Assembly (NCBI GenBank): GCA_963674735.2
Contig: CAXXQS010000003.1
Coordinates: forward strand, 1 to 64,000
From: Myxococcota bacterium
GTDB lineage: Bacteria > Myxococcota_A > SURF-8
DNA length: 64,000 nt
Reading direction: 5' to 3'
Position 1 is the first letter of the stretch; each line of letters starts with the position of its first letter. A program made the position numbers and the translations under genes. Under the pieces are notes generated by a model. The model searched no databases. It had not been told where the DNA came from and saw only the letters and a program-made list of their open reading frames with translations. Of this stretch, positions 1 through 64,000 are shown one piece after another.

Positions 1-10
1 TTTTACCTGG

Positions 11-41
11 AAGAAAGAAAACGCCGCCCGAAAGGTGGCGT
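11..41 (-). terminator. possible rho-independent terminator of the beta-helix gene
   Basis: ACGCCGCC(21-28)/GGTGGCGT(34-41) stem with an A-rich run on the + strand (U-rich on -), about 25 nt past the stop at 65. Confidence 0.45.
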
Positions 42-64
42 GAACGTTGAATCGGGATCAGGAT

Positions 65-1639
65 TTACGATCCACTCGTGGTCAGGGGTTCGACCGCTCC
101 GATGTAGGTCGTGCCCTCTGGACCCTTGATGATAAGAGGAGATCCGGCTTCCGGCGAAAAATCGAGATTGAGCGGGTCGGTGAACAGAGGATCGCTTTGG
201 AGATTGTAGGCCGGAATTTCGACGAAGCCCTCGTAGTCGGTCCGCGCATTGTTCCATAGGCAATTACCCCGCAGGGTGGGTTTGAATTCGAGGTTGCGCT
301 TGATCGAAATACCGATTTTGCTGCCAACGATCACGTTGTTGGCGAAATCGCCTTCGCTGCGTTCGAGGAACCACGCGCCGATCTTCTCGTTTTTATAGAA
401 GGTATTGTTGACGACCGTCGGTTTGGCATCCTGGGCAGCCAATAGACCGTGCCAGCCGTTTTCGACGAAGAAATTGTAGCGTATCTGTGGTTTGGCGCTG
501 CGCATGATGACCAATCCGACTTTCTTGTTCTTGACAACCCAGTTTTTTTCGATCGTTGGGCGCGCGACTTCCAGGACTTCGATGCCGTTTTCGTCATTGT
601 CCATGACACGGTTGTCGGAAACGATCGACTCGGTGCCGTCGCGCAGTTGCAGTCCGGTGGCATTTTCGACGAAGTCATTCTGGTAAATTTCGGGCCGTGA
701 CGGTCCTTCGACGCGCAGACCGAGGCGTTTGTTGTGGTGGAAACGGTTGCGTAGTACCTGGCCGCCTCCGCTGGTATGGAAAATGGCCCCGACTCGGTTG
801 TTCATGATTTCGTTGTCGGCCAGCGTGATCCGGCTGCGGTTGACACTGAGCACGCCCCCGTGGGTACGGTCGCTGGAACGGGGATCGTTTTCTTCAAGGC
901 CGTTACCGGAGATGGAATTGCCGGTAATCTCCACATCGGCGCCCTGATCGGCCAGAATCCCGGCCACCTGATTGTTCATGATCTCGTTTTTGGTGATGAC
1001 GATACCCGATCCGTTTTCGTCGCGATAAATCGTCTGTTTTTGCGGAATGCCGTCGGGATACTGCAACACCGATACGCCTCGGGCATTGTTTTCGATGATG
1101 GTGTTTTCGATTTGACCACGAGCCTGATGGTGAAAAAACACCCCCGCATATCGATTATCGGAAATCCGGCAACCTTTGACGTCCAAATTACCGTAACGGT
1201 AGGTTTCGATCCCGGCCACTTGTCCCCCGCGAATGCGGCACTGGCGCAGGCGCAAATCCGTGGATTCCAGCAAAACGACGGAATGCTTGGATTTTCCACT
1301 TTTTTCGAAATTGATGTTTTCGACTTGGACATCGCTGACGTCTCGTCCCACCAGCGCCGGACCATCACCGCTGAAGCGGACCAACACACGTTCCGGGTCG
1401 GACCCTTTGATGTTCATCTTTGTTTGCAGAATCATTTGTTCATCGTAGATGCCCGGTCGCACGACGATCGGCAGTCCCGGCTCCCATTCGGCCAAACCCT
1501 CGCGAATGGAGGTGAACTCGCCCTTGCCGGATTGATCGATAAGGATCATGTTACGGGCGGCACATCCTTGAAGCAGGATAAAAGCGAGCATTCCGGCCAA
1601 AGCCAGGAGAATGGTTCGGTGTAAACGACGTGACGGCAT
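65..1639 (-). CDS. right-handed parallel beta-helix repeat lipoprotein (pectin-lyase/NosD-like fold)
   Basis: ATG at 1639 with AGGAGG SD; signal peptide with lipobox LQGC; many ~22-aa repeats of type I..N.I..N...G(I/L); C-terminal DPLF-DP..DF...GSPLI...IGA motif. Confidence 0.8.
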   Translation of the reverse strand: MPSRRLHRTILLALAGMLAFILLQGCAARNMILIDQSGKGEFTSIREGLAEWEPGLPIVVRPGIYDEQMILQTKMNIKGSDPERVLVRFSGDGPALVGRDVSDVQVENINFEKSGKSKHSVVLLESTDLRLRQCRIRGGQVAGIETYRYGNLDVKGCRISDNRYAGVFFHHQARGQIENTIIENNARGVSVLQYPDGIPQKQTIYRDENGSGIVITKNEIMNNQVAGILADQGADVEITGNSISGNGLEENDPRSSDRTHGGVLSVNRSRITLADNEIMNNRVGAIFHTSGGGQVLRNRFHHNKRLGLRVEGPSRPEIYQNDFVENATGLQLRDGTESIVSDNRVMDNDENGIEVLEVARPTIEKNWVVKNKKVGLVIMRSAKPQIRYNFFVENGWHGLLAAQDAKPTVVNNTFYKNEKIGAWFLERSEGDFANNVIVGSKIGISIKRNLEFKPTLRGNCLWNNARTDYEGFVEIPAYNLQSDPLFTDPLNLDFSPEAGSPLIIKGPEGTTYIGAVEPLTTSGS

Positions 1640-1820
1640 GATCCCTCCTACCTGGAGCGTGTGTGCATCGAAACTCAATCGGCTATCCTGTCTGTACCGC
1701 ATTTGACCGTAAATTGCAAGAGGTGGGCGAGGTGGTTAAAGCATCGAATTGACTTGATTTCACCGATCCGGTATCATCGGCGCATCGAGATGCTTTCGGT
1801 AAGGGACGAGGCCACAACAC

Positions 1821-3623
1821 ATGGTGAATCGTAAACCGTTTACTGTCGAGTCAATCGGGCAACTGCTGGTGGGATACGGCTATATCGACGAGTCGCGCTT
1901 GGGCGATATCCTGATGAAGGCGGGGCACACCCGTCGTCAGCTTGAGCGTAATCGCATCGATAGCGTGCATTTCCCTGGTTCGCGCAAATACGATGTGCTG
2001 CCGCCGGAGTTGATCGCCGCGATGGAAGTTCCGCTTGCGCACGATAGCAATCAAGTCGTGACCGAAGATCTCATCTACGAGCTTCTGGCGCGCGTGGAAG
2101 GCATGCGCTACGTGAAAATCGATCCGCTCAAGCTGGATGCCAAGGTGGTGACCGGCTATTTTTCGCGGCCTTTCGCACGCCGCGCGGTAGCCGCCCCGGT
2201 GGATCAGAACGGGCGCGAGCTTTACGTGGCGGTGGCCAACCCCTACGACGTGGAGCTGATCGAGAATCTCAACCGCATCACCGGCAAGAAAGTCGTGCCG
2301 GTGCTGTCTTCCAAAAGCGATATCCTGCGCGTTATTACGGAGGTGTACGGCTTCCGCAAGTCGGTGACGGCGGCGGAGGAGAGCATCGACGCCGCCTTCG
2401 ACATCGGCAACCTGGAGCAGTATTTCAAGTTGCAGGACGTGGAGCAGATCGAGGAGAACGACCAGCATATCGTAAACGCGGTGGATTACCTGTTGCACTA
2501 TGCCTTCGACCAGCGTGCTTCCGATATTCATATCGAGCCGAAACGCGATTACGGCCGTATCCGTCTGCGCATCGACGGCGTGTTGCACAACGTTTACACC
2601 ATCCCGAAAAAGGTTCATGCCCCGGTCGTCTCGCGTATCAAGGCCATGAGTCGCCTGGATATTGCCGAGCGGCGGCGTCCCCAGGACGGCCGCATGAAAA
2701 CGGGAGTGAGCGGAAACGAAATCGAGATTCGTATTTCCACCATCCCCACCGCCTTCGGTGAAAAGGTGGTGATGCGCATCTTCGATTCCGAAATGTTGCT
2801 CCAAGATGTGGACCAACTGGGTTTGGAACCCGAGGTGCTGGAGCAGTATCGCCGTCTGGTCGCCAATCCGACCGGGATGGTTCTGGTCACCGGTCCGACC
2901 GGATCGGGAAAAACGACCACGCTTTATTCCACGTTGCGGCTGCTGGCCGGGCCGCACGTCAATATCACCACCATCGAAGATCCGATCGAAATGGTGGTGG
3001 ACGACTTCAACCAGATTGCGGTGCAACGGCGGATCGATCTCAATTTCGCCAATGCTCTTAAATACATGCTGCGCCAGGATCCCGATATCGTGATGGTCGG
3101 CGAAATCCGTGACCCCGAAACCGCCGAGAACGCGATTCAGGCGGCGCTGACGGGCCACCTGGTCTTTTCCACCATGCATACCAACGATTCGGTTACGGCG
3201 GTGGCACGCTTGATGGAACTGGGGATCAAGCCCTACCTGATTTCCTCGACACTCAACTTGGTGGTGGCTCAGCGGCTGGTCCGCAAAATTTGTCCGCACT
3301 GTCGCCAGGAAACGTATTTGAGTGAGGATGAAGTCGATAACCTGGGATTGAAGCTGCCCGAGGATGGTCAACGTTTGAAGAGTTGGTATGGCGAAGGATG
3401 CACAAGTTGCCGTTATACCGGCTTGTACGGGCGAACCGGTGTTTTCGAATTATTTCCGGTGACCGACAAAATGCGACGGCTGGTCAAGCAAGGTGCGGAT
3501 AGCCGCGAGTTACACCGGGCGGCGCGCCAGGACGGTATGGTGTCGCTGCGCGAAGCGGCGATCAAAAAGCTGGCCCAAGGCGTGACCAGCTACGATGAAT
3601 TGATGCGTGCATTGTCTATTTGA
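1821..3623 (+). CDS. GspE/PilB family secretion ATPase
   Basis: Walker A GPTGSGKT, TIEDPIE Asp box, LRQDPDIVMVGEIRD Walker B, His box GHLVFSTMH, Zn tetracysteine CPHC/CTSC. Confidence 0.93.
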   Translation: MVNRKPFTVESIGQLLVGYGYIDESRLGDILMKAGHTRRQLERNRIDSVHFPGSRKYDVLPPELIAAMEVPLAHDSNQVVTEDLIYELLARVEGMRYVKIDPLKLDAKVVTGYFSRPFARRAVAAPVDQNGRELYVAVANPYDVELIENLNRITGKKVVPVLSSKSDILRVITEVYGFRKSVTAAEESIDAAFDIGNLEQYFKLQDVEQIEENDQHIVNAVDYLLHYAFDQRASDIHIEPKRDYGRIRLRIDGVLHNVYTIPKKVHAPVVSRIKAMSRLDIAERRRPQDGRMKTGVSGNEIEIRISTIPTAFGEKVVMRIFDSEMLLQDVDQLGLEPEVLEQYRRLVANPTGMVLVTGPTGSGKTTTLYSTLRLLAGPHVNITTIEDPIEMVVDDFNQIAVQRRIDLNFANALKYMLRQDPDIVMVGEIRDPETAENAIQAALTGHLVFSTMHTNDSVTAVARLMELGIKPYLISSTLNLVVAQRLVRKICPHCRQETYLSEDEVDNLGLKLPEDGQRLKSWYGEGCTSCRYTGLYGRTGVFELFPVTDKMRRLVKQGADSRELHRAARQDGMVSLREAAIKKLAQGVTSYDELMRALSI

Positions 3624-3669
3624 CTCCCGTCGGAAACGATGGCGGGTTCTTGAGACAAGGAAGAACGGC

Positions 3670-5151
3670 ATGGCGAATATTTGGGATGAAATCGAACTGA
3701 AAGTCAGAGCCCGGTATCCGTACCTGGCTCTCGTGACTCATGAAGAGGAGCGGGTGCTGGCTAACCTGAAAAGGATCGGCGAGCGACTGGATCTGCCGGT
3801 CGTGAGCTGGAGCGCTTATGCGGGCTTTTCGCCGAAAGCGGTGGGTGACTTCAACGATCCGCTGGATTCCATCGCCGGTCGTGAGAAAGCCGGGTTGTTC
3901 ATGCTGCGGGACTTTCATCTAAACATCCAGGATCCGCGGCATATTCGCCAGGTCAAGGACTTTCGAGACCGCCTCATCGCCGATCGGAAAACGGTGATCA
4001 TCACCACTCCGAACGCCGAGTTTCCCCAAGAACTGGACAAACAGATTCCCTGTATCGATGTCCCGTTGCCCGACGCCCATGAACTGCAAGCCATTTTCGA
4101 CGGCATGTGCCGGAACCACAAACTCGATCTGCCTGCCCGCATGGTGGAGCTCTTCGCCCGCTCGGCCACCGGCTTAACGGCTGAAGAGGCAATCCTGATC
4201 TTTTCGCGCATGTTGTTGGAACCCGAACGGGTCAAGGCCGGGGATTCCAGCCCGGTGATCGAGGAAAAGCGCCGCTTGATCGAGTCGGAGGGTGTTTTGC
4301 AGTTTTACGAACGCGACTTCTCCCTGGATGATGTCGGCGGGTTGCATGCCTTGAAAGGGTGGTTGAAAGAACGGGAGACGGCCTTCGATCAGCGCGCCCG
4401 CGAGTTTGGGCTGCCCGAGCCGAAGGGGCTTTTGCTGCTTGGCGTGCAGGGCTGCGGTAAGTCGCTTACGGCTAAAGCCATTGCGTCTCACTGGCGGCTG
4501 CCCTTGGTTCACATGGATCTGGGCGCGGCTTTCTCGCTTAGCGAATCTCCCGAAGAACGGATGCGGCGCGTGATGAAGCTTTTGGAAGCGCTGGCGCCGG
4601 TGGTGGTCTGGATCGACGAAATCGAGAAAGGTTTCGCCGGAACGCGCCAAGGCGGGGATGCCACCACGCAGCGGGTCTTCGGGCAATTCATTACCTGGCT
4701 GCAGGAAAAGCGCAAGCCGGTGTTTGTGGTCGCCACGGCCAACAATGTGGCCGATCTGCCGCCCGAACTTTTACGTAAGGGCCGCTTCGACGAACTGTTT
4801 TTCGTGGATCTTCCCGATGCCAACGAACGCCGGGAGGTCTTGCAGGTGCATGTCGGTCGACGCGGTTTGGACCCGGCCTCGCTGGATCTCGATGGTTTGG
4901 TTGAAACGACACGCAACTATACCGGCGCGGAGTTGGAACAGGTGGTGGTGGACGGCTTGTATCGTGCCTTCGCGCGTGGCGAAAAAGCCAAGTCTTCCGA
5001 TTTTCTTGCCGCCGCGGAACAGGCCGTCCCGATTTACAACACCTATGAAGAGGATATCAAGCAGTTGCGTGATTGGGCGCAAAACCGCACCCGGCAGGCC
5101 TCGAACGACACGACCTTGTCGGATTACTTCCAGAAAGAAGAGACGCCATGA
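3670..5151 (+). CDS. Ycf46-like AAA+ ATPase
   Basis: N-terminal TxEExR and LRDFH motifs, DVGG...LK, Walker A GVQGCGKS, Walker [31 protein letters not shown]-terminal IKQLRDWA. Confidence 0.9.
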
Positions 5152-6029
5152 TACCTCTATGGCGATCGGTGGCGGCCGTCATGGCCGCCTTGGCCGGGAT
5201 CATGGTGATTACGGCGGCGGGTTGTCTGCACGACTTGTCGGGTCTGACCATGAATTCGGAGGGTCGTATTCTGGCGGTCAACAACCGGCCGGGCCTGTTT
5301 GCCTGGTGTGAGCCCGATTCCGGACGTCTCGATTGCAAAAAGTTGACTTTTCGGCTTCCGACTTATTCGCATTATGACCTTGAGGGGGTTACTTGGGTGG
5401 GGAACAACCGCTTTTTCGCCGTCGCCGAGAAGCGGGACAACCAGTGTCTGGCCGGTTGCGAGCTGAGCCAGGAAGTGATGGCCTTCACCCTCGACGACAA
5501 GGGCGAGGTGGTCGCCGGACCCTGCGGTCCGCTCATTATTCCCCTTTATGCGGACGACAACCCCGACTGCCCCTTCGCCAACTGCGGCCTTGAAGGGGTG
5601 GCTTTCGATCCCGATCGCAAGCTGCTTTACGTGGCCAAAGAAGCGGATCAGCCGCGTTTGTTTGCGGTACAATTGGATGGCCGTCTGTGTCCCGATGGCG
5701 CATTCAAGCAATTGGCTCTGCCGCGTCCGTTTCCTGGTTTGAGCGATCTGGCCTATTCTTCGAAACGTCAAAGTCTTTTCATCCTGTCATCGCGTGGGCA
5801 TGGATTTTACGGCTGGCATCTGCCAAGCAAGGAAATTCGCATCGATTCCTCGCGTTATCCCGAATGCGAACCTTTTTTCCAGGCCCACATTCCGGTGGAG
5901 GGTATCTACGTGGACGACAGCACCGACACGCTTTTGTTGCTTGCCGAAGATGGAGCCCTCCTGACCTTGTCGCTTCCGCCCGTAGAGGAGACGTCCGCAG
6001 ACGACGAACGTGCATCCGCTCGCCCGTAG
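5148..6029 (+). CDS. exported beta-propeller protein, SdiA-regulated/YjiK-like, possibly a lipoprotein
   Basis: ATGA overlap with the upstream stop; signal peptide ending AAGC; repeated DLSGL/DLEGV/GLEGV/GLSDL/PVEGI blade motifs. Confidence 0.7.
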   Translation: MIPLWRSVAAVMAALAGIMVITAAGCLHDLSGLTMNSEGRILAVNNRPGLFAWCEPDSGRLDCKKLTFRLPTYSHYDLEGVTWVGNNRFFAVAEKRDNQCLAGCELSQEVMAFTLDDKGEVVAGPCGPLIIPLYADDNPDCPFANCGLEGVAFDPDRKLLYVAKEADQPRLFAVQLDGRLCPDGAFKQLALPRPFPGLSDLAYSSKRQSLFILSSRGHGFYGWHLPSKEIRIDSSRYPECEPFFQAHIPVEGIYVDDSTDTLLLLAEDGALLTLSLPPVEETSADDERASARP

Positions 6030-6180
6030 GCTTGTTTTCACTCAAATAAAGTTCGGTGAACGATGGCCTGAAAACCGGCTTATGGCTATCGAACAAAGGA
6101 TTAAAAAAAGGTTCTAATCCCAAAACCGGGGGGCAGAACGAACCAGAAGAAATCCACAAGGCCCACCATCAAGGAAAGGG

Positions 6181-6352
6181 TTTCCCTTCCTCCTGCCGTC
6201 ACCTGCCACGCATCATCTAGCGGCTTGTACCGGGGAGCGCGCAGCCGTCAAGGCTATATGAACGTCGCTGCGCTCCGGCCTTGACTGCCGCAAGCCGACA
6301 CCCCGGTATCCCAAGCCTCATGATGCGAGGCGGCTCCGTCGGGGAAGGGAAA
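6181..6352. other. 172-nt long imperfect inverted repeat (rod-like hairpin), function unknown
   Basis: Nested pairings TTTCCCTTCC/GGAAGGGAAA, CGCATCAT/ATGATGCG, GGCTTG/CAAGCC, TACCGGGG/CCCCGGTA, GTCAAGGC/GCCTTGAC. Confidence 0.7.
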
Positions 6353-6413
6353 GCGAAGCTCCCGAAGTTATTCGTTCGAAGCGAGCAGGCTCCCCGGAAA
6401 TGGGAGTTGAACC

Positions 6414-6443
6414 AAAAAAAAACCGCCCGGAGCAGCCGGGCGG
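6414..6443 (-). terminator. rho-independent terminator of degP
   Basis: CCGCCCGG/CCGGGCGG stem followed on the - strand by a 9-U tract. Confidence 0.8.
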
Positions 6444-6466
6444 CAGAAAACGTGTCGTAGATCCGT

Positions 6467-7939
6467 TTAAATGCGGAAGGCGATGAAGAGAGCCAGGCGT
6501 TCGCGGTTGACGAACAGGCGGACCGTTTGCCCCTTTTTCACCTTTTTGGCTGTTTTGGCGAAATGCGTCGCATCTTTGATGAGGACCGTGTTGATTTTGC
6601 GGATGATATCACCCGGCGCCAGACCGGCGCTGGCTGCGGGGCTATCCGGTTCGATTTGGGTGACGAGCGCTCCCTTACCGTCGCTGATGCCCAGCGCTTT
6701 CAAACGTTCGGGAGCGGGGTTACTGACGTGGATGCCTAACGCTTCGAAATCGGCTTTGGAATCGCCCGCTGCAGCGAGCCCCGTCTCGCCGGGCATGCGT
6801 CCCAGCTTCAACGATATGTTGATGGTTTTGCGATTGCGCCAGACGGATAACGTGACGTCGGTATCCACTCCCGCCGTCGAGGCCATCCAGGTCAATTCCG
6901 ACGGGCTGCCGACGGGCTGGCCGTTGAAAGAAAGAATGATATCTTCCGGCTTGAGACCGGCTTTTTCGGCCGGGCTGTTTTCCATCACGGATGAAACCAG
7001 AACTCCTCGGGCTTTTTTCAGCCCCAGCGATTCGGCCAGTGTCGGAGTGATGTCCTGAATGCCGATGCCGATCCAACTGCGTTCGATCTTGCCGTTGGTT
7101 AACTGCGGCAGCAGAGTTTTCGACATGTTGATCGGAATGGCGAAGCCGATTCCCTGGCCCTGGGCGATGGCGGTATTGATTCCGACCGCTTCGCCGTAGA
7201 TATTCAAAAGCGGTCCACCGGAGTTGCCCGGATTGATGGAAGCGTCGGTTTGGATGAAGTTGGCGACCAGACGGCGGCCGGAGGGATTGATGTCCTTACG
7301 GCCTTTCTGGCTGACGATGCCCATCGTGACCGTCTGAGACAGCCCGAAGGGGTTGCCCATGGCCACAACCGTGTCACCGATCTCCAATTCGGACGAATTG
7401 CCGAGTTTCAAATACGGGAGCGACTTTCCGGCTTCGATTTTAATGAGCGCCATATCGGTCCGTTCATCACGACCGATCACTTTTGCTTGATACTCATCGT
7501 GGTTGTTGAGCTGGACCGTGATTTCGTCCGCGTTTTCGACCACGTGGTTATTGGTAAGGATATAACCTTCTTCGTTGATCAAGAATCCCGAGCCCATCCC
7601 TTGGCTTTTAAATTGGCGCCCGAAAGGTTGATTGAAAAAGAAATCGAAGAAATCTTCCAGCGGTTCGCCACCGCGTCCGCGTGGACCCCGGCGGCGCATT
7701 TTGATGACTTGCTCGGTGGCGATGGAGACAACGGCCGGCAGGGTCGCTTTAACCAGGGCCGACATGGAGCGGTTGACGGCGGGGTCGATGTAAGGTTCGC
7801 GGCCATTATCCGACTCGTGCCATATTTTCCCATGGGGGGATCCGGCGTTGGCGTTGTTTCCATCGACAATGTGCAGGGCCGTTCCCCATAGCAGGGCGGC
7901 GCATAACGTGACGATCCAGATCATGTTCCTTCGTTGCAT
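6467..7939 (-). CDS. degP: Do/DegP (HtrA) periplasmic serine protease with two PDZ domains
   Basis: Signal peptide; GSGFLI, TNNHVV, TDMAL, IQTDASINPGNSGGPL; two PDZ domains; GGAGG SD. Confidence 0.93.
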   Translation of the reverse strand: MQRRNMIWIVTLCAALLWGTALHIVDGNNANAGSPHGKIWHESDNGREPYIDPAVNRSMSALVKATLPAVVSIATEQVIKMRRRGPRGRGGEPLEDFFDFFFNQPFGRQFKSQGMGSGFLINEEGYILTNNHVVENADEITVQLNNHDEYQAKVIGRDERTDMALIKIEAGKSLPYLKLGNSSELEIGDTVVAMGNPFGLSQTVTMGIVSQKGRKDINPSGRRLVANFIQTDASINPGNSGGPLLNIYGEAVGINTAIAQGQGIGFAIPINMSKTLLPQLTNGKIERSWIGIGIQDITPTLAESLGLKKARGVLVSSVMENSPAEKAGLKPEDIILSFNGQPVGSPSELTWMASTAGVDTDVTLSVWRNRKTINISLKLGRMPGETGLAAAGDSKADFEALGIHVSNPAPERLKALGISDGKGALVTQIEPDSPAASAGLAPGDIIRKINTVLIKDATHFAKTAKKVKKGQTVRLFVNRERLALFIAFRI

Positions 7940-7992
7940 GGTCGTACCTCCTCTTGCCCCAATAGAACCGTCGAACCGGACCGCTTATTCCG

Positions 7993-8394
7993 TTACTTGC
8001 CTTTGGTTTTTTCTTCCAGCAGCCGGTCGAGGTCGTCTTGATCTTCCTTCGTGAGGTTGTCGAGCGGGTTGTCCAGCTTTTCGAGACGCTGAATCACTTT
8101 CCCGGATGGTCGGGTTTCTTTGATCACGCGGTTTTTGTCGTCGCTGATTTTGTCTTTGATTTCATCAAGGTCCGGTGTGCGGTTATAGAGCTTGCGTACC
8201 CAGCCGATGGCCGTGTTGTGGGTGGGCTGTAAAAACGACATACCGGTCAGACGATCCAATTTCTGCAGGGCGGTATGGCGATCGATTTTGACGAATCCGG
8301 CGATGATGAACGCAATTAAAAGCGCCAAAATCACCAAAATGAGGCTTTTACCGCTGCGACCGGACGGCTTGGATCGCGTTTTGCGTTTCCCCAT
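7993..8394 (-). CDS. small single-pass membrane protein, hypothetical (start may be 8433)
   Basis: Basic N-terminus, one strong TM helix, charged C-terminus; extended -10 TGGTATAAT upstream (8448-8456, - strand). Confidence 0.65.
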   Translation of the reverse strand: MGKRKTRSKPSGRSGKSLILVILALLIAFIIAGFVKIDRHTALQKLDRLTGMSFLQPTHNTAIGWVRKLYNRTPDLDEIKDKISDDKNRVIKETRPSGKVIQRLEKLDNPLDNLTKEDQDDLDRLLEEKTKGK

Positions 8395-8541
8395 GTTTAC
8401 GTTCGCCTTTCCGTATGTGGTCGAGAACAACATCCTCGGCAGAGTTGATTATACCAAAAGCGCGCAAAAAAATCACCGCTTCGATATCGAGATCAAATGA
8501 ATATCAAAGCGACGACACGTGATTGGCGGCCTACGTTTACG

Positions 8542-10416
8542 CTAGAACATATAGCGCAGGGTGAAGAAAATCTGGTCGTTTTCGGAGAATTGTCCGAACA
8601 AGGTGTCTTTGCTGTCGGGATTCGAGGTGAAACGGTCGAAGCCTTTCGGCTCATTTGCCCAAGCTTCAAGCAACATCAAGCCGAGGGTCAACTTGAGATC
8701 CTGAACCGGTGAGTAGGTAACTTTGGGAATCAGCACGAATTCCTGGGTGCTGAACTGGGTTTGTTCGCTGACCTCGAATTCCAGATCGTCGTCGAGGAAC
8801 GCAAGACGGGCATTCGCAAACAGGCCGATGTTCTTTTCGGTCGAGAAAATAAGCGGCTCGTTAGCATCCACTCCGAACAGGATGGAGCCGTAGAGTTCCA
8901 AATCGAGGTAGAACGTGCTCAAGGCTCCCAGATCGGTTTTCAGCACATCAATCCCGGCGGCGTAAGCCAAAGTGTGATGGTCGCTGGGATTCATTTCACG
9001 GGTGTAGTAGGTTTTGTCGCCGATGAAGGCGATTTCGGCTTTGACGCCCAGTTCCCAGATCGTCGTGCCGAATTCCGCCGCGACGGAATGTTTGCGTTTG
9101 TACTCGGCCTGTGCCAGATCGTGCAGCGACTCACCCGCAGTCAGGCGGTCAATGATGTTCTGGGTGTATCCCGTGATCAGGTTGGTATCGTTTGCCAGAA
9201 CCGCCGCACCCAGCGCCCGCAGCTCGGGATCGAGGTCGCTGGTGGGGATTTGATCGTAGGCGAACAAGTAGGAGAGGCCGAAATCGACGCCTTTCTTGCT
9301 GCCGGAAAAACGGAAGCCAAGCTGCGAGTTGACCGGATTGGCGTCGGGAGTTTTCGTGGTGAGCAAGTTGGGATAGCTGGCCAGCGTTTTGCTTTGATCG
9401 ATATAGTGGTTCAGGTCGATCAGCGGGTTGGTGACGAAACCGTAGACCGATCCATAACGTAACAAGGAGTAATCGCCACCGAAAAGGTCGTTGGGGGGCG
9501 CCTGGAAGAACGGGATCCAGACCAGTTCGAAGTTCAGGCCTTCGACGTGATACGTTCCTTTCACCGCCGGAATCGGTTCGCGTGCGCCGGAAATATCGGC
9601 CCAATAATAGGAGCCGGGGTCGCGCGGGTTGATGCGATCGGACGGACTCATGACCGCCAGGGTTCCCCAGGACACGATTTGGTTACCGATGCGTAAGTCG
9701 AAGGGACCGAAAAACAGATCGAAGTAAGCTTCCCAGGGTTCGAGGCGATAGGAATGACGATAATCGCTACCGTTGAAAATGACGGTCGGATTGTCTTCAT
9801 TGCGTTTGCCGACCACGGCGTGCTCGGCATATAACTCCATGAAAACTTGTATATTTTCGGATATTTCGAGGCGTGTCCAGAATTGGATACTGGAGCGCCA
9901 GTCGATGACGTCTTCCATCCCGCGCGCTTCGGGCTTGGATTCGGGGGTTTCGCGCACCAAGGCGTATTCGTAGGCGAGATCCTGCCCGAGTCGAGTGCGT
10001 AGCTCACCACCAAAATCGAACTTTGGCTTCCACCCTTCTGCGGCGGCGCTCGAACCGGTGGCGTCCGGATCGTCACTGACAGGCGGCAACATGCCGAACT
10101 CGGGGTCGACGTAGACGGAACTTCCTGTTTCCTCTGGTGTTTCAGCGCTTGGCTCGGGCGTGTCGGCGGGAGCTTCAACCGGCGCTTCCGTTGCTGCCGG
10201 TTCCTCCGCTTGCGGTTCCGGTGGAGGAGGCACCGTGGTTTCATCCACCACGTCGGCCACGGGTTCCACCGTCGGCATGACGATCAGTGTCGGTACCGGG
10301 GAAGTCGAGGGGGATGCGGGTGCGTCCTGGGCGTAGAGGCCGAGTGGACAGGTCCACACGAACATGATCAGCAGAAGCCATTTGCCGCGTACTATCAACG
10401 GAATGCCGCCTTTCAT
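8542..10416 (-). CDS. outer-membrane beta-barrel protein, DUF1302-like
   Basis: Signal peptide, Pro/Glu-rich linker, WEAYFD..LRIGNQIVSWG...SPSDRINP motif, C-terminal LRYMF beta-signal. Confidence 0.75.
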   Translation of the reverse strand: MKGGIPLIVRGKWLLLIMFVWTCPLGLYAQDAPASPSTSPVPTLIVMPTVEPVADVVDETTVPPPPEPQAEEPAATEAPVEAPADTPEPSAETPEETGSSVYVDPEFGMLPPVSDDPDATGSSAAAEGWKPKFDFGGELRTRLGQDLAYEYALVRETPESKPEARGMEDVIDWRSSIQFWTRLEISENIQVFMELYAEHAVVGKRNEDNPTVIFNGSDYRHSYRLEPWEAYFDLFFGPFDLRIGNQIVSWGTLAVMSPSDRINPRDPGSYYWADISGAREPIPAVKGTYHVEGLNFELVWIPFFQAPPNDLFGGDYSLLRYGSVYGFVTNPLIDLNHYIDQSKTLASYPNLLTTKTPDANPVNSQLGFRFSGSKKGVDFGLSYLFAYDQIPTSDLDPELRALGAAVLANDTNLITGYTQNIIDRLTAGESLHDLAQAEYKRKHSVAAEFGTTIWELGVKAEIAFIGDKTYYTREMNPSDHHTLAYAAGIDVLKTDLGALSTFYLDLELYGSILFGVDANEPLIFSTEKNIGLFANARLAFLDDDLEFEVSEQTQFSTQEFVLIPKVTYSPVQDLKLTLGLMLLEAWANEPKGFDRFTSNPDSKDTLFGQFSENDQIFFTLRYMF

Positions 10417-10426
10417 GTGGAGGCGC

Positions 10427-11227
10427 TTACAGCGCTGTCATTCGGTCTTTGGTGAAGTCTGTCGCATCCAATTTGGCTTTGGTGTTGATGTTGCTCGTGA
10501 TGAGTCGCGTGGCTTTATTGGACTGTACGTTGAGCATGGTCATCTGGGTGATGATGTTTTTCCCATCGATCACTTCCACCTTTTCGGTCAGCATGACTTT
10601 CTGGAATTGTCCTTTGAGATCGAAGAGTTTGATGCGCATGGAGACGAAGCTTGTTTTGTTTACCCAGCTGATGTATTTGCTGTAGTTTTCCTTGTCGGGA
10701 TTGTTGGGAGTCGATTCAATGACGTAGCAGTCCACCTCACCCAGCTTTTCATCCGGCAGCCGCTTGTGTTTGGCTTTGCTGACGTCTTTGCTTTCCAGAT
10801 CACCATAGGTGAATTGGGTGCCCATGAACGATTCGCCTTTGCCGGTCTTGCCGCCTTTGCGCAGCGCTTTTTTCAAAACCGGCAAATAAAGGAACTGGTC
10901 GTCGTCGGCATCTCCGGCTTGCTCGATGCTCAGAAACGCCGTTCCCGCCACATCGTCCGGTTCGATGAACGTGAGTAGGGCGCGGCGCAGATCCTGCTTT
11001 CCTTCTTTGACGTTAATGGCTTTGACGCGCACTTTGCGGCTTTCGACGACCGCTTTTTTCTCGATCAGATCCATTTTCATGTCGGCGCTGGCCGCACCGA
11101 AATCCATCACGTTGTGACTATATGATTTGTCGATGATTTGCTCGGCTGTGAGGTCGGCTGCCACAACCGGACTTGCCGCCAGCAGCAACGCAAAAATCAG
11201 AAGCCCGAATTTCCCGTATTCATTCAT
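10427..11227 (-). CDS. outer membrane lipoprotein-sorting (LolA-like) periplasmic protein
   Basis: Signal peptide; F.EP.DVAGTAFL, DDQFLYLP.LKK, FMGTQFTYGDL, CYVIES.P motifs typical of this family. Confidence 0.85.
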   Translation of the reverse strand: MNEYGKFGLLIFALLLAASPVVAADLTAEQIIDKSYSHNVMDFGAASADMKMDLIEKKAVVESRKVRVKAINVKEGKQDLRRALLTFIEPDDVAGTAFLSIEQAGDADDDQFLYLPVLKKALRKGGKTGKGESFMGTQFTYGDLESKDVSKAKHKRLPDEKLGEVDCYVIESTPNNPDKENYSKYISWVNKTSFVSMRIKLFDLKGQFQKVMLTEKVEVIDGKNIITQMTMLNVQSNKATRLITSNINTKAKLDATDFTKDRMTAL

Positions 11228-11296
11228 TGCCGTTCTCCTCCCGGATAGCTCGGACTGGGTTTCTCATTCACAAAGATTTACGCGGTCATATCATAT

Positions 11297-12955
11297 TCAC
11301 TCGGGTTTGACAACTTCCGGCCGTTTGTGCTTGCGTGTCCGGACCGCGACTGCGAGCACCAATAAAAGACATCCCGCTAACGCCGACCATCCCCAGGGGA
11401 AGCCAGCGCGACGTTCAACAGCGGGAATCCAGGCGGGAATCGATTGACCGGCCACGAGCCGTTGTCGATATTCGTAGGCGCGTTCGCGCTTGGTCGGGTC
11501 ATCTTCGGGCTCGGGGGGGTACGCGAAATAGCGATCGAGATAGGCCAGGGCTTTGTCCCTGTCACGGCGATGCCACAAAATGGCGAGGCAGTAATAAAGG
11601 TCGGGATCGGTTGTTTCGTGCGATTCGAGAACGCTCAGCCACTCGCGGCAACCTTCCCAATCGCCCAGCTCATAACGGCTCATGGCGCCGTAAATGTAAA
11701 CACGCGCGGAATCCGGCATCTTTTCGCGCAGATTGTCCATCAACGGGATCACGGTTTCGTAGTTTCGTCGGTAATAGCTTGTTACCGCCAATGTATGCTG
11801 AAAAAGCAGGTTGTCGGGGTCTGCTGCATGGCGTGCCCGAATGGCTTCGTAGGGCGCGTCGTCGAGGCTGCGGGCGGCGACGGTGGAGTGCAGGACGACA
11901 TTGTGAATGTTGCCTGTCAATTCATACAGTTTTTCGTAAATCCGCATGGCTTCGGGGTATCGATGAAGCCGTCTCAAGGCGGAAGCTTTGGCGTTCAGGA
12001 TAAACGTCGCTTCCGGATGCAAGAGCAACGCCTGGTCGGCGGTCGCAACCAAACGGGTAAATTGCTCGGTTTCCAGCATGTGTTCGGTATAGGCAGACCA
12101 GAGCGGTTCGCAGGTGGGGAGCTGATTGAGAGTGGACTCCCAAAAATCCATAATGTTTACATCTTCTTTATTCCGTGTCAGCCACTCGCCGATATGGACG
12201 AGGGTGCGACCCTGTTCTGTCAGGTTGTTCGGTAGGATATTGGATTCAAACAGCTTTTTCCAGTTGGGACTGTCATTCGATAAAACGGCTACCCATAATG
12301 CCGCAGCGGTCAGGGGAACGCTGTCGGGAGAGTCGGATGTTTGGTCAAGGATTCTCTTCGCTGTCGTGAAGTCACCTGTTTGAGCGGCGACACAAATCCG
12401 CAAAGGCAACAAACGGTTTTCGGGAAGCCTGAGATCCTGTGAAATTTTCAGTAATTTAACTGTTGCATCGGTTTGGTCTTGGTTGAGCAGATCCTCCATA
12501 ACCTCGATCAGATCGCCGATGGTGTCGGATGATAGGTTGTCCGGCAGTTTCGGTGTTGCTTGTTTGGCTATTGCCCATACCGAGTCCGGCGCGAGTGAGA
12601 CCAACGTTCGGGCGATGCAATCCAGTATCGCGGTTGAGGGAGTCGACTTGAGGGAAGATGAAAGGCCGATGACAAACGCTCCCGCTGGACGATCGCCATC
12701 CAGTTTTCGGCTGGGATGTCGTAATTGGATGCAGAAAGGAGAGTGGGTAGAACTTCTGAAGCAGGCTTCGACACTATATCTTTCTGCCGAAAGGGTGTCG
12801 AGGTTGAAACTTGCTTCCCCGCATTTCAATTGTTTGAGGCGGGAACCTAATTCCGCGACTGTGGCGGTTGGGAGGACCGGTTCGGAATGCGCGGGATAAG
12901 GGTCGACCCCACTCGATACGATCGCTGCCAAGAAGATCCATAACCACGCCATCAT
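11297..12955 (-). CDS. exported TPR-repeat protein with C-terminal membrane anchor
   Basis: N-terminal hydrophobic signal, TPR-like helical repeats in the C-terminal half, C-terminal TM followed by RTRKHKR. Confidence 0.65.
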   Translation of the reverse strand: MMAWLWIFLAAIVSSGVDPYPAHSEPVLPTATVAELGSRLKQLKCGEASFNLDTLSAERYSVEACFRSSTHSPFCIQLRHPSRKLDGDRPAGAFVIGLSSSLKSTPSTAILDCIARTLVSLAPDSVWAIAKQATPKLPDNLSSDTIGDLIEVMEDLLNQDQTDATVKLLKISQDLRLPENRLLPLRICVAAQTGDFTTAKRILDQTSDSPDSVPLTAAALWVAVLSNDSPNWKKLFESNILPNNLTEQGRTLVHIGEWLTRNKEDVNIMDFWESTLNQLPTCEPLWSAYTEHMLETEQFTRLVATADQALLLHPEATFILNAKASALRRLHRYPEAMRIYEKLYELTGNIHNVVLHSTVAARSLDDAPYEAIRARHAADPDNLLFQHTLAVTSYYRRNYETVIPLMDNLREKMPDSARVYIYGAMSRYELGDWEGCREWLSVLESHETTDPDLYYCLAILWHRRDRDKALAYLDRYFAYPPEPEDDPTKRERAYEYRQRLVAGQSIPAWIPAVERRAGFPWGWSALAGCLLLVLAVAVRTRKHKRPEVVKPE

Positions 12956-13149
12956 ATTAGAATATCCCGTATTTTGAACGCTTCGGCACCCTATCATGAG
13001 GTTACTTGGACTGTCAATGGAACTGCGGATCTTGCAGGTTATGTGTGTTTGCTGAAGGTTTTAATGTCGTCTGACGGTCCTTTTCTAAAAATGGAGTGCC
13101 GTTTAATCGTTTCTTGTCTGTTCATCCGGGGGAAAATCGGTTGAATTGC

Positions 13150-13179
13150 TTGCGATTCGGATTCCCCCCGTGCTACAAT
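13150..13179 (+). promoter_or_regulatory. sigma70-type promoter for the PilZ gene
   Basis: TTGCGA-18-TACAAT with TG extension, followed by a GAGG SD before ATG 13237. Confidence 0.45.
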
Positions 13180-13236
13180 TAATCGCCTTGCGGCATTCAA
13201 TGAGGGAGGTTTTCATCACTCGAGTGAGGGTTTTGG

Positions 13237-14409
13237 ATGAAAAACAATCGTAAGTTCGAGCGTTACGACTTGGTGCTATCGGTTTCCGTCAAGGATAAGA
13301 GCGGTGTACGACCGGCCAAAACGGGAAACATCAGCCGTTTCGGTCTTTTTCTACAAACCGAGAATCCCAAACCGATTCGACAGTTGATCCAACTTGTCAT
13401 CGAATTCCCCCATGCGAAAGAATCCATCGATGCTCTGGCCCAGGTGATGTGGGCGGATCTGGATGGCAGTTCAGAGCGCAGTGGCGGTAAACCGGGTATG
13501 GGTGTGAAATTCTTTTCTATGCCCGATCGCGACAAACGCCGTTGGGAGACCTTTGTCGACGATGTCCGAATGGGTAATATCGTCCCGGGAGAGGCTCCCG
13601 TTAAAGAAAAACCCGCCACAACCAAGTCCGCCGTAAACGATAAAAGCGGTGTTCATGTGATTGGCGAAGAGGAACTGGATGAACTGGAAGAAATCGATAT
13701 CGGGGAAATCGAAGACGAATTGAGTGATGATGGTGAGATCATCGATATCGAAGAGGAAGATGAGCCTCTCTCCGGCGCCGTTCAGGACTTAAGCGCCGCT
13801 CTCGAAGAATACGAAAAGGAGCAAGACGCTCCCGAATCCGTCAGCGGCGGAGAGGTGGAACGTCGTGAATTCCCGCGTAAAGACGTCGCGTTCCTGGTCA
13901 AGCTGGAAAACGTCAAGGCGATGCGCGATCTCTATTCGCGCGATATATCCCTGGGCGGCATGTTCCTGGTCACGGAAATGGAAAAGAAGATCGGTGATAT
14001 CATCAATGTCATCATCGTTCATCCCTGGACCGAGAACGAGTTTCTGTTGCAGGCCAGTGTCGAGCGGTTGGAGAAAGATAAAGACGGAGCGGTCGATGGC
14101 CTAGGAGTGGCGTTCCTCAATATGGACGATCCGTTGCGGGATTCGCTGCTGACATTCATCGAATCCGGCTATGTGATTTCTCGACCTGCTGAGGACGTCC
14201 CCATTGAATCGGCCGTGATCCGGCGTATCGAAGAGGTTGAGAACGCTATCAAGCAGAACCCGATCGATAACAGCTTGCACTTTGAAGTGGGGCTCTTATA
14301 CATGTGTTTGTCCGACTGGGAAAAATCCAACGAGCATCTCGATATCGCGGCCAAATTGGGCTATGTGGTGCCGGAAGATATTCTCTCTCGGTTGCAGGAC
14401 AAACTGTAA
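13237..14409 (+). CDS. tandem PilZ-domain protein with acidic linker and C-terminal TPR-like helix pair
   Basis: Two RxxxR plus (D/N)xSxxG motif pairs (RKFER/NISRFG; REFPR/DISLGG), with GMGVKF and GLGVAF. Confidence 0.85.
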   Translation: MKNNRKFERYDLVLSVSVKDKSGVRPAKTGNISRFGLFLQTENPKPIRQLIQLVIEFPHAKESIDALAQVMWADLDGSSERSGGKPGMGVKFFSMPDRDKRRWETFVDDVRMGNIVPGEAPVKEKPATTKSAVNDKSGVHVIGEEELDELEEIDIGEIEDELSDDGEIIDIEEEDEPLSGAVQDLSAALEEYEKEQDAPESVSGGEVERREFPRKDVAFLVKLENVKAMRDLYSRDISLGGMFLVTEMEKKIGDIINVIIVHPWTENEFLLQASVERLEKDKDGAVDGLGVAFLNMDDPLRDSLLTFIESGYVISRPAEDVPIESAVIRRIEEVENAIKQNPIDNSLHFEVGLLYMCLSDWEKSNEHLDIAAKLGYVVPEDILSRLQDKL

Positions 14410-14508
14410 AAAGAGCCAAGACCCTATTTTCCTTGACTGTTTTGTTCTGGTTTGTTAGGTTTCAAGCCGGAAATCCCCAGGTGTAATCATCGAAAAAGGA
14501 GTCGGAAG

Positions 14509-14895
14509 GTGCGATACGTTCTGGCTATACTCCTTGTTCTTGTGGCAGGCAACGGTTTGATCGGCTGTGGTCCGATTAAAACGACTTTGCTGTTTCAGGA
14601 CGTTACGAAGGAACTGAAGGCCGCCGAGCGAAACGAAGCCGATCAGAAGATCGCGTCGGTTTACTATTACTGGGCGGCCCGGGAATATTTCACCAAAGCC
14701 AAGCAAGAACACGGTTATTCCGACTTCGACGAGTCGGAAATCCTGGCTAAAAAGGCGCTTGAGTTGGCGCGAACCGCAACCGCCAAGGCGGAAACCGGGA
14801 AAAAGCGCGTGGTGGAGCCTGAAGACCTGGAACAGAACAAAAAGGGTGCCAAGTCCAAATCCAAACGCCGTAAATCCAAGGCGCGCAACCGCTAA
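14509..14895 (+). CDS. DUF4398-like helical lipoprotein
   Basis: GTG start with AAGGAG SD; lipobox LIGC; YYYWAAREYFTKAKQEHGYSDF resembles the DUF4398-like partners of OmpA genes. Confidence 0.7.
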   Translation: MRYVLAILLVLVAGNGLIGCGPIKTTLLFQDVTKELKAAERNEADQKIASVYYYWAAREYFTKAKQEHGYSDFDESEILAKKALELARTATAKAETGKKRVVEPEDLEQNKKGAKSKSKRRKSKARNR

Positions 14896-14934
14896 CGGTA
14901 TGCGAGCCTGATCGGCCTATTGACGGAAGTCGCG

Positions 14935-16044
14935 ATGACCCATCGATTGGTTCAAAGCCTGTATGTGTTCGTGCTTATGTTGCTGGTGTTGTCACCGGTT
15001 TTGTCGGGTTGTGCCGCCAAGCAGAACATGATTGCCGAAACCGACCAACTAAAAGCGCGTACCGACCAGGTGCGGGCCAAGCAAAAGGAAGTGTTGGAAC
15101 TCGGCGGGCCGGTTTGCGGACTCAAAGAGCTGGCCGTGGCAGAGTCGCATCGCGCTTTTGCCCTCTACGAAATCGACATGGGTGAATACCCCGCCGTTCG
15201 TCATCATCTCGATTATGGAACGGAACAAGCCGCGTTGGCTTACCGCAAAGCCAAAGCTTGCGAACCGCCGGATCGCGACAAAGACCGGGTGCTCGACGAT
15301 GTGGATCAATGCCCGGACGATCCCGAAGATCGTGACGGTTTCGAGGATGAGAACGGTTGTCCCGATCCTGATAACGATCAGGACGGGCTGTTGGATGCCG
15401 ACGATAAATGCCCGGATGATGCCGAAGATAAAGACGAATTCCAGGACGAAGATGGTTGTCCCGATCCCGATAACGACGAAGACGGGGTGCTGGATATCGA
15501 CGACCAATGTCCGATGGATCCGGAAGACAAAGACGGCTGGGAAGATGAAGATGGCTGTCCCGATCCCGACAACGATCAAGACGGGCTTTTGGATCCGGAT
15601 GACAAATGTCCCGATAAAGCCGAAACCTTCAACGGAATCGACGATGAGGATGGCTGTCCGGACGAAAGCGATTACAACCTGATTCAGGTGACGGATTCGG
15701 CCATCGAGCTGAAACAGAAAGTTTTCTTCGGAGTCAACTCAGCGGTGATTTTGCCCAAATCCTTCCCGCTTCTAAACGAAGTGGCTCTGGCGTTGAAAGA
15801 ACATCCGTCTTTCAAAGTGGAGATCGGCGGTCACACCGACTCCAACGGTCCCGACAAATACAACCAACGCTTATCGGAGCAGCGAGCCAAATCGGTTATG
15901 AAATACCTCGTTACCAAGGGGGGCGTCGCTCCGAACCGCTTGTCGGCAACCGGCTATGGCGAGTCGCAACCTTTAGACACCAATCGAACCCGCTCGGGAC
16001 GGGCGCGCAATCGTCGCGTTGAATTCAAAATCACCAGTAAATAG
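14935..16044 (+). CDS. OmpA-family lipoprotein with thrombospondin type-3-like Ca-binding repeats
   Basis: Lipobox LSGC; four 33-aa D/C-rich repeats; OmpA_C motifs GHTDS, NQRLSEQRAKSV, GYGESQP, NRRVEF. Confidence 0.92.
   Translation: MTHRLVQSLYVFVLMLLVLSPVLSGCAAKQNMIAETDQLKARTDQVRAKQKEVLELGGPVCGLKELAVAESHRAFALYEIDMGEYPAVRHHLDYGTEQAALAYRKAKACEPPDRDKDRVLDDVDQCPDDPEDRDGFEDENGCPDPDNDQDGLLDADDKCPDDAEDKDEFQDEDGCPDPDNDEDGVLDIDDQCPMDPEDKDGWEDEDGCPDPDNDQDGLLDPDDKCPDKAETFNGIDDEDGCPDESDYNLIQVTDSAIELKQKVFFGVNSAVILPKSFPLLNEVALALKEHPSFKVEIGGHTDSNGPDKYNQRLSEQRAKSVMKYLVTKGGVAPNRLSATGYGESQPLDTNRTRSGRARNRRVEFKITSK
15268..15663 (+). repeat. four ~99-bp intragenic repeats encoding TSP3-like units PDxDxDGxxDxxDxCPxxxEDxDGxxDEDGC
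   Basis: Visible 33-aa periodicity in the translation. Confidence 0.85.
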
Positions 16045-16240
16045 GCCTAGATAAGATACTCTCACCATTCTCCGTACCCTGCTGGGAAGTTTTCCCGGCC
16101 AGGGGCGGAGGTTCGATGTGACAATCCGCTTGGCTTCAGCCCGACAAATGAGGTATAAATATAAAGATAACCTGCGGATAAGGGCGTGTGGGCTCTCATG
16201 CGTAAACGGGTCATTTCCACTAGGAGTGTGGGATTTAACG

Positions 16241-19200
16241 ATGAAATCGAAGCAACTGATCAATGCGGTTACGGGTTTGGTTTGTCTTTTATTGCTCACC
16301 GGTCTTTGGGCCTGTTCCGGCTCCGGCGAGCAGGAAGACGGTGATCTGACTGCCGGCTCATGTCGAAGCGATAGCGATTGTCCAAGTGGGATGGCCTGCG
16401 GGAACGATGGTTACTGCTACGATCCCGATACGGACGGTGATGAGCTCGCTTGTGAAACGCATCGGGATTGTCCAAACGGACAACTTTGTGAGGATTATCA
16501 ATGTGTTCCAAATGAAATACCCGATGAAGACGTCGATATCGAAGAAACCGACGGTGACGTAGAAGAAGATGGCGAAGGTGCGATGACGGATGGCGATAAA
16601 GAAGAGGAAGCCTCCAGTCAGGCGCGCATTCAGGTTCCGGCTGTGATTTTCTTTCCGCCGTTGGCCACGGGAGACAGTCACGACGAAGACCTGCTGATTG
16701 AATCCGTCGGTGAGGAAGATCTGCTGATTACCGGCATTAATGCCACCGATTCGAGTTCGCCCGACTTCAGTCCGGTCGGTTTACCGGAATTTCCTGTCCA
16801 ACTTGCTTCGGGGGACAGCCTGAAACTGACCATCCGTTACCAGCAATCCAATAGCGGCTTCGATAACGGCCAGATCCTGATCGCCAGCAATGCTGAAAAT
16901 TCGACGAGCGGCTTGGTGAATTTGCAGGTTCAGGAAACCGGACTGCCGAAATTACGATGTGAATCCACGTCGCTCGATTTCGATATTACGGATATCGGAT
17001 CTCAAGGTCGGATGTTGGATCTGGTGTGCCACAATGATCGTCTCAACGACGAAGATGATAACTTGCTCACCATCAGCCGCCTCGAATTGGATCCCGATTC
17101 GACTCCGCATTTCAAGCTGGACGAAAGCGTACCCAACCGCATTGTCATCCGTTCGGGGCGTTCGGTGGATATTTCTGTGTGGTATACGCCCGCTCAGGAA
17201 GGCGAGCATAGCGCCGAGTTGCAACTTTACCACAACTCGTCCGGTGTGGAGAGCCCGTTGGCGATCGCGCTGACCGGAGAGGGGGGGGGCAAGCATCTGA
17301 GCCTGGATCCAACCGCCCTGCATTTTGGTCAGGTGCGTATCGGCGAGGAGGTACGACAGACCGTGGCTTTGAGCGCTACGGGCGATTTCCCGGTAACCAT
17401 CCAACTCATCGAATTCGAACCGGGCACCAGCGCCGATTTTCGTGTTTATCTGGATGGGCTTCTCGATGACGGCAGTTTTCTGCTTGAGGCAGGTGGAAGT
17501 GAAACCATCGAGGTCGGCTTCAATCCCTCTCAGATCAACCTTCAAACCGCCGATTTGCTGATCGTTTCCAATGCCGTCGAAGGACCGAGCCAAAGTCTCA
17601 CCTGCGATGGTGAAGGGACCGATTTCGATCTGCATACCGATCCCGCAGCTTTGGACTTTGCGGCGGTTGAAGTGGGGGAGAAGGCTTTGGAGCAGGTGGC
17701 TGTCGTGAACGATGGCAACGAAGCGGTGGAGGTGCTTTCGCTCGAATTCGAAACCGCCGCCGGCGTCTTCGGCATCGAGGGAAGCGGAGCCCCCTTTCTC
17801 GTAAATCCCGGTGCCTCACAGACGCTGACCGTTTCGTTTACTCCCGATGATGAAACGGCATTCGAGAATGCATTGATTTTCAACCTCGATCATAACGACT
17901 TTCCGTCTATCAGTCTGCCGCTCAACGGTGAGGGTGCCAGACCCCATGTGGAGATCGAACCATCCAGCCGCTTGTACGATTTCGGCGAAGTGAATCTGGG
18001 TGAGGTTCGTGAGTTTGATTTCGTGGTGCGTAACACCGGCGGTATTCCGCTCACGCTTTCCGACTTCCAGTGGCTGCAGGCGCAAACCGGCGACCCCAAT
18101 CAGACCTTGGATGTGCAACTGGACGGCTCCCCCGATATCGAACCGCAGAGCAGCCGCAACCTGCACGCCACCTTCTCTCCACCTTTTGACGGACCGACGG
18201 GCGCCATGCCGCTGTCGGCCGAACGCGAGTACGGTTTTTCGACCACCGATACGGACAACCCGGAATTGTCGGTCAGTGTAAGCGGAATCATGGTCGATCC
18301 TCATGTGGCGATCGATCCTCCGGGGCCGTCGTACGACTTCGGGAGTGTGTTACCTGGCTTTGAAGCAACCCCCATCGAGGTCGTGCTTACGAACGACGGC
18401 ACGGGTACCTTGAGCGTGACCGACATTCATCTAACGGCCGACAGCGATACGGATGCCATCTGGTTGGCCGGTCTTCCCGATTCGTTCCCCGTTGAATTGC
18501 TCCCGAACGGGACTCGTGCAGGGCAGACACAACTCCGCTTCACCGTACATTTCCTGCCGCCGAATCTGAATCAGTTCAATGCGATGTTACGTATTGTCAA
18601 CGAGGGCTACACCGACAAAAATCTGTCGATCAGCATCGTTGGAAACGGAAGTAACTGTAGTCAGGGTCTGCATCCCTGTGCCGGTGAATGCGTGGCCAAC
18701 GAGCACGTCGATCACTGCGGTAGTTTATGTGACCCTTGTCCGGAAACGGATTATGGCTATGCCATCTGTTCGCCCTTCTTGACTTCTTATGTGTGCGATA
18801 TCCTGTGCGACGAGCATTTCGTCAAGGTCAACGGTCAATGCGAACCGGTGAATACCGACGATTGTTGCGGGGTGGATTGCCTGGACTGCACGCTGAGCCA
18901 CCCCGATAACGGGTCGGGGGCCTGCGACGAGGGGCAATGCGTGGTTGACTGCGACCAGAATTACCATCTGGTGGAAGGGGAATGTCTGATCAACGATACG
19001 GTTGATTGCTGCGGCTTGCAATGCCTGCAATGTCCCGAACGCCTGAACGCCACTCGGGTTTGTGTGGCGGGAGCCTGCGATTTCGAATGTATCGATGACT
19101 TCGATGATTGCAACGAGCGCGCCTCGGACGGCTGCGAGGTCCATTTACCGTCCAACGTCAATCATTGCAATCTTTGCGACAACGCCTGCACTGTCAATAA

Positions 19201-20998
19201 TGGTGTGCCGCTCTGCGATGAAGGCGTGTGTAAAGTCGGGAGTTGCAACTACGGTTGGGGAAATTGTGACGAAGGTTATGAAAATGGCTGCGAGGAATCG
19301 CTGCTTGTCAGCGAAGATCACTGCGGCGAATGCGGAGCGCCTTGCTATCCCGACAATGGCATCGGCCAATGCAATTACGGTCAATGCACGATCCGCGCCT
19401 GCGATTTCGGGTATCGGGATTGTGAAAACGGTGTGGTGGACGGGTGCGAAACCTATGTCGAAAGTAGTTTGGACCACTGCGGTGAATGCAATAATCCCTG
19501 TGCGCCCGCCCATGCGATTCCAATCTGTACGGGCGGTATTTGCGGACTTTCCGGATGTGACGAAGGCTACCGCAACTGCGATACGTCCATTGTCAACGGC
19601 TGCGAACGCAACATCCTGACGGATACCTATAACTGTGGAAACTGCGGTATCTGGTGTCAGCCCGATAACGGAACCGGCTATTGTAACGACGGAACCTGCG
19701 CCGTGCAGACTTGCTTCGGCAGCTTTCGTGATTGCAATGAAGCGTATAGCGACGGTTGCGAAGTCGACACCAAAACGGATGCGGAGCACTGCGGCTCTTG
19801 TTTTGAATCTTGTTTGTACGATCATGGAACCGGAAAATGTTTCAATAGCTCGTGTTTGCTCAACAATTGCACCGATCCTTGGAAGAATTGCGATGAGAGT
19901 GAGGAAAACGGCTGCGAGTCCAACAGCTTGTCCGATCCGGCCAACTGCGGCAATTGCGATGTTGTGTGTCCCACTCCGCCCAACATGTACAATGCCGGTT
20001 GTTTAAACGGCGACTGCATTCCGGGTGTGTGTGTCGAAGGTTACAAGAACTGCAACGGTGATTATTGGACTACCGGCTGTGAAACGGATATCTACAATGA
20101 TCCCGACAGCTGTGGTGACTGTGGCGAGGTTTGCGAGCTGGCTAATGCGATTACGGGATGCAGCCTGGGCGAATGTGTGATCGAATCCTGTATCGATGGT
20201 TTCGAGGACTGTAACGGTAATCCGACCGATGGCTGTGAAATCAATACGCGTGACGATCCCGATCACTGCGACGGCTGCAATCAAGCCTGCAATCTTTCCC
20301 ATGCCGACCAGCATCGTTGTGTCGGTGGAGTTTGCCATGTGTTGACCTGCGATGAAAACTGGGGCGACTGCGATCTCACCCAGACAAACGGCTGCGAAAA
20401 GGATCTGCGCAGCGATGTCAATAACTGTGGTGTTTGCGAACGGGAATGCCCGGCGGTTGGGGGGCAGCCCGAATGCACCAATGGTCTCTGCCTGACCAAT
20501 TGTGGTGATGGGTATGCCGAATGCGACGGCAATCTGGCGAATGGCTGCGAAGCCGATTTGGACGCGGTGACCAACACCTGCACGGGCGGTTTGACGATGC
20601 AGCGCACCGACGGCAACGGCTCCATCCGGGGTGATGACGGGCAGGATGTCACCTTCACCTATTCGGAATGGGGTGAAAAGTGGTTTAGCGTGAATGTGAC
20701 CGAAGATAACGCCTCTTGTATTTACCTCAGTGTCTGGCTGGTTCTGGATGTTCCTCCCGGAATGGATTACACCATGGAAGTTTATCGCGGCACCTGCAGC
20801 AACCACATCGTGAGTGGGTCGGGAGGCGTTGGGGTCGATGAAACGGTGAAATACTGCGAAGACGATCAGTGGGGCTCGGATGACGACTTCACGCTCTATG
20901 TTCATGTCAACTTCGGCTCCGGCAACCAATGTGCGGAATGGTCGTTACAGGCTATCGGCAATTTAGCCGTCTCGGGTTGCGGTTGTACGATCTTCTAA
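16241..20998 (+). CDS. giant (~1585 aa) surface lipoprotein: six Ig-like choice-of-anchor-D/ASH domains, a Cys-rich repeat stalk and a C-terminal beta-sandwich
   Basis: ATG 16241 after AGGAG; lipobox LWAC; six P..(L/Y)DFG.V...N.G..L.(I/V) domains; nine to ten ~52-aa GCE...D..(H/N)CG.C...C repeats. Confidence 0.85.
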   Translation: MKSKQLINAVTGLVCLLLLTGLWACSGSGEQEDGDLTAGSCRSDSDCPSGMACGNDGYCYDPDTDGDELACETHRDCPNGQLCEDYQCVPNEIPDEDVDIEETDGDVEEDGEGAMTDGDKEEEASSQARIQVPAVIFFPPLATGDSHDEDLLIESVGEEDLLITGINATDSSSPDFSPVGLPEFPVQLASGDSLKLTIRYQQSNSGFDNGQILIASNAENSTSGLVNLQVQETGLPKLRCESTSLDFDITDIGSQGRMLDLVCHNDRLNDEDDNLLTISRLELDPDSTPHFKLDESVPNRIVIRSGRSVDISVWYTPAQEGEHSAELQLYHNSSGVESPLAIALTGEGGGKHLSLDPTALHFGQVRIGEEVRQTVALSATGDFPVTIQLIEFEPGTSADFRVYLDGLLDDGSFLLEAGGSETIEVGFNPSQINLQTADLLIVSNAVEGPSQSLTCDGEGTDFDLHTDPAALDFAAVEVGEKALEQVAVVNDGNEAVEVLSLEFETAAGVFGIEGSGAPFLVNPGASQTLTVSFTPDDETAFENALIFNLDHNDFPSISLPLNGEGARPHVEIEPSSRLYDFGEVNLGEVREFDFVVRNTGGIPLTLSDFQWLQAQTGDPNQTLDVQLDGSPDIEPQSSRNLHATFSPPFDGPTGAMPLSAEREYGFSTTDTDNPELSVSVSGIMVDPHVAIDPPGPSYDFGSVLPGFEATPIEVVLTNDGTGTLSVTDIHLTADSDTDAIWLAGLPDSFPVELLPNGTRAGQTQLRFTVHFLPPNLNQFNAMLRIVNEGYTDKNLSISIVGNGSNCSQGLHPCAGECVANEHVDHCGSLCDPCPETDYGYAICSPFLTSYVCDILCDEHFVKVNGQCEPVNTDDCCGVDCLDCTLSHPDNGSGACDEGQCVVDCDQNYHLVEGECLINDTVDCCGLQCLQCPERLNATRVCVAGACDFECIDDFDDCNERASDGCEVHLPSNVNHCNLCDNACTVNNGVPLCDEGVCKVGSCNYGWGNCDEGYENGCEESLLVSEDHCGECGAPCYPDNGIGQCNYGQCTIRACDFGYRDCENGVVDGCETYVESSLDHCGECNNPCAPAHAIPICTGGICGLSGCDEGYRNCDTSIVNGCERNILTDTYNCGNCGIWCQPDNGTGYCNDGTCAVQTCFGSFRDCNEAYSDGCEVDTKTDAEHCGSCFESCLYDHGTGKCFNSSCLLNNCTDPWKNCDESEENGCESNSLSDPANCGNCDVVCPTPPNMYNAGCLNGDCIPGVCVEGYKNCNGDYWTTGCETDIYNDPDSCGDCGEVCELANAITGCSLGECVIESCIDGFEDCNGNPTDGCEINTRDDPDHCDGCNQACNLSHADQHRCVGGVCHVLTCDENWGDCDLTQTNGCEKDLRSDVNNCGVCERECPAVGGQPECTNGLCLTNCGDGYAECDGNLANGCEADLDAVTNTCTGGLTMQRTDGNGSIRGDDGQDVTFTYSEWGEKWFSVNVTEDNASCIYLSVWLVLDVPPGMDYTMEVYRGTCSNHIVSGSGGVGVDETVKYCEDDQWGSDDDFTLYVHVNFGSGNQCAEWSLQAIGNLAVSGCGCTIF

Positions 20999-21022
20999 AA
21001 GAAGCGGCGGGGTCGATAACGT

Positions 21023-21436
21023 ATGCGTATTTTAGGGCTGGATGTCGGAACGGTACGTACCGGTGTCGCGCTATCTGATGAAATGGGATGGACGGCTCAA
21101 CCTTTGGAAGTGATGAAGCGTCTGAAGGGCGAGGCCGACTTCGCACGGTTGGGCGAAATCATTGCCGAGTTCGGGGTGACGGAGATCGTGGTCGGACTGC
21201 CGCGCAATATGAATGGCTCGATCGGACCCATGGCGCAGTCCGTTCAAGCTTATGCCAAGGAACTGATCGACCGCTTCGGGTTGCCCGTGCACGAATGGGA
21301 TGAGCGCTTGACCACCGTCACGGCCGAGCGGGCGCTCATCGAAGGAAATGTCCGGCGCGCCAAGCGGAAAGAGTTGGTGGACAAAGTGTCGGCGGCCGTG
21401 ATCTTGCAGGGATATTTGGATTTCAGGGGAAGGTAG
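21023..21436 (+). CDS. ruvX: YqgF/RuvX family nuclease (pre-16S rRNA maturation, putative Holliday junction resolvase)
   Basis: ILGLDVG..RTGVALSD, VVGLP.NMNG, WDERLTT, VDKVSAAVILQGYLD. Confidence 0.95.
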   Translation: MRILGLDVGTVRTGVALSDEMGWTAQPLEVMKRLKGEADFARLGEIIAEFGVTEIVVGLPRNMNGSIGPMAQSVQAYAKELIDRFGLPVHEWDERLTTVTAERALIEGNVRRAKRKELVDKVSAAVILQGYLDFRGR

Positions 21437-21441
21437 GCCGA

Positions 21442-22449
21442 ATGCTTCGAACAATCTTGATGGCTCTGCTGGGTGCCGTGTTAGCCGTGAGCGCCTATTT
21501 ATTTTACCATTATCAGACCATGCAGACTTGGATGAATACGCCACTCAATTCGGACGAAACCCCGGTTGTGGTTTCGATCGAACCGGGGCAAAGCGTGCGG
21601 GGTGCTTTAAGGCAACTCATCGTTGCCGGACTGGTGAAGGATGAGCCTTATACGGCGTATCTTGGCAAAGTGGGTCCACCTGTTGCGCCGGTCCAGACGG
21701 GTGAATATGAGTTGAATTCCAGCATGTCGCCGTTGGAAATGTTGAACGTGATGGCGCAGGGGAAAGTCAAACTCTACTCCGTCACCGTTCCTGAAGGCTT
21801 GAGGTGGAAGGCGGTTTTCCAGCGTTTTGTTTTAGCAGGATTTGGAAAATTGGACGATTATCAGGCACGGACTCCGGGAAAGACTCTGGAAATGGAGTTC
21901 GACTTGCCATCGATAGAAGGTTATTTGTTTCCGGAAACTTACAGTATTCCACGCGGGACGAAACCCTACAAAATCATCACGCTTTTGGTGGAAGCCTTCA
22001 ATCGCCATTTCACGCCCGATATGGAAGCCGCCGCCAAAAAACGGGGCTATTCTCGCCACCAAGCCGTTATCATGGCTTCGATCATTCAAAAGGAATGTGG
22101 TGATGAACGGGAATTCCCACTGGTGTCGTCCGTTATTCACAACCGCCTCAAGCGCGGGATGCCGTTGCAGATGGACCCGACGGTTTTGTATGGTCTTGAT
22201 ACGAAAGATCTGACTCGCAAAGACCTGCAAACCGATCACCCTTGGAACACCTATACGCGCAAGGGGCTCCCGGCAACTCCCATATGCAATCCCGGACTTG
22301 CGGCGCTTCAAGCCGCCGTAAATCCGGCCGACACCAATTACCTGTATTTCGTTTCCATGAACAACGGTCGGCACAAGTTCACTTCCACCCTCAAAGATCA
22401 CAACGCAGCGGTGCGGAAGTACCAGCTTCGACGGGAGGTGGGTCCATAG
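21442..22449 (+). CDS. mltG: endolytic murein transglycosylase MltG
   Basis: N-terminal TM; VTVPEG, EGYLFPETY, ASIIQKE, NRL..GMPLQMDPT, NTY..KGLP.TPICNPG, YLYFV. Confidence 0.95.
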   Translation: MLRTILMALLGAVLAVSAYLFYHYQTMQTWMNTPLNSDETPVVVSIEPGQSVRGALRQLIVAGLVKDEPYTAYLGKVGPPVAPVQTGEYELNSSMSPLEMLNVMAQGKVKLYSVTVPEGLRWKAVFQRFVLAGFGKLDDYQARTPGKTLEMEFDLPSIEGYLFPETYSIPRGTKPYKIITLLVEAFNRHFTPDMEAAAKKRGYSRHQAVIMASIIQKECGDEREFPLVSSVIHNRLKRGMPLQMDPTVLYGLDTKDLTRKDLQTDHPWNTYTRKGLPATPICNPGLAALQAAVNPADTNYLYFVSMNNGRHKFTSTLKDHNAAVRKYQLRREVGP

Positions 22450-23264
22450 GCAAGAGGACCAGGATAGGGTGGCGTCTTGTCGTTTGGATTCTCGGGGGTA
22501 GTCTCCTTTTATTGAATGGAATCGGCTGGCTGATTCCCCTGCGCTCTCCTGATCTGGAGCAATCCGGATCCTCCTTTAAAGGTGGGGTGAGCCTGAGTGC
22601 CGATACGGTTCGAGACCGGGTGGATGCAGCCTGCGGCGAAGGTCCGGAGTGTCTGCGTGTCGCAACTCGTGCCGTTTTCGAAGGTGTGGTGCACGCCTGG
22701 GATGACAAGGATCTTGACCGCTTTCGTTTGCGTATATCGCCCTGGGAAAACCTGTGGCTGTATGTCTTTTCGTTTGTAAAACCCGTTCACTACCGAAAAT
22801 ACGAGTACTGCGACCCGGCTAAAGCCTTGGAGCGTGGGGTTGGGCTATGTTCGGAGTTTGCGATCATCCTGGTAGGATTGTTGAACGAACGCGGTGTCCC
22901 GGCGCGTATTCGGAAACTGGATGGCCATGTGGTTGCCGAAGCCGAAAGTGCGACGGGCATCTGGTGGACTTTGGATGCCAACCTGGGTGTGGTGATTGAA
23001 CATGACTTGGCGGAGATCGAACGGACCCCGGCACTTATACGTCCCTATTATGCAACCATGGGCTATGCCGCTAAGCGGATCGACAACCTGGTGCGTCTAT
23101 ACGGTTCAGAGGGAAATGAACCTCCTTTGAGTGTCGTAGGCTATTGTTCGCCGAAGAAAATGTTTATCGAAGATGCCGCCTATGTCATTAAATGGGGGCT
23201 ACCGTTTTTATTGCTGGGTGTGGGCTTTCTGCCTGATAGACGAAAAAAACACATCCGAGGTTGA
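22446..23264 (+). CDS. membrane-anchored transglutaminase-like (Cys-His-Asp) protein, probable non-canonical ATA start
   Basis: GLCSEFA...GHVVAEA...WWTLDANLG triad pattern; TM helices at both ends; GGAGGT SD 6 nt before the in-frame ATA at 22446. Confidence 0.65.
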   Translation: MGKRTRIGWRLVVWILGGSLLLLNGIGWLIPLRSPDLEQSGSSFKGGVSLSADTVRDRVDAACGEGPECLRVATRAVFEGVVHAWDDKDLDRFRLRISPWENLWLYVFSFVKPVHYRKYEYCDPAKALERGVGLCSEFAIILVGLLNERGVPARIRKLDGHVVAEAESATGIWWTLDANLGVVIEHDLAEIERTPALIRPYYATMGYAAKRIDNLVRLYGSEGNEPPLSVVGYCSPKKMFIEDAAYVIKWGLPFLLLGVGFLPDRRKKHIRG

Positions 23265-23296
23265 GCCTTCGCAAGAAGTATTTTTCCATCACCGAT

Positions 23297-23327
23297 AAAA
23301 AAAAACGGACCGGTCAAGCCGGTCCGT
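23297..23327 (-). terminator. rho-independent terminator of the PFK gene
   Basis: ACGGACCGG/CCGGTCCGT stem with a long A tract on the + strand. Confidence 0.8.
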
Positions 23328-23350
23328 CGTAAAAACCAAGTCTGGTTTTT

Positions 23351-24772
23351 CTAAAGAAGCCCGAAGTCCTTGATGTCGCGGCGAACGGCACGAAATTCCA
23401 GCGACTTGGCCAACTTGTAGAAATCTCCATCCATCGGAACAAAACGCAAGCGTGTTTTGAAGGTGTCGGGGTCGATTAGATCCTGGAAGCTTTCCTTGCG
23501 GATTTCCAGGTTGTCGCCAACCGAAACCATGTGGCTGAAGCGCTTTTCTTTGACGAAACGATAAGCGCCCATGCCGAGCTGGCTCCCCAGAAGGATGTCG
23601 AACGCCGACGGCTCGACACAGCGGGTGGTGTAACCGATGGTTTCGTTTTTAATGGTCAGCGAGCGACCGGTCAATTTTTTGTAAGCTTTTTTAACGGAAA
23701 CGGCAATGATTTCGCCGATCTTCAACTCAGAGAGGCGGATGTTGCCGTGCTGATCCGTTTGTGTGTTTGCTTTGTCCTTGGGAAGCTTGTCGGCGAGACC
23801 TTCCGATACCAGAATGACGCCGTAATGCTTGTTCGATTCCTCACGCTTGATGATCAGGTTGACCAAATCGGAGGCCAAGGCGTCCATATCGAGTTTGTCT
23901 TCCACTTCTTCCGGGCCGATCATGCGGACCGCTTCACCCGCGATGCCGGCTCCCAGGGTGTACCAACCGGCTTTGCGGCCCATCAGCTCAAGAACGAAGT
24001 AGCAGTCGGTGGTGCGGACTTCGTTGTTGTAAACCTTGATATCCTGGCGGGCACGTTCGATCGCCGAGAAATAGCCGAAGGTCCAGGGGATACCAAAATA
24101 ATCGTTGTCAATCGTTTTGGGGACGTGGACGGTCGGAACGCCAAGTAGGCTGAGGTAATAAGCTGTCTTCAGGGTGTCGTCACCACCGATGGATATGAGG
24201 CTTGAAACACCGATATATTCGAGAGCATCGATAACGTTGTACAGCTTCTTGTTGAGTTTGGGGTCGGCTAAGTCGGTGAAACTTTTAATCTCGCGATCGC
24301 CGGTGCGGCTGGGGTTGGCGCGGGCCGTGCGTAAGATCGAGCCGCCACGTTGGCGGATTTTGGTGATGTCATCGTAAGTGAGCGATTTGTAATGAATGCC
24401 TTCTTGGAAAGCTTTGGGGTTTTCACGGTCGAATTTTTCCAGGAATTCATAACCCTTGAAAAACCCGATGACATCGTAGCCGTCGTTGAGAAACTGGATA
24501 GCGGCGGTGCTGATGACGGCGTTGGCGCCTGGTGCCGGACCGCCGGAGAATAGCATTCCCACCCGTTTTTGTCCGATGGTTTGGAACTGACGGATTTTTT
24601 TCAAAGTGGCGGCACCACTATCCGATTTCGCCGCGCGAGATGTTTTGGGTTTGCGTCCTTTGGGCTTGGCTGTTTTCTTAACGGCCGGTTTCGTTTTCGC
24701 TTTGGCGGATTTCGTGGTTGCCGCCGTGCCAGAGATTTTGGGTGCGCTTACTTTTTTTGCCTTTACCGGCAT
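23351..24772 (-). CDS. pfp: 6-phosphofructokinase, probably pyrophosphate-dependent, with Lys/Ala-rich N-terminal extension
   Basis: SGGPAPGAN, IGGDDT and PKTIDND (Asp and Lys at the positions that mark PPi-dependent PFKs), ELMGRKAG; strong AGGAGG SD. Confidence 0.88.
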   Translation of the reverse strand: MPVKAKKVSAPKISGTAATTKSAKAKTKPAVKKTAKPKGRKPKTSRAAKSDSGAATLKKIRQFQTIGQKRVGMLFSGGPAPGANAVISTAAIQFLNDGYDVIGFFKGYEFLEKFDRENPKAFQEGIHYKSLTYDDITKIRQRGGSILRTARANPSRTGDREIKSFTDLADPKLNKKLYNVIDALEYIGVSSLISIGGDDTLKTAYYLSLLGVPTVHVPKTIDNDYFGIPWTFGYFSAIERARQDIKVYNNEVRTTDCYFVLELMGRKAGWYTLGAGIAGEAVRMIGPEEVEDKLDMDALASDLVNLIIKREESNKHYGVILVSEGLADKLPKDKANTQTDQHGNIRLSELKIGEIIAVSVKKAYKKLTGRSLTIKNETIGYTTRCVEPSAFDILLGSQLGMGAYRFVKEKRFSHMVSVGDNLEIRKESFQDLIDPDTFKTRLRFVPMDGDFYKLAKSLEFRAVRRDIKDFGLL

Positions 24773-24936
24773 GATTCCCTCCTCCTGATCAATGCAAAGA
24801 AACTCCCTGTCAGAGGAACAGAAAGCGTAATTGGCTGACCCCCGATACCGAGGTCCGAATTAGAGCTTCATTCTTAGGGGATTATGTATGGCATGTCAAA
24901 GGAAAAGATCGGTTGACGTTCGGCTTCCGGAATTTT

Positions 24937-26115
24937 TTAGGAGTCGGCTTCTTCTTGTTTTTCCCCATTGTCGTTGGTATTCAGGTTTCGCTGGGAATCC
25001 AACCGTGCACCGAAGCGCTCCAGCCGGTGATTGACACTTTCGTGTGATTTGACGGCGTTGCCCAAGTGGCGGCCGACCAGACGCACGTCATTCATAATTT
25101 TGTCGTATTCCACCTGAAGGCGTCCGAAGGTATCGAGAATCTGCCGGGCGTTTTCTTCGATTTTCAACCCGCGAATGCCCATCAGCACTACTTGCAGGTA
25201 GGCGTAGAAACTATTGGGTGATACGGGGATGACACGACGTTCCATGGCATAGGCGACCAAGGAATCGGCCTGGTTCTCGGGTTTCAGGATGGTTTCGTAG
25301 TAAACGTTCTCCGCCGGGATGTACATGAAGGCGAAATCGAGGGTGCCTTCATCCGGGCGGATGTATTTTTTGGCGATGGCGTCGATGTGCTTTTTCACGT
25401 CGCGCAAGAATTCCTTGCGTAGTTTGATCTGTTCTTCATCGGGAGCGGCCAGCAGACGGCGGAAGTTTTCAAGCGGGAACTTGGCATCGACTGATAGTAT
25501 TCCTTGATCGAGACGTACAATGGCGTCGACTGTTTCGCGATTGCGAAAAGCGTACTGTAACGTGAAATGTTCGGCAGGTAGGGTTTGGGCGAGAATTTCG
25601 CCGAGAAACAACTCGCCCAGCACCCCGCGCAATTTGGGCGCGCGTAGGATATCTTGTAGTTCCTCGATATTTTTTCCCACGTCGAAAATACGCCGATTCG
25701 ACTCCGACAACTCCGCCAGCCGTTTGGTGACGTCGCCGACCGCTCGTGCCGCGCCATCCAGCCGTTCGTGGGTAAGGCGGGCCGTGTCCTGCAAATTATG
25801 CGTGTCCTGCTCCAGGCGGCGGTCGATCTGTGCGGTCATATCCGTCAGCCGCTGGTTCATGGTGTGAACACCCTGACCCAGCTTGTCGTCCATGCGTGTC
25901 GAAAGGTTTTCCAGGCGGGAGGACAGACGTTCCTGGCTGTCGACCAGGGATCGTTGCAACTCCGTGCGTAAATCGCTCACTTGCGCCTGCAGGAGCCCGA
26001 GTCCCGAATCGGACTCGCTACGCCGGTGCAGCTGAGACAGCTTGATAAACACAACCGCCAACAGGCCAATGGTCAACAGCGACCCGATGACAAACACCCA
26101 CATCCAACCATCCAT
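24937..26115 (-). CDS. rmuC: DNA recombination protein RmuC
   Basis: N-terminal TM, coiled coil, KLRG.LGE..L, DAKFPLE, KYI.P..GTLDFAFMYIPAE.VY, VSP. Confidence 0.93.
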   Translation of the reverse strand: MDGWMWVFVIGSLLTIGLLAVVFIKLSQLHRRSESDSGLGLLQAQVSDLRTELQRSLVDSQERLSSRLENLSTRMDDKLGQGVHTMNQRLTDMTAQIDRRLEQDTHNLQDTARLTHERLDGAARAVGDVTKRLAELSESNRRIFDVGKNIEELQDILRAPKLRGVLGELFLGEILAQTLPAEHFTLQYAFRNRETVDAIVRLDQGILSVDAKFPLENFRRLLAAPDEEQIKLRKEFLRDVKKHIDAIAKKYIRPDEGTLDFAFMYIPAENVYYETILKPENQADSLVAYAMERRVIPVSPNSFYAYLQVVLMGIRGLKIEENARQILDTFGRLQVEYDKIMNDVRLVGRHLGNAVKSHESVNHRLERFGARLDSQRNLNTNDNGEKQEEADS

Positions 26116-26168
26116 CAAGCTTTGCCTTCCGTTGTGAGATTTCAACCGACTTCTGGGGAATCATAGCG

Positions 26169-27407
26169 CTAAACGGACAGTTCATCAAGTAATGCATCCG
26201 CTTCATGTATCAGGCGTTCACCCATTTCGCGTCCGAAAATGCCCATTACGTTTTCATAGATGGCCATCGAACGGGTGCCTTTGGCCGGTGGATGGTGGTA
26301 ATCGTGGCGACGGTGAATGTATCCGATGTAACCGTCGCATTGCGAGGCTACAAAGGGGTTGTTGTAGCCCTTCGCACGGGCTTTTACCTGAATCGCCAGC
26401 GACACCCCTACGCCCAAATCGGCCGGGGTGCCGATGAAACAGGTGTCACCCAAGGCAAAACCCTGCAGATGCCAGTGCTCAAGATCCGCGCGGGCGAAGG
26501 CGGCCGAGGCCAGCCAGTCCAATGGCCGGGTGACTTTTCTCAGCCAGCGTGGTTCGTCGAAGGCCATAGCGACATCCGGGCGTCCATCCACTTCGATTGT
26601 GCGGGATGCCATGCGTAGTTCACCTGTTTTACGCGTTCGTTTTTTCAAAACGCCCAGAGCCTCCGTCACGATGGGAGCGGCTTGGAGTTCCAAGTTGCGA
26701 TCGACTTCCATCGGTTCATCGGGGAAAAGAACATCTACTCCTCCAAGTGCGCCGTTGACAAACATCCCGAAGTCCGTTTGTTCTTCGATGCGTCGGATTA
26801 CTTCGCCGGGGAAGTCCGCCGATAGCGCATTAGGTTGGCGTTCGGCGACGATTACCGGGTGACCGGAAAAACCGACCAGGATGGCTTTGTCCGATTTCGG
26901 GGCCGGACGCTGGATTTTGAGAGCCCACAGCCCATCATCCACCAGACCGTCCCGGTCACGCCGGTTTTTGGCTAAAGCGGGAATGTGGCCCGTGTGTGTC
27001 GCCCAACCGGCCGGGGAGAGGTCGTCGAGGGCCGCCCAGGCGGCGCGCGCTCCCTGGTCGCATAAAAACGGCAGCATCGCCGGGAGGTAATGTCCCAATG
27101 CCAGACGGGCGGCGAAGGTGTTCCAGTAACCGCCCGATCCCGAATGGGTGTGAGTGGCGTGCAGAATGACTTGCGCCCCGGTTTCTTTCAATCGGCCGTT
27201 CACGCCGCGGACCATTTGCTCGGTAATCAACAGCAAATCGTAACTGATCAACACGAGCGTGTTATTTCCTTCCTGTAGAGCCAATGCGCGTACGTAAAGC
27301 GGGTCGCGCACCTCTTTCGACATCCGTGGTCTCAGGCTGAAATAGCCCGCCAATGGTACAGGCCCGGTTGGCGTGATATCGAGTTTGGCGAATCCGGCTT
27401 TCAGCAT
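26169..27407 (-). CDS. neutral/alkaline ceramidase-like metallo-amidase (N-terminal domain family), cytoplasmic
   Basis: AGFAK.DITP...PLAGY, DPLYVRAL, ATHTHSG, GHP, SADFPG, GALG, GYIGYI motifs. Confidence 0.8.
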   Translation of the reverse strand: MLKAGFAKLDITPTGPVPLAGYFSLRPRMSKEVRDPLYVRALALQEGNNTLVLISYDLLLITEQMVRGVNGRLKETGAQVILHATHTHSGSGGYWNTFAARLALGHYLPAMLPFLCDQGARAAWAALDDLSPAGWATHTGHIPALAKNRRDRDGLVDDGLWALKIQRPAPKSDKAILVGFSGHPVIVAERQPNALSADFPGEVIRRIEEQTDFGMFVNGALGGVDVLFPDEPMEVDRNLELQAAPIVTEALGVLKKRTRKTGELRMASRTIEVDGRPDVAMAFDEPRWLRKVTRPLDWLASAAFARADLEHWHLQGFALGDTCFIGTPADLGVGVSLAIQVKARAKGYNNPFVASQCDGYIGYIHRRHDYHHPPAKGTRSMAIYENVMGIFGREMGERLIHEADALLDELSV

Positions 27408-27524
27408 GACTCTCCCCCGTTTCGCAGTAGGCGAGGCTCCCGTTCTTGATTGATCGTCTGAAAACAGTGTACGGGATCTTGGACAAGCTTGCAACCGGGA
27501 GGTGCTAAGCTTGAATATCGGGAA

Positions 27525-27586
27525 GAAATATTATTTCGGACAGATCATGTCAGGTGTGTTGACATTCGGCCAAGCCGCACTATATT
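27525..27586 (+). promoter_or_regulatory. sigma70 promoter of the rrf2-iscS-iscU operon with nearby inverted repeats (possible operator)
   Basis: TTGACA(27559)-16-TATATT(27581); inverted repeats GAAATA-T-TATTTC (27525-27537) and TGTCA-N7-TGACA (27548-27564) overlapping the -35. Confidence 0.5.
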
Positions 27587-27621
27587 AGCGAAGGTACGAT
27601 GGATCGAATAACGAGGTTGAT

Positions 27622-28086
27622 GTGAGGATCAGTCAGACAAGCGAGATGGCCATTCAAGGCTTATGGGAACTAGCTGAGGCGGGTGATAACGGGCGACTGC
27701 TCGTGGCCGATATCGCTCGTCGGCAAAACGTTTCTAAAAGCTATTTGTCTAAAGTATTCAATCGCTTGCGTCATGCCGGGCTCGTTGATTCCCGCCGAGG
27801 TAAAGTTGGCGGTTTTCATTTGGCTCGACCGGCTTCAGCTATTTCGCTGGGCGAGGTGGTTCGCTTGTTCGACGGAACGTCGCCAAATTCGGATGACTGG
27901 GCGGAGAAACCGGCCATGGTTGCAAACTCAAGGCGTATCGTTTTGCAAGATCTGTTTCGCCGTGCGGAACGACGTTTTTACCATATGCTCGACGCTACGA
28001 CTTTGGCCGATTTGAGCCGGGCTGCTCCAACCTCAGAACGTATGGAAACCATGGGTCAGACCCCAGAATCGACGGAGACGCTATGA
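27622..28086 (+). CDS. Rrf2 family transcriptional regulator with no cysteine
   Basis: wHTH IA.RQNVSKSYLSKVF..L..AGLVDS.RG..GGF.LARP..ISLGEVV; GTG start after GAGG. Confidence 0.9.
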   Translation: MRISQTSEMAIQGLWELAEAGDNGRLLVADIARRQNVSKSYLSKVFNRLRHAGLVDSRRGKVGGFHLARPASAISLGEVVRLFDGTSPNSDDWAEKPAMVANSRRIVLQDLFRRAERRFYHMLDATTLADLSRAAPTSERMETMGQTPESTETL

Positions 28087-29294
28087 ACGATCTCATTTTT
28101 CTTGATCACGGATCCACTTCGCCTTGCGACCCGCGCGTTGTGGAGGCGATGAACCCGTATTTCACCGAAATATACGGCAATCCGTCCAGTCACTTGCATG
28201 CCCAGGGTAATCAAGCTTCTCAGGCTGTAGATGGTGCTCGATCCGATGTGGCGGCGCTGGTCGGATTGGCAAAAGGGCAGGTGGTTTTCACCTCCGGTGC
28301 TACCGAAGCGAACAACCTGGCTCTTCTCGGTTTGCCTTCGGCTAAGGATCCGGAACGAAAGCATGTACTGGTTTCGCAGATCGAGCATTATTCCGTAGTA
28401 AATACCCTCGACATGTTGAAGGCTCACGGCTATACCGTAGAGGAACTTCCCGTTGACAAAAATGGAGTGGTGACACCCGAAATACTCAAATCCAGACTGC
28501 GCAGTGATACTGCCCTTGTATCGGTGATGCACGCCAATGCCGAGGTAGGGACGATTCAACCGATTGCCGAATTGGCCGCTCTGGTGCGCGAGACTGGAGC
28601 CTTTTTCCATACCGACGCCACCGCTTCGGCCGGGCTTCTTCCCTTGCGCATGAGTGAGTGGGGGATCGATGCCGTCACGCTTTCGGCCCACAACTTCTAT
28701 GGACCCAAAGGAGTCGGCGCGCTGGTGTTAGCCGAGGGTGTGCGCCCCAAACCGCGCAGTTATGGCGGTTGGCAGGAGTTTGGCTTGCGTTGCGGCACCG
28801 AAAACGTTCCCGGCATCGTCGGAATGGCGGCGGCTGCTCGTCTCGCACTCGCAGAAAAGGCCGAGTGGGCCGAGCGCCAAGCTCTTCTCGGGCGTAAACT
28901 GTGGAAAGGACTTGAAGAAAAAATTTCGTTCATCCATTTTACGGGACATCCGACCGATCGACTGCCGGGGCATGTCAGTTTCTGGGTCGAGCACGTTGAG
29001 GGCGAATCGCTGATTCTTTTCCTTAACAGCAAAAATATCATGGCCGCATCCGGGTCTGCTTGCGGATCCAACTTGAAAGCGGCTGATGAAGATGAACTGG
29101 TGGCGTCGCACGTTCTCGATGCGGTGGGCGTTCCATCCGATATCTGCGCCGGGTCGGTGACGTTTTTCATTGGAAAAGACACCACCGAGGCCCATATCGA
29201 CTTTGTTTTACAGGAGTTTTCACCCATCGTGGAGCGTCTTTTACAGATGTCGCCCACCTATCACGATTACCTGAAAAGCCAAAAAAACGGCTGA
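28083..29294 (+). CDS. iscS: IscS/NifS-like cysteine desulfurase homologue with the PLP lysine replaced by Asn
   Basis: YGNPSS, FTSGATEANN, EH.SV, HANAEVGTIQP, GTENVPG, SGSAC; has SAHNFYGPKG where S(A/G)HK is expected. Confidence 0.9.
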   Translation: MNDLIFLDHGSTSPCDPRVVEAMNPYFTEIYGNPSSHLHAQGNQASQAVDGARSDVAALVGLAKGQVVFTSGATEANNLALLGLPSAKDPERKHVLVSQIEHYSVVNTLDMLKAHGYTVEELPVDKNGVVTPEILKSRLRSDTALVSVMHANAEVGTIQPIAELAALVRETGAFFHTDATASAGLLPLRMSEWGIDAVTLSAHNFYGPKGVGALVLAEGVRPKPRSYGGWQEFGLRCGTENVPGIVGMAAAARLALAEKAEWAERQALLGRKLWKGLEEKISFIHFTGHPTDRLPGHVSFWVEHVEGESLILFLNSKNIMAASGSACGSNLKAADEDELVASHVLDAVGVPSDICAGSVTFFIGKDTTEAHIDFVLQEFSPIVERLLQMSPTYHDYLKSQKNG

Positions 29295-29313
29295 ATGTAG
29301 AAGGAGATCCGAC

Positions 29314-29703
29314 ATGAGCAACGCTGGCCCCTACAATCCCAAGGTGATGGACCATTTCATGAATCCGCGCAACATGGGCGAACTGGAAAGCCCCGACGGC
29401 GTGGGCGAAGTGGGCAATCCTTCCTGTGGCGATATGATGCGACTGTTCCTCAAAATCGAAGACGATACGGTAAAAGACGTGCGTTTTCAGACTTTTGGCT
29501 GCGGTGCCGCCATTGCCAGCTCGAGTATGCTGACCGAAATCATCAAGGGTTTGAGCGTGGAAGAGGCCAAAAAAGTAACCAACCAGAGGATCGCCGATGC
29601 GTTGGATGGTTTGCCTCCCGCCAAAATTCACTGCTCGGTTATGGCTGAAGAGGCCATCCAAAAGGCTTTAGAGGATTACGAAAATCGCAAAAAGTCAGCC
29701 TAG
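29314..29703 (+). CDS. iscU: Fe-S cluster scaffold IscU (NifU N-terminal type)
   Basis: DHFMNPRN.G, GNPSCGD, FQTFGCGAAIASSS, LPPAKIHCS. Confidence 0.95.
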   Translation: MSNAGPYNPKVMDHFMNPRNMGELESPDGVGEVGNPSCGDMMRLFLKIEDDTVKDVRFQTFGCGAAIASSSMLTEIIKGLSVEEAKKVTNQRIADALDGLPPAKIHCSVMAEEAIQKALEDYENRKKSA

Positions 29704-29775
29704 GATTGCCGATTCGCCGAAAAAGGCACTTTTACGCCGAAAATCCTTGATCTGATAGTCAGTTGTGCTAACCTC

Positions 29776-29893
29776 GTTCCCCAAACCGTGGCGGTAGGTA
29801 ATGCCCCACGGTGGGAACCGGGTTGTGGCCCCCTGGACGGTCACATCAGATGGCGAAAACCATGGTTCGACTCTGGCCGGAAACGGCTGAAGA
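29776..29893 (+). other. candidate structured leader RNA upstream of korA
   Basis: Four consecutive hairpins including a GAAA tetraloop; weak promoter TTGATC-16-TAACCT just upstream. Confidence 0.35.
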
Positions 29894-29962
29894 CTGTATG
29901 CTTTCCAATTGCGGCGACACAAGTCGGCGTCCTTCCTGTTCTCAAATCCGGTGGAAACATTT

Positions 29963-31696
29963 ATGACGGATCTTACGCTTCGTATCGGCGGCGAAGGTGG
30001 TGAGGGTGTGATCAGCGCGGGAGAAATCCTGGCGCGCTCATCCGCACGTTCGGGCTATGAAATTTTCACATTTCGGACCTATCCGGCTGAAATCCGGGGC
30101 GGTTTGGCCATGTTCCAGTTGCGTGTGGACAAGCAGCCGGTTTGGTCGGCGGGGGATAAACTCGATGTCTTCATGGCCTTCAATCAGGAGGCGCTCGATA
30201 ACTATACGCAGTCGGTCAAGGATGGTGGGGTCATCCTGTACGACCCTGATCAATGCCCCAAGCCTCCCGTGGTTGAGGGGGTGCAGGTCTGTGCCGTCCC
30301 GTTAAACGAGATTAGCAAAGAGGCGACGGATTCCATTCGTGGAAAGAACGTGACGGCGGTTGGTGTCATTTCCTATCTGTTGGGTATTCCGCTCGATGTG
30401 GCGGCTTTGACGGTGAAACACCAGTTCACCAAAAAAGGCCCGAAAGTGGTGGGAAATAACACCTTGGCCTTGGTGGCGGGATTCCAATTCGCTTCAGAAA
30501 AACTGCAGCTCAAGCCTTTTCGAAAAGCGCCGGGCGCCGAAGAAGGCAATGGTGGGAAAAAGCTGATTATGTCGGGTAACCAAGCCGTCGCCATCGGTGC
30601 GCTGGCTGCCGGGATCCGTTTCTGTGCCGGTTATCCCATCACGCCTGCTACCCCGATTTTCGAATTTTTGGCCAACGAATTGCCGCGTTTCGGCGGACAT
30701 CTGATCCAATGCGAAGACGAAATTTCGGCGATCGGCGCCTGTTTGGGTGCCTCTTATGCCGGACGCAAAGCGATTACCCCGACTTCCGGCCCCGGTTTAG
30801 CCCTGATGGGAGAGTTCATCAGTCTCGCTTCCATGACGGAATTACCGCTGGTTATTGTCGATGTCCAGCGCTCGGGCCCGTCAACAGGCATGCCGACCAA
30901 AACGGAACAAAGCGATTTGAACTTCGCCGTTTATGGCGCTCCGGGCGATGCCCCCCGGGTGGTGATCGCTCCTTCGTCGGTCAAGGATTGCTTCGAGTTA
31001 TCCGTGCTGGCCAGCAACATAGCCGAGCGCTACCAGACACCGGTGATTATGTTGTCCGATGCGTCTCTGGCCTATCGGACGGAAACTGTCGATCGTTTCG
31101 ATCTCGATAAGCTTGACATCTGGGAGCGAACGGCTTGGCAAGACAACGGAGCGCCCAGCTATCAACGATATGCCATGACCGACAGCGGTGTGTCGCCGAT
31201 GGCCACCCCCGGCACCGAACATGGGTGGCACCAGACGACCGGTTTGGAACATGACGAATACGGTCATCCCAACTACAGTCCGGCCTATCACCAGAAAATG
31301 GCGAAAAAGCGTTATTCGAAGCACGAGCGCATTGCGTGCGATCTTGGGTCGCTTTGTTACGATTCAATCGAGCAGAAAGACGCACGTATCGGTATAATCG
31401 GCTGGGGATCGACGAAGGGGACCGTTCGCGAAGCCATCGCGATGGCCAACCGCGATGGAATTGCCGTTTCTTCTTTCCATCCCTATTTGCTCAGTCCACT
31501 TCCGAAGGACGCGTTGTCCGATTTTATCGATGGCTGTGAAAAATTGTTGGTTGTGGAAGAAAACTTCTCGGGTCAATTTGCGGGTATTTTGCGTTCGGAA
31601 TTGATCATCAAAACGGAATTGTCCCTCAAATGCCAGGGTATTCCGTTCACACCGCTTGAAATCTATGAAGCAATACTCGAGGTGGTGCAGTCATGA
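29963..31696 (+). CDS. korA: 2-oxoacid:ferredoxin oxidoreductase alpha subunit (gamma-alpha fusion)
   Basis: IGGEGGEGVIS, YPAEIRGG, GYPITPAT, EDEISA, TSGPG, QRSGPSTGMPTKTEQSD. Confidence 0.93.
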   Translation: MTDLTLRIGGEGGEGVISAGEILARSSARSGYEIFTFRTYPAEIRGGLAMFQLRVDKQPVWSAGDKLDVFMAFNQEALDNYTQSVKDGGVILYDPDQCPKPPVVEGVQVCAVPLNEISKEATDSIRGKNVTAVGVISYLLGIPLDVAALTVKHQFTKKGPKVVGNNTLALVAGFQFASEKLQLKPFRKAPGAEEGNGGKKLIMSGNQAVAIGALAAGIRFCAGYPITPATPIFEFLANELPRFGGHLIQCEDEISAIGACLGASYAGRKAITPTSGPGLALMGEFISLASMTELPLVIVDVQRSGPSTGMPTKTEQSDLNFAVYGAPGDAPRVVIAPSSVKDCFELSVLASNIAERYQTPVIMLSDASLAYRTETVDRFDLDKLDIWERTAWQDNGAPSYQRYAMTDSGVSPMATPGTEHGWHQTTGLEHDEYGHPNYSPAYHQKMAKKRYSKHERIACDLGSLCYDSIEQKDARIGIIGWGSTKGTVREAIAMANRDGIAVSSFHPYLLSPLPKDALSDFIDGCEKLLVVEENFSGQFAGILRSELIIKTELSLKCQGIPFTPLEIYEAILEVVQS

Positions 31697-32691
31697 CAGC
31701 AAAACGTGTGACCAAAACATCGAAACCGGCGAAGCAGGTAAAGAGTGCGAGTAAGGCGGTTTCAGCCGATGCTTCATCCAACGATAAGATCGAGACGGCT
31801 GTCGTTGCTGAAACGGATGATGACGATACTCCGGCCGACGGGGCTGTCTCTCGCAGTATTAAAGACTATAAAAGCGGCGTAAAACCGATCTGGTGTCCGG
31901 GTTGTGGTCATTACGGCTCGTTGGCGGCCTTTTATAAGGGCTTGGCCTTGAACAATCTCGACCCGAAAAATCTGGTTATCGTATCGGGGATTGGCTGCTC
32001 GGGCCGTTTCTCGCACTTCGTAAAGGGATATGGCTTCCATGTTTTACATGGGCGTGTGCTTCCCGTTTGTCAGGGTATTGCCGCCTCAACGCAAGGATTG
32101 CTCGTTTGCGGTATCTCAGGCGATGGCGATGCGTTGGCGATCGGTGGCGGTCATTTACCCCATGCCGCGCGGCGAAATCCGAATATGGTGTACATGATTC
32201 TGGACAACTCGATTTACGGTCTGACGAAAGGCCAATTCTCGCCTACGACCTTCCAGGGAGCCAAAACCGTGACGTCGCCCTATGGGGTCACGGAAGCTCG
32301 TCTCGATCCTCTCAGCCTGCTTCTCGGGTATAACGTTTCATTTGTGGCGCGCGGATTTTCAGCCGATAACAAGATGCTGCGTGAAATCATGTCGGCAGCC
32401 ATCCAGCACCGTGGATTTTCCGTCGTGCATGTCTTGTCGCCTTGTGTGTCCTTCAATAAGGAAGTTACCTACGATTATCTTTCCGAACGGGTGACGGCTT
32501 TACCGGAGGATTTCGATTCCACCAACAAGGTTTCGGCTTTTCGCTATGCACAGGACCCCGAAAAGATTTATGCCGGAATCTTTTACCAGGAAGAACGTCC
32601 GACACTGCAGGACTATCATTCCCAGGCCATTGAAAGCGCCTGCCGCGATTCCCAAGCGGGTGATTTGGAAGCCGTGCTCAATCGCTACTGA
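31693..32691 (+). CDS. korB: 2-oxoacid:ferredoxin oxidoreductase beta subunit
   Basis: WCPGCG, SGIGCSG, LHGR, TPP motif GDGD...DNSIYGLTKGQ, SPCVSFN; ATGA overlap with korA. Confidence 0.93.
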   Translation: MTAKRVTKTSKPAKQVKSASKAVSADASSNDKIETAVVAETDDDDTPADGAVSRSIKDYKSGVKPIWCPGCGHYGSLAAFYKGLALNNLDPKNLVIVSGIGCSGRFSHFVKGYGFHVLHGRVLPVCQGIAASTQGLLVCGISGDGDALAIGGGHLPHAARRNPNMVYMILDNSIYGLTKGQFSPTTFQGAKTVTSPYGVTEARLDPLSLLLGYNVSFVARGFSADNKMLREIMSAAIQHRGFSVVHVLSPCVSFNKEVTYDYLSERVTALPEDFDSTNKVSAFRYAQDPEKIYAGIFYQEERPTLQDYHSQAIESACRDSQAGDLEAVLNRY

Positions 32692-32738
32692 CATCCTGAA
32701 TCACAACTGGAAAAATGACCGGTGAAGGGGTGCCGGAG

Positions 32739-33266
32739 CTAATGCAGCATGTAGGCATCGTCACGAGAGGTGGCAAGTGCTCGATTGTGGAGATGTTGTA
32801 AAATCCACAAAAAAACCGGGGATACCAGGGCCGTCGCTGCTGCGATGACCAGGATGCGTGTTCCATAGCCCGGCGCATCCAAGACGGTTTGGTGATGAAT
32901 CAATTGAGTTAGAAGAACGTAAAAATGTTGAATCCCCAGGACCGTTGCAAAACAGTAAAGGGCGGCGAAGACCGGGTGCGTGAGGTTGATCAGGCGCATC
33001 AGAAAACGCGTGCTCCCGGTTAGGATGAGTGCCAGCAAGATATACAAAAAAGTTGCGCCGAAGGTAAAAGCCGAAAACAGGCAAGCCAGGAGAATCGCCA
33101 GTAGCGACGCAAAGGGTCCGCGCCAGGTCCGTGCCGCGAAAAAAACCCAGATCACCATGAAATCCGGTCGCCAAAGCTCGATATCCATTAGTTGGTAGAG
33201 ATTTCCAGCCAATGTGAAGGTGAGAAAAGCCGTGGCGAACAAGACGAGAACGCTCATCGCCGCCAC
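32739..33266 (-). CDS. mreD: rod shape-determining protein MreD-like membrane protein
   Basis: About five TM helices, RPDF motif, position directly after mreC. Confidence 0.7.
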   Translation of the reverse strand: MAAMSVLVLFATAFLTFTLAGNLYQLMDIELWRPDFMVIWVFFAARTWRGPFASLLAILLACLFSAFTFGATFLYILLALILTGSTRFLMRLINLTHPVFAALYCFATVLGIQHFYVLLTQLIHHQTVLDAPGYGTRILVIAAATALVSPVFLWILQHLHNRALATSRDDAYMLH

Positions 33267-34078
33267 CCGCCACCTGTGACTAATAGAACTTCGTTGAGAC
33301 GGCTGAAGTCCACAGCCGGTTCGATTTTGGCTTCCTGGAAAATCCCGAAATCGTTGCGACTCACTTCAACCACGCGACCTAACAAAAGGCCGGCCGGGAA
33401 TTGCTGATCGAGTCCTGATGTGATGATTTCGTCTCCCGCCCGCACATCCTCCGTTCTTAAAGAGAAGGCGAACTGGCAGATCAGTTGGTCACGTTCGGAT
33501 ACGCCCTGAATGATGCCGCGAGCTCCGGTGCGTCGCACCAACCCATCGATGGAACTGTTGGAGTCGATCATGAGCAAGACTCGTGCACTGCGGTCGTGCA
33601 ACTCGATGACGCGACCCACGACGCCCGCTTCCGTCACGACGGCCGGATTCCCGCTGAGTCCATCCGCACGTCCGGTGTTGATGGTGATGCTGCGGAATTG
33701 GCTTAGGATGTTGGTGGCAATGACACGGGCGGGGCTGTATTGCAGCGGGACCCGTCGAGTAAAGCCAAGTAGGCGGCGCAACCGTGCATTCTCTTGTTCG
33801 ATAAGGCTCTGATCGGCAATCTGGCGACTCAAACGACGGTTGATGTCCCGCAGATCTTCGGCTTCTCTTTCGGTGTTCCACAGGGCGATATAACCATTCC
33901 ATAGGCTCGCCACGCCGTCAACGACCGCTACCACGGCTTCCTGGATCGGTCCGGCGATACCAACGACGACACGTCGCGAACCGCTGATTTTATCAGGTGG
34001 ATCGTAGAGAGCCTTCCCGGCGATCAGAATCAGAGCCAGTGCCAGGATGATCACGAAATGACGGCGGAGGAATCCCAT
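33254..34078 (-). CDS. mreC: rod shape-determining protein MreC
   Basis: TM, coiled coil EQENARLRRLL, IN.G..DG, GVVGRV, GDEIITSGL..FP.GL.LG.V, PAVDF. Confidence 0.95.
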   Translation of the reverse strand: MGFLRRHFVIILALALILIAGKALYDPPDKISGSRRVVVGIAGPIQEAVVAVVDGVASLWNGYIALWNTEREAEDLRDINRRLSRQIADQSLIEQENARLRRLLGFTRRVPLQYSPARVIATNILSQFRSITINTGRADGLSGNPAVVTEAGVVGRVIELHDRSARVLLMIDSNSSIDGLVRRTGARGIIQGVSERDQLICQFAFSLRTEDVRAGDEIITSGLDQQFPAGLLLGRVVEVSRNDFGIFQEAKIEPAVDFSRLNEVLLVTGGGWRR

Positions 34079-34093
34079 GCGGAAACGGTCCGT

Positions 34094-35170
<1,077 letters not shown>

Positions 35171-35280
35171 TTACCCATCGTGTCCCTTGTTTACCAGATT
35201 CATCGATTGGCCGCAAGCGGCTTTTGCGCTTGGATTGTAGATACTTGGAGGTTGTTGTTCTCGTTTTGGCGAATTAGGCC

Positions 35281-36456
35281 TTATTTTCTTTTCGTGCCGG
35301 ACCGCTCAAGCCATGGGAAAATCCGTTTGCGGGCTGCACGCAGCTGGCTACGTTTGTATTCGGCATGGCTGGCGCGACCGCGGCGGCTTTCGATATAGGA
35401 GCTTTTATCCAGGATTTGCAGCTCGTAGGGGAAGAAGAAACGATATTCCACAAGTCCATCTTTCACATCAGGACTGAAGGAACTGATGGGAGGACCTTGT
35501 ACCCGGATAAGCTGGCGGCAGGTCATCTGCAAAGACGTGTATTCGGTACTGGAATAGACATTTCGTTCGCGAAGTTCGGCTTTATCGATTTGTGGGTGGA
35601 ACTCATTGGATTCTGCCAAGTTAATGGCCAATTGACGGACATCTTCGGCACTCATAAGCCCCTGTTTATGCTGTTCAAGGAGTTTGTTGAGGGCTTGATG
35701 GTAGCGTGGGATGTCGATCAAAGTGTTGCGGGTGCGTGATGTTTTGATGTTCGGGAAAGCGAAAATGTGTTTGCGGAGATATTTTAGTGCCTGTAACGCT
35801 TCGAATTTACTGAAGGTTACGAAGCGAAAGCCGATGCGGTCGAAGATGTCGGCACCCACATTGTCCGACTTGTGCAAGAGCTTGAGAAGCAGACTGTCGA
35901 AACTTTTTTGTGTTTTAATATCCAACATATACAGCCGGATTCCGTTTTCATCGGTTCCGAGGTAGACATCTCCGGCCGGATCGGTATGGACAAAGTCCAA
36001 CACGCGATCGAGAATGATTTTCTGAATCGACGGAAAAAAGTTCGTCGATAAATCATTGCTGATGTGGGTTAGGGTATGCATGATGCGCAGAATGGCGCAG
36101 GCCCATCGACCATGTCCGTTTTCGTTCGTCGAGGCCATCACCATGAGACGCGTGACGTCACGTTCAAAACGGATATACTCTGGAATTTCCATGCGTTCCG
36201 ACGGATTATCCGGATCTTGGAGGAGCCGTTTTTCGATGAAATGGACGGCATCGAAGCGAAGTTTTTCAAGGGCGCGGTGTTGGTCCGATATTTCTGGGTC
36301 GAAGCCGTAGTTTACGAGAAGGTTTCGGGCTGATTCCTGATCCGTGGTATTCAGTTTCGGTAGATCGACCGCATTGAGACCCCCCAGAACGATGTTGAGG
36401 GTTTCTTCATCGGCGTACAAGTCCTCGAAATTGTACATCTCGTCATGCGTTATCAC
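35281..36456 (-). CDS. TIGR04552/TIGR04562-like protein with RelA/SpoT-type nucleotidyltransferase motifs
   Basis: K..DSL..KL..K, DIFDRIGFRFVT, Y.SL(Q), FFFPYELQI.D, SH..YK; GTG start with AGGGAG SD. Confidence 0.7.
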   Translation of the reverse strand: MITHDEMYNFEDLYADEETLNIVLGGLNAVDLPKLNTTDQESARNLLVNYGFDPEISDQHRALEKLRFDAVHFIEKRLLQDPDNPSERMEIPEYIRFERDVTRLMVMASTNENGHGRWACAILRIMHTLTHISNDLSTNFFPSIQKIILDRVLDFVHTDPAGDVYLGTDENGIRLYMLDIKTQKSFDSLLLKLLHKSDNVGADIFDRIGFRFVTFSKFEALQALKYLRKHIFAFPNIKTSRTRNTLIDIPRYHQALNKLLEQHKQGLMSAEDVRQLAINLAESNEFHPQIDKAELRERNVYSSTEYTSLQMTCRQLIRVQGPPISSFSPDVKDGLVEYRFFFPYELQILDKSSYIESRRGRASHAEYKRSQLRAARKRIFPWLERSGTKRK

Positions 36457-36600
36457 AATCTCAACTCCCTTGGTGGCGGAGTATTGTCATACGAAACATC
36501 ATTTGGCAAGTGTTTTTTTGCCCGTTTTACCTCGATGAAAAGATCCGTATCATTATCCGTGAACTTGCCCCAACGATCTGTTTTCTGGTAGCTTGGAAAC

Positions 36601-37392
36601 ATGAATGACACGACAATCTCAAACCCGATTACCCCGCAAACAATTCAATTGTCGGCGGTGGTGATTTGTCAGAATGAGGCGGCGCGACTTGCGGCCTGCC
36701 TGGAATCGCTGGCCTTTTGCGATGAAATCGTTGTTGTGGACGGCGGCAGCCGAGATGAAACCGTCGCCATCGCACGGCGGTTTACAGATCGCGTATTTGA
36801 GCGACCTTATCGCGGTACAAACGACCAGAAAGAGCATGCACGGCGGCTGGCGACCGGTGTTTGGGTTTTGAACCTCGACGCCGATGAAACAGTCCCACCC
36901 GCATTGGCAGACGAAATTCGTGTCGCTATCCGCTTGAACCGTTCAACAGGCTATCGCATTCCGGTAAAAACCTACCTGGGTGGACATTGGCTGCGCCATA
37001 ACGGCTATTTTCCCAATCTTCAACGCCGGTTGTTTATACGGGAGCGGGCTGTTTGGGATCGAAGCCGAGAACCGCATGACCGAGTTTGCCTGGAAGGCCG
37101 CTGGGGAAAGTTGACGACCCCAATCGAACATGCGACCGCCGACTCTTTCGGCGAATTGGAAGCGAAAGCATGCCGTTACGGAGCACAAGCGGCCGAACGC
37201 ATGGCGGAGACCGGGCGAAAGGTGAGCACCTTGGATGCGTGGTTTCGACCTCGCTGGCGTTTCGTACGCAGTTATTTGTTTAAAGGCGGGTTTCTCGATC
37301 GTGAATTCGGATGGAAATTAGCCCGTTTACAGATGTTGGAGGGAAAAATTAAATATTCGCGGGATTCCCTGAAATCGCCGCAACGAACTTGA
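36601..37392 (+). CDS. GT2 glycosyltransferase, KdtX/WaaE-like (LPS core)
   Basis: NEA..L..CLESL.FCDEIVVVDGGS.D.T, WVLNLDADE, F.RSY..KGGFLD. Confidence 0.9.
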   Translation: MNDTTISNPITPQTIQLSAVVICQNEAARLAACLESLAFCDEIVVVDGGSRDETVAIARRFTDRVFERPYRGTNDQKEHARRLATGVWVLNLDADETVPPALADEIRVAIRLNRSTGYRIPVKTYLGGHWLRHNGYFPNLQRRLFIRERAVWDRSREPHDRVCLEGRWGKLTTPIEHATADSFGELEAKACRYGAQAAERMAETGRKVSTLDAWFRPRWRFVRSYLFKGGFLDREFGWKLARLQMLEGKIKYSRDSLKSPQRT

Positions 37393-37477
37393 TCGTTTGC
37401 CTCGAAATATGATAGTTTCCAAAGGGTTGAGAGTTCCTCGAAAAGCAAACGCAAATGCAGGGATAAAAGGACCAAGG

Positions 37478-38608
37478 ATGAAAACGCGTGATCCGTTTTA
37501 TGGGAGCAGACCGTACAACCTGCTGATATTACGTATGAGCGCTTTGGGGGATATCATACACACCCTGCCTGCCGTGCAGGCGTTGTACGAACGCTACCCA
37601 AAAACCAAGTTGGTTTGGACGGTGGATGAACCCTACAAAGACCTGCTGAAAGATCTTCCGATGCTGAGCGGGATTGAATCTTTCGATCGCTCGAAAGTCA
37701 CCCGCAAACTGAGAACGCTGGAAGGTTTCTGGTATGCGGTTGGAACGATCTGGGCTTTTATCAAGCGTCTACGTTTCATCAACTTCACCGGGTCGATCAC
37801 TTTTCAACCGCTGATACGCGCTTCGATTCTAGCCTGGCTTTCAGGCGCGCGCGTTCGCCTCGGTTTTCGGCGTTGGGCTGAAGGCGGCTGGTTTTGCCAG
37901 ACGAATCGGGTGCGAGTGAAGAAAAACCGACATGCCATTATTCAAAATCTTGAATTGTTGAGACCTTTGGGGGTCGATCCCGTTCCCAAACGTGTTCCCA
38001 TTGCGATTACGGATGTTGAACGTCAAGCGGTGGAGGTGTTTCTTCGACAAGAGGGGATCAACGCCGAGCGCTTGGCGATCCTGTCCCCCGGTTCGTCGAA
38101 AGCGGTCAAGCAGTGGACGATCGAGGGTTATGCCGGGCTAGCGGATGGTTTGGTAAATGACATGGACTTCACGCCGTTGATTGTCTGGGGCCCGGGGGAG
38201 GAACCGCTGGCGCGACGGATTATGGATGCGATGGAAGAACCCGCCGTCTTGGCTCCTGCCTTGAAATTGCGCGAGTTGGCGGCGTTGTGTGAGAAAGCTC
38301 GGCTGTTTATCGCCCCCGATTCAGGACCGCTTCATCTCGCGGCTGCTATGGGAACTCCCGTTGTGGGCATTTTCGGACCCACCGACCCGCAGATCACCGG
38401 CCCATTTTGGGAACCCAACCGGGTGGTGCGTTTCAATGCCGATTGCTCACGCAAATGTCACCGGCGGCGGAACAATCCCGATGCGCGTTGTCAATGCCTG
38501 CAGGAACTGAACGTCCGTGAAGTTTTAACGGCTTGTCAGTCTCTGGAACGCCAAATAGCCACTGAACGTTGGCCGGCCCCATCGGCTACTCATGCGGATG
38601 TTGAATGA
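37478..38608 (+). CDS. GT9 LPS heptosyltransferase (WaaC/WaaF-like)
   Basis: RMSALGDIIHTLP, PGSS...KQW, WGPGE, DSGPLHLAAA.GTP.VGIFGPT. Confidence 0.92.
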   Translation: MKTRDPFYGSRPYNLLILRMSALGDIIHTLPAVQALYERYPKTKLVWTVDEPYKDLLKDLPMLSGIESFDRSKVTRKLRTLEGFWYAVGTIWAFIKRLRFINFTGSITFQPLIRASILAWLSGARVRLGFRRWAEGGWFCQTNRVRVKKNRHAIIQNLELLRPLGVDPVPKRVPIAITDVERQAVEVFLRQEGINAERLAILSPGSSKAVKQWTIEGYAGLADGLVNDMDFTPLIVWGPGEEPLARRIMDAMEEPAVLAPALKLRELAALCEKARLFIAPDSGPLHLAAAMGTPVVGIFGPTDPQITGPFWEPNRVVRFNADCSRKCHRRRNNPDARCQCLQELNVREVLTACQSLERQIATERWPAPSATHADVE

Positions 38609-38620
38609 AAGGACTGAAAT

Positions 38621-39172
38621 ATGCATTTCGACCAGATCGGAAAAGTGAATACGGATGCTTGTCTGAAGGCGGCCTATGAAAAAGCCCAGGAACTTGGTAT
38701 CGATGAACTGGTGTTGGCCACCACCACGGGCGAGACGGCGCGTCGTGCTCTTGAATTATGTCCAGGGATGAAAATCGTGGCGGTAAGTTATCATGCCGGA
38801 TTCAAAGAACCCTTCAAGCTGACTCTGACGGATGATGTACGGCGGGAACTTGAGGACCGAGGCGTTCGAGTTGTGTGTGCCACCCACGCCCTTTCGGGAG
38901 TGGAACGCGGGTTGGTGAAAAAACATCCGGGCGTGTATCCCGTGTTGTTGGTGGCGGACACACTCAAGCTTTTCGGTCAGGGAACGAAGGTCGCGGTAGA
39001 GGTGTCCATTATGGCGGCCGATGCCGGAGCGCTCAGCGGACGCCGGATCGTGGCCGTGGGTGGGTCGGGAAAAGGTTGCGACGCGGCACTGGTACTGACT
39101 CCGGCCAACATGAACGACTTCTTTTCACTCAAAATCCACGAGGTCATCTGCAAGCCGGGTTTGTATGCTTAA
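38621..39172 (+). CDS. stand-alone pyruvate kinase C-terminal-like alpha/beta domain protein (MTH1675/COG1751-like)
   Basis: G..NT...L..A...A.ELGI..LV.ATTTGETA, HALSGVER, FGQG.KV.VE...MAADAG, GG.G.G.D.A, EVICKP. Confidence 0.8.
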   Translation: MHFDQIGKVNTDACLKAAYEKAQELGIDELVLATTTGETARRALELCPGMKIVAVSYHAGFKEPFKLTLTDDVRRELEDRGVRVVCATHALSGVERGLVKKHPGVYPVLLVADTLKLFGQGTKVAVEVSIMAADAGALSGRRIVAVGGSGKGCDAALVLTPANMNDFFSLKIHEVICKPGLYA

Positions 39173-39212
39173 AAAATCGGGACCGCCCCTTTGGAGGACG
39201 GTCCCGGTTTTT
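39171..39212. terminator. bidirectional rho-independent terminator
   Basis: AAAAAAT-CGGGACCG...CGGTCCCG-GTTTTT between convergent genes. Confidence 0.75.
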
Positions 39213-39229
39213 CGTTCAGTAAATGGCGT

Positions 39230-40639
39230 TTATTCCACGATCTCCGGGTCGCAAGGAATTGCGTCCGGTTGATGCAGCAATTCCGTCAACGAGAAGCAGG
39301 TATAGGGTTCGGACGGGATCGGAACGTGTCCGGCGGCCACCCAGAAGAGAAGTTTCTCGGGGTCGAAAACCACCATGTGCATCGGTCCGTTGGTGGCCAG
39401 GCCTGCGTCGTTGTCGATTTCTTCCGGTCCGGCTTCAACTCCCGTGCGTGGATTGACTCGATCGCGCATGACCGTAATCAGACCGTTCAGATCCAATTGG
39501 CCATATAAACTGTCTTGACCATCCGGTTCGACCAGTTGCTCCAGGCGTTCGCTACGCATGATACTGGAGTCGGGATTGGCGTCGTCCTGGGGCAGATCGT
39601 AGTCGACCATGTCGGGATGCATGAAGTGATTGACGGCGTAAATCAAGCCGTTTTCGATCATCCGTACGGCCATGTACTTACCGGTCATTTCAAATACGCC
39701 CGCCTGCCCCGTTTCGCCGTCGGCCAACGCGATGATTTCGGACGACATGTGCGGCTCGCCTTCCAGGAACGTTTGGGCTTCATCGAATGATTCGGCGGTT
39801 TTGAGGATCTTCGCCATCATTTGCACATGGCTGCGTCCCGTGGCTGACTGCACGCTGTTGTCCAGCGGATCGATTTCGTTCGAACAGGCCGAAATACCCG
39901 CAACGTTCATACCCGTGTAAGGGCTCATATTCAGCGGGAAGCCGACGAATACATGGGGAATCCCATCATCGGGCTGGCGCACGAAGATCACCGGATTTTG
40001 GTGAATGATGTCGATATTGAACGATCCCCAGTCGAGATTGCGTGCGTGGTAGAGTCGGCCGTCGGGTGTGGCGTCGCCACTGGTGAATACCTGTGTGCAG
40101 CCGGGGCCTTTGACCGCCTCTTCATCCGGAATACCGGAGGAGAGGAATTCAAGCAAGACGTCGCCGAAATTCAGAATCAGGCAGAATTCCATGGTGAAAC
40201 CGGTATCTCCGGCTGTATCGACAATACCTTCGCACTCATCGAGCAGGTCCTGGTAGGAATTTTCTTCGGCTACCGTAATCAGTCCCATACCCTCCGCCAA
40301 CACGGGAATGTTGGATAAAATGGGGTCGTTGTCGACAAATTCCATGGCATCGGCGATGACGTCGTGAAACAATTCACCGTGCTGTTGTCCCATTTCATAA
40401 GGTGTTCCGCGCAGATAGGCAATCGTGTAAAGACCTTGAGTTTCAAGATGCGGGGCAAGCAGGTCTTCCGCATCATCGTCGCTATCGCCATCACTGTCGT
40501 CGTCACTCTCACTATCGATGTCGCCGTCCGTATCCGCTTCATTTTCATCGCTGCCGCAACCGGCGATGGTCAGAGCCAACACCAGGACCAGCAGGATTCC
40601 CAGCATCCAGTTTACCGATTGCTTCATGTCGTACTGCAT
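39230..40639 (-). CDS. C45-family Ntn-hydrolase (acyltransferase/peptidase) lipoprotein
   Basis: Lipobox IAGC, acidic linker, GTPYEMG.QHG, autocleavage site G|CT, HARNLDW, GMN..G, NHF. Confidence 0.85.
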   Translation of the reverse strand: MQYDMKQSVNWMLGILLVLVLALTIAGCGSDENEADTDGDIDSESDDDSDGDSDDDAEDLLAPHLETQGLYTIAYLRGTPYEMGQQHGELFHDVIADAMEFVDNDPILSNIPVLAEGMGLITVAEENSYQDLLDECEGIVDTAGDTGFTMEFCLILNFGDVLLEFLSSGIPDEEAVKGPGCTQVFTSGDATPDGRLYHARNLDWGSFNIDIIHQNPVIFVRQPDDGIPHVFVGFPLNMSPYTGMNVAGISACSNEIDPLDNSVQSATGRSHVQMMAKILKTAESFDEAQTFLEGEPHMSSEIIALADGETGQAGVFEMTGKYMAVRMIENGLIYAVNHFMHPDMVDYDLPQDDANPDSSIMRSERLEQLVEPDGQDSLYGQLDLNGLITVMRDRVNPRTGVEAGPEEIDNDAGLATNGPMHMVVFDPEKLLFWVAAGHVPIPSEPYTCFSLTELLHQPDAIPCDPEIVE

Positions 40640-40744
40640 GACGTGTACCTGTCCTTTCCAAATTCAGTAGCGATTCATCATTGATCAGCCGCGCTATTAT
40701 GGGACCGTAGCTTGTATTCGTCAAGGCGCCCGAACTTCCAGTCA

Positions 40745-43708
40745 CTATTTGCCCATCAGCCCCATGCAGGAGTTGAAGACTCCCATGCAGTCGACATAGC
40801 GACCTTCGACCTGATCTTCGATACAGGTTTCCAGGTCCGCCATGTTTTCATCGGAACTATCCGATAACATCAGCCCGCAGATGCTGTCACAGGCAATCGC
40901 CAGACCATCGGGGAGGCAGACTTTGTGACCGGGATGCACAGCGCCGTAACGGTAGCTGGGGGTCAGGCAGCGCAGGTCGTAGATTCCCATCGTTCCGCAT
41001 TCATCATGGCTGGTGCATTCCGTCATGCAACGATGAGCCAGACAGTGGCGAGGGGTTCCATCTTCAAGATCGGCGCAGTCGCTGTCTTCGTGACAATATT
41101 GGCCATCGTTAGGGCATACTCCCGGACCATCCACCACGCCGTCGCAATCATCATCCACGCCGTTACAGGTCTCTTGCGCGTCACACAGGTCGCAGGCGGC
41201 TCGGGTGGGAACGCAGTAGTGATTGACGCAGGTAAAGTTTTCCTCACAGCTTTCCACCGGCTCTGTTTCTATTTCGCTTTCGTTTTCTTCTTCGCCCGAA
41301 ATCTCCTCATCGCCATCCACCCGTGTTTCCGCGTCTTCCTGATCGCCATCGGTGGGGAGTTCGGTTTCTCCCTCATCATCGATGTCGCCATCCGGTTCCA
41401 CCGAGCTTTGTTCACAAGGCGTCAGGCATACGTGACGCCCCAATGCCGGGACCGCCTGGCAAATACCCGACGCACATTGGCTGTTGTCGGCGCATTCGTC
41501 ACAGGCTCCGCGTTCGCAGGCTCCGCCCCGTTCCGTGCCACAGGAATCGGTGGCTCCCAGACAAGCGGCGCGCGTGCCACATTCCACCGGGTTTTGGGCC
41601 ATTCGCACGGCTACGTAAGCGTCTACCATGCCGTATCCGTAATAGGGACTGTGACCTTGCTCGTCGTACTGACCGTTCAACCGATCGATTTTACGGGCCG
41701 ATTGGGCCAGAATGTCGCGTACTTGTGTGGCGGTTAGGTCCGGATTGGCCGATAGAATCAGACCGATTACACCAGTAACGAACGGTGCCGATGCACTGGT
41801 GCCGTTGAAGTGGTTGCTATAAGCGGCTTCACCACTTTCGCTCCCGAGAGCAGTTGTGACGATGCCAAGTTCGCTGATTCCACCCCATGTTGGAGCGGCA
41901 ACGAGAATCTGCTCGCCGAAGGTAGAGTAGTACACTTTGAGACCCTTCTCATCCACTCCGGCGACTGCGATGTTGGTAGGATAACTGGCAAATTCATCCT
42001 GGGAGACGTCCTGGTTGCTGTTTCCGGCCGCAAAGACGATCAGCATGCCTTTGCCGCCACGCCCGTTTGTTTCGGCATAGTCGAAGGAGTCGGTAACCAC
42101 ACTCCCCAAGGAGGGAAGGTTAGGGGTGTCGCCCCAGCGCTCCGGCTCGCCTCCATCAGGGCCCCAACTGTTGTTGACTACTGCGGTTCCGGCGTCGGCG
42201 TGATTGACGAATCGCTCCGCCACCATGCTGTCGGGTAACCCGATCGGGCTTGATTGGCTGTAACCCTGAGTGTCGTCGAGGGCCCAGGAACAGCGGATAT
42301 GGCAACCCGGACACACGCCCGCAACGCCGGTGGTGTTGTCGCCGACGGCGGCAGCCACACCGGCAACCATCGTGCCATGACTACCGAAGCCCGAACCGAG
42401 CAGATTCTGCCAGTTTGCCGGGAAATTGACGGTGGTTTCCATGTTGGCGGCCAGGTCGGGATGATTGATATCGCAGCCGTCATCGTTGATGCCCACCACG
42501 ATGTTGCTCGATCCTTTGGTGATGTCCCAAGCTTCCCACACGCGAGATCCGTTGAACGGCGTCGTACCGCCTTGTCCTTCCGCTTTCAAGTGCCATTGTT
42601 GAGGGAAAAGCGGATCATCCGCCACCGCGCGGTGGGAGTAGAAGCGTATCCAGTCGATTTCGGCTTTGGCAGTTCCCGAGTTATTCAACTGCTTGGCCAG
42701 ACGTAGAGCTGTGAGCGGAGATGCCGCAGTCGCCAGCATTCGACCCTGGGTCCAGTGCAGCGGTTTGATTGAACCCAATCCAAGATCGGTCAGGTGTTGG
42801 GTGGCTGTCGTCGTGTTTTTCTGCCTCGGGGTGACAATCAACCGGTCGCTGGTCGCCCAGATCCGTCCGGCTTCGTCCTTGAATGTCGGTAGAGGCTCCA
42901 GCTCTCGATAAAGTTGTTGCACCAACGCCTGATCGATGGCTCCCTGGGCCTGTAAACGGATAAAGCGTCCACTGCCTTCCACCGTTAGTGGAGCCTGATA
43001 ACGAGTCGCCAGATTCGCAAAATCGAGAGACTGACGGCGTTCGACCACCCAAGTGTCCTCTGCGAGTGTCAGGCCTGCCGGAGCCAGTTCGGTCAACTCG
43101 TCGGCAACCGGCCCCTGACGTAGCATGCCTTCGGCGCATATGCAGATGACTTCGCAGGTGAAATCGAGGCGCGGATCGTAAAGCCAGTCTGCGCAGTAGC
43201 GAATGGCGTCGCAGTCATCCTCGACAGAAGTACAGCGGCGGAAATTGTCGTCACTTTGCGAGGGACCACTGTAGGGGAGTTGATCGGCCGATTCGCAACG
43301 CATGATGCAGTCATCCACATCCGTGATGGCTTGCCAGGGAAGATTAAACCATCCACAGTCGGCCAGTTTGTTGCACCCTTCCTCACAAGTCACCTCCGCA
43401 TCCGGCAGATCGTCAGCGGACCCGCGACGCGGCGGGGAGATTTCCTCTTCCAGATCTTCATCCACATCGCCATCGGTGTCTCCATCCGGATCATCCCCGT
43501 CTGGATCGTCACCGTCGGGATCGTCGCCATCGGGATCGTCGCCATCCGGATCGTCCCCGTCCGGGTCGTCGCCATCAGGATCGTCGCCGTCGGATGTATC
43601 GCCATCCGGTGATGTATCGCCATCAATGGTCTGATTGAAATCGCTTCCGGTACAGGAAGTCAACATCAGAATGAGGAGTGCAAAAACGGGCAAATGTCGA
43701 ATTTTCAT
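40745..43708 (-). CDS. S8 subtilase lipoprotein with DGDDP repeats and Cys-rich domains
   Basis: Lipobox LTSC; DPLFPQQWHL; triad NDDG / SHGTMVAG / GTSASAP; NNSWG; FAAGN; YGYG.VDA. Confidence 0.9.
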   Translation of the reverse strand: MKIRHLPVFALLILMLTSCTGSDFNQTIDGDTSPDGDTSDGDDPDGDDPDGDDPDGDDPDGDDPDGDDPDGDDPDGDTDGDVDEDLEEEISPPRRGSADDLPDAEVTCEEGCNKLADCGWFNLPWQAITDVDDCIMRCESADQLPYSGPSQSDDNFRRCTSVEDDCDAIRYCADWLYDPRLDFTCEVICICAEGMLRQGPVADELTELAPAGLTLAEDTWVVERRQSLDFANLATRYQAPLTVEGSGRFIRLQAQGAIDQALVQQLYRELEPLPTFKDEAGRIWATSDRLIVTPRQKNTTTATQHLTDLGLGSIKPLHWTQGRMLATAASPLTALRLAKQLNNSGTAKAEIDWIRFYSHRAVADDPLFPQQWHLKAEGQGGTTPFNGSRVWEAWDITKGSSNIVVGINDDGCDINHPDLAANMETTVNFPANWQNLLGSGFGSHGTMVAGVAAAVGDNTTGVAGVCPGCHIRCSWALDDTQGYSQSSPIGLPDSMVAERFVNHADAGTAVVNNSWGPDGGEPERWGDTPNLPSLGSVVTDSFDYAETNGRGGKGMLIVFAAGNSNQDVSQDEFASYPTNIAVAGVDEKGLKVYYSTFGEQILVAAPTWGGISELGIVTTALGSESGEAAYSNHFNGTSASAPFVTGVIGLILSANPDLTATQVRDILAQSARKIDRLNGQYDEQGHSPYYGYGMVDAYVAVRMAQNPVECGTRAACLGATDSCGTERGGACERGACDECADNSQCASGICQAVPALGRHVCLTPCEQSSVEPDGDIDDEGETELPTDGDQEDAETRVDGDEEISGEEENESEIETEPVESCEENFTCVNHYCVPTRAACDLCDAQETCNGVDDDCDGVVDGPGVCPNDGQYCHEDSDCADLEDGTPRHCLAHRCMTECTSHDECGTMGIYDLRCLTPSYRYGAVHPGHKVCLPDGLAIACDSICGLMLSDSSDENMADLETCIEDQVEGRYVDCMGVFNSCMGLMGK
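43466..43624 (-). repeat. 15-bp tandem repeat (7 x DGDDP plus DGDT variants)
   Basis: Seven contiguous 15-nt units at 43487-43591 differing at synonymous positions. Confidence 0.9.
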
Positions 43709-43890
43709 GAATGAATCCTCTTTGCGATGTGGAATGAGAACAAATTAGGACGCGACGTTTATACCATAATCCATATGTACTCCGTAGCCTTTTCTAACAT
43801 TCGTTTAAACACGTCGTCCATGGCAATTGACAGTCAAACCTGTGCGGGGTAGGCTGCGTTATTGAACATGAATAGCGGGTGAGGTGTGCA

Positions 43891-44391
43891 ATGGGACTGT
43901 GGGAGCGGTTGAAAGAGAAGGAGATTGGCTTTTCGATCACGGAAACCATGCGCGGCACGCATGAATTCGAAACGGGTTGTGGACCGAGCGGTTCCTTGCC
44001 TTTTGAGTTTACGGTTGAATGGGGTACGGAAGACCTCACCGACTGGCTCTCGCCGAAAAGCGGACGGTTTATGGTCAACAATCTGGCCGGAACGGTTCGG
44101 GTCGATGGCCTCTGTGACGAAGCTTCTTGTTCCGGGACTTTAGAGTTGCGTTATTTTGGCGAGCACAAAATTCGTTATCAGTTCGACTTCAACTCCGATG
44201 GTCGGGACTACCGTTTCGTCGGCGAAAAAGTCAATATTCGCCCCTGGAATCTGGCTACATCGCATACCACCTGTTTTGGAGTCATTACGGAGCTTGACGG
44301 CGGGCGACTGATTTCACGATCCGTGAGCCATTTCGAGTTTTCAAGCACGCCGGCTTTTTTAAGCAGTTTGCGGCTTTCAATGGCAAAATAG
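43891..44391 (+). CDS. hypothetical beta-rich protein resembling the accessory domain found in some cholesterol-oxidase/GMC proteins
   Basis: GAGGT SD; F...ETM.G, G.V...GL, GTL, .Y.F.F...G..Y.F.G.K, HTT pattern. Confidence 0.55.
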   Translation: MGLWERLKEKEIGFSITETMRGTHEFETGCGPSGSLPFEFTVEWGTEDLTDWLSPKSGRFMVNNLAGTVRVDGLCDEASCSGTLELRYFGEHKIRYQFDFNSDGRDYRFVGEKVNIRPWNLATSHTTCFGVITELDGGRLISRSVSHFEFSSTPAFLSSLRLSMAK

Positions 44392-44544
44392 ACTCTTCTT
44401 TCACCGAATTCCGACTATCCTGGCGGATATCATGTTTTAGTTGATTTTCCCATAAAACGGCGGTAAGACCGTTGCATCGATATAACCGATACGCGTTTTT
44501 ATAACACGCATCGCGCATTGCATTCAGACGCAAAGGAGGAAGTC

Positions 44545-45393
44545 ATGACGGAAATCAAGAAGGTTGGAATTTTAGGCGCGGGTATGATGGGTGCGGAAAT
44601 TGCGCTGTGCTGCGCGCGAGTCGGATTGCCGGTGGTGCTGAAAGAAATCAGCCAGGAACTCGCCGACAAAGGCAAAGGCCGCATCGAGAAAATCCTGACC
44701 AAACAGGTCGATAAAGGGAAGCTGGAAGCAGCCGATAAAGACAAACTGCTCGCTCTCATCACTCCCACCGCCACGCTCGACGGTTTTGCGGATGTCGATA
44801 TCGTTGTCGAGGCGATCTTGGAAGTGCTCGACATTAAACATAGCGCTTACAAAGAGCTGGATGCCGTGTGCAAGCCTTCTTGCATCTTCGCCTCCAACAC
44901 CTCTTCCATTTCCATTACCAAGCTGGCCGCAGCAGCCCGTTCCGATCGTTTTGTCGGTCTGCATTTCTTCAGCCCCGCTTCGATCATGAAGCTGGTTGAA
45001 GTGATTCCGGGCCTCTTGAGCAGCCCCGAGACGATTGAAGCCGGTAAGGCTTTCTGCGAGCAGATCGGGAAAGTTCCGGTGAAGGTCGGTAATGTCGAGG
45101 GATTCGTGGTCAACCGTATTTTGTGTGCTCTGATGAACGAAGCCTATCGCTTGGTCGATGAAGGCGTTGCCAGCATGGAAGACATCGATACCGCTTGCAA
45201 ACTGGGCTTGGGTCATCCGGTCGGCCCCTTCCGGCTCTCCGATAACATCAGCTTGGACTTGCTCAATAACGTGCACAATATTCTGACGGATGCCTACGGA
45301 GATCGTTTCAAAGTCCCCAACGCCTTCCGTGAACGCCTTGACGCCGGTCGGGTGGGACGTAAAGTCGGCAAAGGTTGGTACGACTACGACTAA
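44545..45393 (+). CDS. hbd: 3-hydroxybutyryl-CoA / 3-hydroxyacyl-CoA dehydrogenase
   Basis: GAGMMG, EAI.E, ASNTSSI, GLHFFSP...MKLVEV, GFVVNR, LG.GHP.GP, G.K.GKGWY. Confidence 0.9.
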   Translation: MTEIKKVGILGAGMMGAEIALCCARVGLPVVLKEISQELADKGKGRIEKILTKQVDKGKLEAADKDKLLALITPTATLDGFADVDIVVEAILEVLDIKHSAYKELDAVCKPSCIFASNTSSISITKLAAAARSDRFVGLHFFSPASIMKLVEVIPGLLSSPETIEAGKAFCEQIGKVPVKVGNVEGFVVNRILCALMNEAYRLVDEGVASMEDIDTACKLGLGHPVGPFRLSDNISLDLLNNVHNILTDAYGDRFKVPNAFRERLDAGRVGRKVGKGWYDYD

Positions 45394-45413
45394 ATTATAA
45401 AGCTCGTTGTCCT

Positions 45414-45440
45414 ACGGGGCGTTTCGGCGCCCCGTTTTTT
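45414..45440 (+). terminator. rho-independent terminator of hbd
   Basis: ACGGGGCG/CGCCCCGT stem followed by a T tract. Confidence 0.85.
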
Positions 45441-45484
45441 ATTGGCACAGATGACCGAATGGTCTTTCTCGTGGAAGTCTGAAT

Positions 45485-45509
45485 AAAAAAGCCGGGCTGA
45501 ACCCGGCTT
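45485..45509 (-). terminator. rho-independent terminator of htpG
   Basis: AAGCCGGG/CCCGGCTT stem with an A tract on the + strand. Confidence 0.8.
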
Positions 45510-45531
45510 GTCAGTGATGGTTGTTTTTGCG

Positions 45532-47415
45532 CTAACCCAGATCGCGTGCCATGAGGGTGTTGAGTCGCTGGGCGAAGGCTTGCGGATCTTTGATCTTCGA
45601 TCCCTCAGCCAATACGGCCTGATCGTAGAGCAGGTAACCCAGATCTTTCAAGCGTGCATCGTCCTTGTCCTTGGCGAAGGTGTCGAGCAGCCCTTTGACT
45701 ACCGTGTGTTCGGGGTTGAGTTCGAGGATGCGCGGCGATTCACCGAGGTCGTCTCCGTGACCGAGGCGTTTCATCAGATTTTCCATGTAAGCGCCCATCT
45801 GACCGTCTTCCGTCACGAGGCAGGACGCGCTGTCTTTAAGGCGTGACGAAAGTCGCACGTCCTTGATTTCCTCGATGTTGTCTTTGAGATAACTCATCAG
45901 GTCTTTGTAGCTTTCTTCGTGTTGCTTTTTGGTCTCTTCATCCACGTCATCTTCCAGGTCACCCTTATCGACGGCTTTAAGCGGCTTTTCCTGGTAATTC
46001 GGGAGTGATTGTGCGACCCATTCATCCACCGGGTCGGTCATCAGCAGGACGTCGTAGCCTTTGGCTCGTACGGATTCCAGATAAGGCGAGCGCGCCAGCA
46101 TCGAGCGCTTTTCACCCACGATGTAATAGATTTCTTTCTGGTCGTCGGGCATTTTCTCGACGTAGTCTTTCAGGCTGATCCGCAGGCCCGGTTCACCGGC
46201 GGCCGTTTCGTACATCAGCAGGTCGGCCAATTTTTCGCGGTTGGCATAGTCGTGCGATAATCCTTCCTTCAGAACCGCGCCGAAGGCATCGTAGAAGGTT
46301 TTATAATCTTCGGGTTTATCCTTCTGCAAGCTCGCCAATTTACCCAGAATTTTGCTGACCAGGTTGGTCTTGATCTTGCCGACCTGCGCGTTTTGCTGCA
46401 GGATTTCACGCGAAACATTCAACGGCAGATCGGAGGCATCCACCACGCCTTGGACAAAACGCAAGTAAGGGGGCAGCAGGTCTTGGCAGTCGTCCATGAT
46501 GAACACGCGTTTGATGTAAAGATTGAGCCCGCTTTTACGCTCCGGGTATAACCAGTCCATTGGTTGGTGCGAGGGGATATAGAGCAACGACTTGAACTCG
46601 AAGGCTCCTTCCGCGTAGTAGTGGATCCATGTCAGCGGGTCTTGGAAGTCACGCGAGATGTGCTTGTAAAAGCTCTTGTAGTCCTCATCCTTCACTTGCG
46701 ATTTCGGTTTTTGCCAGACGGCCTGACGCGAATTGAGGGTCTCGTCTTTGGTGACCGGCTTGTCATCCTTGTCCTTTTCCTCGACTTCCATCTTGATCGG
46801 ATGTTCGATGAAATCGCTGAAACTGCGCACCAACTGACGCAACTTCCACTCGTTGAGGTAGTCTTTGAAATCGTCTTTCAGCGTGACGATGATGTCGGTT
46901 CCGCGTGTGGCTTTTTCGGCGGTTTCGACGGAATAAGACCCTTTACCGTCGGATTCCCAGCGTACGCCGTCTTCAGGCTTGCCCGCCATGCGAGACAAAA
47001 CGGTTACCTTCTCGGCCACCATGAACGACGCATAGAAACCGAGGCCGAATTGCCCGATCAGTTCGGGCCGATCTTCGGCTTTGGCTTCCTGCAATTTCTG
47101 GATGAACTCGCGGGTGCCCGAGCGGGCGATCGTGCCCAGATCTTCCACGATCCGCGCTTCATCCATACCGATGCCATTGTCGCGAATCGTTAATGTTTTC
47201 GAGTCGTTGTCGGGAATGAGACGAATCGTCCAATCGCTATCATCTTCCAGTATGCTTGAATCGGTGATGGAGTGGAAACGGGCTTTATCGATCGCGTCGG
47301 AGGCGTTTGAGATCAGCTCGCGCAGGAAGATGTCGGGGTTGGAATAGAGCGAGTGGATGATGATATCCATCAGCTGGGTCATTTCGGTTTTGAAAGAGTG
47401 GGTTTTCGCCGTCAT
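45532..47415 (-). CDS. htpG: molecular chaperone HtpG (Hsp90)
   Basis: SLYSN.DIFLRELISNASDA, DNGIGM, GTIARSGT, IGQFGLGFY, LPLNVSRE.LQ, LELNP.H. Confidence 0.98.
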   Translation of the reverse strand: MTAKTHSFKTEMTQLMDIIIHSLYSNPDIFLRELISNASDAIDKARFHSITDSSILEDDSDWTIRLIPDNDSKTLTIRDNGIGMDEARIVEDLGTIARSGTREFIQKLQEAKAEDRPELIGQFGLGFYASFMVAEKVTVLSRMAGKPEDGVRWESDGKGSYSVETAEKATRGTDIIVTLKDDFKDYLNEWKLRQLVRSFSDFIEHPIKMEVEEKDKDDKPVTKDETLNSRQAVWQKPKSQVKDEDYKSFYKHISRDFQDPLTWIHYYAEGAFEFKSLLYIPSHQPMDWLYPERKSGLNLYIKRVFIMDDCQDLLPPYLRFVQGVVDASDLPLNVSREILQQNAQVGKIKTNLVSKILGKLASLQKDKPEDYKTFYDAFGAVLKEGLSHDYANREKLADLLMYETAAGEPGLRISLKDYVEKMPDDQKEIYYIVGEKRSMLARSPYLESVRAKGYDVLLMTDPVDEWVAQSLPNYQEKPLKAVDKGDLEDDVDEETKKQHEESYKDLMSYLKDNIEEIKDVRLSSRLKDSASCLVTEDGQMGAYMENLMKRLGHGDDLGESPRILELNPEHTVVKGLLDTFAKDKDDARLKDLGYLLYDQAVLAEGSKIKDPQAFAQRLNTLMARDLG

Positions 47416-47750
47416 GGCCGGAATCTCCTTTAGCTGTGCTTTCTAAAAATATCGAATCAAATGCATTGTATCTATGCGCAGAAAACATAAGACCGAAGGC
47501 GGGAATGTCAAGGCGCGACAGGCAGGAAATTACGACCGGAAACGCCAGCTTGCCGTAGTCGGTTTCGTGGAGACAAGCGGAGCGGTTCCACAGTAGATTC
47601 GGTGGTATTCCAGTCGAAAAGACGTTCCGGCTTAAGGGCTTGGCAATTTCATCGTTTACGTATACTGCGCGACAGCAGAAAAAACGCGGTCACAACCGAG
47701 GGTCGCGCCGCGTCTTTCGAAAGGCGTTTCGTTTTGTCACACATTCAGCG

Positions 47751-48923
47751 CTAAAAAGCCTGTTTCAAGACAGCCAATGCTTCCTGATAGTCCATTTCTT
47801 CGGGATTATAAGTCAGCGAACCGTCATTGATACTCAGTTTGGCAATGCTTTCAAGCTGTTCGGCCTTTACTCCTGCGTCAGACAGCTTGAGCGGCAGGCC
47901 ACACAGGGCATTGAGCGTCGCCGTCAGTGAACGCACGGCTTCTACACCTTTGCGGGCCATTTCGGTTTTATCGAGTTGTGGCGTAACGCCCAGCATGCCG
48001 GCGATTTCAGCCAGAGAATCCGGCACCTTAGCGACGTTGTATTCCATGCCGTAAGGCAGAAGGATCGCATTGGCTACACCGTGCGGTACATGCGCCGTCG
48101 CGCCCGCCGAGTGGGCCAGGGCGTGTACCATGCCGACCATCGAATTGGAAAAGGCGATACCGGCCAGGAGCGCCGCATTGGCCATGCCCACCCGCGCATC
48201 TTCATGGTCGCCATGCTCGACGGCTTCGGCGAGATACTGGTGGATAAGCTTGATGGCAGCGGCGGCGAAAGCGTCGGAGACGGGGTTTTTTTGCAAGCCG
48301 TAATAGGCTTCGCAGGCATGGGTCAAGGCATCCATGCCGGTTGCGGCCGTGATACGCGGCGGCATGGTGATCATCATGGCCGGATCGACGATGGCCACAT
48401 GAGGATAGAGGCGCGTGGAAACCATCGCCATTTTTGCGCCTAGGTCTACGTTTTTGATAACCGCAGCGGCGGTGACTTCCGAACCGGTTCCGGCGGTGGT
48501 CGGAATGGCGATAAACGGTTGCATGGTGGCCGTAATTCGATCGACGCCCTGGAACTTCAGCAGGTCGTCGGTTTGTTCGGACAGCACGATGTTGACGCCT
48601 TTGGCGGTGTCGAGCACGCTGCCGCCACCCACGGCGACCAAGGCATCGCAGCCTTTGTCGCGGTAGAGCTTGGCAACCTGGTTGACCACGTGGTTCGATG
48701 AATCCACCGGGGTGTCTTCGAACAGGTAGCCGATACTCATCTCGGCATCGGCGAAGGCGGCTTCCACCGGTCCCATCAGTTTGGCGGCAACGACTCCTTT
48801 GTCGGTGATAACCAGCGGCTTGGATGCACCGAGTTGCGACAATTCGTGGGGCAGGTTGGCGACGGCTTTGCGTCCGCTCAGAATTTTAACCGGGCAACTG
48901 AATTCGTAATATTTCGGTAGCAT
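47751..48923 (-). CDS. iron-containing alcohol dehydrogenase
   Basis: GGGS..D.AK, PTTAGTGSE.T, DALTH..EAY, HALAH, HVPHG metal ligands intact. Confidence 0.92.
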   Translation of the reverse strand: MLPKYYEFSCPVKILSGRKAVANLPHELSQLGASKPLVITDKGVVAAKLMGPVEAAFADAEMSIGYLFEDTPVDSSNHVVNQVAKLYRDKGCDALVAVGGGSVLDTAKGVNIVLSEQTDDLLKFQGVDRITATMQPFIAIPTTAGTGSEVTAAAVIKNVDLGAKMAMVSTRLYPHVAIVDPAMMITMPPRITAATGMDALTHACEAYYGLQKNPVSDAFAAAAIKLIHQYLAEAVEHGDHEDARVGMANAALLAGIAFSNSMVGMVHALAHSAGATAHVPHGVANAILLPYGMEYNVAKVPDSLAEIAGMLGVTPQLDKTEMARKGVEAVRSLTATLNALCGLPLKLSDAGVKAEQLESIAKLSINDGSLTYNPEEMDYQEALAVLKQAF

Positions 48924-48971
48924 GGCGTTCTCCTTTCGGCAATGCCGTGCGGGCTTTGTGTGGGTGAGGAT

Positions 48972-49514
48972 CTATTTCATTCCCTTGGCTACGAGCATCG
49001 GCGTCAATAGCCCCATGATCTTGGCTTTGGTTGCCAACTGGCTCGATGTCAACTTGGGGGGGCGTTTGAAGGTTTTGTTGAGAATGAGTCCCGGGAACAG
49101 GTAGGTTTGCACGATGGCCATGGCCCGCGTGACTTCCATGGCTTTGGCGTTATCACCGTGAATACAGACGCGATTCTCGGCGACGGCCGCCGGTGCTCCC
49201 AGCATGCCGGTGAAGATCATGACGGCCGAGTCGAGGTTTTTAAACAAAATCGACAGGTGCGGTTCGTGTTTTCCGATACCCAGGTAATCGATGCGGTCGC
49301 CGTTTTTCTGGATGGTCATGTAGGGTCCGTTGGGCAGGACTCCGATGGTGACACGGCGACCCTCTTCCCAGTCGGCGATCTCCTGCTGCATTTCGGGTAC
49401 GTAGCGGCTGGTCAGTTCAAACGTGATACCAAGAGCCAAAAGTGAGATATGGCTGGTTGTGCGTTTCAAACCGGTAGCGGCTTTGAGCTTCATTGCTTTA
49501 AGGTCCATCGTCAT
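48972..49514 (-). CDS. hypothetical protein, possibly SCP2-like lipid-binding fold, co-oriented with the Fe-ADH
   Basis: Clean ORF with GAGG SD; the pattern L.I.FKNLDSA...F.G......A....R..I.GD...AM resembles sterol-carrier-like domains. Confidence 0.55.
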   Translation of the reverse strand: MTMDLKAMKLKAATGLKRTTSHISLLALGITFELTSRYVPEMQQEIADWEEGRRVTIGVLPNGPYMTIQKNGDRIDYLGIGKHEPHLSILFKNLDSAVMIFTGMLGAPAAVAENRVCIHGDNAKAMEVTRAMAIVQTYLFPGLILNKTFKRPPKLTSSQLATKAKIMGLLTPMLVAKGMK

Positions 49515-49693
49515 GGCCTTACCCCTCATCCAAGTAAATCATTTATCCCAAACGTCGGTACGCATGCTAGCATATCTTATTCGTAAATGCACAAGCAAGT
49601 CGCAAATTTTCCGGCGCTGGGCGTTCATGGATGATCGTTATGCCGGAGACCATCCTCCCGATTACGGCAACTTTTACTCGATGTTAGTTCTGA

Positions 49694-50371
49694 TCATTTC
49701 CTTGTTTCGACCGCCTTTCGCACTGCCTCGATGACGTCCGGCATGGAACTTTTGGTCAAAAGATCGATGATAAACTGCGGGATGGGTAGTCCCGGATCGG
49801 TATAGACATGGTAGACAATCAAGGTCCGTTTACCCTTGGCATAGGGGAAAAACTTGTAGTAGCCGGTCGTTTCGCGGATGTCGCCTTGCAGGTATTCCCA
49901 CTCGATGACGTTGTCGCCGTAGTGCATGATGTGGAGGCGATACCAGATCGTGGTGAAGGCCACCTTGAGTGTCTGTTCCACCGTGGCTAGCGCCCCGTCC
50001 CAGGAATACGTGACTTTTTCCAGGTGCGGCATCGGACCCACGTGGCGGTCGAAGCTTTTCAGAAACGCCATGACCTTGGCGGGCGGTGCGTCGATGGTGG
50101 CGATAGCTTCATATCGTTTGGCTTCACCTTCACTGGGCAGAGCACGCGTCACCACTTTGCGTTTGGCTATTTGCTTTTTCTCGTCGCCGCTAAGCTTGGG
50201 TGCTTTACCGAGACGCGCCTTGCTAAGCTTGGCAGCCGCCTCGACGGTCAACGGCTTGAAGGTTGGGCTGGGATTTTTGTATTTCGGTTCGTTTTCGGTG
50301 GCCATCAATCCTGTGTTCAAGCAACTCAGCAGGAAGAATAGCCCTATGAAATGGCAGGCCAAACGCTTCAT
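49694..50371 (-). CDS. exported SRPBCC/START-domain (polyketide cyclase-like) protein
   Basis: AAGGAG SD, signal peptide, IDAPP..V...L, MPH, EW....GD....GYY, T...Y....DPG..IP. Confidence 0.75.
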   Translation of the reverse strand: MKRLACHFIGLFFLLSCLNTGLMATENEPKYKNPSPTFKPLTVEAAAKLSKARLGKAPKLSGDEKKQIAKRKVVTRALPSEGEAKRYEAIATIDAPPAKVMAFLKSFDRHVGPMPHLEKVTYSWDGALATVEQTLKVAFTTIWYRLHIMHYGDNVIEWEYLQGDIRETTGYYKFFPYAKGKRTLIVYHVYTDPGLPIPQFIIDLLTKSSMPDVIEAVRKAVETRK

Positions 50372-50525
50372 ATCCGCTCCTTTTTCACCGAGATTCGTGA
50401 ACTCAAACCAAACTTGTCGAGGAAAAGACGGTCCGTGGATGTGCGGGCGGGATGGTCGTCCGTTACGTTTTAGCGTAGTTTGCTGCGAAACACAAGCGAG
50501 ACCGGTTCGGGAACGGTTCAGCAAC

Positions 50526-51227
50526 TCAGATCGTTGCCGCTAGTTCCGCATTGGGAATGACCAGCGGCAAGGCAGCTTTGACGATGGCTACCCCGCGTGC
50601 AACATCCAGATGCTCGGTGTTGAGTATCAAGTCGTATTGATTGGGATCGGCAATATCTGCGTTGAAGTAGTGGCGCACAAATTCCGTTCGTTCGCTCTCC
50701 AGACGTTCGATGCGTTGGCGGGCCGCATCGGCGTCCTGGCCGGTTGCACGCACGACATTTTTAATGCGGGTGGCGAGTGGGGCGATGATGCGCACACGGA
50801 AGCAGCGCTCATGAGGCAGGATGAAATTGGCCCCGCGACCGACGATCACCGCTCGTCCGACTTTTCCGGCGGCCCCGACCATCTTGGCGAGATGAGCCAG
50901 GTATTCGTCGGAAGTGAGATTGAAGCGCTTTTCCAGCATGGCGAACAGATCGTCGAGCCAACTGCGCGGGTGCTCGTCGAAACTGCGGATAACCATCGTC
51001 CGTAACTGGCTATCGCGTGCCACGTCGTGAATGATCGCCCCGGAGTAGAACTCGAAACCGAGATCTTTGGCCAACTCGCGGGCGATGAAGAAGCCCATGG
51101 AGCCCGGTTCACGCGAAATAGTGATGACGGGTCGGCGCGGGGTTTCGGCGATTGTTTGGGCGGCATTCTGCCAGCGACGGCACTGCTGTTCGACCAACTC
51201 GCTGATGGAGCGGTTACGAAGTGTCAT
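50526..51227 (-). CDS. cytidylate kinase-like family protein
   Basis: VITISRE.GS.G..IA..LA..LG, VIVGRGAN.IL, R..FV..YF..D..DP..YDLILNT. Confidence 0.85.
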   Translation of the reverse strand: MTLRNRSISELVEQQCRRWQNAAQTIAETPRRPVITISREPGSMGFFIARELAKDLGFEFYSGAIIHDVARDSQLRTMVIRSFDEHPRSWLDDLFAMLEKRFNLTSDEYLAHLAKMVGAAGKVGRAVIVGRGANFILPHERCFRVRIIAPLATRIKNVVRATGQDADAARQRIERLESERTEFVRHYFNADIADPNQYDLILNTEHLDVARGVAIVKAALPLVIPNAELAATI

Positions 51228-51531
51228 GGCCTCCTCCTTTCCGCCGGATGCGGACCGACGGTGGCGGCGATCTGTCCCAATGATTCCCACTTCCATTTTA
51301 GTGTCCCCGACTGGCAGATGCCAGCGAAAAAGGCAGAAGCGGGGTAGGAATAAACAGGTTGAATCGAGTTTGGAGGACTGTCTCCCCTGCCTCTATCTGT
51401 CAAGTCTGCTTGACAGTCTGCCGCTTCGTGCGCCCGAATTTCTTAGTAATATTCGGGGATTGATCCTGGATCGCAATTTGCATATGATCTATGCCATGTC
51501 GAATGCTTGAACACTGACAAAGGAGAGCGCC

Positions 51532-54222
51532 ATGCAAAAGGGATGGCTGAATATCGTGTGGATGGGAAGCTTGCTGCTGGTGTTGCTTGTCGGCCTTGTG
51601 GGCTGTCTGGGAGATGAAATGAGCACAACACCCGTGGATGGCGACGACCCCGACGAGTCGGACGGCGATGATCCTGACGGTGACAGTCCCGATGGTGACA
51701 ACCCTGATGGCGACAGCCCCGACGGTGACAACCCTGACGGCGATACGCAAGCCTGTGACCATCTGTGCGATTGTCCGCAAGGATGGTTCTGCAATGATGC
51801 CGGCCAGTGTGAAGATGGAACCGGGATGCTCGGGACACCCTTCTGTTGCGTCAATCCCGAATGTCCGTATGACGCGCCTTGCGTCTACCCCGACGACAGT
51901 CCGAGCCGCTGTGCGCCGATTGATAGCTGTCCCTTCAGTGATACCGTGGTCGGTCGCTACTGCCCCGATTCCGAAAATGTCTGCGAAGCCGTGGCGGAAG
52001 TCGTGGTCGGCCAGGATGATTACTGTCTGTTCATGCTGACCTTCACTTTGGACGATGGATCCACCCTGCGTGTTTATATCGATGGCTACGATTACGATAC
52101 GATTTTCAATTTGGAAGAGGCGGGTTGCAGCGTCAGTTTCGACGCTGATGCGCCGTCTTTCGAGATCGCCTGCAACTGGTGCGGGACAACCACCTTCAGT
52201 AAGGATAATTGCCAAGCCGACCAATGTACGAGCGATTCGGATTGTCCCGATTGTGAGCTCTGCGAGACGCTCAACGGTGTCAAGCAATGCCTCGCGACTC
52301 CGGGAGCTCTGGGCTGTGTCAGCGACGATGACTGTGAAACGGGTTTCATCTGTGCTCCCTTCTCCAGCGATAAACCGCAATGCGGGGGGCAGTGTGTGCT
52401 CGATGACGATGGCAAATATATCTTGCACGAGTGGGGGGTCAATCGTCCGATGTCCGATGGCTCTTCCCTCATCAGTTCGGGACCACCCCGTTTTTGGGGC
52501 GCTGTTCCCGCCAAGCCGGTTTTATACGTGTATGCCGATAATCCCCTGCTGTTGGACGTCGGCGTCACCTTTGCCTCGGGTCACACAACCGACACCTGGC
52601 CACCGTTGCCCAACGGTGCGTCCATCGAATGGCAGGATGTTCTGGTTACGCAACCGGCTACCTGCAATCTTTCGCCGACGCCGATTCCACCTTACGATCA
52701 GATGGAGCCGGAGGACCGCGAGATCTACCAGTTGCCGGAATGGATCGTTCCCGATGCCGATTGCCTGAAAACCGATGGTGTGACGTCGAAATTATTATTT
52801 TATACCGGTGAGTTGAGCGACTACGAGCCACCGGTCAGCGGGTCGGTGGATGTCGATGCGAGTGCGGCTGAGGTGACCTTCAACTTGACCAACAGCGGTG
52901 ATGTCGATGTGGAGTCGGTTCTGTTATTATATCGCACGGCCACGGGTGAGTGCATCGATCCTTCGGGTTGCTCGGTCAATGCCGCCAGTCTGGCCTGGGG
53001 CAAATTGCGCGGTTTGGCAGCGGGGGCTTCCAGTAGTACGACGCTGGAACTTCACACCTTGGCTACCGATGGTAGCGAACCGTATCAGAACGTCACGATC
53101 CCCGAAGGCTGGAAAGCGATGGCGGATGATATGGAATCCATGCTGTCGTCCAAGGGCCTCTATGCGGACGAGATCGATGTCTTTATGGATGCCTGGGAAA
53201 CCATGTTTTTCGGCGTTCATTCGGGTGGCATGGAATGGTATTTGCCGGGTTACCAGAATGGGGCGTTCGTACTCTATTTATGGCCGGATTCCTTGACGGA
53301 AGAACAGTTGGCGCTAAGCCTCGATCCCCAGCCGCGCGAACTCAAACGGGCGATGGTCGAGTTCAATCGGCTGGCGCCACCGGACACGGAGGGCGCGTTG
53401 GCGGGTGAGGTGACTTTGGTGGAATACGATATCGATCCCGATTCGCCCACCTGGACCGGGCCAGCCGTGGGCGCGACTGTTACGGCGACGGAGAGCACCT
53501 ATCGCAACACCTATTCGGCTACCACCGGCGACGACGGAACCTATCGCATGAGTCTGCCGACGGGCGTCTATACCGTTACCGTGACGCGCAACGATTGGGA
53601 ACATGGCGATCGCATTGATCGTGTCGCGGTGCTGTCGGGACAAACCACTACCGTCAACCTCAATCTTTTCTCCGAGGCCATGGTTGATAAGCCCAACCTC
53701 TACCTTTATCCTACCCAAACAACTCAGGTGGGTGTGACGCTGGCTTTGTGCGGCGATTGCGTCGTGACGGAGTCGATCCCCGAATATGGAAGCGGTTGGG
53801 ATGTGACGGTGGAACCCTCCGGTTTGATTGACGATACTTATACCTACCTCTATTATGAAGCCGAAATCGCACGAAATTTTCCGATGCACGAAGGATGGAG
53901 CATTCCGGCGGCCGATGTCCCGCGTTTCTTTAACGAAACTTTGGCGGCCTACGGATTGACGGCGGCCGAGACGGCGGATTTCGTGGATTACTGGAGCACG
54001 CATCTGCCCGACGCACCCTTCTACGGCATTTACCCCTTGACGGAAGCGTCGGTCATTGAACCATTGGTCGGACTTCGTATCGATCCGCAGCCCGATTCGC
54101 TCTTCCGCCTATGGTTTGTCGTTTCCCCTGAAGTGACTCCACCTGCGTTGTCGCCTCCTGTTATCGACTCGCCTCCGCGTATCGGGTTTACAGCCGTCGA
54201 GTGGGGTGTGATTCTCGACTGA
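51532..54222 (+). CDS. large lipoprotein: DGDxP repeats, Cys-rich region, and two copies of an uncharacterised KPxLYxY/EWG domain flanking a carboxypeptidase-regulatory-like domain
   Basis: AAGGAG SD; lipobox LVGC; HEWG...KPVLYVY and KPNLYLYP...VEWG; GATV...T..DG.Y...LPTG.Y.VTV. Confidence 0.82.
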   Translation: MQKGWLNIVWMGSLLLVLLVGLVGCLGDEMSTTPVDGDDPDESDGDDPDGDSPDGDNPDGDSPDGDNPDGDTQACDHLCDCPQGWFCNDAGQCEDGTGMLGTPFCCVNPECPYDAPCVYPDDSPSRCAPIDSCPFSDTVVGRYCPDSENVCEAVAEVVVGQDDYCLFMLTFTLDDGSTLRVYIDGYDYDTIFNLEEAGCSVSFDADAPSFEIACNWCGTTTFSKDNCQADQCTSDSDCPDCELCETLNGVKQCLATPGALGCVSDDDCETGFICAPFSSDKPQCGGQCVLDDDGKYILHEWGVNRPMSDGSSLISSGPPRFWGAVPAKPVLYVYADNPLLLDVGVTFASGHTTDTWPPLPNGASIEWQDVLVTQPATCNLSPTPIPPYDQMEPEDREIYQLPEWIVPDADCLKTDGVTSKLLFYTGELSDYEPPVSGSVDVDASAAEVTFNLTNSGDVDVESVLLLYRTATGECIDPSGCSVNAASLAWGKLRGLAAGASSSTTLELHTLATDGSEPYQNVTIPEGWKAMADDMESMLSSKGLYADEIDVFMDAWETMFFGVHSGGMEWYLPGYQNGAFVLYLWPDSLTEEQLALSLDPQPRELKRAMVEFNRLAPPDTEGALAGEVTLVEYDIDPDSPTWTGPAVGATVTATESTYRNTYSATTGDDGTYRMSLPTGVYTVTVTRNDWEHGDRIDRVAVLSGQTTTVNLNLFSEAMVDKPNLYLYPTQTTQVGVTLALCGDCVVTESIPEYGSGWDVTVEPSGLIDDTYTYLYYEAEIARNFPMHEGWSIPAADVPRFFNETLAAYGLTAAETADFVDYWSTHLPDAPFYGIYPLTEASVIEPLVGLRIDPQPDSLFRLWFVVSPEVTPPALSPPVIDSPPRIGFTAVEWGVILD
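51637..51744 (+). repeat. 15-bp tandem repeat encoding DGD(D/S/N)P
   Basis: Five contiguous units at 51661-51735 plus flanking DGD copies. Confidence 0.85.
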
Positions 54223-54454
54223 TTTCATAATCCGAACGGACTCATTTCTTTAAACGGACGCGCTTTCAGGTGCGTCCGTTTCGTTTATTGCGCCGTTGGG
54301 TCGATTGGCCAATCCCAGGATCGAAAGTTGAAAGAAAGTTTCAGAGCGTGCTATGGTTTGATCATCGATAAGCAGACCAAAGAGGGAATCAAAAAGTGAC
54401 AGATGCTCTCCATCAAGCGAATGTGGATCAGTCGGCAATATAGAAGGGGCAGGC

Positions 54455-55609
54455 ATGCGACCGATTGTGAAAATCTTGATCATCAACGGTATTTTTATGC
54501 TGGTCATTCTGGCTATTGCCGAATGGGCGGCGCGTAAGCTTTTCGATAATGCCTTTTTGCTTGAAGGCAACCAGTACGTTTTTTTCGAGTTCGACGAGCA
54601 ACTTGGTTGGCGGGGGAAAGCCAATACTAAGGGGATGTTTACTCGTGGCGAAGAATTTTCCACTCAGGTGAACACCAATCGTTTCGGAATGCGGGAACGG
54701 GAGGTCAGAAAAAAGAAAGAAGACGGTGTGATCCGGATTGCCGTACTCGGTGATTCCTTTACCTGGGGTTTCGGCGTCGAAACCGACGAAATCTATACCG
54801 CCGTTATGCAGCGTGAACTCGGTTCCCGTTTCGAAGTGCTGAACTTCGGGGTCAGTGGTTATGGACGTGGCCAACAGTGGCTACAATTGGAAAGCCAGGT
54901 GGCCGATTTTTCAGCGGATCTCGTGCTGATTATGGCTTATCCGGGCAACGATCTCTACGACAACCTGGCCGATGATCTCGCCTACGAAGTCTACCCGCGT
55001 CCGCGCTTTTCCCTCGACGACAAGGGACAGCTGGTTGTTTTGGGGCAGCCGGTGAAACCGCCATTGGGAGATTTTTCCGAGCGCTTGTTCATGCGACACA
55101 CGGGAGAATGGATGGGTGTCTATATGCGTTCTTATCTGTTTCGGGTGCTTTATCAAGTTTTTGCCTCGATGCAAAAATCCTGGGAGCAGAATCCGGCTGA
55201 TTACCTCAATCCCATTTATCAGCAGCACAATCGCCAAAAACTCAAAGAAGCGGCGAGGGTGGAAACCGCAATTCTTAAAAAAATCCGATCTTTTTGCCGC
55301 GCACAAGGGTGCAAGGTATTAGAGGCAATCGCCACAACTTCCGAACAGGTGCGACCGGCTTTGCAGGATGAATTGAGGAAACGTTTTCCCGATATCCCGG
55401 TTGACTGGGAGCAGCCTGCGCGGATTTTGACGGAAGCGGCTACGCGGGCAGGTGTCGATATCTACGATCTGGCTCCGGTTCTAAAAGCTGCCGAGGAGCG
55501 TGGGGAGCGCACGCATCGTGAAAAGGATTTCCACTGGACGCCGTTGGGCAATCGTCTTGTAGGGGAAACGCTGGCTCCGGTTGTGCGGAACATGATGGAA
55601 CGACGCTAG
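54455..55609 (+). CDS. membrane-anchored SGNH/GDSL hydrolase (AlgX/AlgJ-like acyltransferase or esterase)
   Basis: N-terminal TM; N..G.R, RIAVLGDSFTWG, NFGVSGYG, GND, DFHW..LGN. Confidence 0.88.
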   Translation: MRPIVKILIINGIFMLVILAIAEWAARKLFDNAFLLEGNQYVFFEFDEQLGWRGKANTKGMFTRGEEFSTQVNTNRFGMREREVRKKKEDGVIRIAVLGDSFTWGFGVETDEIYTAVMQRELGSRFEVLNFGVSGYGRGQQWLQLESQVADFSADLVLIMAYPGNDLYDNLADDLAYEVYPRPRFSLDDKGQLVVLGQPVKPPLGDFSERLFMRHTGEWMGVYMRSYLFRVLYQVFASMQKSWEQNPADYLNPIYQQHNRQKLKEAARVETAILKKIRSFCRAQGCKVLEAIATTSEQVRPALQDELRKRFPDIPVDWEQPARILTEAATRAGVDIYDLAPVLKAAEERGERTHREKDFHWTPLGNRLVGETLAPVVRNMMERR

Positions 55610-55729
55610 CAGCGATCCTTCAATTCCAATAATATGTTGCGATTTTCATTTCTCCAGGTTTAGAATACCTCCTTGCGCAGATTTATTTTTTGTCCTTCAC
55701 CCAACGATACGCATGTTTAATACCAATCG

Positions 55730-57478
55730 ATGACGTCTAATTTGCCGAAACGCTACATCGCGATTCCCCTGGTGGTCCTGGCGGCCTACCTGTCGCCCTA
55801 CTTGATTTTGGGGCAGGATCATTACGTTCGTATTCACGACTATCTGGATAGCGTACTGGTTTTCTATAAAATACTCGCGCAAAGCGGCTTGATTTTCGCA
55901 CCCAACCAGGCCATCGTACCGAATTTGATGGGTGGGTTGGAACGTGCTTGGTGGCCCAGTGAGGTGAACGTATTTTTATGGTTTAACGTGTGGTTCGGAC
56001 CCTTCGGCGCGACAGCCGCCAACGAAGTCATCAGCCGGTTGGTGGCTTTTTTCGGCATGTTTTTATTCGTGCGGCGCTTCATCTTGTCCGATGAGCGTCC
56101 TCCGCTTGTGGCGGTGCTGGCCGGATTGTGTTTTGCCCTCGTCCCGCACTTTCCCGGGTCGCGCCTTTCCATCGTCGCCCAGCCGCTGGTTTTGTATGTC
56201 TTTCTCACGATCCGCGCCCGCCAAGATAAATGGCGTCACTGGCTGGTGCTGATTTTCGTTCCTTTCTATTCAAGTTTCGTTGTTTATTATTTTTTCTTTC
56301 TTGCATCCATGGGGACTCTCTGGTTGATCGACACCCTTCGCAAGCGACGTCCGGATTGGCGGTTTGTGGCCAGTATCGCGTTGATGACGGCTGTGTTTCT
56401 AGGCCTCGAATTCCGGTTGGTACAGACCATGCTGCTGGATGCCCAAGTGGTATCACATCGGGCGGAATTCACATATTACCAGGATCGCAACCTGGTCGAT
56501 GCGGCCTCTCGTTTCGTTGACAATCTGAAAAACGCCCACCATCATGGGTATAGCTTCCATTGGCCGGTGGTGGTGTTCACGGTTCTCCTGGCGGGCATCT
56601 GGGGTGGTATCCAGCGCCGTCGTCTACGAATCTATATGTTGCTGGTGGCGGGCATCGTTTTTTGCAGCCTCGCCAATGGGTTGTATTACTCGCCGGTAGT
56701 CGAGGCGTTATATCGGGTTGCCCCCATCACACGGCATTTCAACATTTCGCGCTTCAACCTGTTGCACCCGCTATTATGGTATCTGCTGTTTGCCGTGTCT
56801 TTGGCGATGATCGAAAAGTTGTCGAAAAACGGGCGCATACTTGTTTTGCTTCTGGCTGGATTGCAGGTGGCCTATTTATTTTATAACAGCGATTTTAGTC
56901 GTGAATATCGCGAACATGGAATCAGCTACCGACAATTCTATGCCGAGGAGTTGTTTGATGAGGTCGAGGCGGCCATTGGGGAACCGAAAGAAAGCTATCG
57001 GGTGGCCGTGATCGGTATGCACCCGGCGATCCCCCTGTATAACGGTTTTCATACCGTCGGCGGCTATTTTTACAATTATCCGCTAGCGTACAAACATGCC
57101 TTTTACCGGATTATTCGCCACGAATTGGCGAAAAGCCCGCATTGGAAGGGCTTGTTTGTTAACTGGGGCAGTATGGCTTACGTTTACTCGGCTGAGCTTA
57201 GCGAGGCCGACTATCTGATACCCCGCCTGCATCGGAATATCAACCACCTGGAACTTGATCCCAAAGCCTTGTGGAACCTTGGCGGACGTTATGTGATTTC
57301 GGCGTTGCCCATTGCCAATCCTGCCGATAACCGACTCACACCATTGCGTGCTTTTACCCACCCGGACAGCGCCTGGAATGTTTTTCTTTACCGGTTGGAA
57401 AAACCTGCTACGAAAGAAGAAGAGCAGAGTCCGGCAACGAATTCAATCGAGCCCGATCGCCTTCCACCTTCCGAGTAG
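55730..57478 (+). CDS. polytopic membrane protein, DUF6044/YfhO-like, putative GT-C glycosyltransferase
   Basis: About 11-12 TM helices; HDYLDS acidic motif in the first external loop; SHR.EF, FN.SRF, FY...LF, NGF.T..GY..YPL.YK..F. Confidence 0.7.
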   Translation: MTSNLPKRYIAIPLVVLAAYLSPYLILGQDHYVRIHDYLDSVLVFYKILAQSGLIFAPNQAIVPNLMGGLERAWWPSEVNVFLWFNVWFGPFGATAANEVISRLVAFFGMFLFVRRFILSDERPPLVAVLAGLCFALVPHFPGSRLSIVAQPLVLYVFLTIRARQDKWRHWLVLIFVPFYSSFVVYYFFFLASMGTLWLIDTLRKRRPDWRFVASIALMTAVFLGLEFRLVQTMLLDAQVVSHRAEFTYYQDRNLVDAASRFVDNLKNAHHHGYSFHWPVVVFTVLLAGIWGGIQRRRLRIYMLLVAGIVFCSLANGLYYSPVVEALYRVAPITRHFNISRFNLLHPLLWYLLFAVSLAMIEKLSKNGRILVLLLAGLQVAYLFYNSDFSREYREHGISYRQFYAEELFDEVEAAIGEPKESYRVAVIGMHPAIPLYNGFHTVGGYFYNYPLAYKHAFYRIIRHELAKSPHWKGLFVNWGSMAYVYSAELSEADYLIPRLHRNINHLELDPKALWNLGGRYVISALPIANPADNRLTPLRAFTHPDSAWNVFLYRLEKPATKEEEQSPATNSIEPDRLPPSE

Positions 57479-57495
57479 CGCATCCCTAAACCGAC

Positions 57496-57506
57496 TGTGG
57501 TATAAT
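57496..57506 (+). promoter_or_regulatory. extended -10 promoter for wecE
   Basis: TGTGGTATAAT about 35 nt upstream of ATG 57541, with AAGGAG SD. Confidence 0.55.
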
Positions 57507-57540
57507 CCCGCCGAATTTGAACCCCGTGTAAGGAGAAGCG

Positions 57541-58677
57541 ATGTCCGGCCACATTCCTTTCAACCGGCCTTCGATGACGGGTCGTGAGATGGATTACATT
57601 CTGGATGCCATTCAGCGCGGCCATATTGCCGCCGGTGGACACTATACCTCCCGGTGCGAGCGCCTGCTTGAAGAGTCGTTGGGTGTGAAAAAAGCCCTGA
57701 TTACCCCGTCTTGTACGCATGCCCTTGAAATGGCGGCGCTGCTGCTCGATCTCAAGCCCGGCGACGAGTTTATTTGCCCGTCTTTTACCTTCGTTTCTAC
57801 CGCCAATGCTTTTGTCTTGCGCGGAGCCAAACCGCAGTTTGTGGATATTCGCCCTGATACACTTAATCTCGATGAGACGAAAATCGAAGCCGCCATTACC
57901 GAGCGGACCCGTGCCATCGTGCCGGTGCATTATGCCGGAGTAGGTTGCGAAATGGACCGCATTCGCGACATCGCCGACCGCCATGGGCTCCAGGTGGTGG
58001 AAGATAACGCTCAGGGACTCTACGGCACATATCGGGAGCGCCCTTTGGGCGGTTTCGGCGAGCTGGCGACAGTGAGTTTTCACGAAACCAAGAACTTCAC
58101 CTGCGGAGAGGGCGGGGTGCTGCTGGTGAACGATCCACGCTATATCGAACGTGCGGAAATTATTCGCGAAAAAGGTACCAACCGCAACCGCTTCCGTCGT
58201 GGTCAGGTGGACAAATATACCTGGGTGGATATTGGATCCAGTTATCTTCTTTCCGATCTGTGTGCGGCGTTCTTGCTGGCCCAGCTTGAAAATCGACAAA
58301 CCATACAAGAAACGCGTCGTGCCTTGTGGGAGCAATACGCGAAGGGTCTTGCCGACTGGGCGGGTGCCAACGAAGTCGGCCTGCCACAGTGCCCGGAGCA
58401 TTGCCAGCATACTTCTCATTTATTCTACCTGCTGATGCCGTCCATCGATAGTCGTCAGGCACTCATCGATCATTTGAAGGCGCATGAAATCATGGCTGTT
58501 TTTCATTATATCCCGCTGCACGATTCGGATATGGGGTTGCGTTACGGGTATCATCATGGCGATCTCCCGGTAACTGAGGATATCTCCGACCGACTTTTAA
58601 GGTTACCGCTTTATAACGGCATGACAGCGGAAGAACAGAATCGTGTGATGGCGGCGGTCAGGGGTTTTGTGGTTTGA
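57541..58677 (+). CDS. wecE: dTDP-4-amino-4,6-dideoxygalactose transaminase
   Basis: IPFN.P, TPSCTHALEM.A, PSFTFVSTANAF.LRGA, VHYAGVGC, SFHETKN..CGEGG, EKGTNR..F.RGQVDKYTWVD.GSSY. Confidence 0.93.
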   Translation: MSGHIPFNRPSMTGREMDYILDAIQRGHIAAGGHYTSRCERLLEESLGVKKALITPSCTHALEMAALLLDLKPGDEFICPSFTFVSTANAFVLRGAKPQFVDIRPDTLNLDETKIEAAITERTRAIVPVHYAGVGCEMDRIRDIADRHGLQVVEDNAQGLYGTYRERPLGGFGELATVSFHETKNFTCGEGGVLLVNDPRYIERAEIIREKGTNRNRFRRGQVDKYTWVDIGSSYLLSDLCAAFLLAQLENRQTIQETRRALWEQYAKGLADWAGANEVGLPQCPEHCQHTSHLFYLLMPSIDSRQALIDHLKAHEIMAVFHYIPLHDSDMGLRYGYHHGDLPVTEDISDRLLRLPLYNGMTAEEQNRVMAAVRGFVV

Positions 58678-59686
58678 GATGCGGACCCTGGGTCGCGTGC
58701 ACAATGCCACCGGTGAGATACACGACCAGACGCGCCAGAAAGATCAGGAAACACAGCATCAAGGCGTCGGAGAGCGGCACTCCGAGTTGAACCAACAAGA
58801 AGGTAAGCGTTCCTTCGCGGATTCCTACCCCACCGAGCGAAATAGGAAGAATGGTGATCAGGTTGGCCAGAGGCATGACTAACAGCATCTGCAGCAAGCC
58901 GATTTCCAGCCCTAAAGCCTGAGCTAGGCAAAAGGCTCCCAAGAAGTCACAGAATTGATAGCCGCTGCTGAGAATGAGAGCTTTTGGCCAAGTCCCGGAT
59001 GGAGCCTCGCTTAGCGTGTGTGCGAGCATGAAAGTTCGGTTCCATAAAGCGCTCCACCCATGATGGGTATTGTGTGGTCGAGGCAACCGGCTTGACAGAA
59101 AAAGCAGAGAAGCCAGTGCAAGCAACCCGACTCCCGCGGCAAGAGGAAGGAATATCCGCAAAGAGACTCCGGCCGCTTCAATGGCGGGAATGGGAGTGAA
59201 AAACGACATACAGGCGGCAAGAATCAACAAGCCCGTAAAACCCATAGTGCGTTCGGCAAGAACGGTCATTCCGGCTTTCACGGCCAATTTGGTGCGTGTT
59301 CGCGCGTAGAGCAAGATGCGCAGAGCGTCACTGCCGAACCAGCCCGGCAGGATGATGGCATAGTAACTGGCAGAAAGATATAGGATAAAAGGTTCCAGCC
59401 AGCCTATCGGCAGGCCGAAGGCTTTGAGTAACAAACGCCAGCGTTGCCCCGCGATGAAAAGACCGGTAATGGATAAAAGGGGGGCGATCCAAGCGATGCG
59501 CCAGTTGGTGCGTGCCAACACGTCGCGAGCACGTTCCCAGTCGGTGACATAGATCAAGTACGATACGATCCCGAGCGATACCGCTAGCTTGAGTGCGAAT
59601 AGCAAACGGCCGCGCCAGGGCTTGGGAGCCGGTGCGATGGATGAGGTGGAGGGTTCGATCATCGATGTCTGTTTTTGCGTACTCAA
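58658..59686 (-). CDS. lysylphosphatidylglycerol-synthase-TM / flippase-like (UPF0104) membrane protein
   Basis: K..VS, RW..LL, LPG..G.D..R, ER..G, LPIS.GG.G.RE motifs; about 8 TM helices. Confidence 0.85.
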   Translation of the reverse strand: MSTQKQTSMIEPSTSSIAPAPKPWRGRLLFALKLAVSLGIVSYLIYVTDWERARDVLARTNWRIAWIAPLLSITGLFIAGQRWRLLLKAFGLPIGWLEPFILYLSASYYAIILPGWFGSDALRILLYARTRTKLAVKAGMTVLAERTMGFTGLLILAACMSFFTPIPAIEAAGVSLRIFLPLAAGVGLLALASLLFLSSRLPRPHNTHHGWSALWNRTFMLAHTLSEAPSGTWPKALILSSGYQFCDFLGAFCLAQALGLEIGLLQMLLVMPLANLITILPISLGGVGIREGTLTFLLVQLGVPLSDALMLCFLIFLARLVVYLTGGIVHATQGPHLKPQNP

Positions 59687-59689
59687 ATC

Positions 59690-60913
59690 TTAATCCTGGC
59701 TCTTGTCGCTTTCGGCAGGAGTTACTCGAATCGTCACCTCATCGACGAAGTCGAGAAGCTGACGTCGTGCCGAGTCGTAGCTGTCGGTTTCGGTCGTGAT
59801 CATCATCAGGCGCGCTCCGTCGTGCTCGACTCCTTCCAATTGCACGCCATTGGGACGCAAACGGCGTGAGCTGGTAATGCAATGGCGCTCGAAAGCACCT
59901 TCCGGGATCTCCATATCCGAAAGTGTTCCCCGCTGGTCGGTTGTCAGGAAATAACTGCCATAATAGCTGTTATTACAAGCTTTTGGCGGGTCAGGAAGCT
60001 CTCCCAGAGCAAGGCGAATCGTTGCACCGTACACGTCGTAGTTCCATTTCGAGGGAACGAGTCGGGCCATAATGGCGCCGCCTGCCAGCCGGGGGCCGAT
60101 GTCGATGATACGAGGTTCCCCTTCTTTGTCGATGGCCATGTCGATATGGGTGGGACCCCATTGAATACCCAAACGCCGAATGGCTTCGGCATTGGCTTTG
60201 AGGACGCGCTGCTGGATTTCCGTCGGCAGAGCTGAAGGAAAAAGGACTCCGAGAGTTACGTTTCGGGCAGCCGGGTGGATGAGTTTATCGGCGATCGTCA
60301 TGACATGAACGTGACCGTCGAATACCATCGATTCAACACCCAATATAGGACCATCGATGAATTCCTCGATGACCACTTCCGTCGTGCGGCTATGTCGCCG
60401 GGCACATGAAAACGCTTCGCGAATAAGTGAATGGTCATCGGTGTTTACACGGGATATTCCTTTGCCTCCGCCTCCGTCGGCAGGTTTGAAAGCCAGCGGA
60501 TAAGTTAACGGCGATTGTTTTGCGAGCGCGTCTTCGAAGCTTGTGGCGATCACTCCTTTGGGAGTCAGATCGCCTAATAGACGCCGAAAACGGTCTTTGT
60601 AGACTGCGTTGAGGGAGGCGGCATAGGAAATGAAATGGCGACTGAGAGACAGCTTCTCGGTGACATAGGCGCAGGTGCAAATTGCGGTGCTGGTGCCGCA
60701 GGTGACGAGTCCCCGGATGTCCTCGCGTTTTGCCAGATCAAGTACCGTGTCGTGATCGGCCGTATCGATGGGCAGGAAGAGATCGGCCGCTTCGGCTGCT
60801 GCCGGTTTGGCTTCTCCGGCACCGATTACAATCGCCCGATAGCCCAACTCCTGGGCTTTTTCAACCAGCGGAATCTGATTGTAGGTCGCTCCGAGAATGC
60901 AGATCGATTTCAT
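59690..60913 (-). CDS. ATP-grasp ligase (amino-acid-ligase-like)
   Basis: ILGA...Q, YP...KP.DG.G.KG, EEFIDG, H.D.....IIDIGPRLAGG. Confidence 0.88.
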   Translation of the reverse strand: MKSICILGATYNQIPLVEKAQELGYRAIVIGAGEAKPAAAEAADLFLPIDTADHDTVLDLAKREDIRGLVTCGTSTAICTCAYVTEKLSLSRHFISYAASLNAVYKDRFRRLLGDLTPKGVIATSFEDALAKQSPLTYPLAFKPADGGGGKGISRVNTDDHSLIREAFSCARRHSRTTEVVIEEFIDGPILGVESMVFDGHVHVMTIADKLIHPAARNVTLGVLFPSALPTEIQQRVLKANAEAIRRLGIQWGPTHIDMAIDKEGEPRIIDIGPRLAGGAIMARLVPSKWNYDVYGATIRLALGELPDPPKACNNSYYGSYFLTTDQRGTLSDMEIPEGAFERHCITSSRRLRPNGVQLEGVEHDGARLMMITTETDSYDSARRQLLDFVDEVTIRVTPAESDKSQD

Positions 60914-62034
60914 GGGTGATTACCGTTCAAGCCGGATTCGTTAACAATTTCCATGATTTTATCGGCAGAACAGTCTGCTAAACCGAGGTGTTCAAGCGTG
61001 CGGCCGTCGGCTCGGTAGTCGCGGTTGTGGATACGCCCGGCCAGACGTATCAGCATATCCGCCATCGGAGTCGGGACTCCGAGTTTGCGGCCCAATGAAT
61101 CAATCGGGACAAGTCCTGTCGGCACATCATCGGTGATGTAGCGGTGATCCAGCGTACGTGGGGCCTCGATCGTCCGGTAGTAATCGGTATCCTGCAAGGC
61201 GGTGAAGAGGTCGTTGCCCCGGCTTCCGTAGTTTTCATTCAGCCATTGGCAGGTGGAAATCATCGACAATCCGAGTTTCCGACCCACGGCCATGCGCTCT
61301 CCATCGAGTTCTTCAAGGAGTTGCGCGACGGAGGGTGTGATTCCGTCGTAGTAATACATGAATTGAGTTCGATCGGTCTCGATCCAGCCCATGTTGAGGA
61401 GAGTCGGCAACGGGTGAAGAATGGCTCCCACGCTATTCAAACCGGTTTCCAGGATGTTGGAGGCTTTCTGAAATACCGGTAACAACTCATTCAACGTTGT
61501 CAACACCTCGTCGCTACGAGTGGCCGGGAATGCGGCGAGACGAACAGCCGGTTTGACGCAGATAATGTCTACGATTTCGGCTTCAATGTTGCGGCAGGTG
61601 TGTACGAGCGTATTGGTTTCCGCCAAGGTGATATCGGCGCATAAGCCCGCCGTTAAAAGGGCTCTGTAGAATTCGATCGAGCCGAACAACCTGCCGGGAT
61701 TGAGGAGAAGGATCTGTCCGTCGACGAGATGCGGGGCGCATAACTCGGCAAGCTCCGCATGGGCGTTCGCGGTTACCGTAAGCATGACCAATTCCGCACT
61801 TTCCAGTGCTTTGCGAATATCGCTGGTAACGGTTGCGATACGACCCGTACCCGATACGACACCGGTAAGTTTCAGTTCAGGGTTTTGGTGCAAGCCCGCG
61901 AGACGGGCTTCGCTGCGGTTGTAGAGGGTTATCCGGTGTCCGAGAAGTGCGAGATGACCGGCGAGAGCTTTTCCCCCGTTGCCCCCTCCGATAACGGTAA
62001 TTCTGCGGGTAGAAGTGGAAGTCATGTTGCACAT
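60910..62034 (-). CDS. NAD(P)-dependent opine (octopine/nopaline) dehydrogenase
   Basis: GGGNGG.A.A.HL Rossmann motif, LNPG, AET.TL, ILHP, FMYY.DG.T, D.ER..V, HRY.TDDVP.GL. Confidence 0.9.
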   Translation of the reverse strand: MCNMTSTSTRRITVIGGGNGGKALAGHLALLGHRITLYNRSEARLAGLHQNPELKLTGVVSGTGRIATVTSDIRKALESAELVMLTVTANAHAELAELCAPHLVDGQILLLNPGRLFGSIEFYRALLTAGLCADITLAETNTLVHTCRNIEAEIVDIICVKPAVRLAAFPATRSDEVLTTLNELLPVFQKASNILETGLNSVGAILHPLPTLLNMGWIETDRTQFMYYYDGITPSVAQLLEELDGERMAVGRKLGLSMISTCQWLNENYGSRGNDLFTALQDTDYYRTIEAPRTLDHRYITDDVPTGLVPIDSLGRKLGVPTPMADMLIRLAGRIHNRDYRADGRTLEHLGLADCSADKIMEIVNESGLNGNHP

Positions 62035-63926
62035 GTATCCTTGTCAAATGAACCGTCGTGTTCGCGCATCCTGGCCAGACGATCCAGCCGAGCGGCGACA
62101 TCGAGGGGTTGTCCACGTTCATTCACCAATTCCGTACCGCCGTTGATCAGTCGGCTGTTCCAGTCGACGGCATGTGGGAATGTTTCCCGGCAATTCCATA
62201 GATTGGGAACCGGCAGGTAGCCTTCTTCGAAGATGCGATAAAGGCCCGCTGCTGAATAAGGATCGGGAATTCGGCGCTCGATGTCGTGTAGAATTTCGTG
62301 TGCCTCGGAAAGCAGCTGCTCGCGGCGTTCGGTTACGGTTTCCCCGCTGATGAGATCCCTCAACCCAAGCCGATTCCGCAGAGTCGGATAATGTGTCAAG
62401 GCGGCTTTTGCGATTCGTACGCTTTCGTTGATCACCTTCGGCGTGGCGAGCTGGTCGCCTTCAGAATAACTGACGACATGGAGAATCGGTGGACTGCTCG
62501 GGTTGTCGGGTTCCACGTCCGTCATCAGCGCGGTTGTCGCCGCTAATTGGATTTTTGCCTTGTCGAGATCGGGAGAAAAATAATCCAAACCGGCACGTGG
62601 CTGATAGATGATATGAAAAGACGAATCCGCCAGGCTACCGACTAGAGATAAAAGGGCACGCGCCTTGGCCAGATCGTTGAGCCCCGACGAAGCTTTCGGT
62701 AGATTCAACATGTTTTGCAACACCAGATAACCGACTCCGGCTTTCTTGGCTGTCCTTGCCGCCAAGTAGGAACTTACAAGATAGGTGACATCGTCTGCAC
62801 CGCGAAAGGCGAAATGGTGCGGGACGTTGGGTTCGAAAGGACGTCCACAGCGAGCGATATAGCGGATCGCGGCAAGATGTTCGTCCAGGTTTTGTTTGAC
62901 GGAATTGGGACCCCGGCCGTCGATTTCCGAAAACCACCAGAGTGAGAGTGCGTGCCAGGCGTTATGCAGGCTACGTTCTAAAATTTTGGCCATTTCGACA
63001 ACGTGTTTCGACCCGGAATAGGCGCGCACCAGCATGGGTTGGGCGGCTTTCCAGATCGTTGCAAACTCACGTTCGTCATGGATTGGGGTGCCGCCCCCGT
63101 TGATACGTCCCGCCCAACTCTCGCCGAAGGCCGATTGAGTCAGTTGGGACGAGCCGATGGACGCGATGTCGAGCCAACCTGCTTTTGCAAGTTGTCGGAC
63201 CCAGTCGATAAGGCGTTTCACGGCCTCCAGACGGTTCGATTGATAGGGGCCGACGTGGGCACGGAACAAGGGCAGTCGTCCTGCTTTAGCTGCATGGGTG
63301 AGGCGCAGGATCAAATGGTCGTTGGGGGAGCCCATTTCCGGATAATTCAAGGGTGAAGGCGGTTGTTGGGCTAAGTGAGCCTCGCTGCCTAACAGATCGT
63401 TCCCGAAGTCCATGCGTTCGTTGTCGTATTCAGCGGTGGTTTGAATCGCCTGAGGAATTTTTTCTTCAGGAATTCCGAGCAGACGTAGGGTCTGAAGCGG
63501 AGTTTCATCTCCCATGAAGACCGGAAAACGCCTTTGGAATACCCGTTCGATCCGTCTGCATGCGTCGGGTAACCCAGCGAAATAGAGAGATTTGATTGTG
63601 CCACCCGTTCCGGTGTCCAGCAGCTTTTCGGCGGTGAGTCGCACGACGAAGTGTTCGAAAATCGTTGTTGCTTGATCCGGGTCGAGTCTGTAGCTGATAC
63701 CAAGTCGTGTGATGCCGTGTCGGCGAACCCAATCACACACTTGTGCAAAAGCGAGAGGGGATTCCATGTTTTCGGCTGCGGTAGCAATGGTATTGTCTGC
63801 ACTGTAAACCCGATAGCCGCAATCCTCCAGCAGATCGGCCACGGCACTTAGGCCCAATGTATGCGCGTCCGTGTACGGCTTGATCAGTCCGAAAACGTCC
63901 GTCTGGCCGCAATGGATGTCGGGCAT
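62022..63926 (-). CDS. cobalamin-binding protein: N-terminal B12-binding domain fused to a large mutase-like catalytic domain
   Basis: DAHTLG (DxHxxG) followed by ISY and FAG strands of the B12 Rossmann domain; about 450-aa alpha/beta C-terminal region; no CxxxCxxC. Confidence 0.75.
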   Translation of the reverse strand: MPDIHCGQTDVFGLIKPYTDAHTLGLSAVADLLEDCGYRVYSADNTIATAAENMESPLAFAQVCDWVRRHGITRLGISYRLDPDQATTIFEHFVVRLTAEKLLDTGTGGTIKSLYFAGLPDACRRIERVFQRRFPVFMGDETPLQTLRLLGIPEEKIPQAIQTTAEYDNERMDFGNDLLGSEAHLAQQPPSPLNYPEMGSPNDHLILRLTHAAKAGRLPLFRAHVGPYQSNRLEAVKRLIDWVRQLAKAGWLDIASIGSSQLTQSAFGESWAGRINGGGTPIHDEREFATIWKAAQPMLVRAYSGSKHVVEMAKILERSLHNAWHALSLWWFSEIDGRGPNSVKQNLDEHLAAIRYIARCGRPFEPNVPHHFAFRGADDVTYLVSSYLAARTAKKAGVGYLVLQNMLNLPKASSGLNDLAKARALLSLVGSLADSSFHIIYQPRAGLDYFSPDLDKAKIQLAATTALMTDVEPDNPSSPPILHVVSYSEGDQLATPKVINESVRIAKAALTHYPTLRNRLGLRDLISGETVTERREQLLSEAHEILHDIERRIPDPYSAAGLYRIFEEGYLPVPNLWNCRETFPHAVDWNSRLINGGTELVNERGQPLDVAARLDRLARMREHDGSFDKDTCAT

Positions 63927-63927
63927 C

Positions 63928-63999
63928 TCAATCGAGCTCTTTGGTGCGAATCGTTCCGGTGGGCATGCGGCGGACTTCGAAAAGAATTCGGATGAGATA
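63928..63999 (-). CDS. partial: C-terminal 23 aa of a probable GtrB/ArnC-like polyprenol-phosphate glycosyltransferase (continues beyond the window)
   Basis: Frame reads YLIRILFEVRRMPTGTIRTKELD-stop, resembling the EY(I/L).RI..E...RP...I tail; stop is 1 nt before the next ATG. Confidence 0.55.
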   Translation of the reverse strand, partial: YLIRILFEVRRMPTGTIRTKELD

Positions 64000-64000
64000 T

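Follow-up and report, generated by a model that had tools for sequence, protein, structure and literature searches.

At the end of the window, the 64,000-nucleotide stretch of DNA analysed here, two sets of genes run towards each other (Table 1): a plus-strand set ending in a WecE-type aminotransferase gene, and a minus-strand operon whose upstream gene in this cluster encodes a glycosyltransferase of family GT2. The minus-strand genes are tightly coupled; their coordinates give a gap of 1 nt between the GT2 and B12 genes, overlaps of 13 nt between the B12 and opine dehydrogenase genes and of 4 nt between the opine dehydrogenase and ATP-grasp genes, and a gap of 3 nt before the flippase-like gene, which converges on wecE with a 20-nt overlap. 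These positions and junction sizes had been given in an original prediction made from the sequence, and the open reading frame coordinates confirm them for all eight genes. Extension of the contig past position 64,000 yielded a complete upstream gene, which has 73 bases (63928-64000) inside the window.

Table 1. Genes of the converging cluster (contig numbering).
Gene	Position	Strand	Length	Remark
SGNH/GDSL hydrolase or O-acyltransferase	54455-55609	+	384 aa	
DUF6044 membrane protein, GT-C fold	55730-57478	+	582 aa	
WecE-type aminotransferase	57541-58677	+	378 aa	
MprF-like (LPG_synthase_TM / UPF0104) flippase-like protein	58658-59686	-	342 aa	
ATP-grasp amide ligase, L-amino-acid-ligase kind	59690-60913	-	407 aa	
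Opine dehydrogenase, NADPH-type	60910-62034	-	374 aa	
Single-chain B12 (DxHxxG) domain and glutamate-mutase-like TIM barrel	62022-63926	-	634 aa	
ArnC/GtrB-type GT2	63928-64890	-	320 aa	3' end only in window; remainder on extended contig

Predicted genes for an amino sugar and its lipid carrier

The aminotransferase matches two WecE models at equivalog level (NF008687, 583.8 bits, cut-off 375; TIGR02379, 554 bits, cut-off 434.85) and stays under the cut-off of the ArnB model (245.5 bits, cut-off 631). It is predicted to be a WecE-type dTDP-4-keto-6-deoxyglucose 4-aminotransferase making dTDP-Fuc4N; at another site the genome also encodes a dTDP-glucose 4,6-dehydratase (TIGR01181, 426.7 bits, cut-off 365.1).

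The GT2 (PF00535, Glycos_transf_2, 108.2 bits) has as its best solved relative ArnC (9hwj; residues 14-311 of 320, E 2.3e-46), and residues 3-311 match GtrB (5eke, E 4.1e-36). With a GT-A domain, two C-terminal hydrophobic membrane segments (241-259 and 277-295) and this full-length similarity, it has the features of a polyprenyl-phosphate GT2, and the original description of the upstream gene as GtrB/ArnC-like thus holds for the whole protein. Characterised GtrB/ArnC enzymes take UDP-sugars, and a dTDP-linked donor would be unusual.

The flippase-like protein contains at least six membrane segments and exceeds the cut-offs of PF03706 (LPG_synthase_TM, 128.9 bits, cut-off 33.4) and TIGR00374 (‘flippase-like’, 54 bits, cut-off 43.2). 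The DUF6044 protein (PF19510, E 3.8e-169) has about nine membrane segments, and its AF2 model (pLDDT 90.1) retrieves GT-C proteins exclusively at Foldseek ranks 1-35, including STT3, ArnT (5f15, rank 4), PglB, AftA/AftD, DPY19 and ALG9/12. D37, invariant among 28 sequences, lies within the consensus HDNLDS that follows helix 1, an acidic residue in the first outer loop as in multi-pass GT-C enzymes. The fold agrees with the transferase role first proposed, and the protein is presumed to be an extracytoplasmic transferase taking the sugar off its lipid carrier. The DUF6044 model also matches the Bacillus subtilis control genome, in a gene that we take to be ykoS.

The SGNH protein matches Lipase_GDSL_2 (47.5 bits, cut-off 32.9) and, above its cut-off, ALGX (AlgX-like domain, 31.6 bits), and its single hydrophobic segment (residues 4-22) forms an N-terminal membrane anchor. 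The ligase scores above the cut-offs of ATP-grasp_4 (37.6 bits), ATP-grasp_3 (38.1 bits) and CPSase_L_D2 (39.4 bits), and its best solved relative is the L-amino acid ligase BL00235 (3vot, E 5e-20); LAL_C2 finds no match in it, but does match its counterpart in the related genome G217.

This inventory shares its logic with the polymyxin-resistance Arn pathway, which adds aminoarabinose to lipid A (ArnB, ArnA, ArnC, ArnD, ArnE/F, ArnT): a DegT-family 4-aminotransferase, N-acylation, an ArnC-type GT2 acting on undecaprenyl phosphate, a flip across the membrane and transfer outside by a GT-C enzyme. The parts differ. The Arn sugar is UDP-Ara4N, whereas that of the window is predicted to be dTDP-Fuc4N; ArnA adds a formyl group, whereas acylation here is proposed to involve the ATP-grasp ligase and the B12/opine module; and the places of ArnE/F and ArnT are taken by an MprF-type flippase-like protein and DUF6044. 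Family scans of the cluster's eight genes found no member of the ArnA, ArnD, ArnE/F or ArnT families, so the cluster is Arn-like and not an Arn member. The three-component systems GtrA/B/C, CsbB-GtcA-YfhO and B. subtilis YkoT-YkoS likewise combine a membrane GT-A enzyme, which makes a C55-P-sugar, with a flippase and a GT-C enzyme (PMC8035078, available part; PMC11081497). They move plain hexoses or GlcNAc, whereas the window system is coupled to acid-making genes as well as to an aminotransferase and a ligase, and its flippase-like protein is not GtrA-type.

A single-chain candidate B12 protein and its opine dehydrogenase partner

The 634-aa protein carries a DxHxxG motif (D20-A-H22-T-L-G25) of the base-off/His-on B12-binding type, with H22 and G25 invariant in 20 of 20 family members and D20 conserved in at least 90%. 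It stays below every Pfam and NCBIfam threshold, its sole match being PF02310 at E 0.01; the earlier call of a B12 protein was therefore at motif level, and was then tested by fold and relatives. PF02310 reaches E<=0.01 in 8/20 members of the family, and a paralogue in the genome G078 exceeds the cut-off of that model (39.5 bits).

The fold is that of an adenosylcobalamin mutase with a GlmE-type TIM barrel, closest to glutamate mutase, as the original assignment to the AdoCbl mutases would require; GlmE and two aminomutases score 8-10 Z units over generic barrels. Further relatives point the same way: three proteins with a MutL/GlmL fusion (PF13941) are among the matches of the family profile, and P0162, a distant fused member, combines Met_asp_mut_E (27.5 bits, cut-off 26.6) with PF02310 (28.2 bits, below the cut-off of 32.1) and ATP-grasp. 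The protein could in principle be some other corrinoid protein, for methyl transfer or sensing, built on a TIM barrel. Both the margin over generic barrels and the distant members that are fused to MutL/GlmL or pass the PF06368 cut-off argue against this, as does the lack of any B12-binding_2 cap domain in domain scans of the window protein and its family members, and we regard it as quite improbable. On fold and relatives, the protein is predicted to be an AdoCbl mutase of an uncharacterised family, and the genome encodes adenosyltransferases of the PduO and CobA types.

The distance from glutamate mutase is nevertheless considerable. That enzyme consists of GlmS and GlmE with GlmL/MutL (EC 5.4.99.1; PDB 1cb7, 6h9e), whereas the window protein is one chain with its B12 domain at the N-terminus, and neither a GlmL-type reactivase nor methylaspartase was found near any of 85 loci searched. 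PF06368 (Met_asp_mut_E) does not match the window protein and matches one of 20 family members (E 0.0089), and hhalign against six GlmE sequences gives a probability of 0.65%, so that sequence comparison detects no kinship between this mutase subfamily and GlmE. The substrate-binding residues of GlmE, Arg66, Arg100, Arg149, Glu171 and Tyr181, are invariant in the GlmE alignment; given the missing sequence relation they cannot be mapped onto the mutase, and its substrate may not be glutamate.

The opine dehydrogenase has the two domains of its family, an NAD(P)-binding domain and the helical Octopine_DH domain (PF02317, 166.2 bits, cut-off 30), and residues 10-360 match CENDH/ArODH (1bg6, E 8.7e-74), with which it shares the stretches HPLPTLLN and D-V-x-T-G-L-V-P. 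H207 aligns with ArODH H202 and, like D303, presumably the Asp of the catalytic His-Asp dyad, is invariant in 45/45 mutase-linked homologues, so that both dyad residues are present. R115, G203 and R40 correspond to ArODH positions 111, 198 and 35, at which the mutase-linked enzymes have Arg (45/45), Gly (45/45) and Arg (43/45), the pattern of the mODH subclass. In its available part, a study of metagenomic mODHs (Telek et al. 2024, PMC10787698) names the His-Asp dyad, describes enzymes with the same Arg/Gly at 111/198 and Arg at 35, and reports that swapping ArODH residues 111/198 flipped the preference between Phe and Asp and that Arg/Gly-type enzymes favour L-Asp or L-Glu with pyruvate and NADPH. 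By these residues the window enzyme is expected to act specifically on acidic amino acids, and the ‘rearranged amino acid’ of the original prediction is probably acidic, of the glutamate or 3-methylaspartate type. Work on ArODH and the mODHs has treated them as biocatalysts, and the available text of PMC10787698 contains no instance of ‘cobalamin’, ‘B12’ or ‘genomic context’.

Genomic context of the predicted mutase

Context was scored by tblastn over 80 related loci, and co-occurrence of the different versions over 78. The original prediction expected homologues of the B12 protein to travel with opine dehydrogenase, ATP-grasp and sugar genes. The first partnership is borne out, an opine dehydrogenase lying near the mutase in 51/80 loci; ATP-grasp (23/80) and DegT (19/80) genes are rarer but linked, with a DegT aminotransferase in 18 of the 23 ATP-grasp loci, usually directly beside the ATP-grasp gene, and the other five being short contigs or containing glycosyltransferases. 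The pair is not sugar-specific, however: sugar genes of any kind occur in 23/78 loci, and since most loci have none, the mutase/opine dehydrogenase pair is not intrinsically a glycan module. Within a sample of 301 genomes of the phylum, two genomes, G000 and G078, have both the mutase and the opine dehydrogenase, which share a contig in G078; a weak match in G176 makes three genomes for the opine dehydrogenase.

Where sugar genes are absent, the neighbours of the pair are an asparagine-synthetase gene together with genes for MscS, Na+/H+ exchanger, CLC or TrkH proteins. Several asparagine-synthetase versions adjoin the ion-transport genes, and some are led by riboswitches (c-di-AMP at L059, 77 bits; the Na+/Li+ element nhaA-I at L058, 41.1 bits), so that this second version has the look of a pathway for a salt-stress solute. 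Such loci, and the dipeptide-making activity of the nearest solved relative of the ATP-grasp protein, would suit an alternative in which the joint product of mutase, opine dehydrogenase and ATP-grasp is a free small molecule (such as a stress solute or dipeptide-like acid) and the sugar genes are bystanders. The two versions do not mix, however. Across the 78 loci, ATP-grasp and asparagine synthetase never occur together (0/78), asparagine-synthetase versions contain no sugar genes, and ion-transport and sugar genes are never found together (0/78); the frequent pairing of ATP-grasp with DegT and the lack of any riboswitch at the window locus at the gathering threshold also speak against bystander sugar genes, and we consider this alternative unlikely. 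The mutual exclusion of ATP-grasp and asparagine synthetase fits alternative amide-forming steps on a free carboxylate.

Far less probable still is an opine-type metallophore of the staphylopine kind. An opine dehydrogenase is the final enzyme of such pathways (bioRxiv 10.1101/641969, available part), a TonB-dependent receptor and HmuY follow the pair at L036, and an ABC ATPase lies within 8 kb in five loci, but none of these loci has an ATP-grasp gene, and the window cluster contains neither a nicotianamine-synthase-like gene nor a metal transporter. The original prediction had singled out association with metal transporters as the pattern that would speak for a metallophore; the ATP-grasp versions instead sit in glycan contexts.

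The plus-strand genes could also be unrelated to the minus-strand operon, SGNH-DUF6044-WecE then forming a conventional set for Fuc4N glycosylation that relies on a different GT2 and the operon making, for example, a modified lipid or soluble product that the MprF-like protein flips or exports. MprF-type domains are known flippases of aminoacyl lipids; homologues of DUF6044 and of the SGNH protein were found by tblastn in 0/80 mutase loci; and the relatives G024 and G048 have DUF6044 without WecE, GT2 or mutase. Against this, L041, L044 and L073 unite WecE orthologues (48-58% identical) and GT2 (35-45%) with mutase, opine dehydrogenase and ATP-grasp, and in G217 ATP-grasp, GT2, WecE (55% identical) and DUF6044 lie side by side, with DUF6044 adjoining WecE and GT2. 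The halves are moreover complementary, the minus-strand operon having a GT2 and a flippase without a GT-C enzyme and the plus-strand set a GT-C enzyme without a GT2. We judge two unrelated units to be improbable, to about the same degree as a free solute. The tie of DUF6044 and the SGNH protein to the operon comes from the window and G217, and a functional place for the SGNH protein in the system is inferred from its position only. The flippase-like family adjoins ATP-grasp or GT2 in L021, L041, L044 and L073, as seen by clustering of open reading frames. The window ATP-grasp is 21-33% identical to most of those in glycan loci (49% at L021), so that a shared substrate is not assured. G217 lacks the mutase pair, which indicates that the acid-making module can be separated from the sugar ‘chassis’.

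A proposed route for envelope decoration

We hold with moderate confidence that the eight genes together decorate the cell envelope by an Arn-like route with a different cargo; the substrates, the order of steps and the envelope acceptor are those that we infer from the proteins and their relatives. In the cytoplasm, WecE would supply dTDP-Fuc4N, while the B12 mutase and the NADPH opine dehydrogenase would build a polycarboxylic opine, most likely by rearranging a glutamate-type skeleton (e.g. to 3-methylaspartate) and by condensing it reductively with pyruvate, in either order. The ATP-grasp ligase would link the opine acid, through one of its carboxylates, to the sugar's 4-amino group, the ArnC-like GT2 would load the N-acylated sugar onto undecaprenyl phosphate, the MprF-like protein would flip it, and the DUF6044 GT-C enzyme would hand it to an acceptor that may be LPS, another glycan or protein; trimming or O-acylation of the product may fall to the SGNH protein. 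The pathway logic of the original prediction thus finds its support in comparison, not in chemistry.

A precedent for the product exists, as the original prediction had anticipated in pointing to opine substituents on O-antigens. The Qui4N of Providencia alcalifaciens O35 is N-acylated by alanopine, N-(1-carboxyethyl)alanine (PMC10609480, available part); there, as in the proposed product, an amide bond joins a 4-amino-4,6-dideoxyhexose to an N-(1-carboxyethyl)amino acid. Alanopine needs no mutase, whereas the amino acid of the window system is predicted to be acidic and rearranged.

The mutase/opine dehydrogenase pair itself has a precedent. The available text of Zhang, Rodionov, Gelfand and Gladyshev (2009, PMC2667541) describes a predicted family, then known in 11 genomes, whose members carry a distant B12-binding domain at the N-terminus, are ‘always adjacent to’ pfam02317 and have a D-Ala-D-Ala-ligase-type gene or asparagine synthase nearby; it assigns the family no fold or function and draws no link to glycans or lipid carriers. 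Description and context agree with the window mutase, and the identity of the two families rests on that description. The original statement that no characterised pathway is known to combine these parts is correct, but the pair, with a Ddl-type ligase or asparagine synthase nearby, had already been noted there. The new element would be the joining of this pair to an Arn-like undecaprenyl-phosphate route comprising WecE, an ArnC-like GT2, an MprF-like flippase and DUF6044.

Gene content and borders of the cluster

The cluster lies near the end of the window, itself the opening 64 kb of a contig of 197,689 bases, and comprises eight genes that ORF calls placed at the coordinates originally predicted. 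Seven of them were named above curated thresholds, in the families proposed for them (SGNH, DUF6044, WecE, flippase-like, ATP-grasp, opine dehydrogenase and GT2). Extension of the contig past position 64000 identified the gene upstream of the putative mutase as a GT2, as the original prediction had supposed; its residues 14-311 align with ArnC (E 2.3e-46; E 4.1e-36 against GtrB), and it ends in two C-terminal hydrophobic helices. Along the minus strand from the GT2, successive genes are 1 nt apart, overlap by 13 nt, overlap by 4 nt and are 3 nt apart, and the flippase-like gene converges on wecE with a 20-nt overlap.

Features of the cluster, of the surrounding window and of related loci
Feature	Location	Strand	Remark
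SGNH with AlgX-like domain	window 54455-55609	+	Family scan well above curated threshold
DUF6044	window 55730-57478	+	E 3.8e-169
WecE	window 57541-58677	+	583.8 bits (cut-off 375)
Flippase-like, LPG_synthase_TM	window 58658-59686	-	Family scan well above curated threshold
ATP-grasp	window 59690-60913	-	Family scan well above curated threshold
Opine dehydrogenase, Octopine_DH	window 60910-62034	-	Family scan well above curated threshold
634-aa B12 protein	window 62022-63926	-	No family threshold passed
GT2, 320 aa	contig 63928-64890	-	Only last 73 bases inside window; family scan above threshold
GT2 and GT9 heptosyltransferase	window 36601-38608		Side by side
1626-aa protein	window 16118-20998		HYDIN/ASH-type Ig-like domains and DUF1573
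Second-subfamily mutase	L116 373-2007 (Clostridium ultunense genome)		Adjoins opine dehydrogenase
Second-subfamily mutase	L115 6131-7954 (G078)		Adjoins opine dehydrogenase
Second-subfamily mutase fragments	L106 2644-2810 (Clostridium sp. Cult1 genome)		23 and 31 residues, after opine dehydrogenase
837-aa open frame	L115 15710-18223 (G078)		Opine dehydrogenase domain at residues ~470-800
Extra genes of window-like locus	L041 14938-18554 (Bacteroidales)		Between GT2 and WecE orthologue
Pfam-less gene, 408 aa	L010 11872-13098		Flanks glutaminyl-tRNA synthetase beside lone mutase
Pfam-less gene, 370 aa	L018 5620-6732		Flanks glutaminyl-tRNA synthetase beside lone mutase
Flagellin-glycosylation-like island	L043 3723-18053 (Azoarcus indigens)		Opine dehydrogenase, mutase, ATP-grasp, DegT
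DUF6044 locus	L102 2045-8702 (G217)		LAL-type ATP-grasp, Amidohydro_2, methyltransferase, GT2, WecE, DUF6044
c-di-AMP riboswitch	L059 8592-8724		77 bits; directly 5' of operon
nhaA-I Na+/Li+ riboswitch	L058 3769-3824		41.1 bits; directly 5' of operon
nhaA-I riboswitch	L065 6834-6885		47 bits; divergent strand

Flanking genes on one side encode HSP90, Fe-ADH and a cytidylate-kinase-like protein, and on the other acetyl-CoA synthetase, an aspartokinase-like protein, TsaE and PdxJ; since these are unrelated housekeeping genes, the eight genes are taken as the unit. Synteny gave no island borders, as an 896-aa neighbour alone is common to two other genomes of the phylum sample (G024 and G018), with no other flank gene within 20 kb there. 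The mutase occurs in two of the 301 genomes of that sample (G000 and G078) and in none of five genomes of the host's own family, and it is from this rarity only that a horizontal origin of the cluster is suggested; the opine dehydrogenase occurs in three (G000; G078, on the mutase's contig; and, weakly, G176). At the gathering threshold, Rfam had no match in the window's own locus, cobalamin riboswitch included.

Elsewhere in the window, the paired GT2 and GT9 heptosyltransferase genes show that the host makes an LPS-type core, and OmpA, LolA-like and DUF1302/DUF1329 genes are consistent with a diderm envelope. PilZ and OmpA-family genes lie upstream of the gene for the 1626-aa protein.

Hydropathy marks WecE, the ATP-grasp, the opine dehydrogenase and the mutase as soluble, gives SGNH one N-terminal anchor, and places ~9 membrane segments in DUF6044 and at least six in the flippase-like protein. 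The nearest solved relative of the ATP-grasp is an L-amino-acid ligase (3vot, E 5e-20), and dTDP-glucose 4,6-dehydratase is encoded elsewhere in the host genome. A model of DUF6044 built from 28 sequences (pLDDT 90.1) retrieved GT-C proteins in all of its best 35 Foldseek matches (STT3, ArnT, PglB, AglB, AftA, AftD, DPY19, ALG9/12), and Asp37, in the first loop, is invariant. ESM Atlas offered PTPS_related, YfhO and GT-C_AftD clusters as leads only, over which the fold search took precedence.

A putative B12 mutase and its opine dehydrogenase partner

The 634-aa protein carries the DxHxxG motif ascribed to it in the original prediction (D20-A-H22-T-L-G25), and its sole family match is PF02310 (E 0.01, residues 14-52). 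The family is very conserved: its members, some with the source name ‘cobalamin-binding protein’, form more than 2,852 clusters at 90% identity, the best 120 of which, drawn from many phyla, are all ~50% identical to the protein over ~96% of the length. A profile search over 1.84 billion representatives returned 567 matches (clusters at 50% identity) at E<=0.001, 187 of them at E<=1e-30.

Against solved structures, sequence search with the protein gave chance matches only (E 0.36 or worse). An AlphaFold model from 20 sequences (pLDDT 86.2) retrieved glutamate mutase E first in Foldseek (1cb7_B, E 2.7e-11), followed by lysine 5,6-aminomutase, ornithine 4,5-aminomutase and methylmalonyl-CoA mutase. 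In hhalign against six Clostridia GlmE sequences the probability was 0.65%, a link undetectable by sequence in this subfamily, and GlmE active-site residues are therefore not transferable to the mutase. Among 20 family members, eight touch PF02310 and one touches PF06368 (E 0.0089). MutL/GlmL is the partner protein of glutamate mutase, and three distant members of the same profile family are fusions to it (PF13941). A further distant member (P0162) combines B12-binding (28.2 bits, below the cut-off of 32.1) and Met_asp_mut_E (27.5 bits, cut-off 26.6) matches with a C-terminal ATP-grasp, and in another the end of an opine dehydrogenase is joined to a B12 domain. These distant members bridge the sequence gap between the family and glutamate mutase.

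A second mutase subfamily, 32% identical to the main family (hhalign probability 100%), consists of shorter proteins (544-607 aa, 46% identical to each other) with the motif C-V-H-V-A-G in place of DxHxxG; in the Clostridium ultunense and G078 members PF02310 exceeds its cut-off. Two short fragments in another Clostridium genome look like a decayed gene of this kind. GlmL and methylaspartase were not matched by tblastn in any of 85 loci searched, and the host genome encodes both kinds of corrinoid adenosyltransferase. From fold and family comparisons, the 634-aa protein reads as a predicted single-chain adenosylcobalamin mutase of a new family.

Nearly the full length of the opine dehydrogenase aligns with CENDH/ArODH of Arthrobacter (1bg6, E 8.7e-74). 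In work on six metagenomic opine dehydrogenases (Telek et al. 2024, PMC10787698), L-Asp and L-Glu were the favoured amino acids, with pyruvate and NADPH; replacing Ala by Arg at ArODH position 111 together with Asn by Gly at position 198 switches the amino-acid preference, and an Arg at position 35 is the mark of enzymes that use NADPH. Aligned to 1bg6, the window's enzyme has R115, G203 and R40 at positions 111, 198 and 35, respectively. Among 45 mutase-linked enzymes (ORFs called beside the mutase in 44 loci, plus the window's own), the Arg, the Gly and the catalytic His are invariant, and the position-35 Arg is present in 43. This signature predicts that the dehydrogenase, the constant companion of the mutase, uses an acidic amino acid, which would fit a glutamate-mutase-like enzyme beside it. 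B12 and gene context have no occurrences in the 2024 paper (PMC10787698). In the G078 locus, an opine dehydrogenase domain also forms part of the 837-aa open frame, which is either a fusion whose N-terminal part is unrecognised or, the genome being GC-rich, an ORF that runs too long.

Genomic settings of the pair and of the DUF6044 chassis

In a species-level collection with one genome per species, the mutase family occurs in 487 species; 80 of the 487 loci with a mutase relative were kept, and the window's proteins served as tblastn queries against them. Of these loci, 51 gave a hit for opine dehydrogenase, 23 for ATP-grasp, 19 for DegT/WecE, six for GT2 and two for the flippase-like protein; none of the 80 gave one for DUF6044 or SGNH. 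The greedy ORF caller missed some genes, finding the mutase in 79 of 81 loci and the opine dehydrogenase in 44 (vs. 51 by tblastn), and ORF-based and tblastn counts were kept separate.

Gene maps and Pfam scans of neighbours distinguished four settings. The first comprises polysaccharide loci of Bacteroidota, Lachnospiraceae and others, ordered Wzx, DegT, ATP-grasp, opine dehydrogenase, mutase, GT2, with CapD, RmlA, 2-epimerase and GT4 around them. The second resembles the window: L041, L044 and L073 carry WecE (48-58% identical), GT2 (35-45%) and the flippase-like gene, and L021 is a fragment of such a locus. Extra genes in the Bacteroidales locus L041 encode two hexapeptide acyltransferases, two HpcH/HpaI proteins (citrate-lyase/malyl-CoA-lyase type) and one MaoC/mesaconyl-CoA-hydratase-like protein, a content that hints at C5-dicarboxylate chemistry. 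In the third setting the opine dehydrogenase comes first, then the mutase, then an asparagine synthetase. The fourth, mainly in Aminicenantes, has the mutase alone among housekeeping genes; all five such genomes searched encode an opine dehydrogenase elsewhere (E 1e-72 to 1e-96), adjoining a second-subfamily mutase in one and the remnants of one in another. Eight Aminicenantes-type loci share an arrangement in which conserved Pfam-less genes (408 and 370 aa) flank glutaminyl-tRNA synthetase.

For the loci with an ATP-grasp, co-occurrence with sugar genes, anticipated in the original prediction, was borne out: DegT is present in 18 of the 23 ATP-grasp loci, and the other five are short contigs (L021, L026, L051) or contain glycosyltransferases (L053, L054). 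In Azoarcus indigens the cassette lies in a flagellin-glycosylation-like island and may serve flagellin glycosylation; its neighbours include a flagellin gene, a TPR/GT41-like transferase and a 1257-aa GT2/GT4 fusion.

Loci with asparagine synthetase also carry MscS channels, Na+/H+ exchangers, CLC channels or TrkH, and an Rfam search of six of them at the gathering threshold returned one c-di-AMP and two nhaA-I riboswitches. These observations suggest that the amidated acid of this version is a salt-stress solute. By ORF-based tags, asparagine synthetase and ATP-grasp co-occur in none of 78 loci, nor do ion-transport and sugar genes. As the pair is followed by one or the other of two amide-forming enzymes, its product would have a free carboxylate for ammonia or an amine.

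DUF6044 is sporadic, exceeding its cut-off in five of the 301 phylum genomes, and its model also matches the B. subtilis control genome. In G217 it directly follows a WecE (55% identical) in a locus with neither mutase nor opine dehydrogenase; in G113 it is followed by a GT2, and in G024 and G048 it stands without these chassis genes. Recurrence of WecE, ATP-grasp, GT2 and DUF6044 as a set implies a chassis that can take other acids, with the B12/opine pair as a plug-in.

Proposed route and its implications

The closest working analogy is the Arn pathway, with its aminotransferase, N-acylation, ArnC, flipping and ArnT. The logic of GT-A, flippase and GT-C also underlies the glycosylation of teichoic acids and O-antigens, one example being the B. 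subtilis pair YkoT-YkoS, as yet uncharacterised (PMC8035078, PMC11081497). We have high confidence in the enzyme-family assignments, fairly high confidence in a lipid-carrier route and moderate confidence in an amide link of the acid to Fuc4N; a 3-methylaspartate-type opine as the product is doubtful, and held with low confidence. A more far-reaching reading is tentative and less probable than not: a new class of single-chain adenosylcobalamin mutase may rearrange an acidic amino acid or its opine and, with a dedicated opine dehydrogenase, yield a tricarboxylic opine of two uses, amidated as a salt-stress solute or, here, amide-linked to Fuc4N as an anionic decoration that an Arn-like undecaprenyl-phosphate route would bring to the envelope.

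A 2009 study (PMC2667541) already predicted the pair as a new B12 family, stating that it is ‘always adjacent’ to pfam02317 and that a Ddl-type ligase or asparagine synthase lies nearby. New in the window is its coupling to an ArnC-like GT2, an MprF-like flippase, WecE and a DUF6044 GT-C; also new are the acid-specificity signature across all linked opine dehydrogenases, the MutL/GlmL and PF06368 fusions of the mutase family, and the mutual exclusion of the two amide-forming versions. The literature searched, with most subscription journals outside its reach, contained no paper on this combination of parts, on DUF6044 by name, or tying an opine dehydrogenase to compatible solutes, and no relevant one connecting opine dehydrogenases with O-antigens or glutamate mutase with opines.

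The mutase family is large and has been without a function since it was flagged in 2009, and the window provides a concrete, testable setting for it: known families allow every other step to be guessed, so MS or NMR of the envelope glycan should reveal the unknown product. Should the proposal be correct, the decoration of envelope glycans would for the first time include a B12-dependent step and one more B12 reaction would be added, while the metagenomic ‘acidic’ opine dehydrogenases would be explained. Arn-like lipid-carrier routes would then deliver anionic, amino-acid-bearing sugars besides cationic ones, with a bearing on surface charge and on phage and antimicrobial-peptide recognition.
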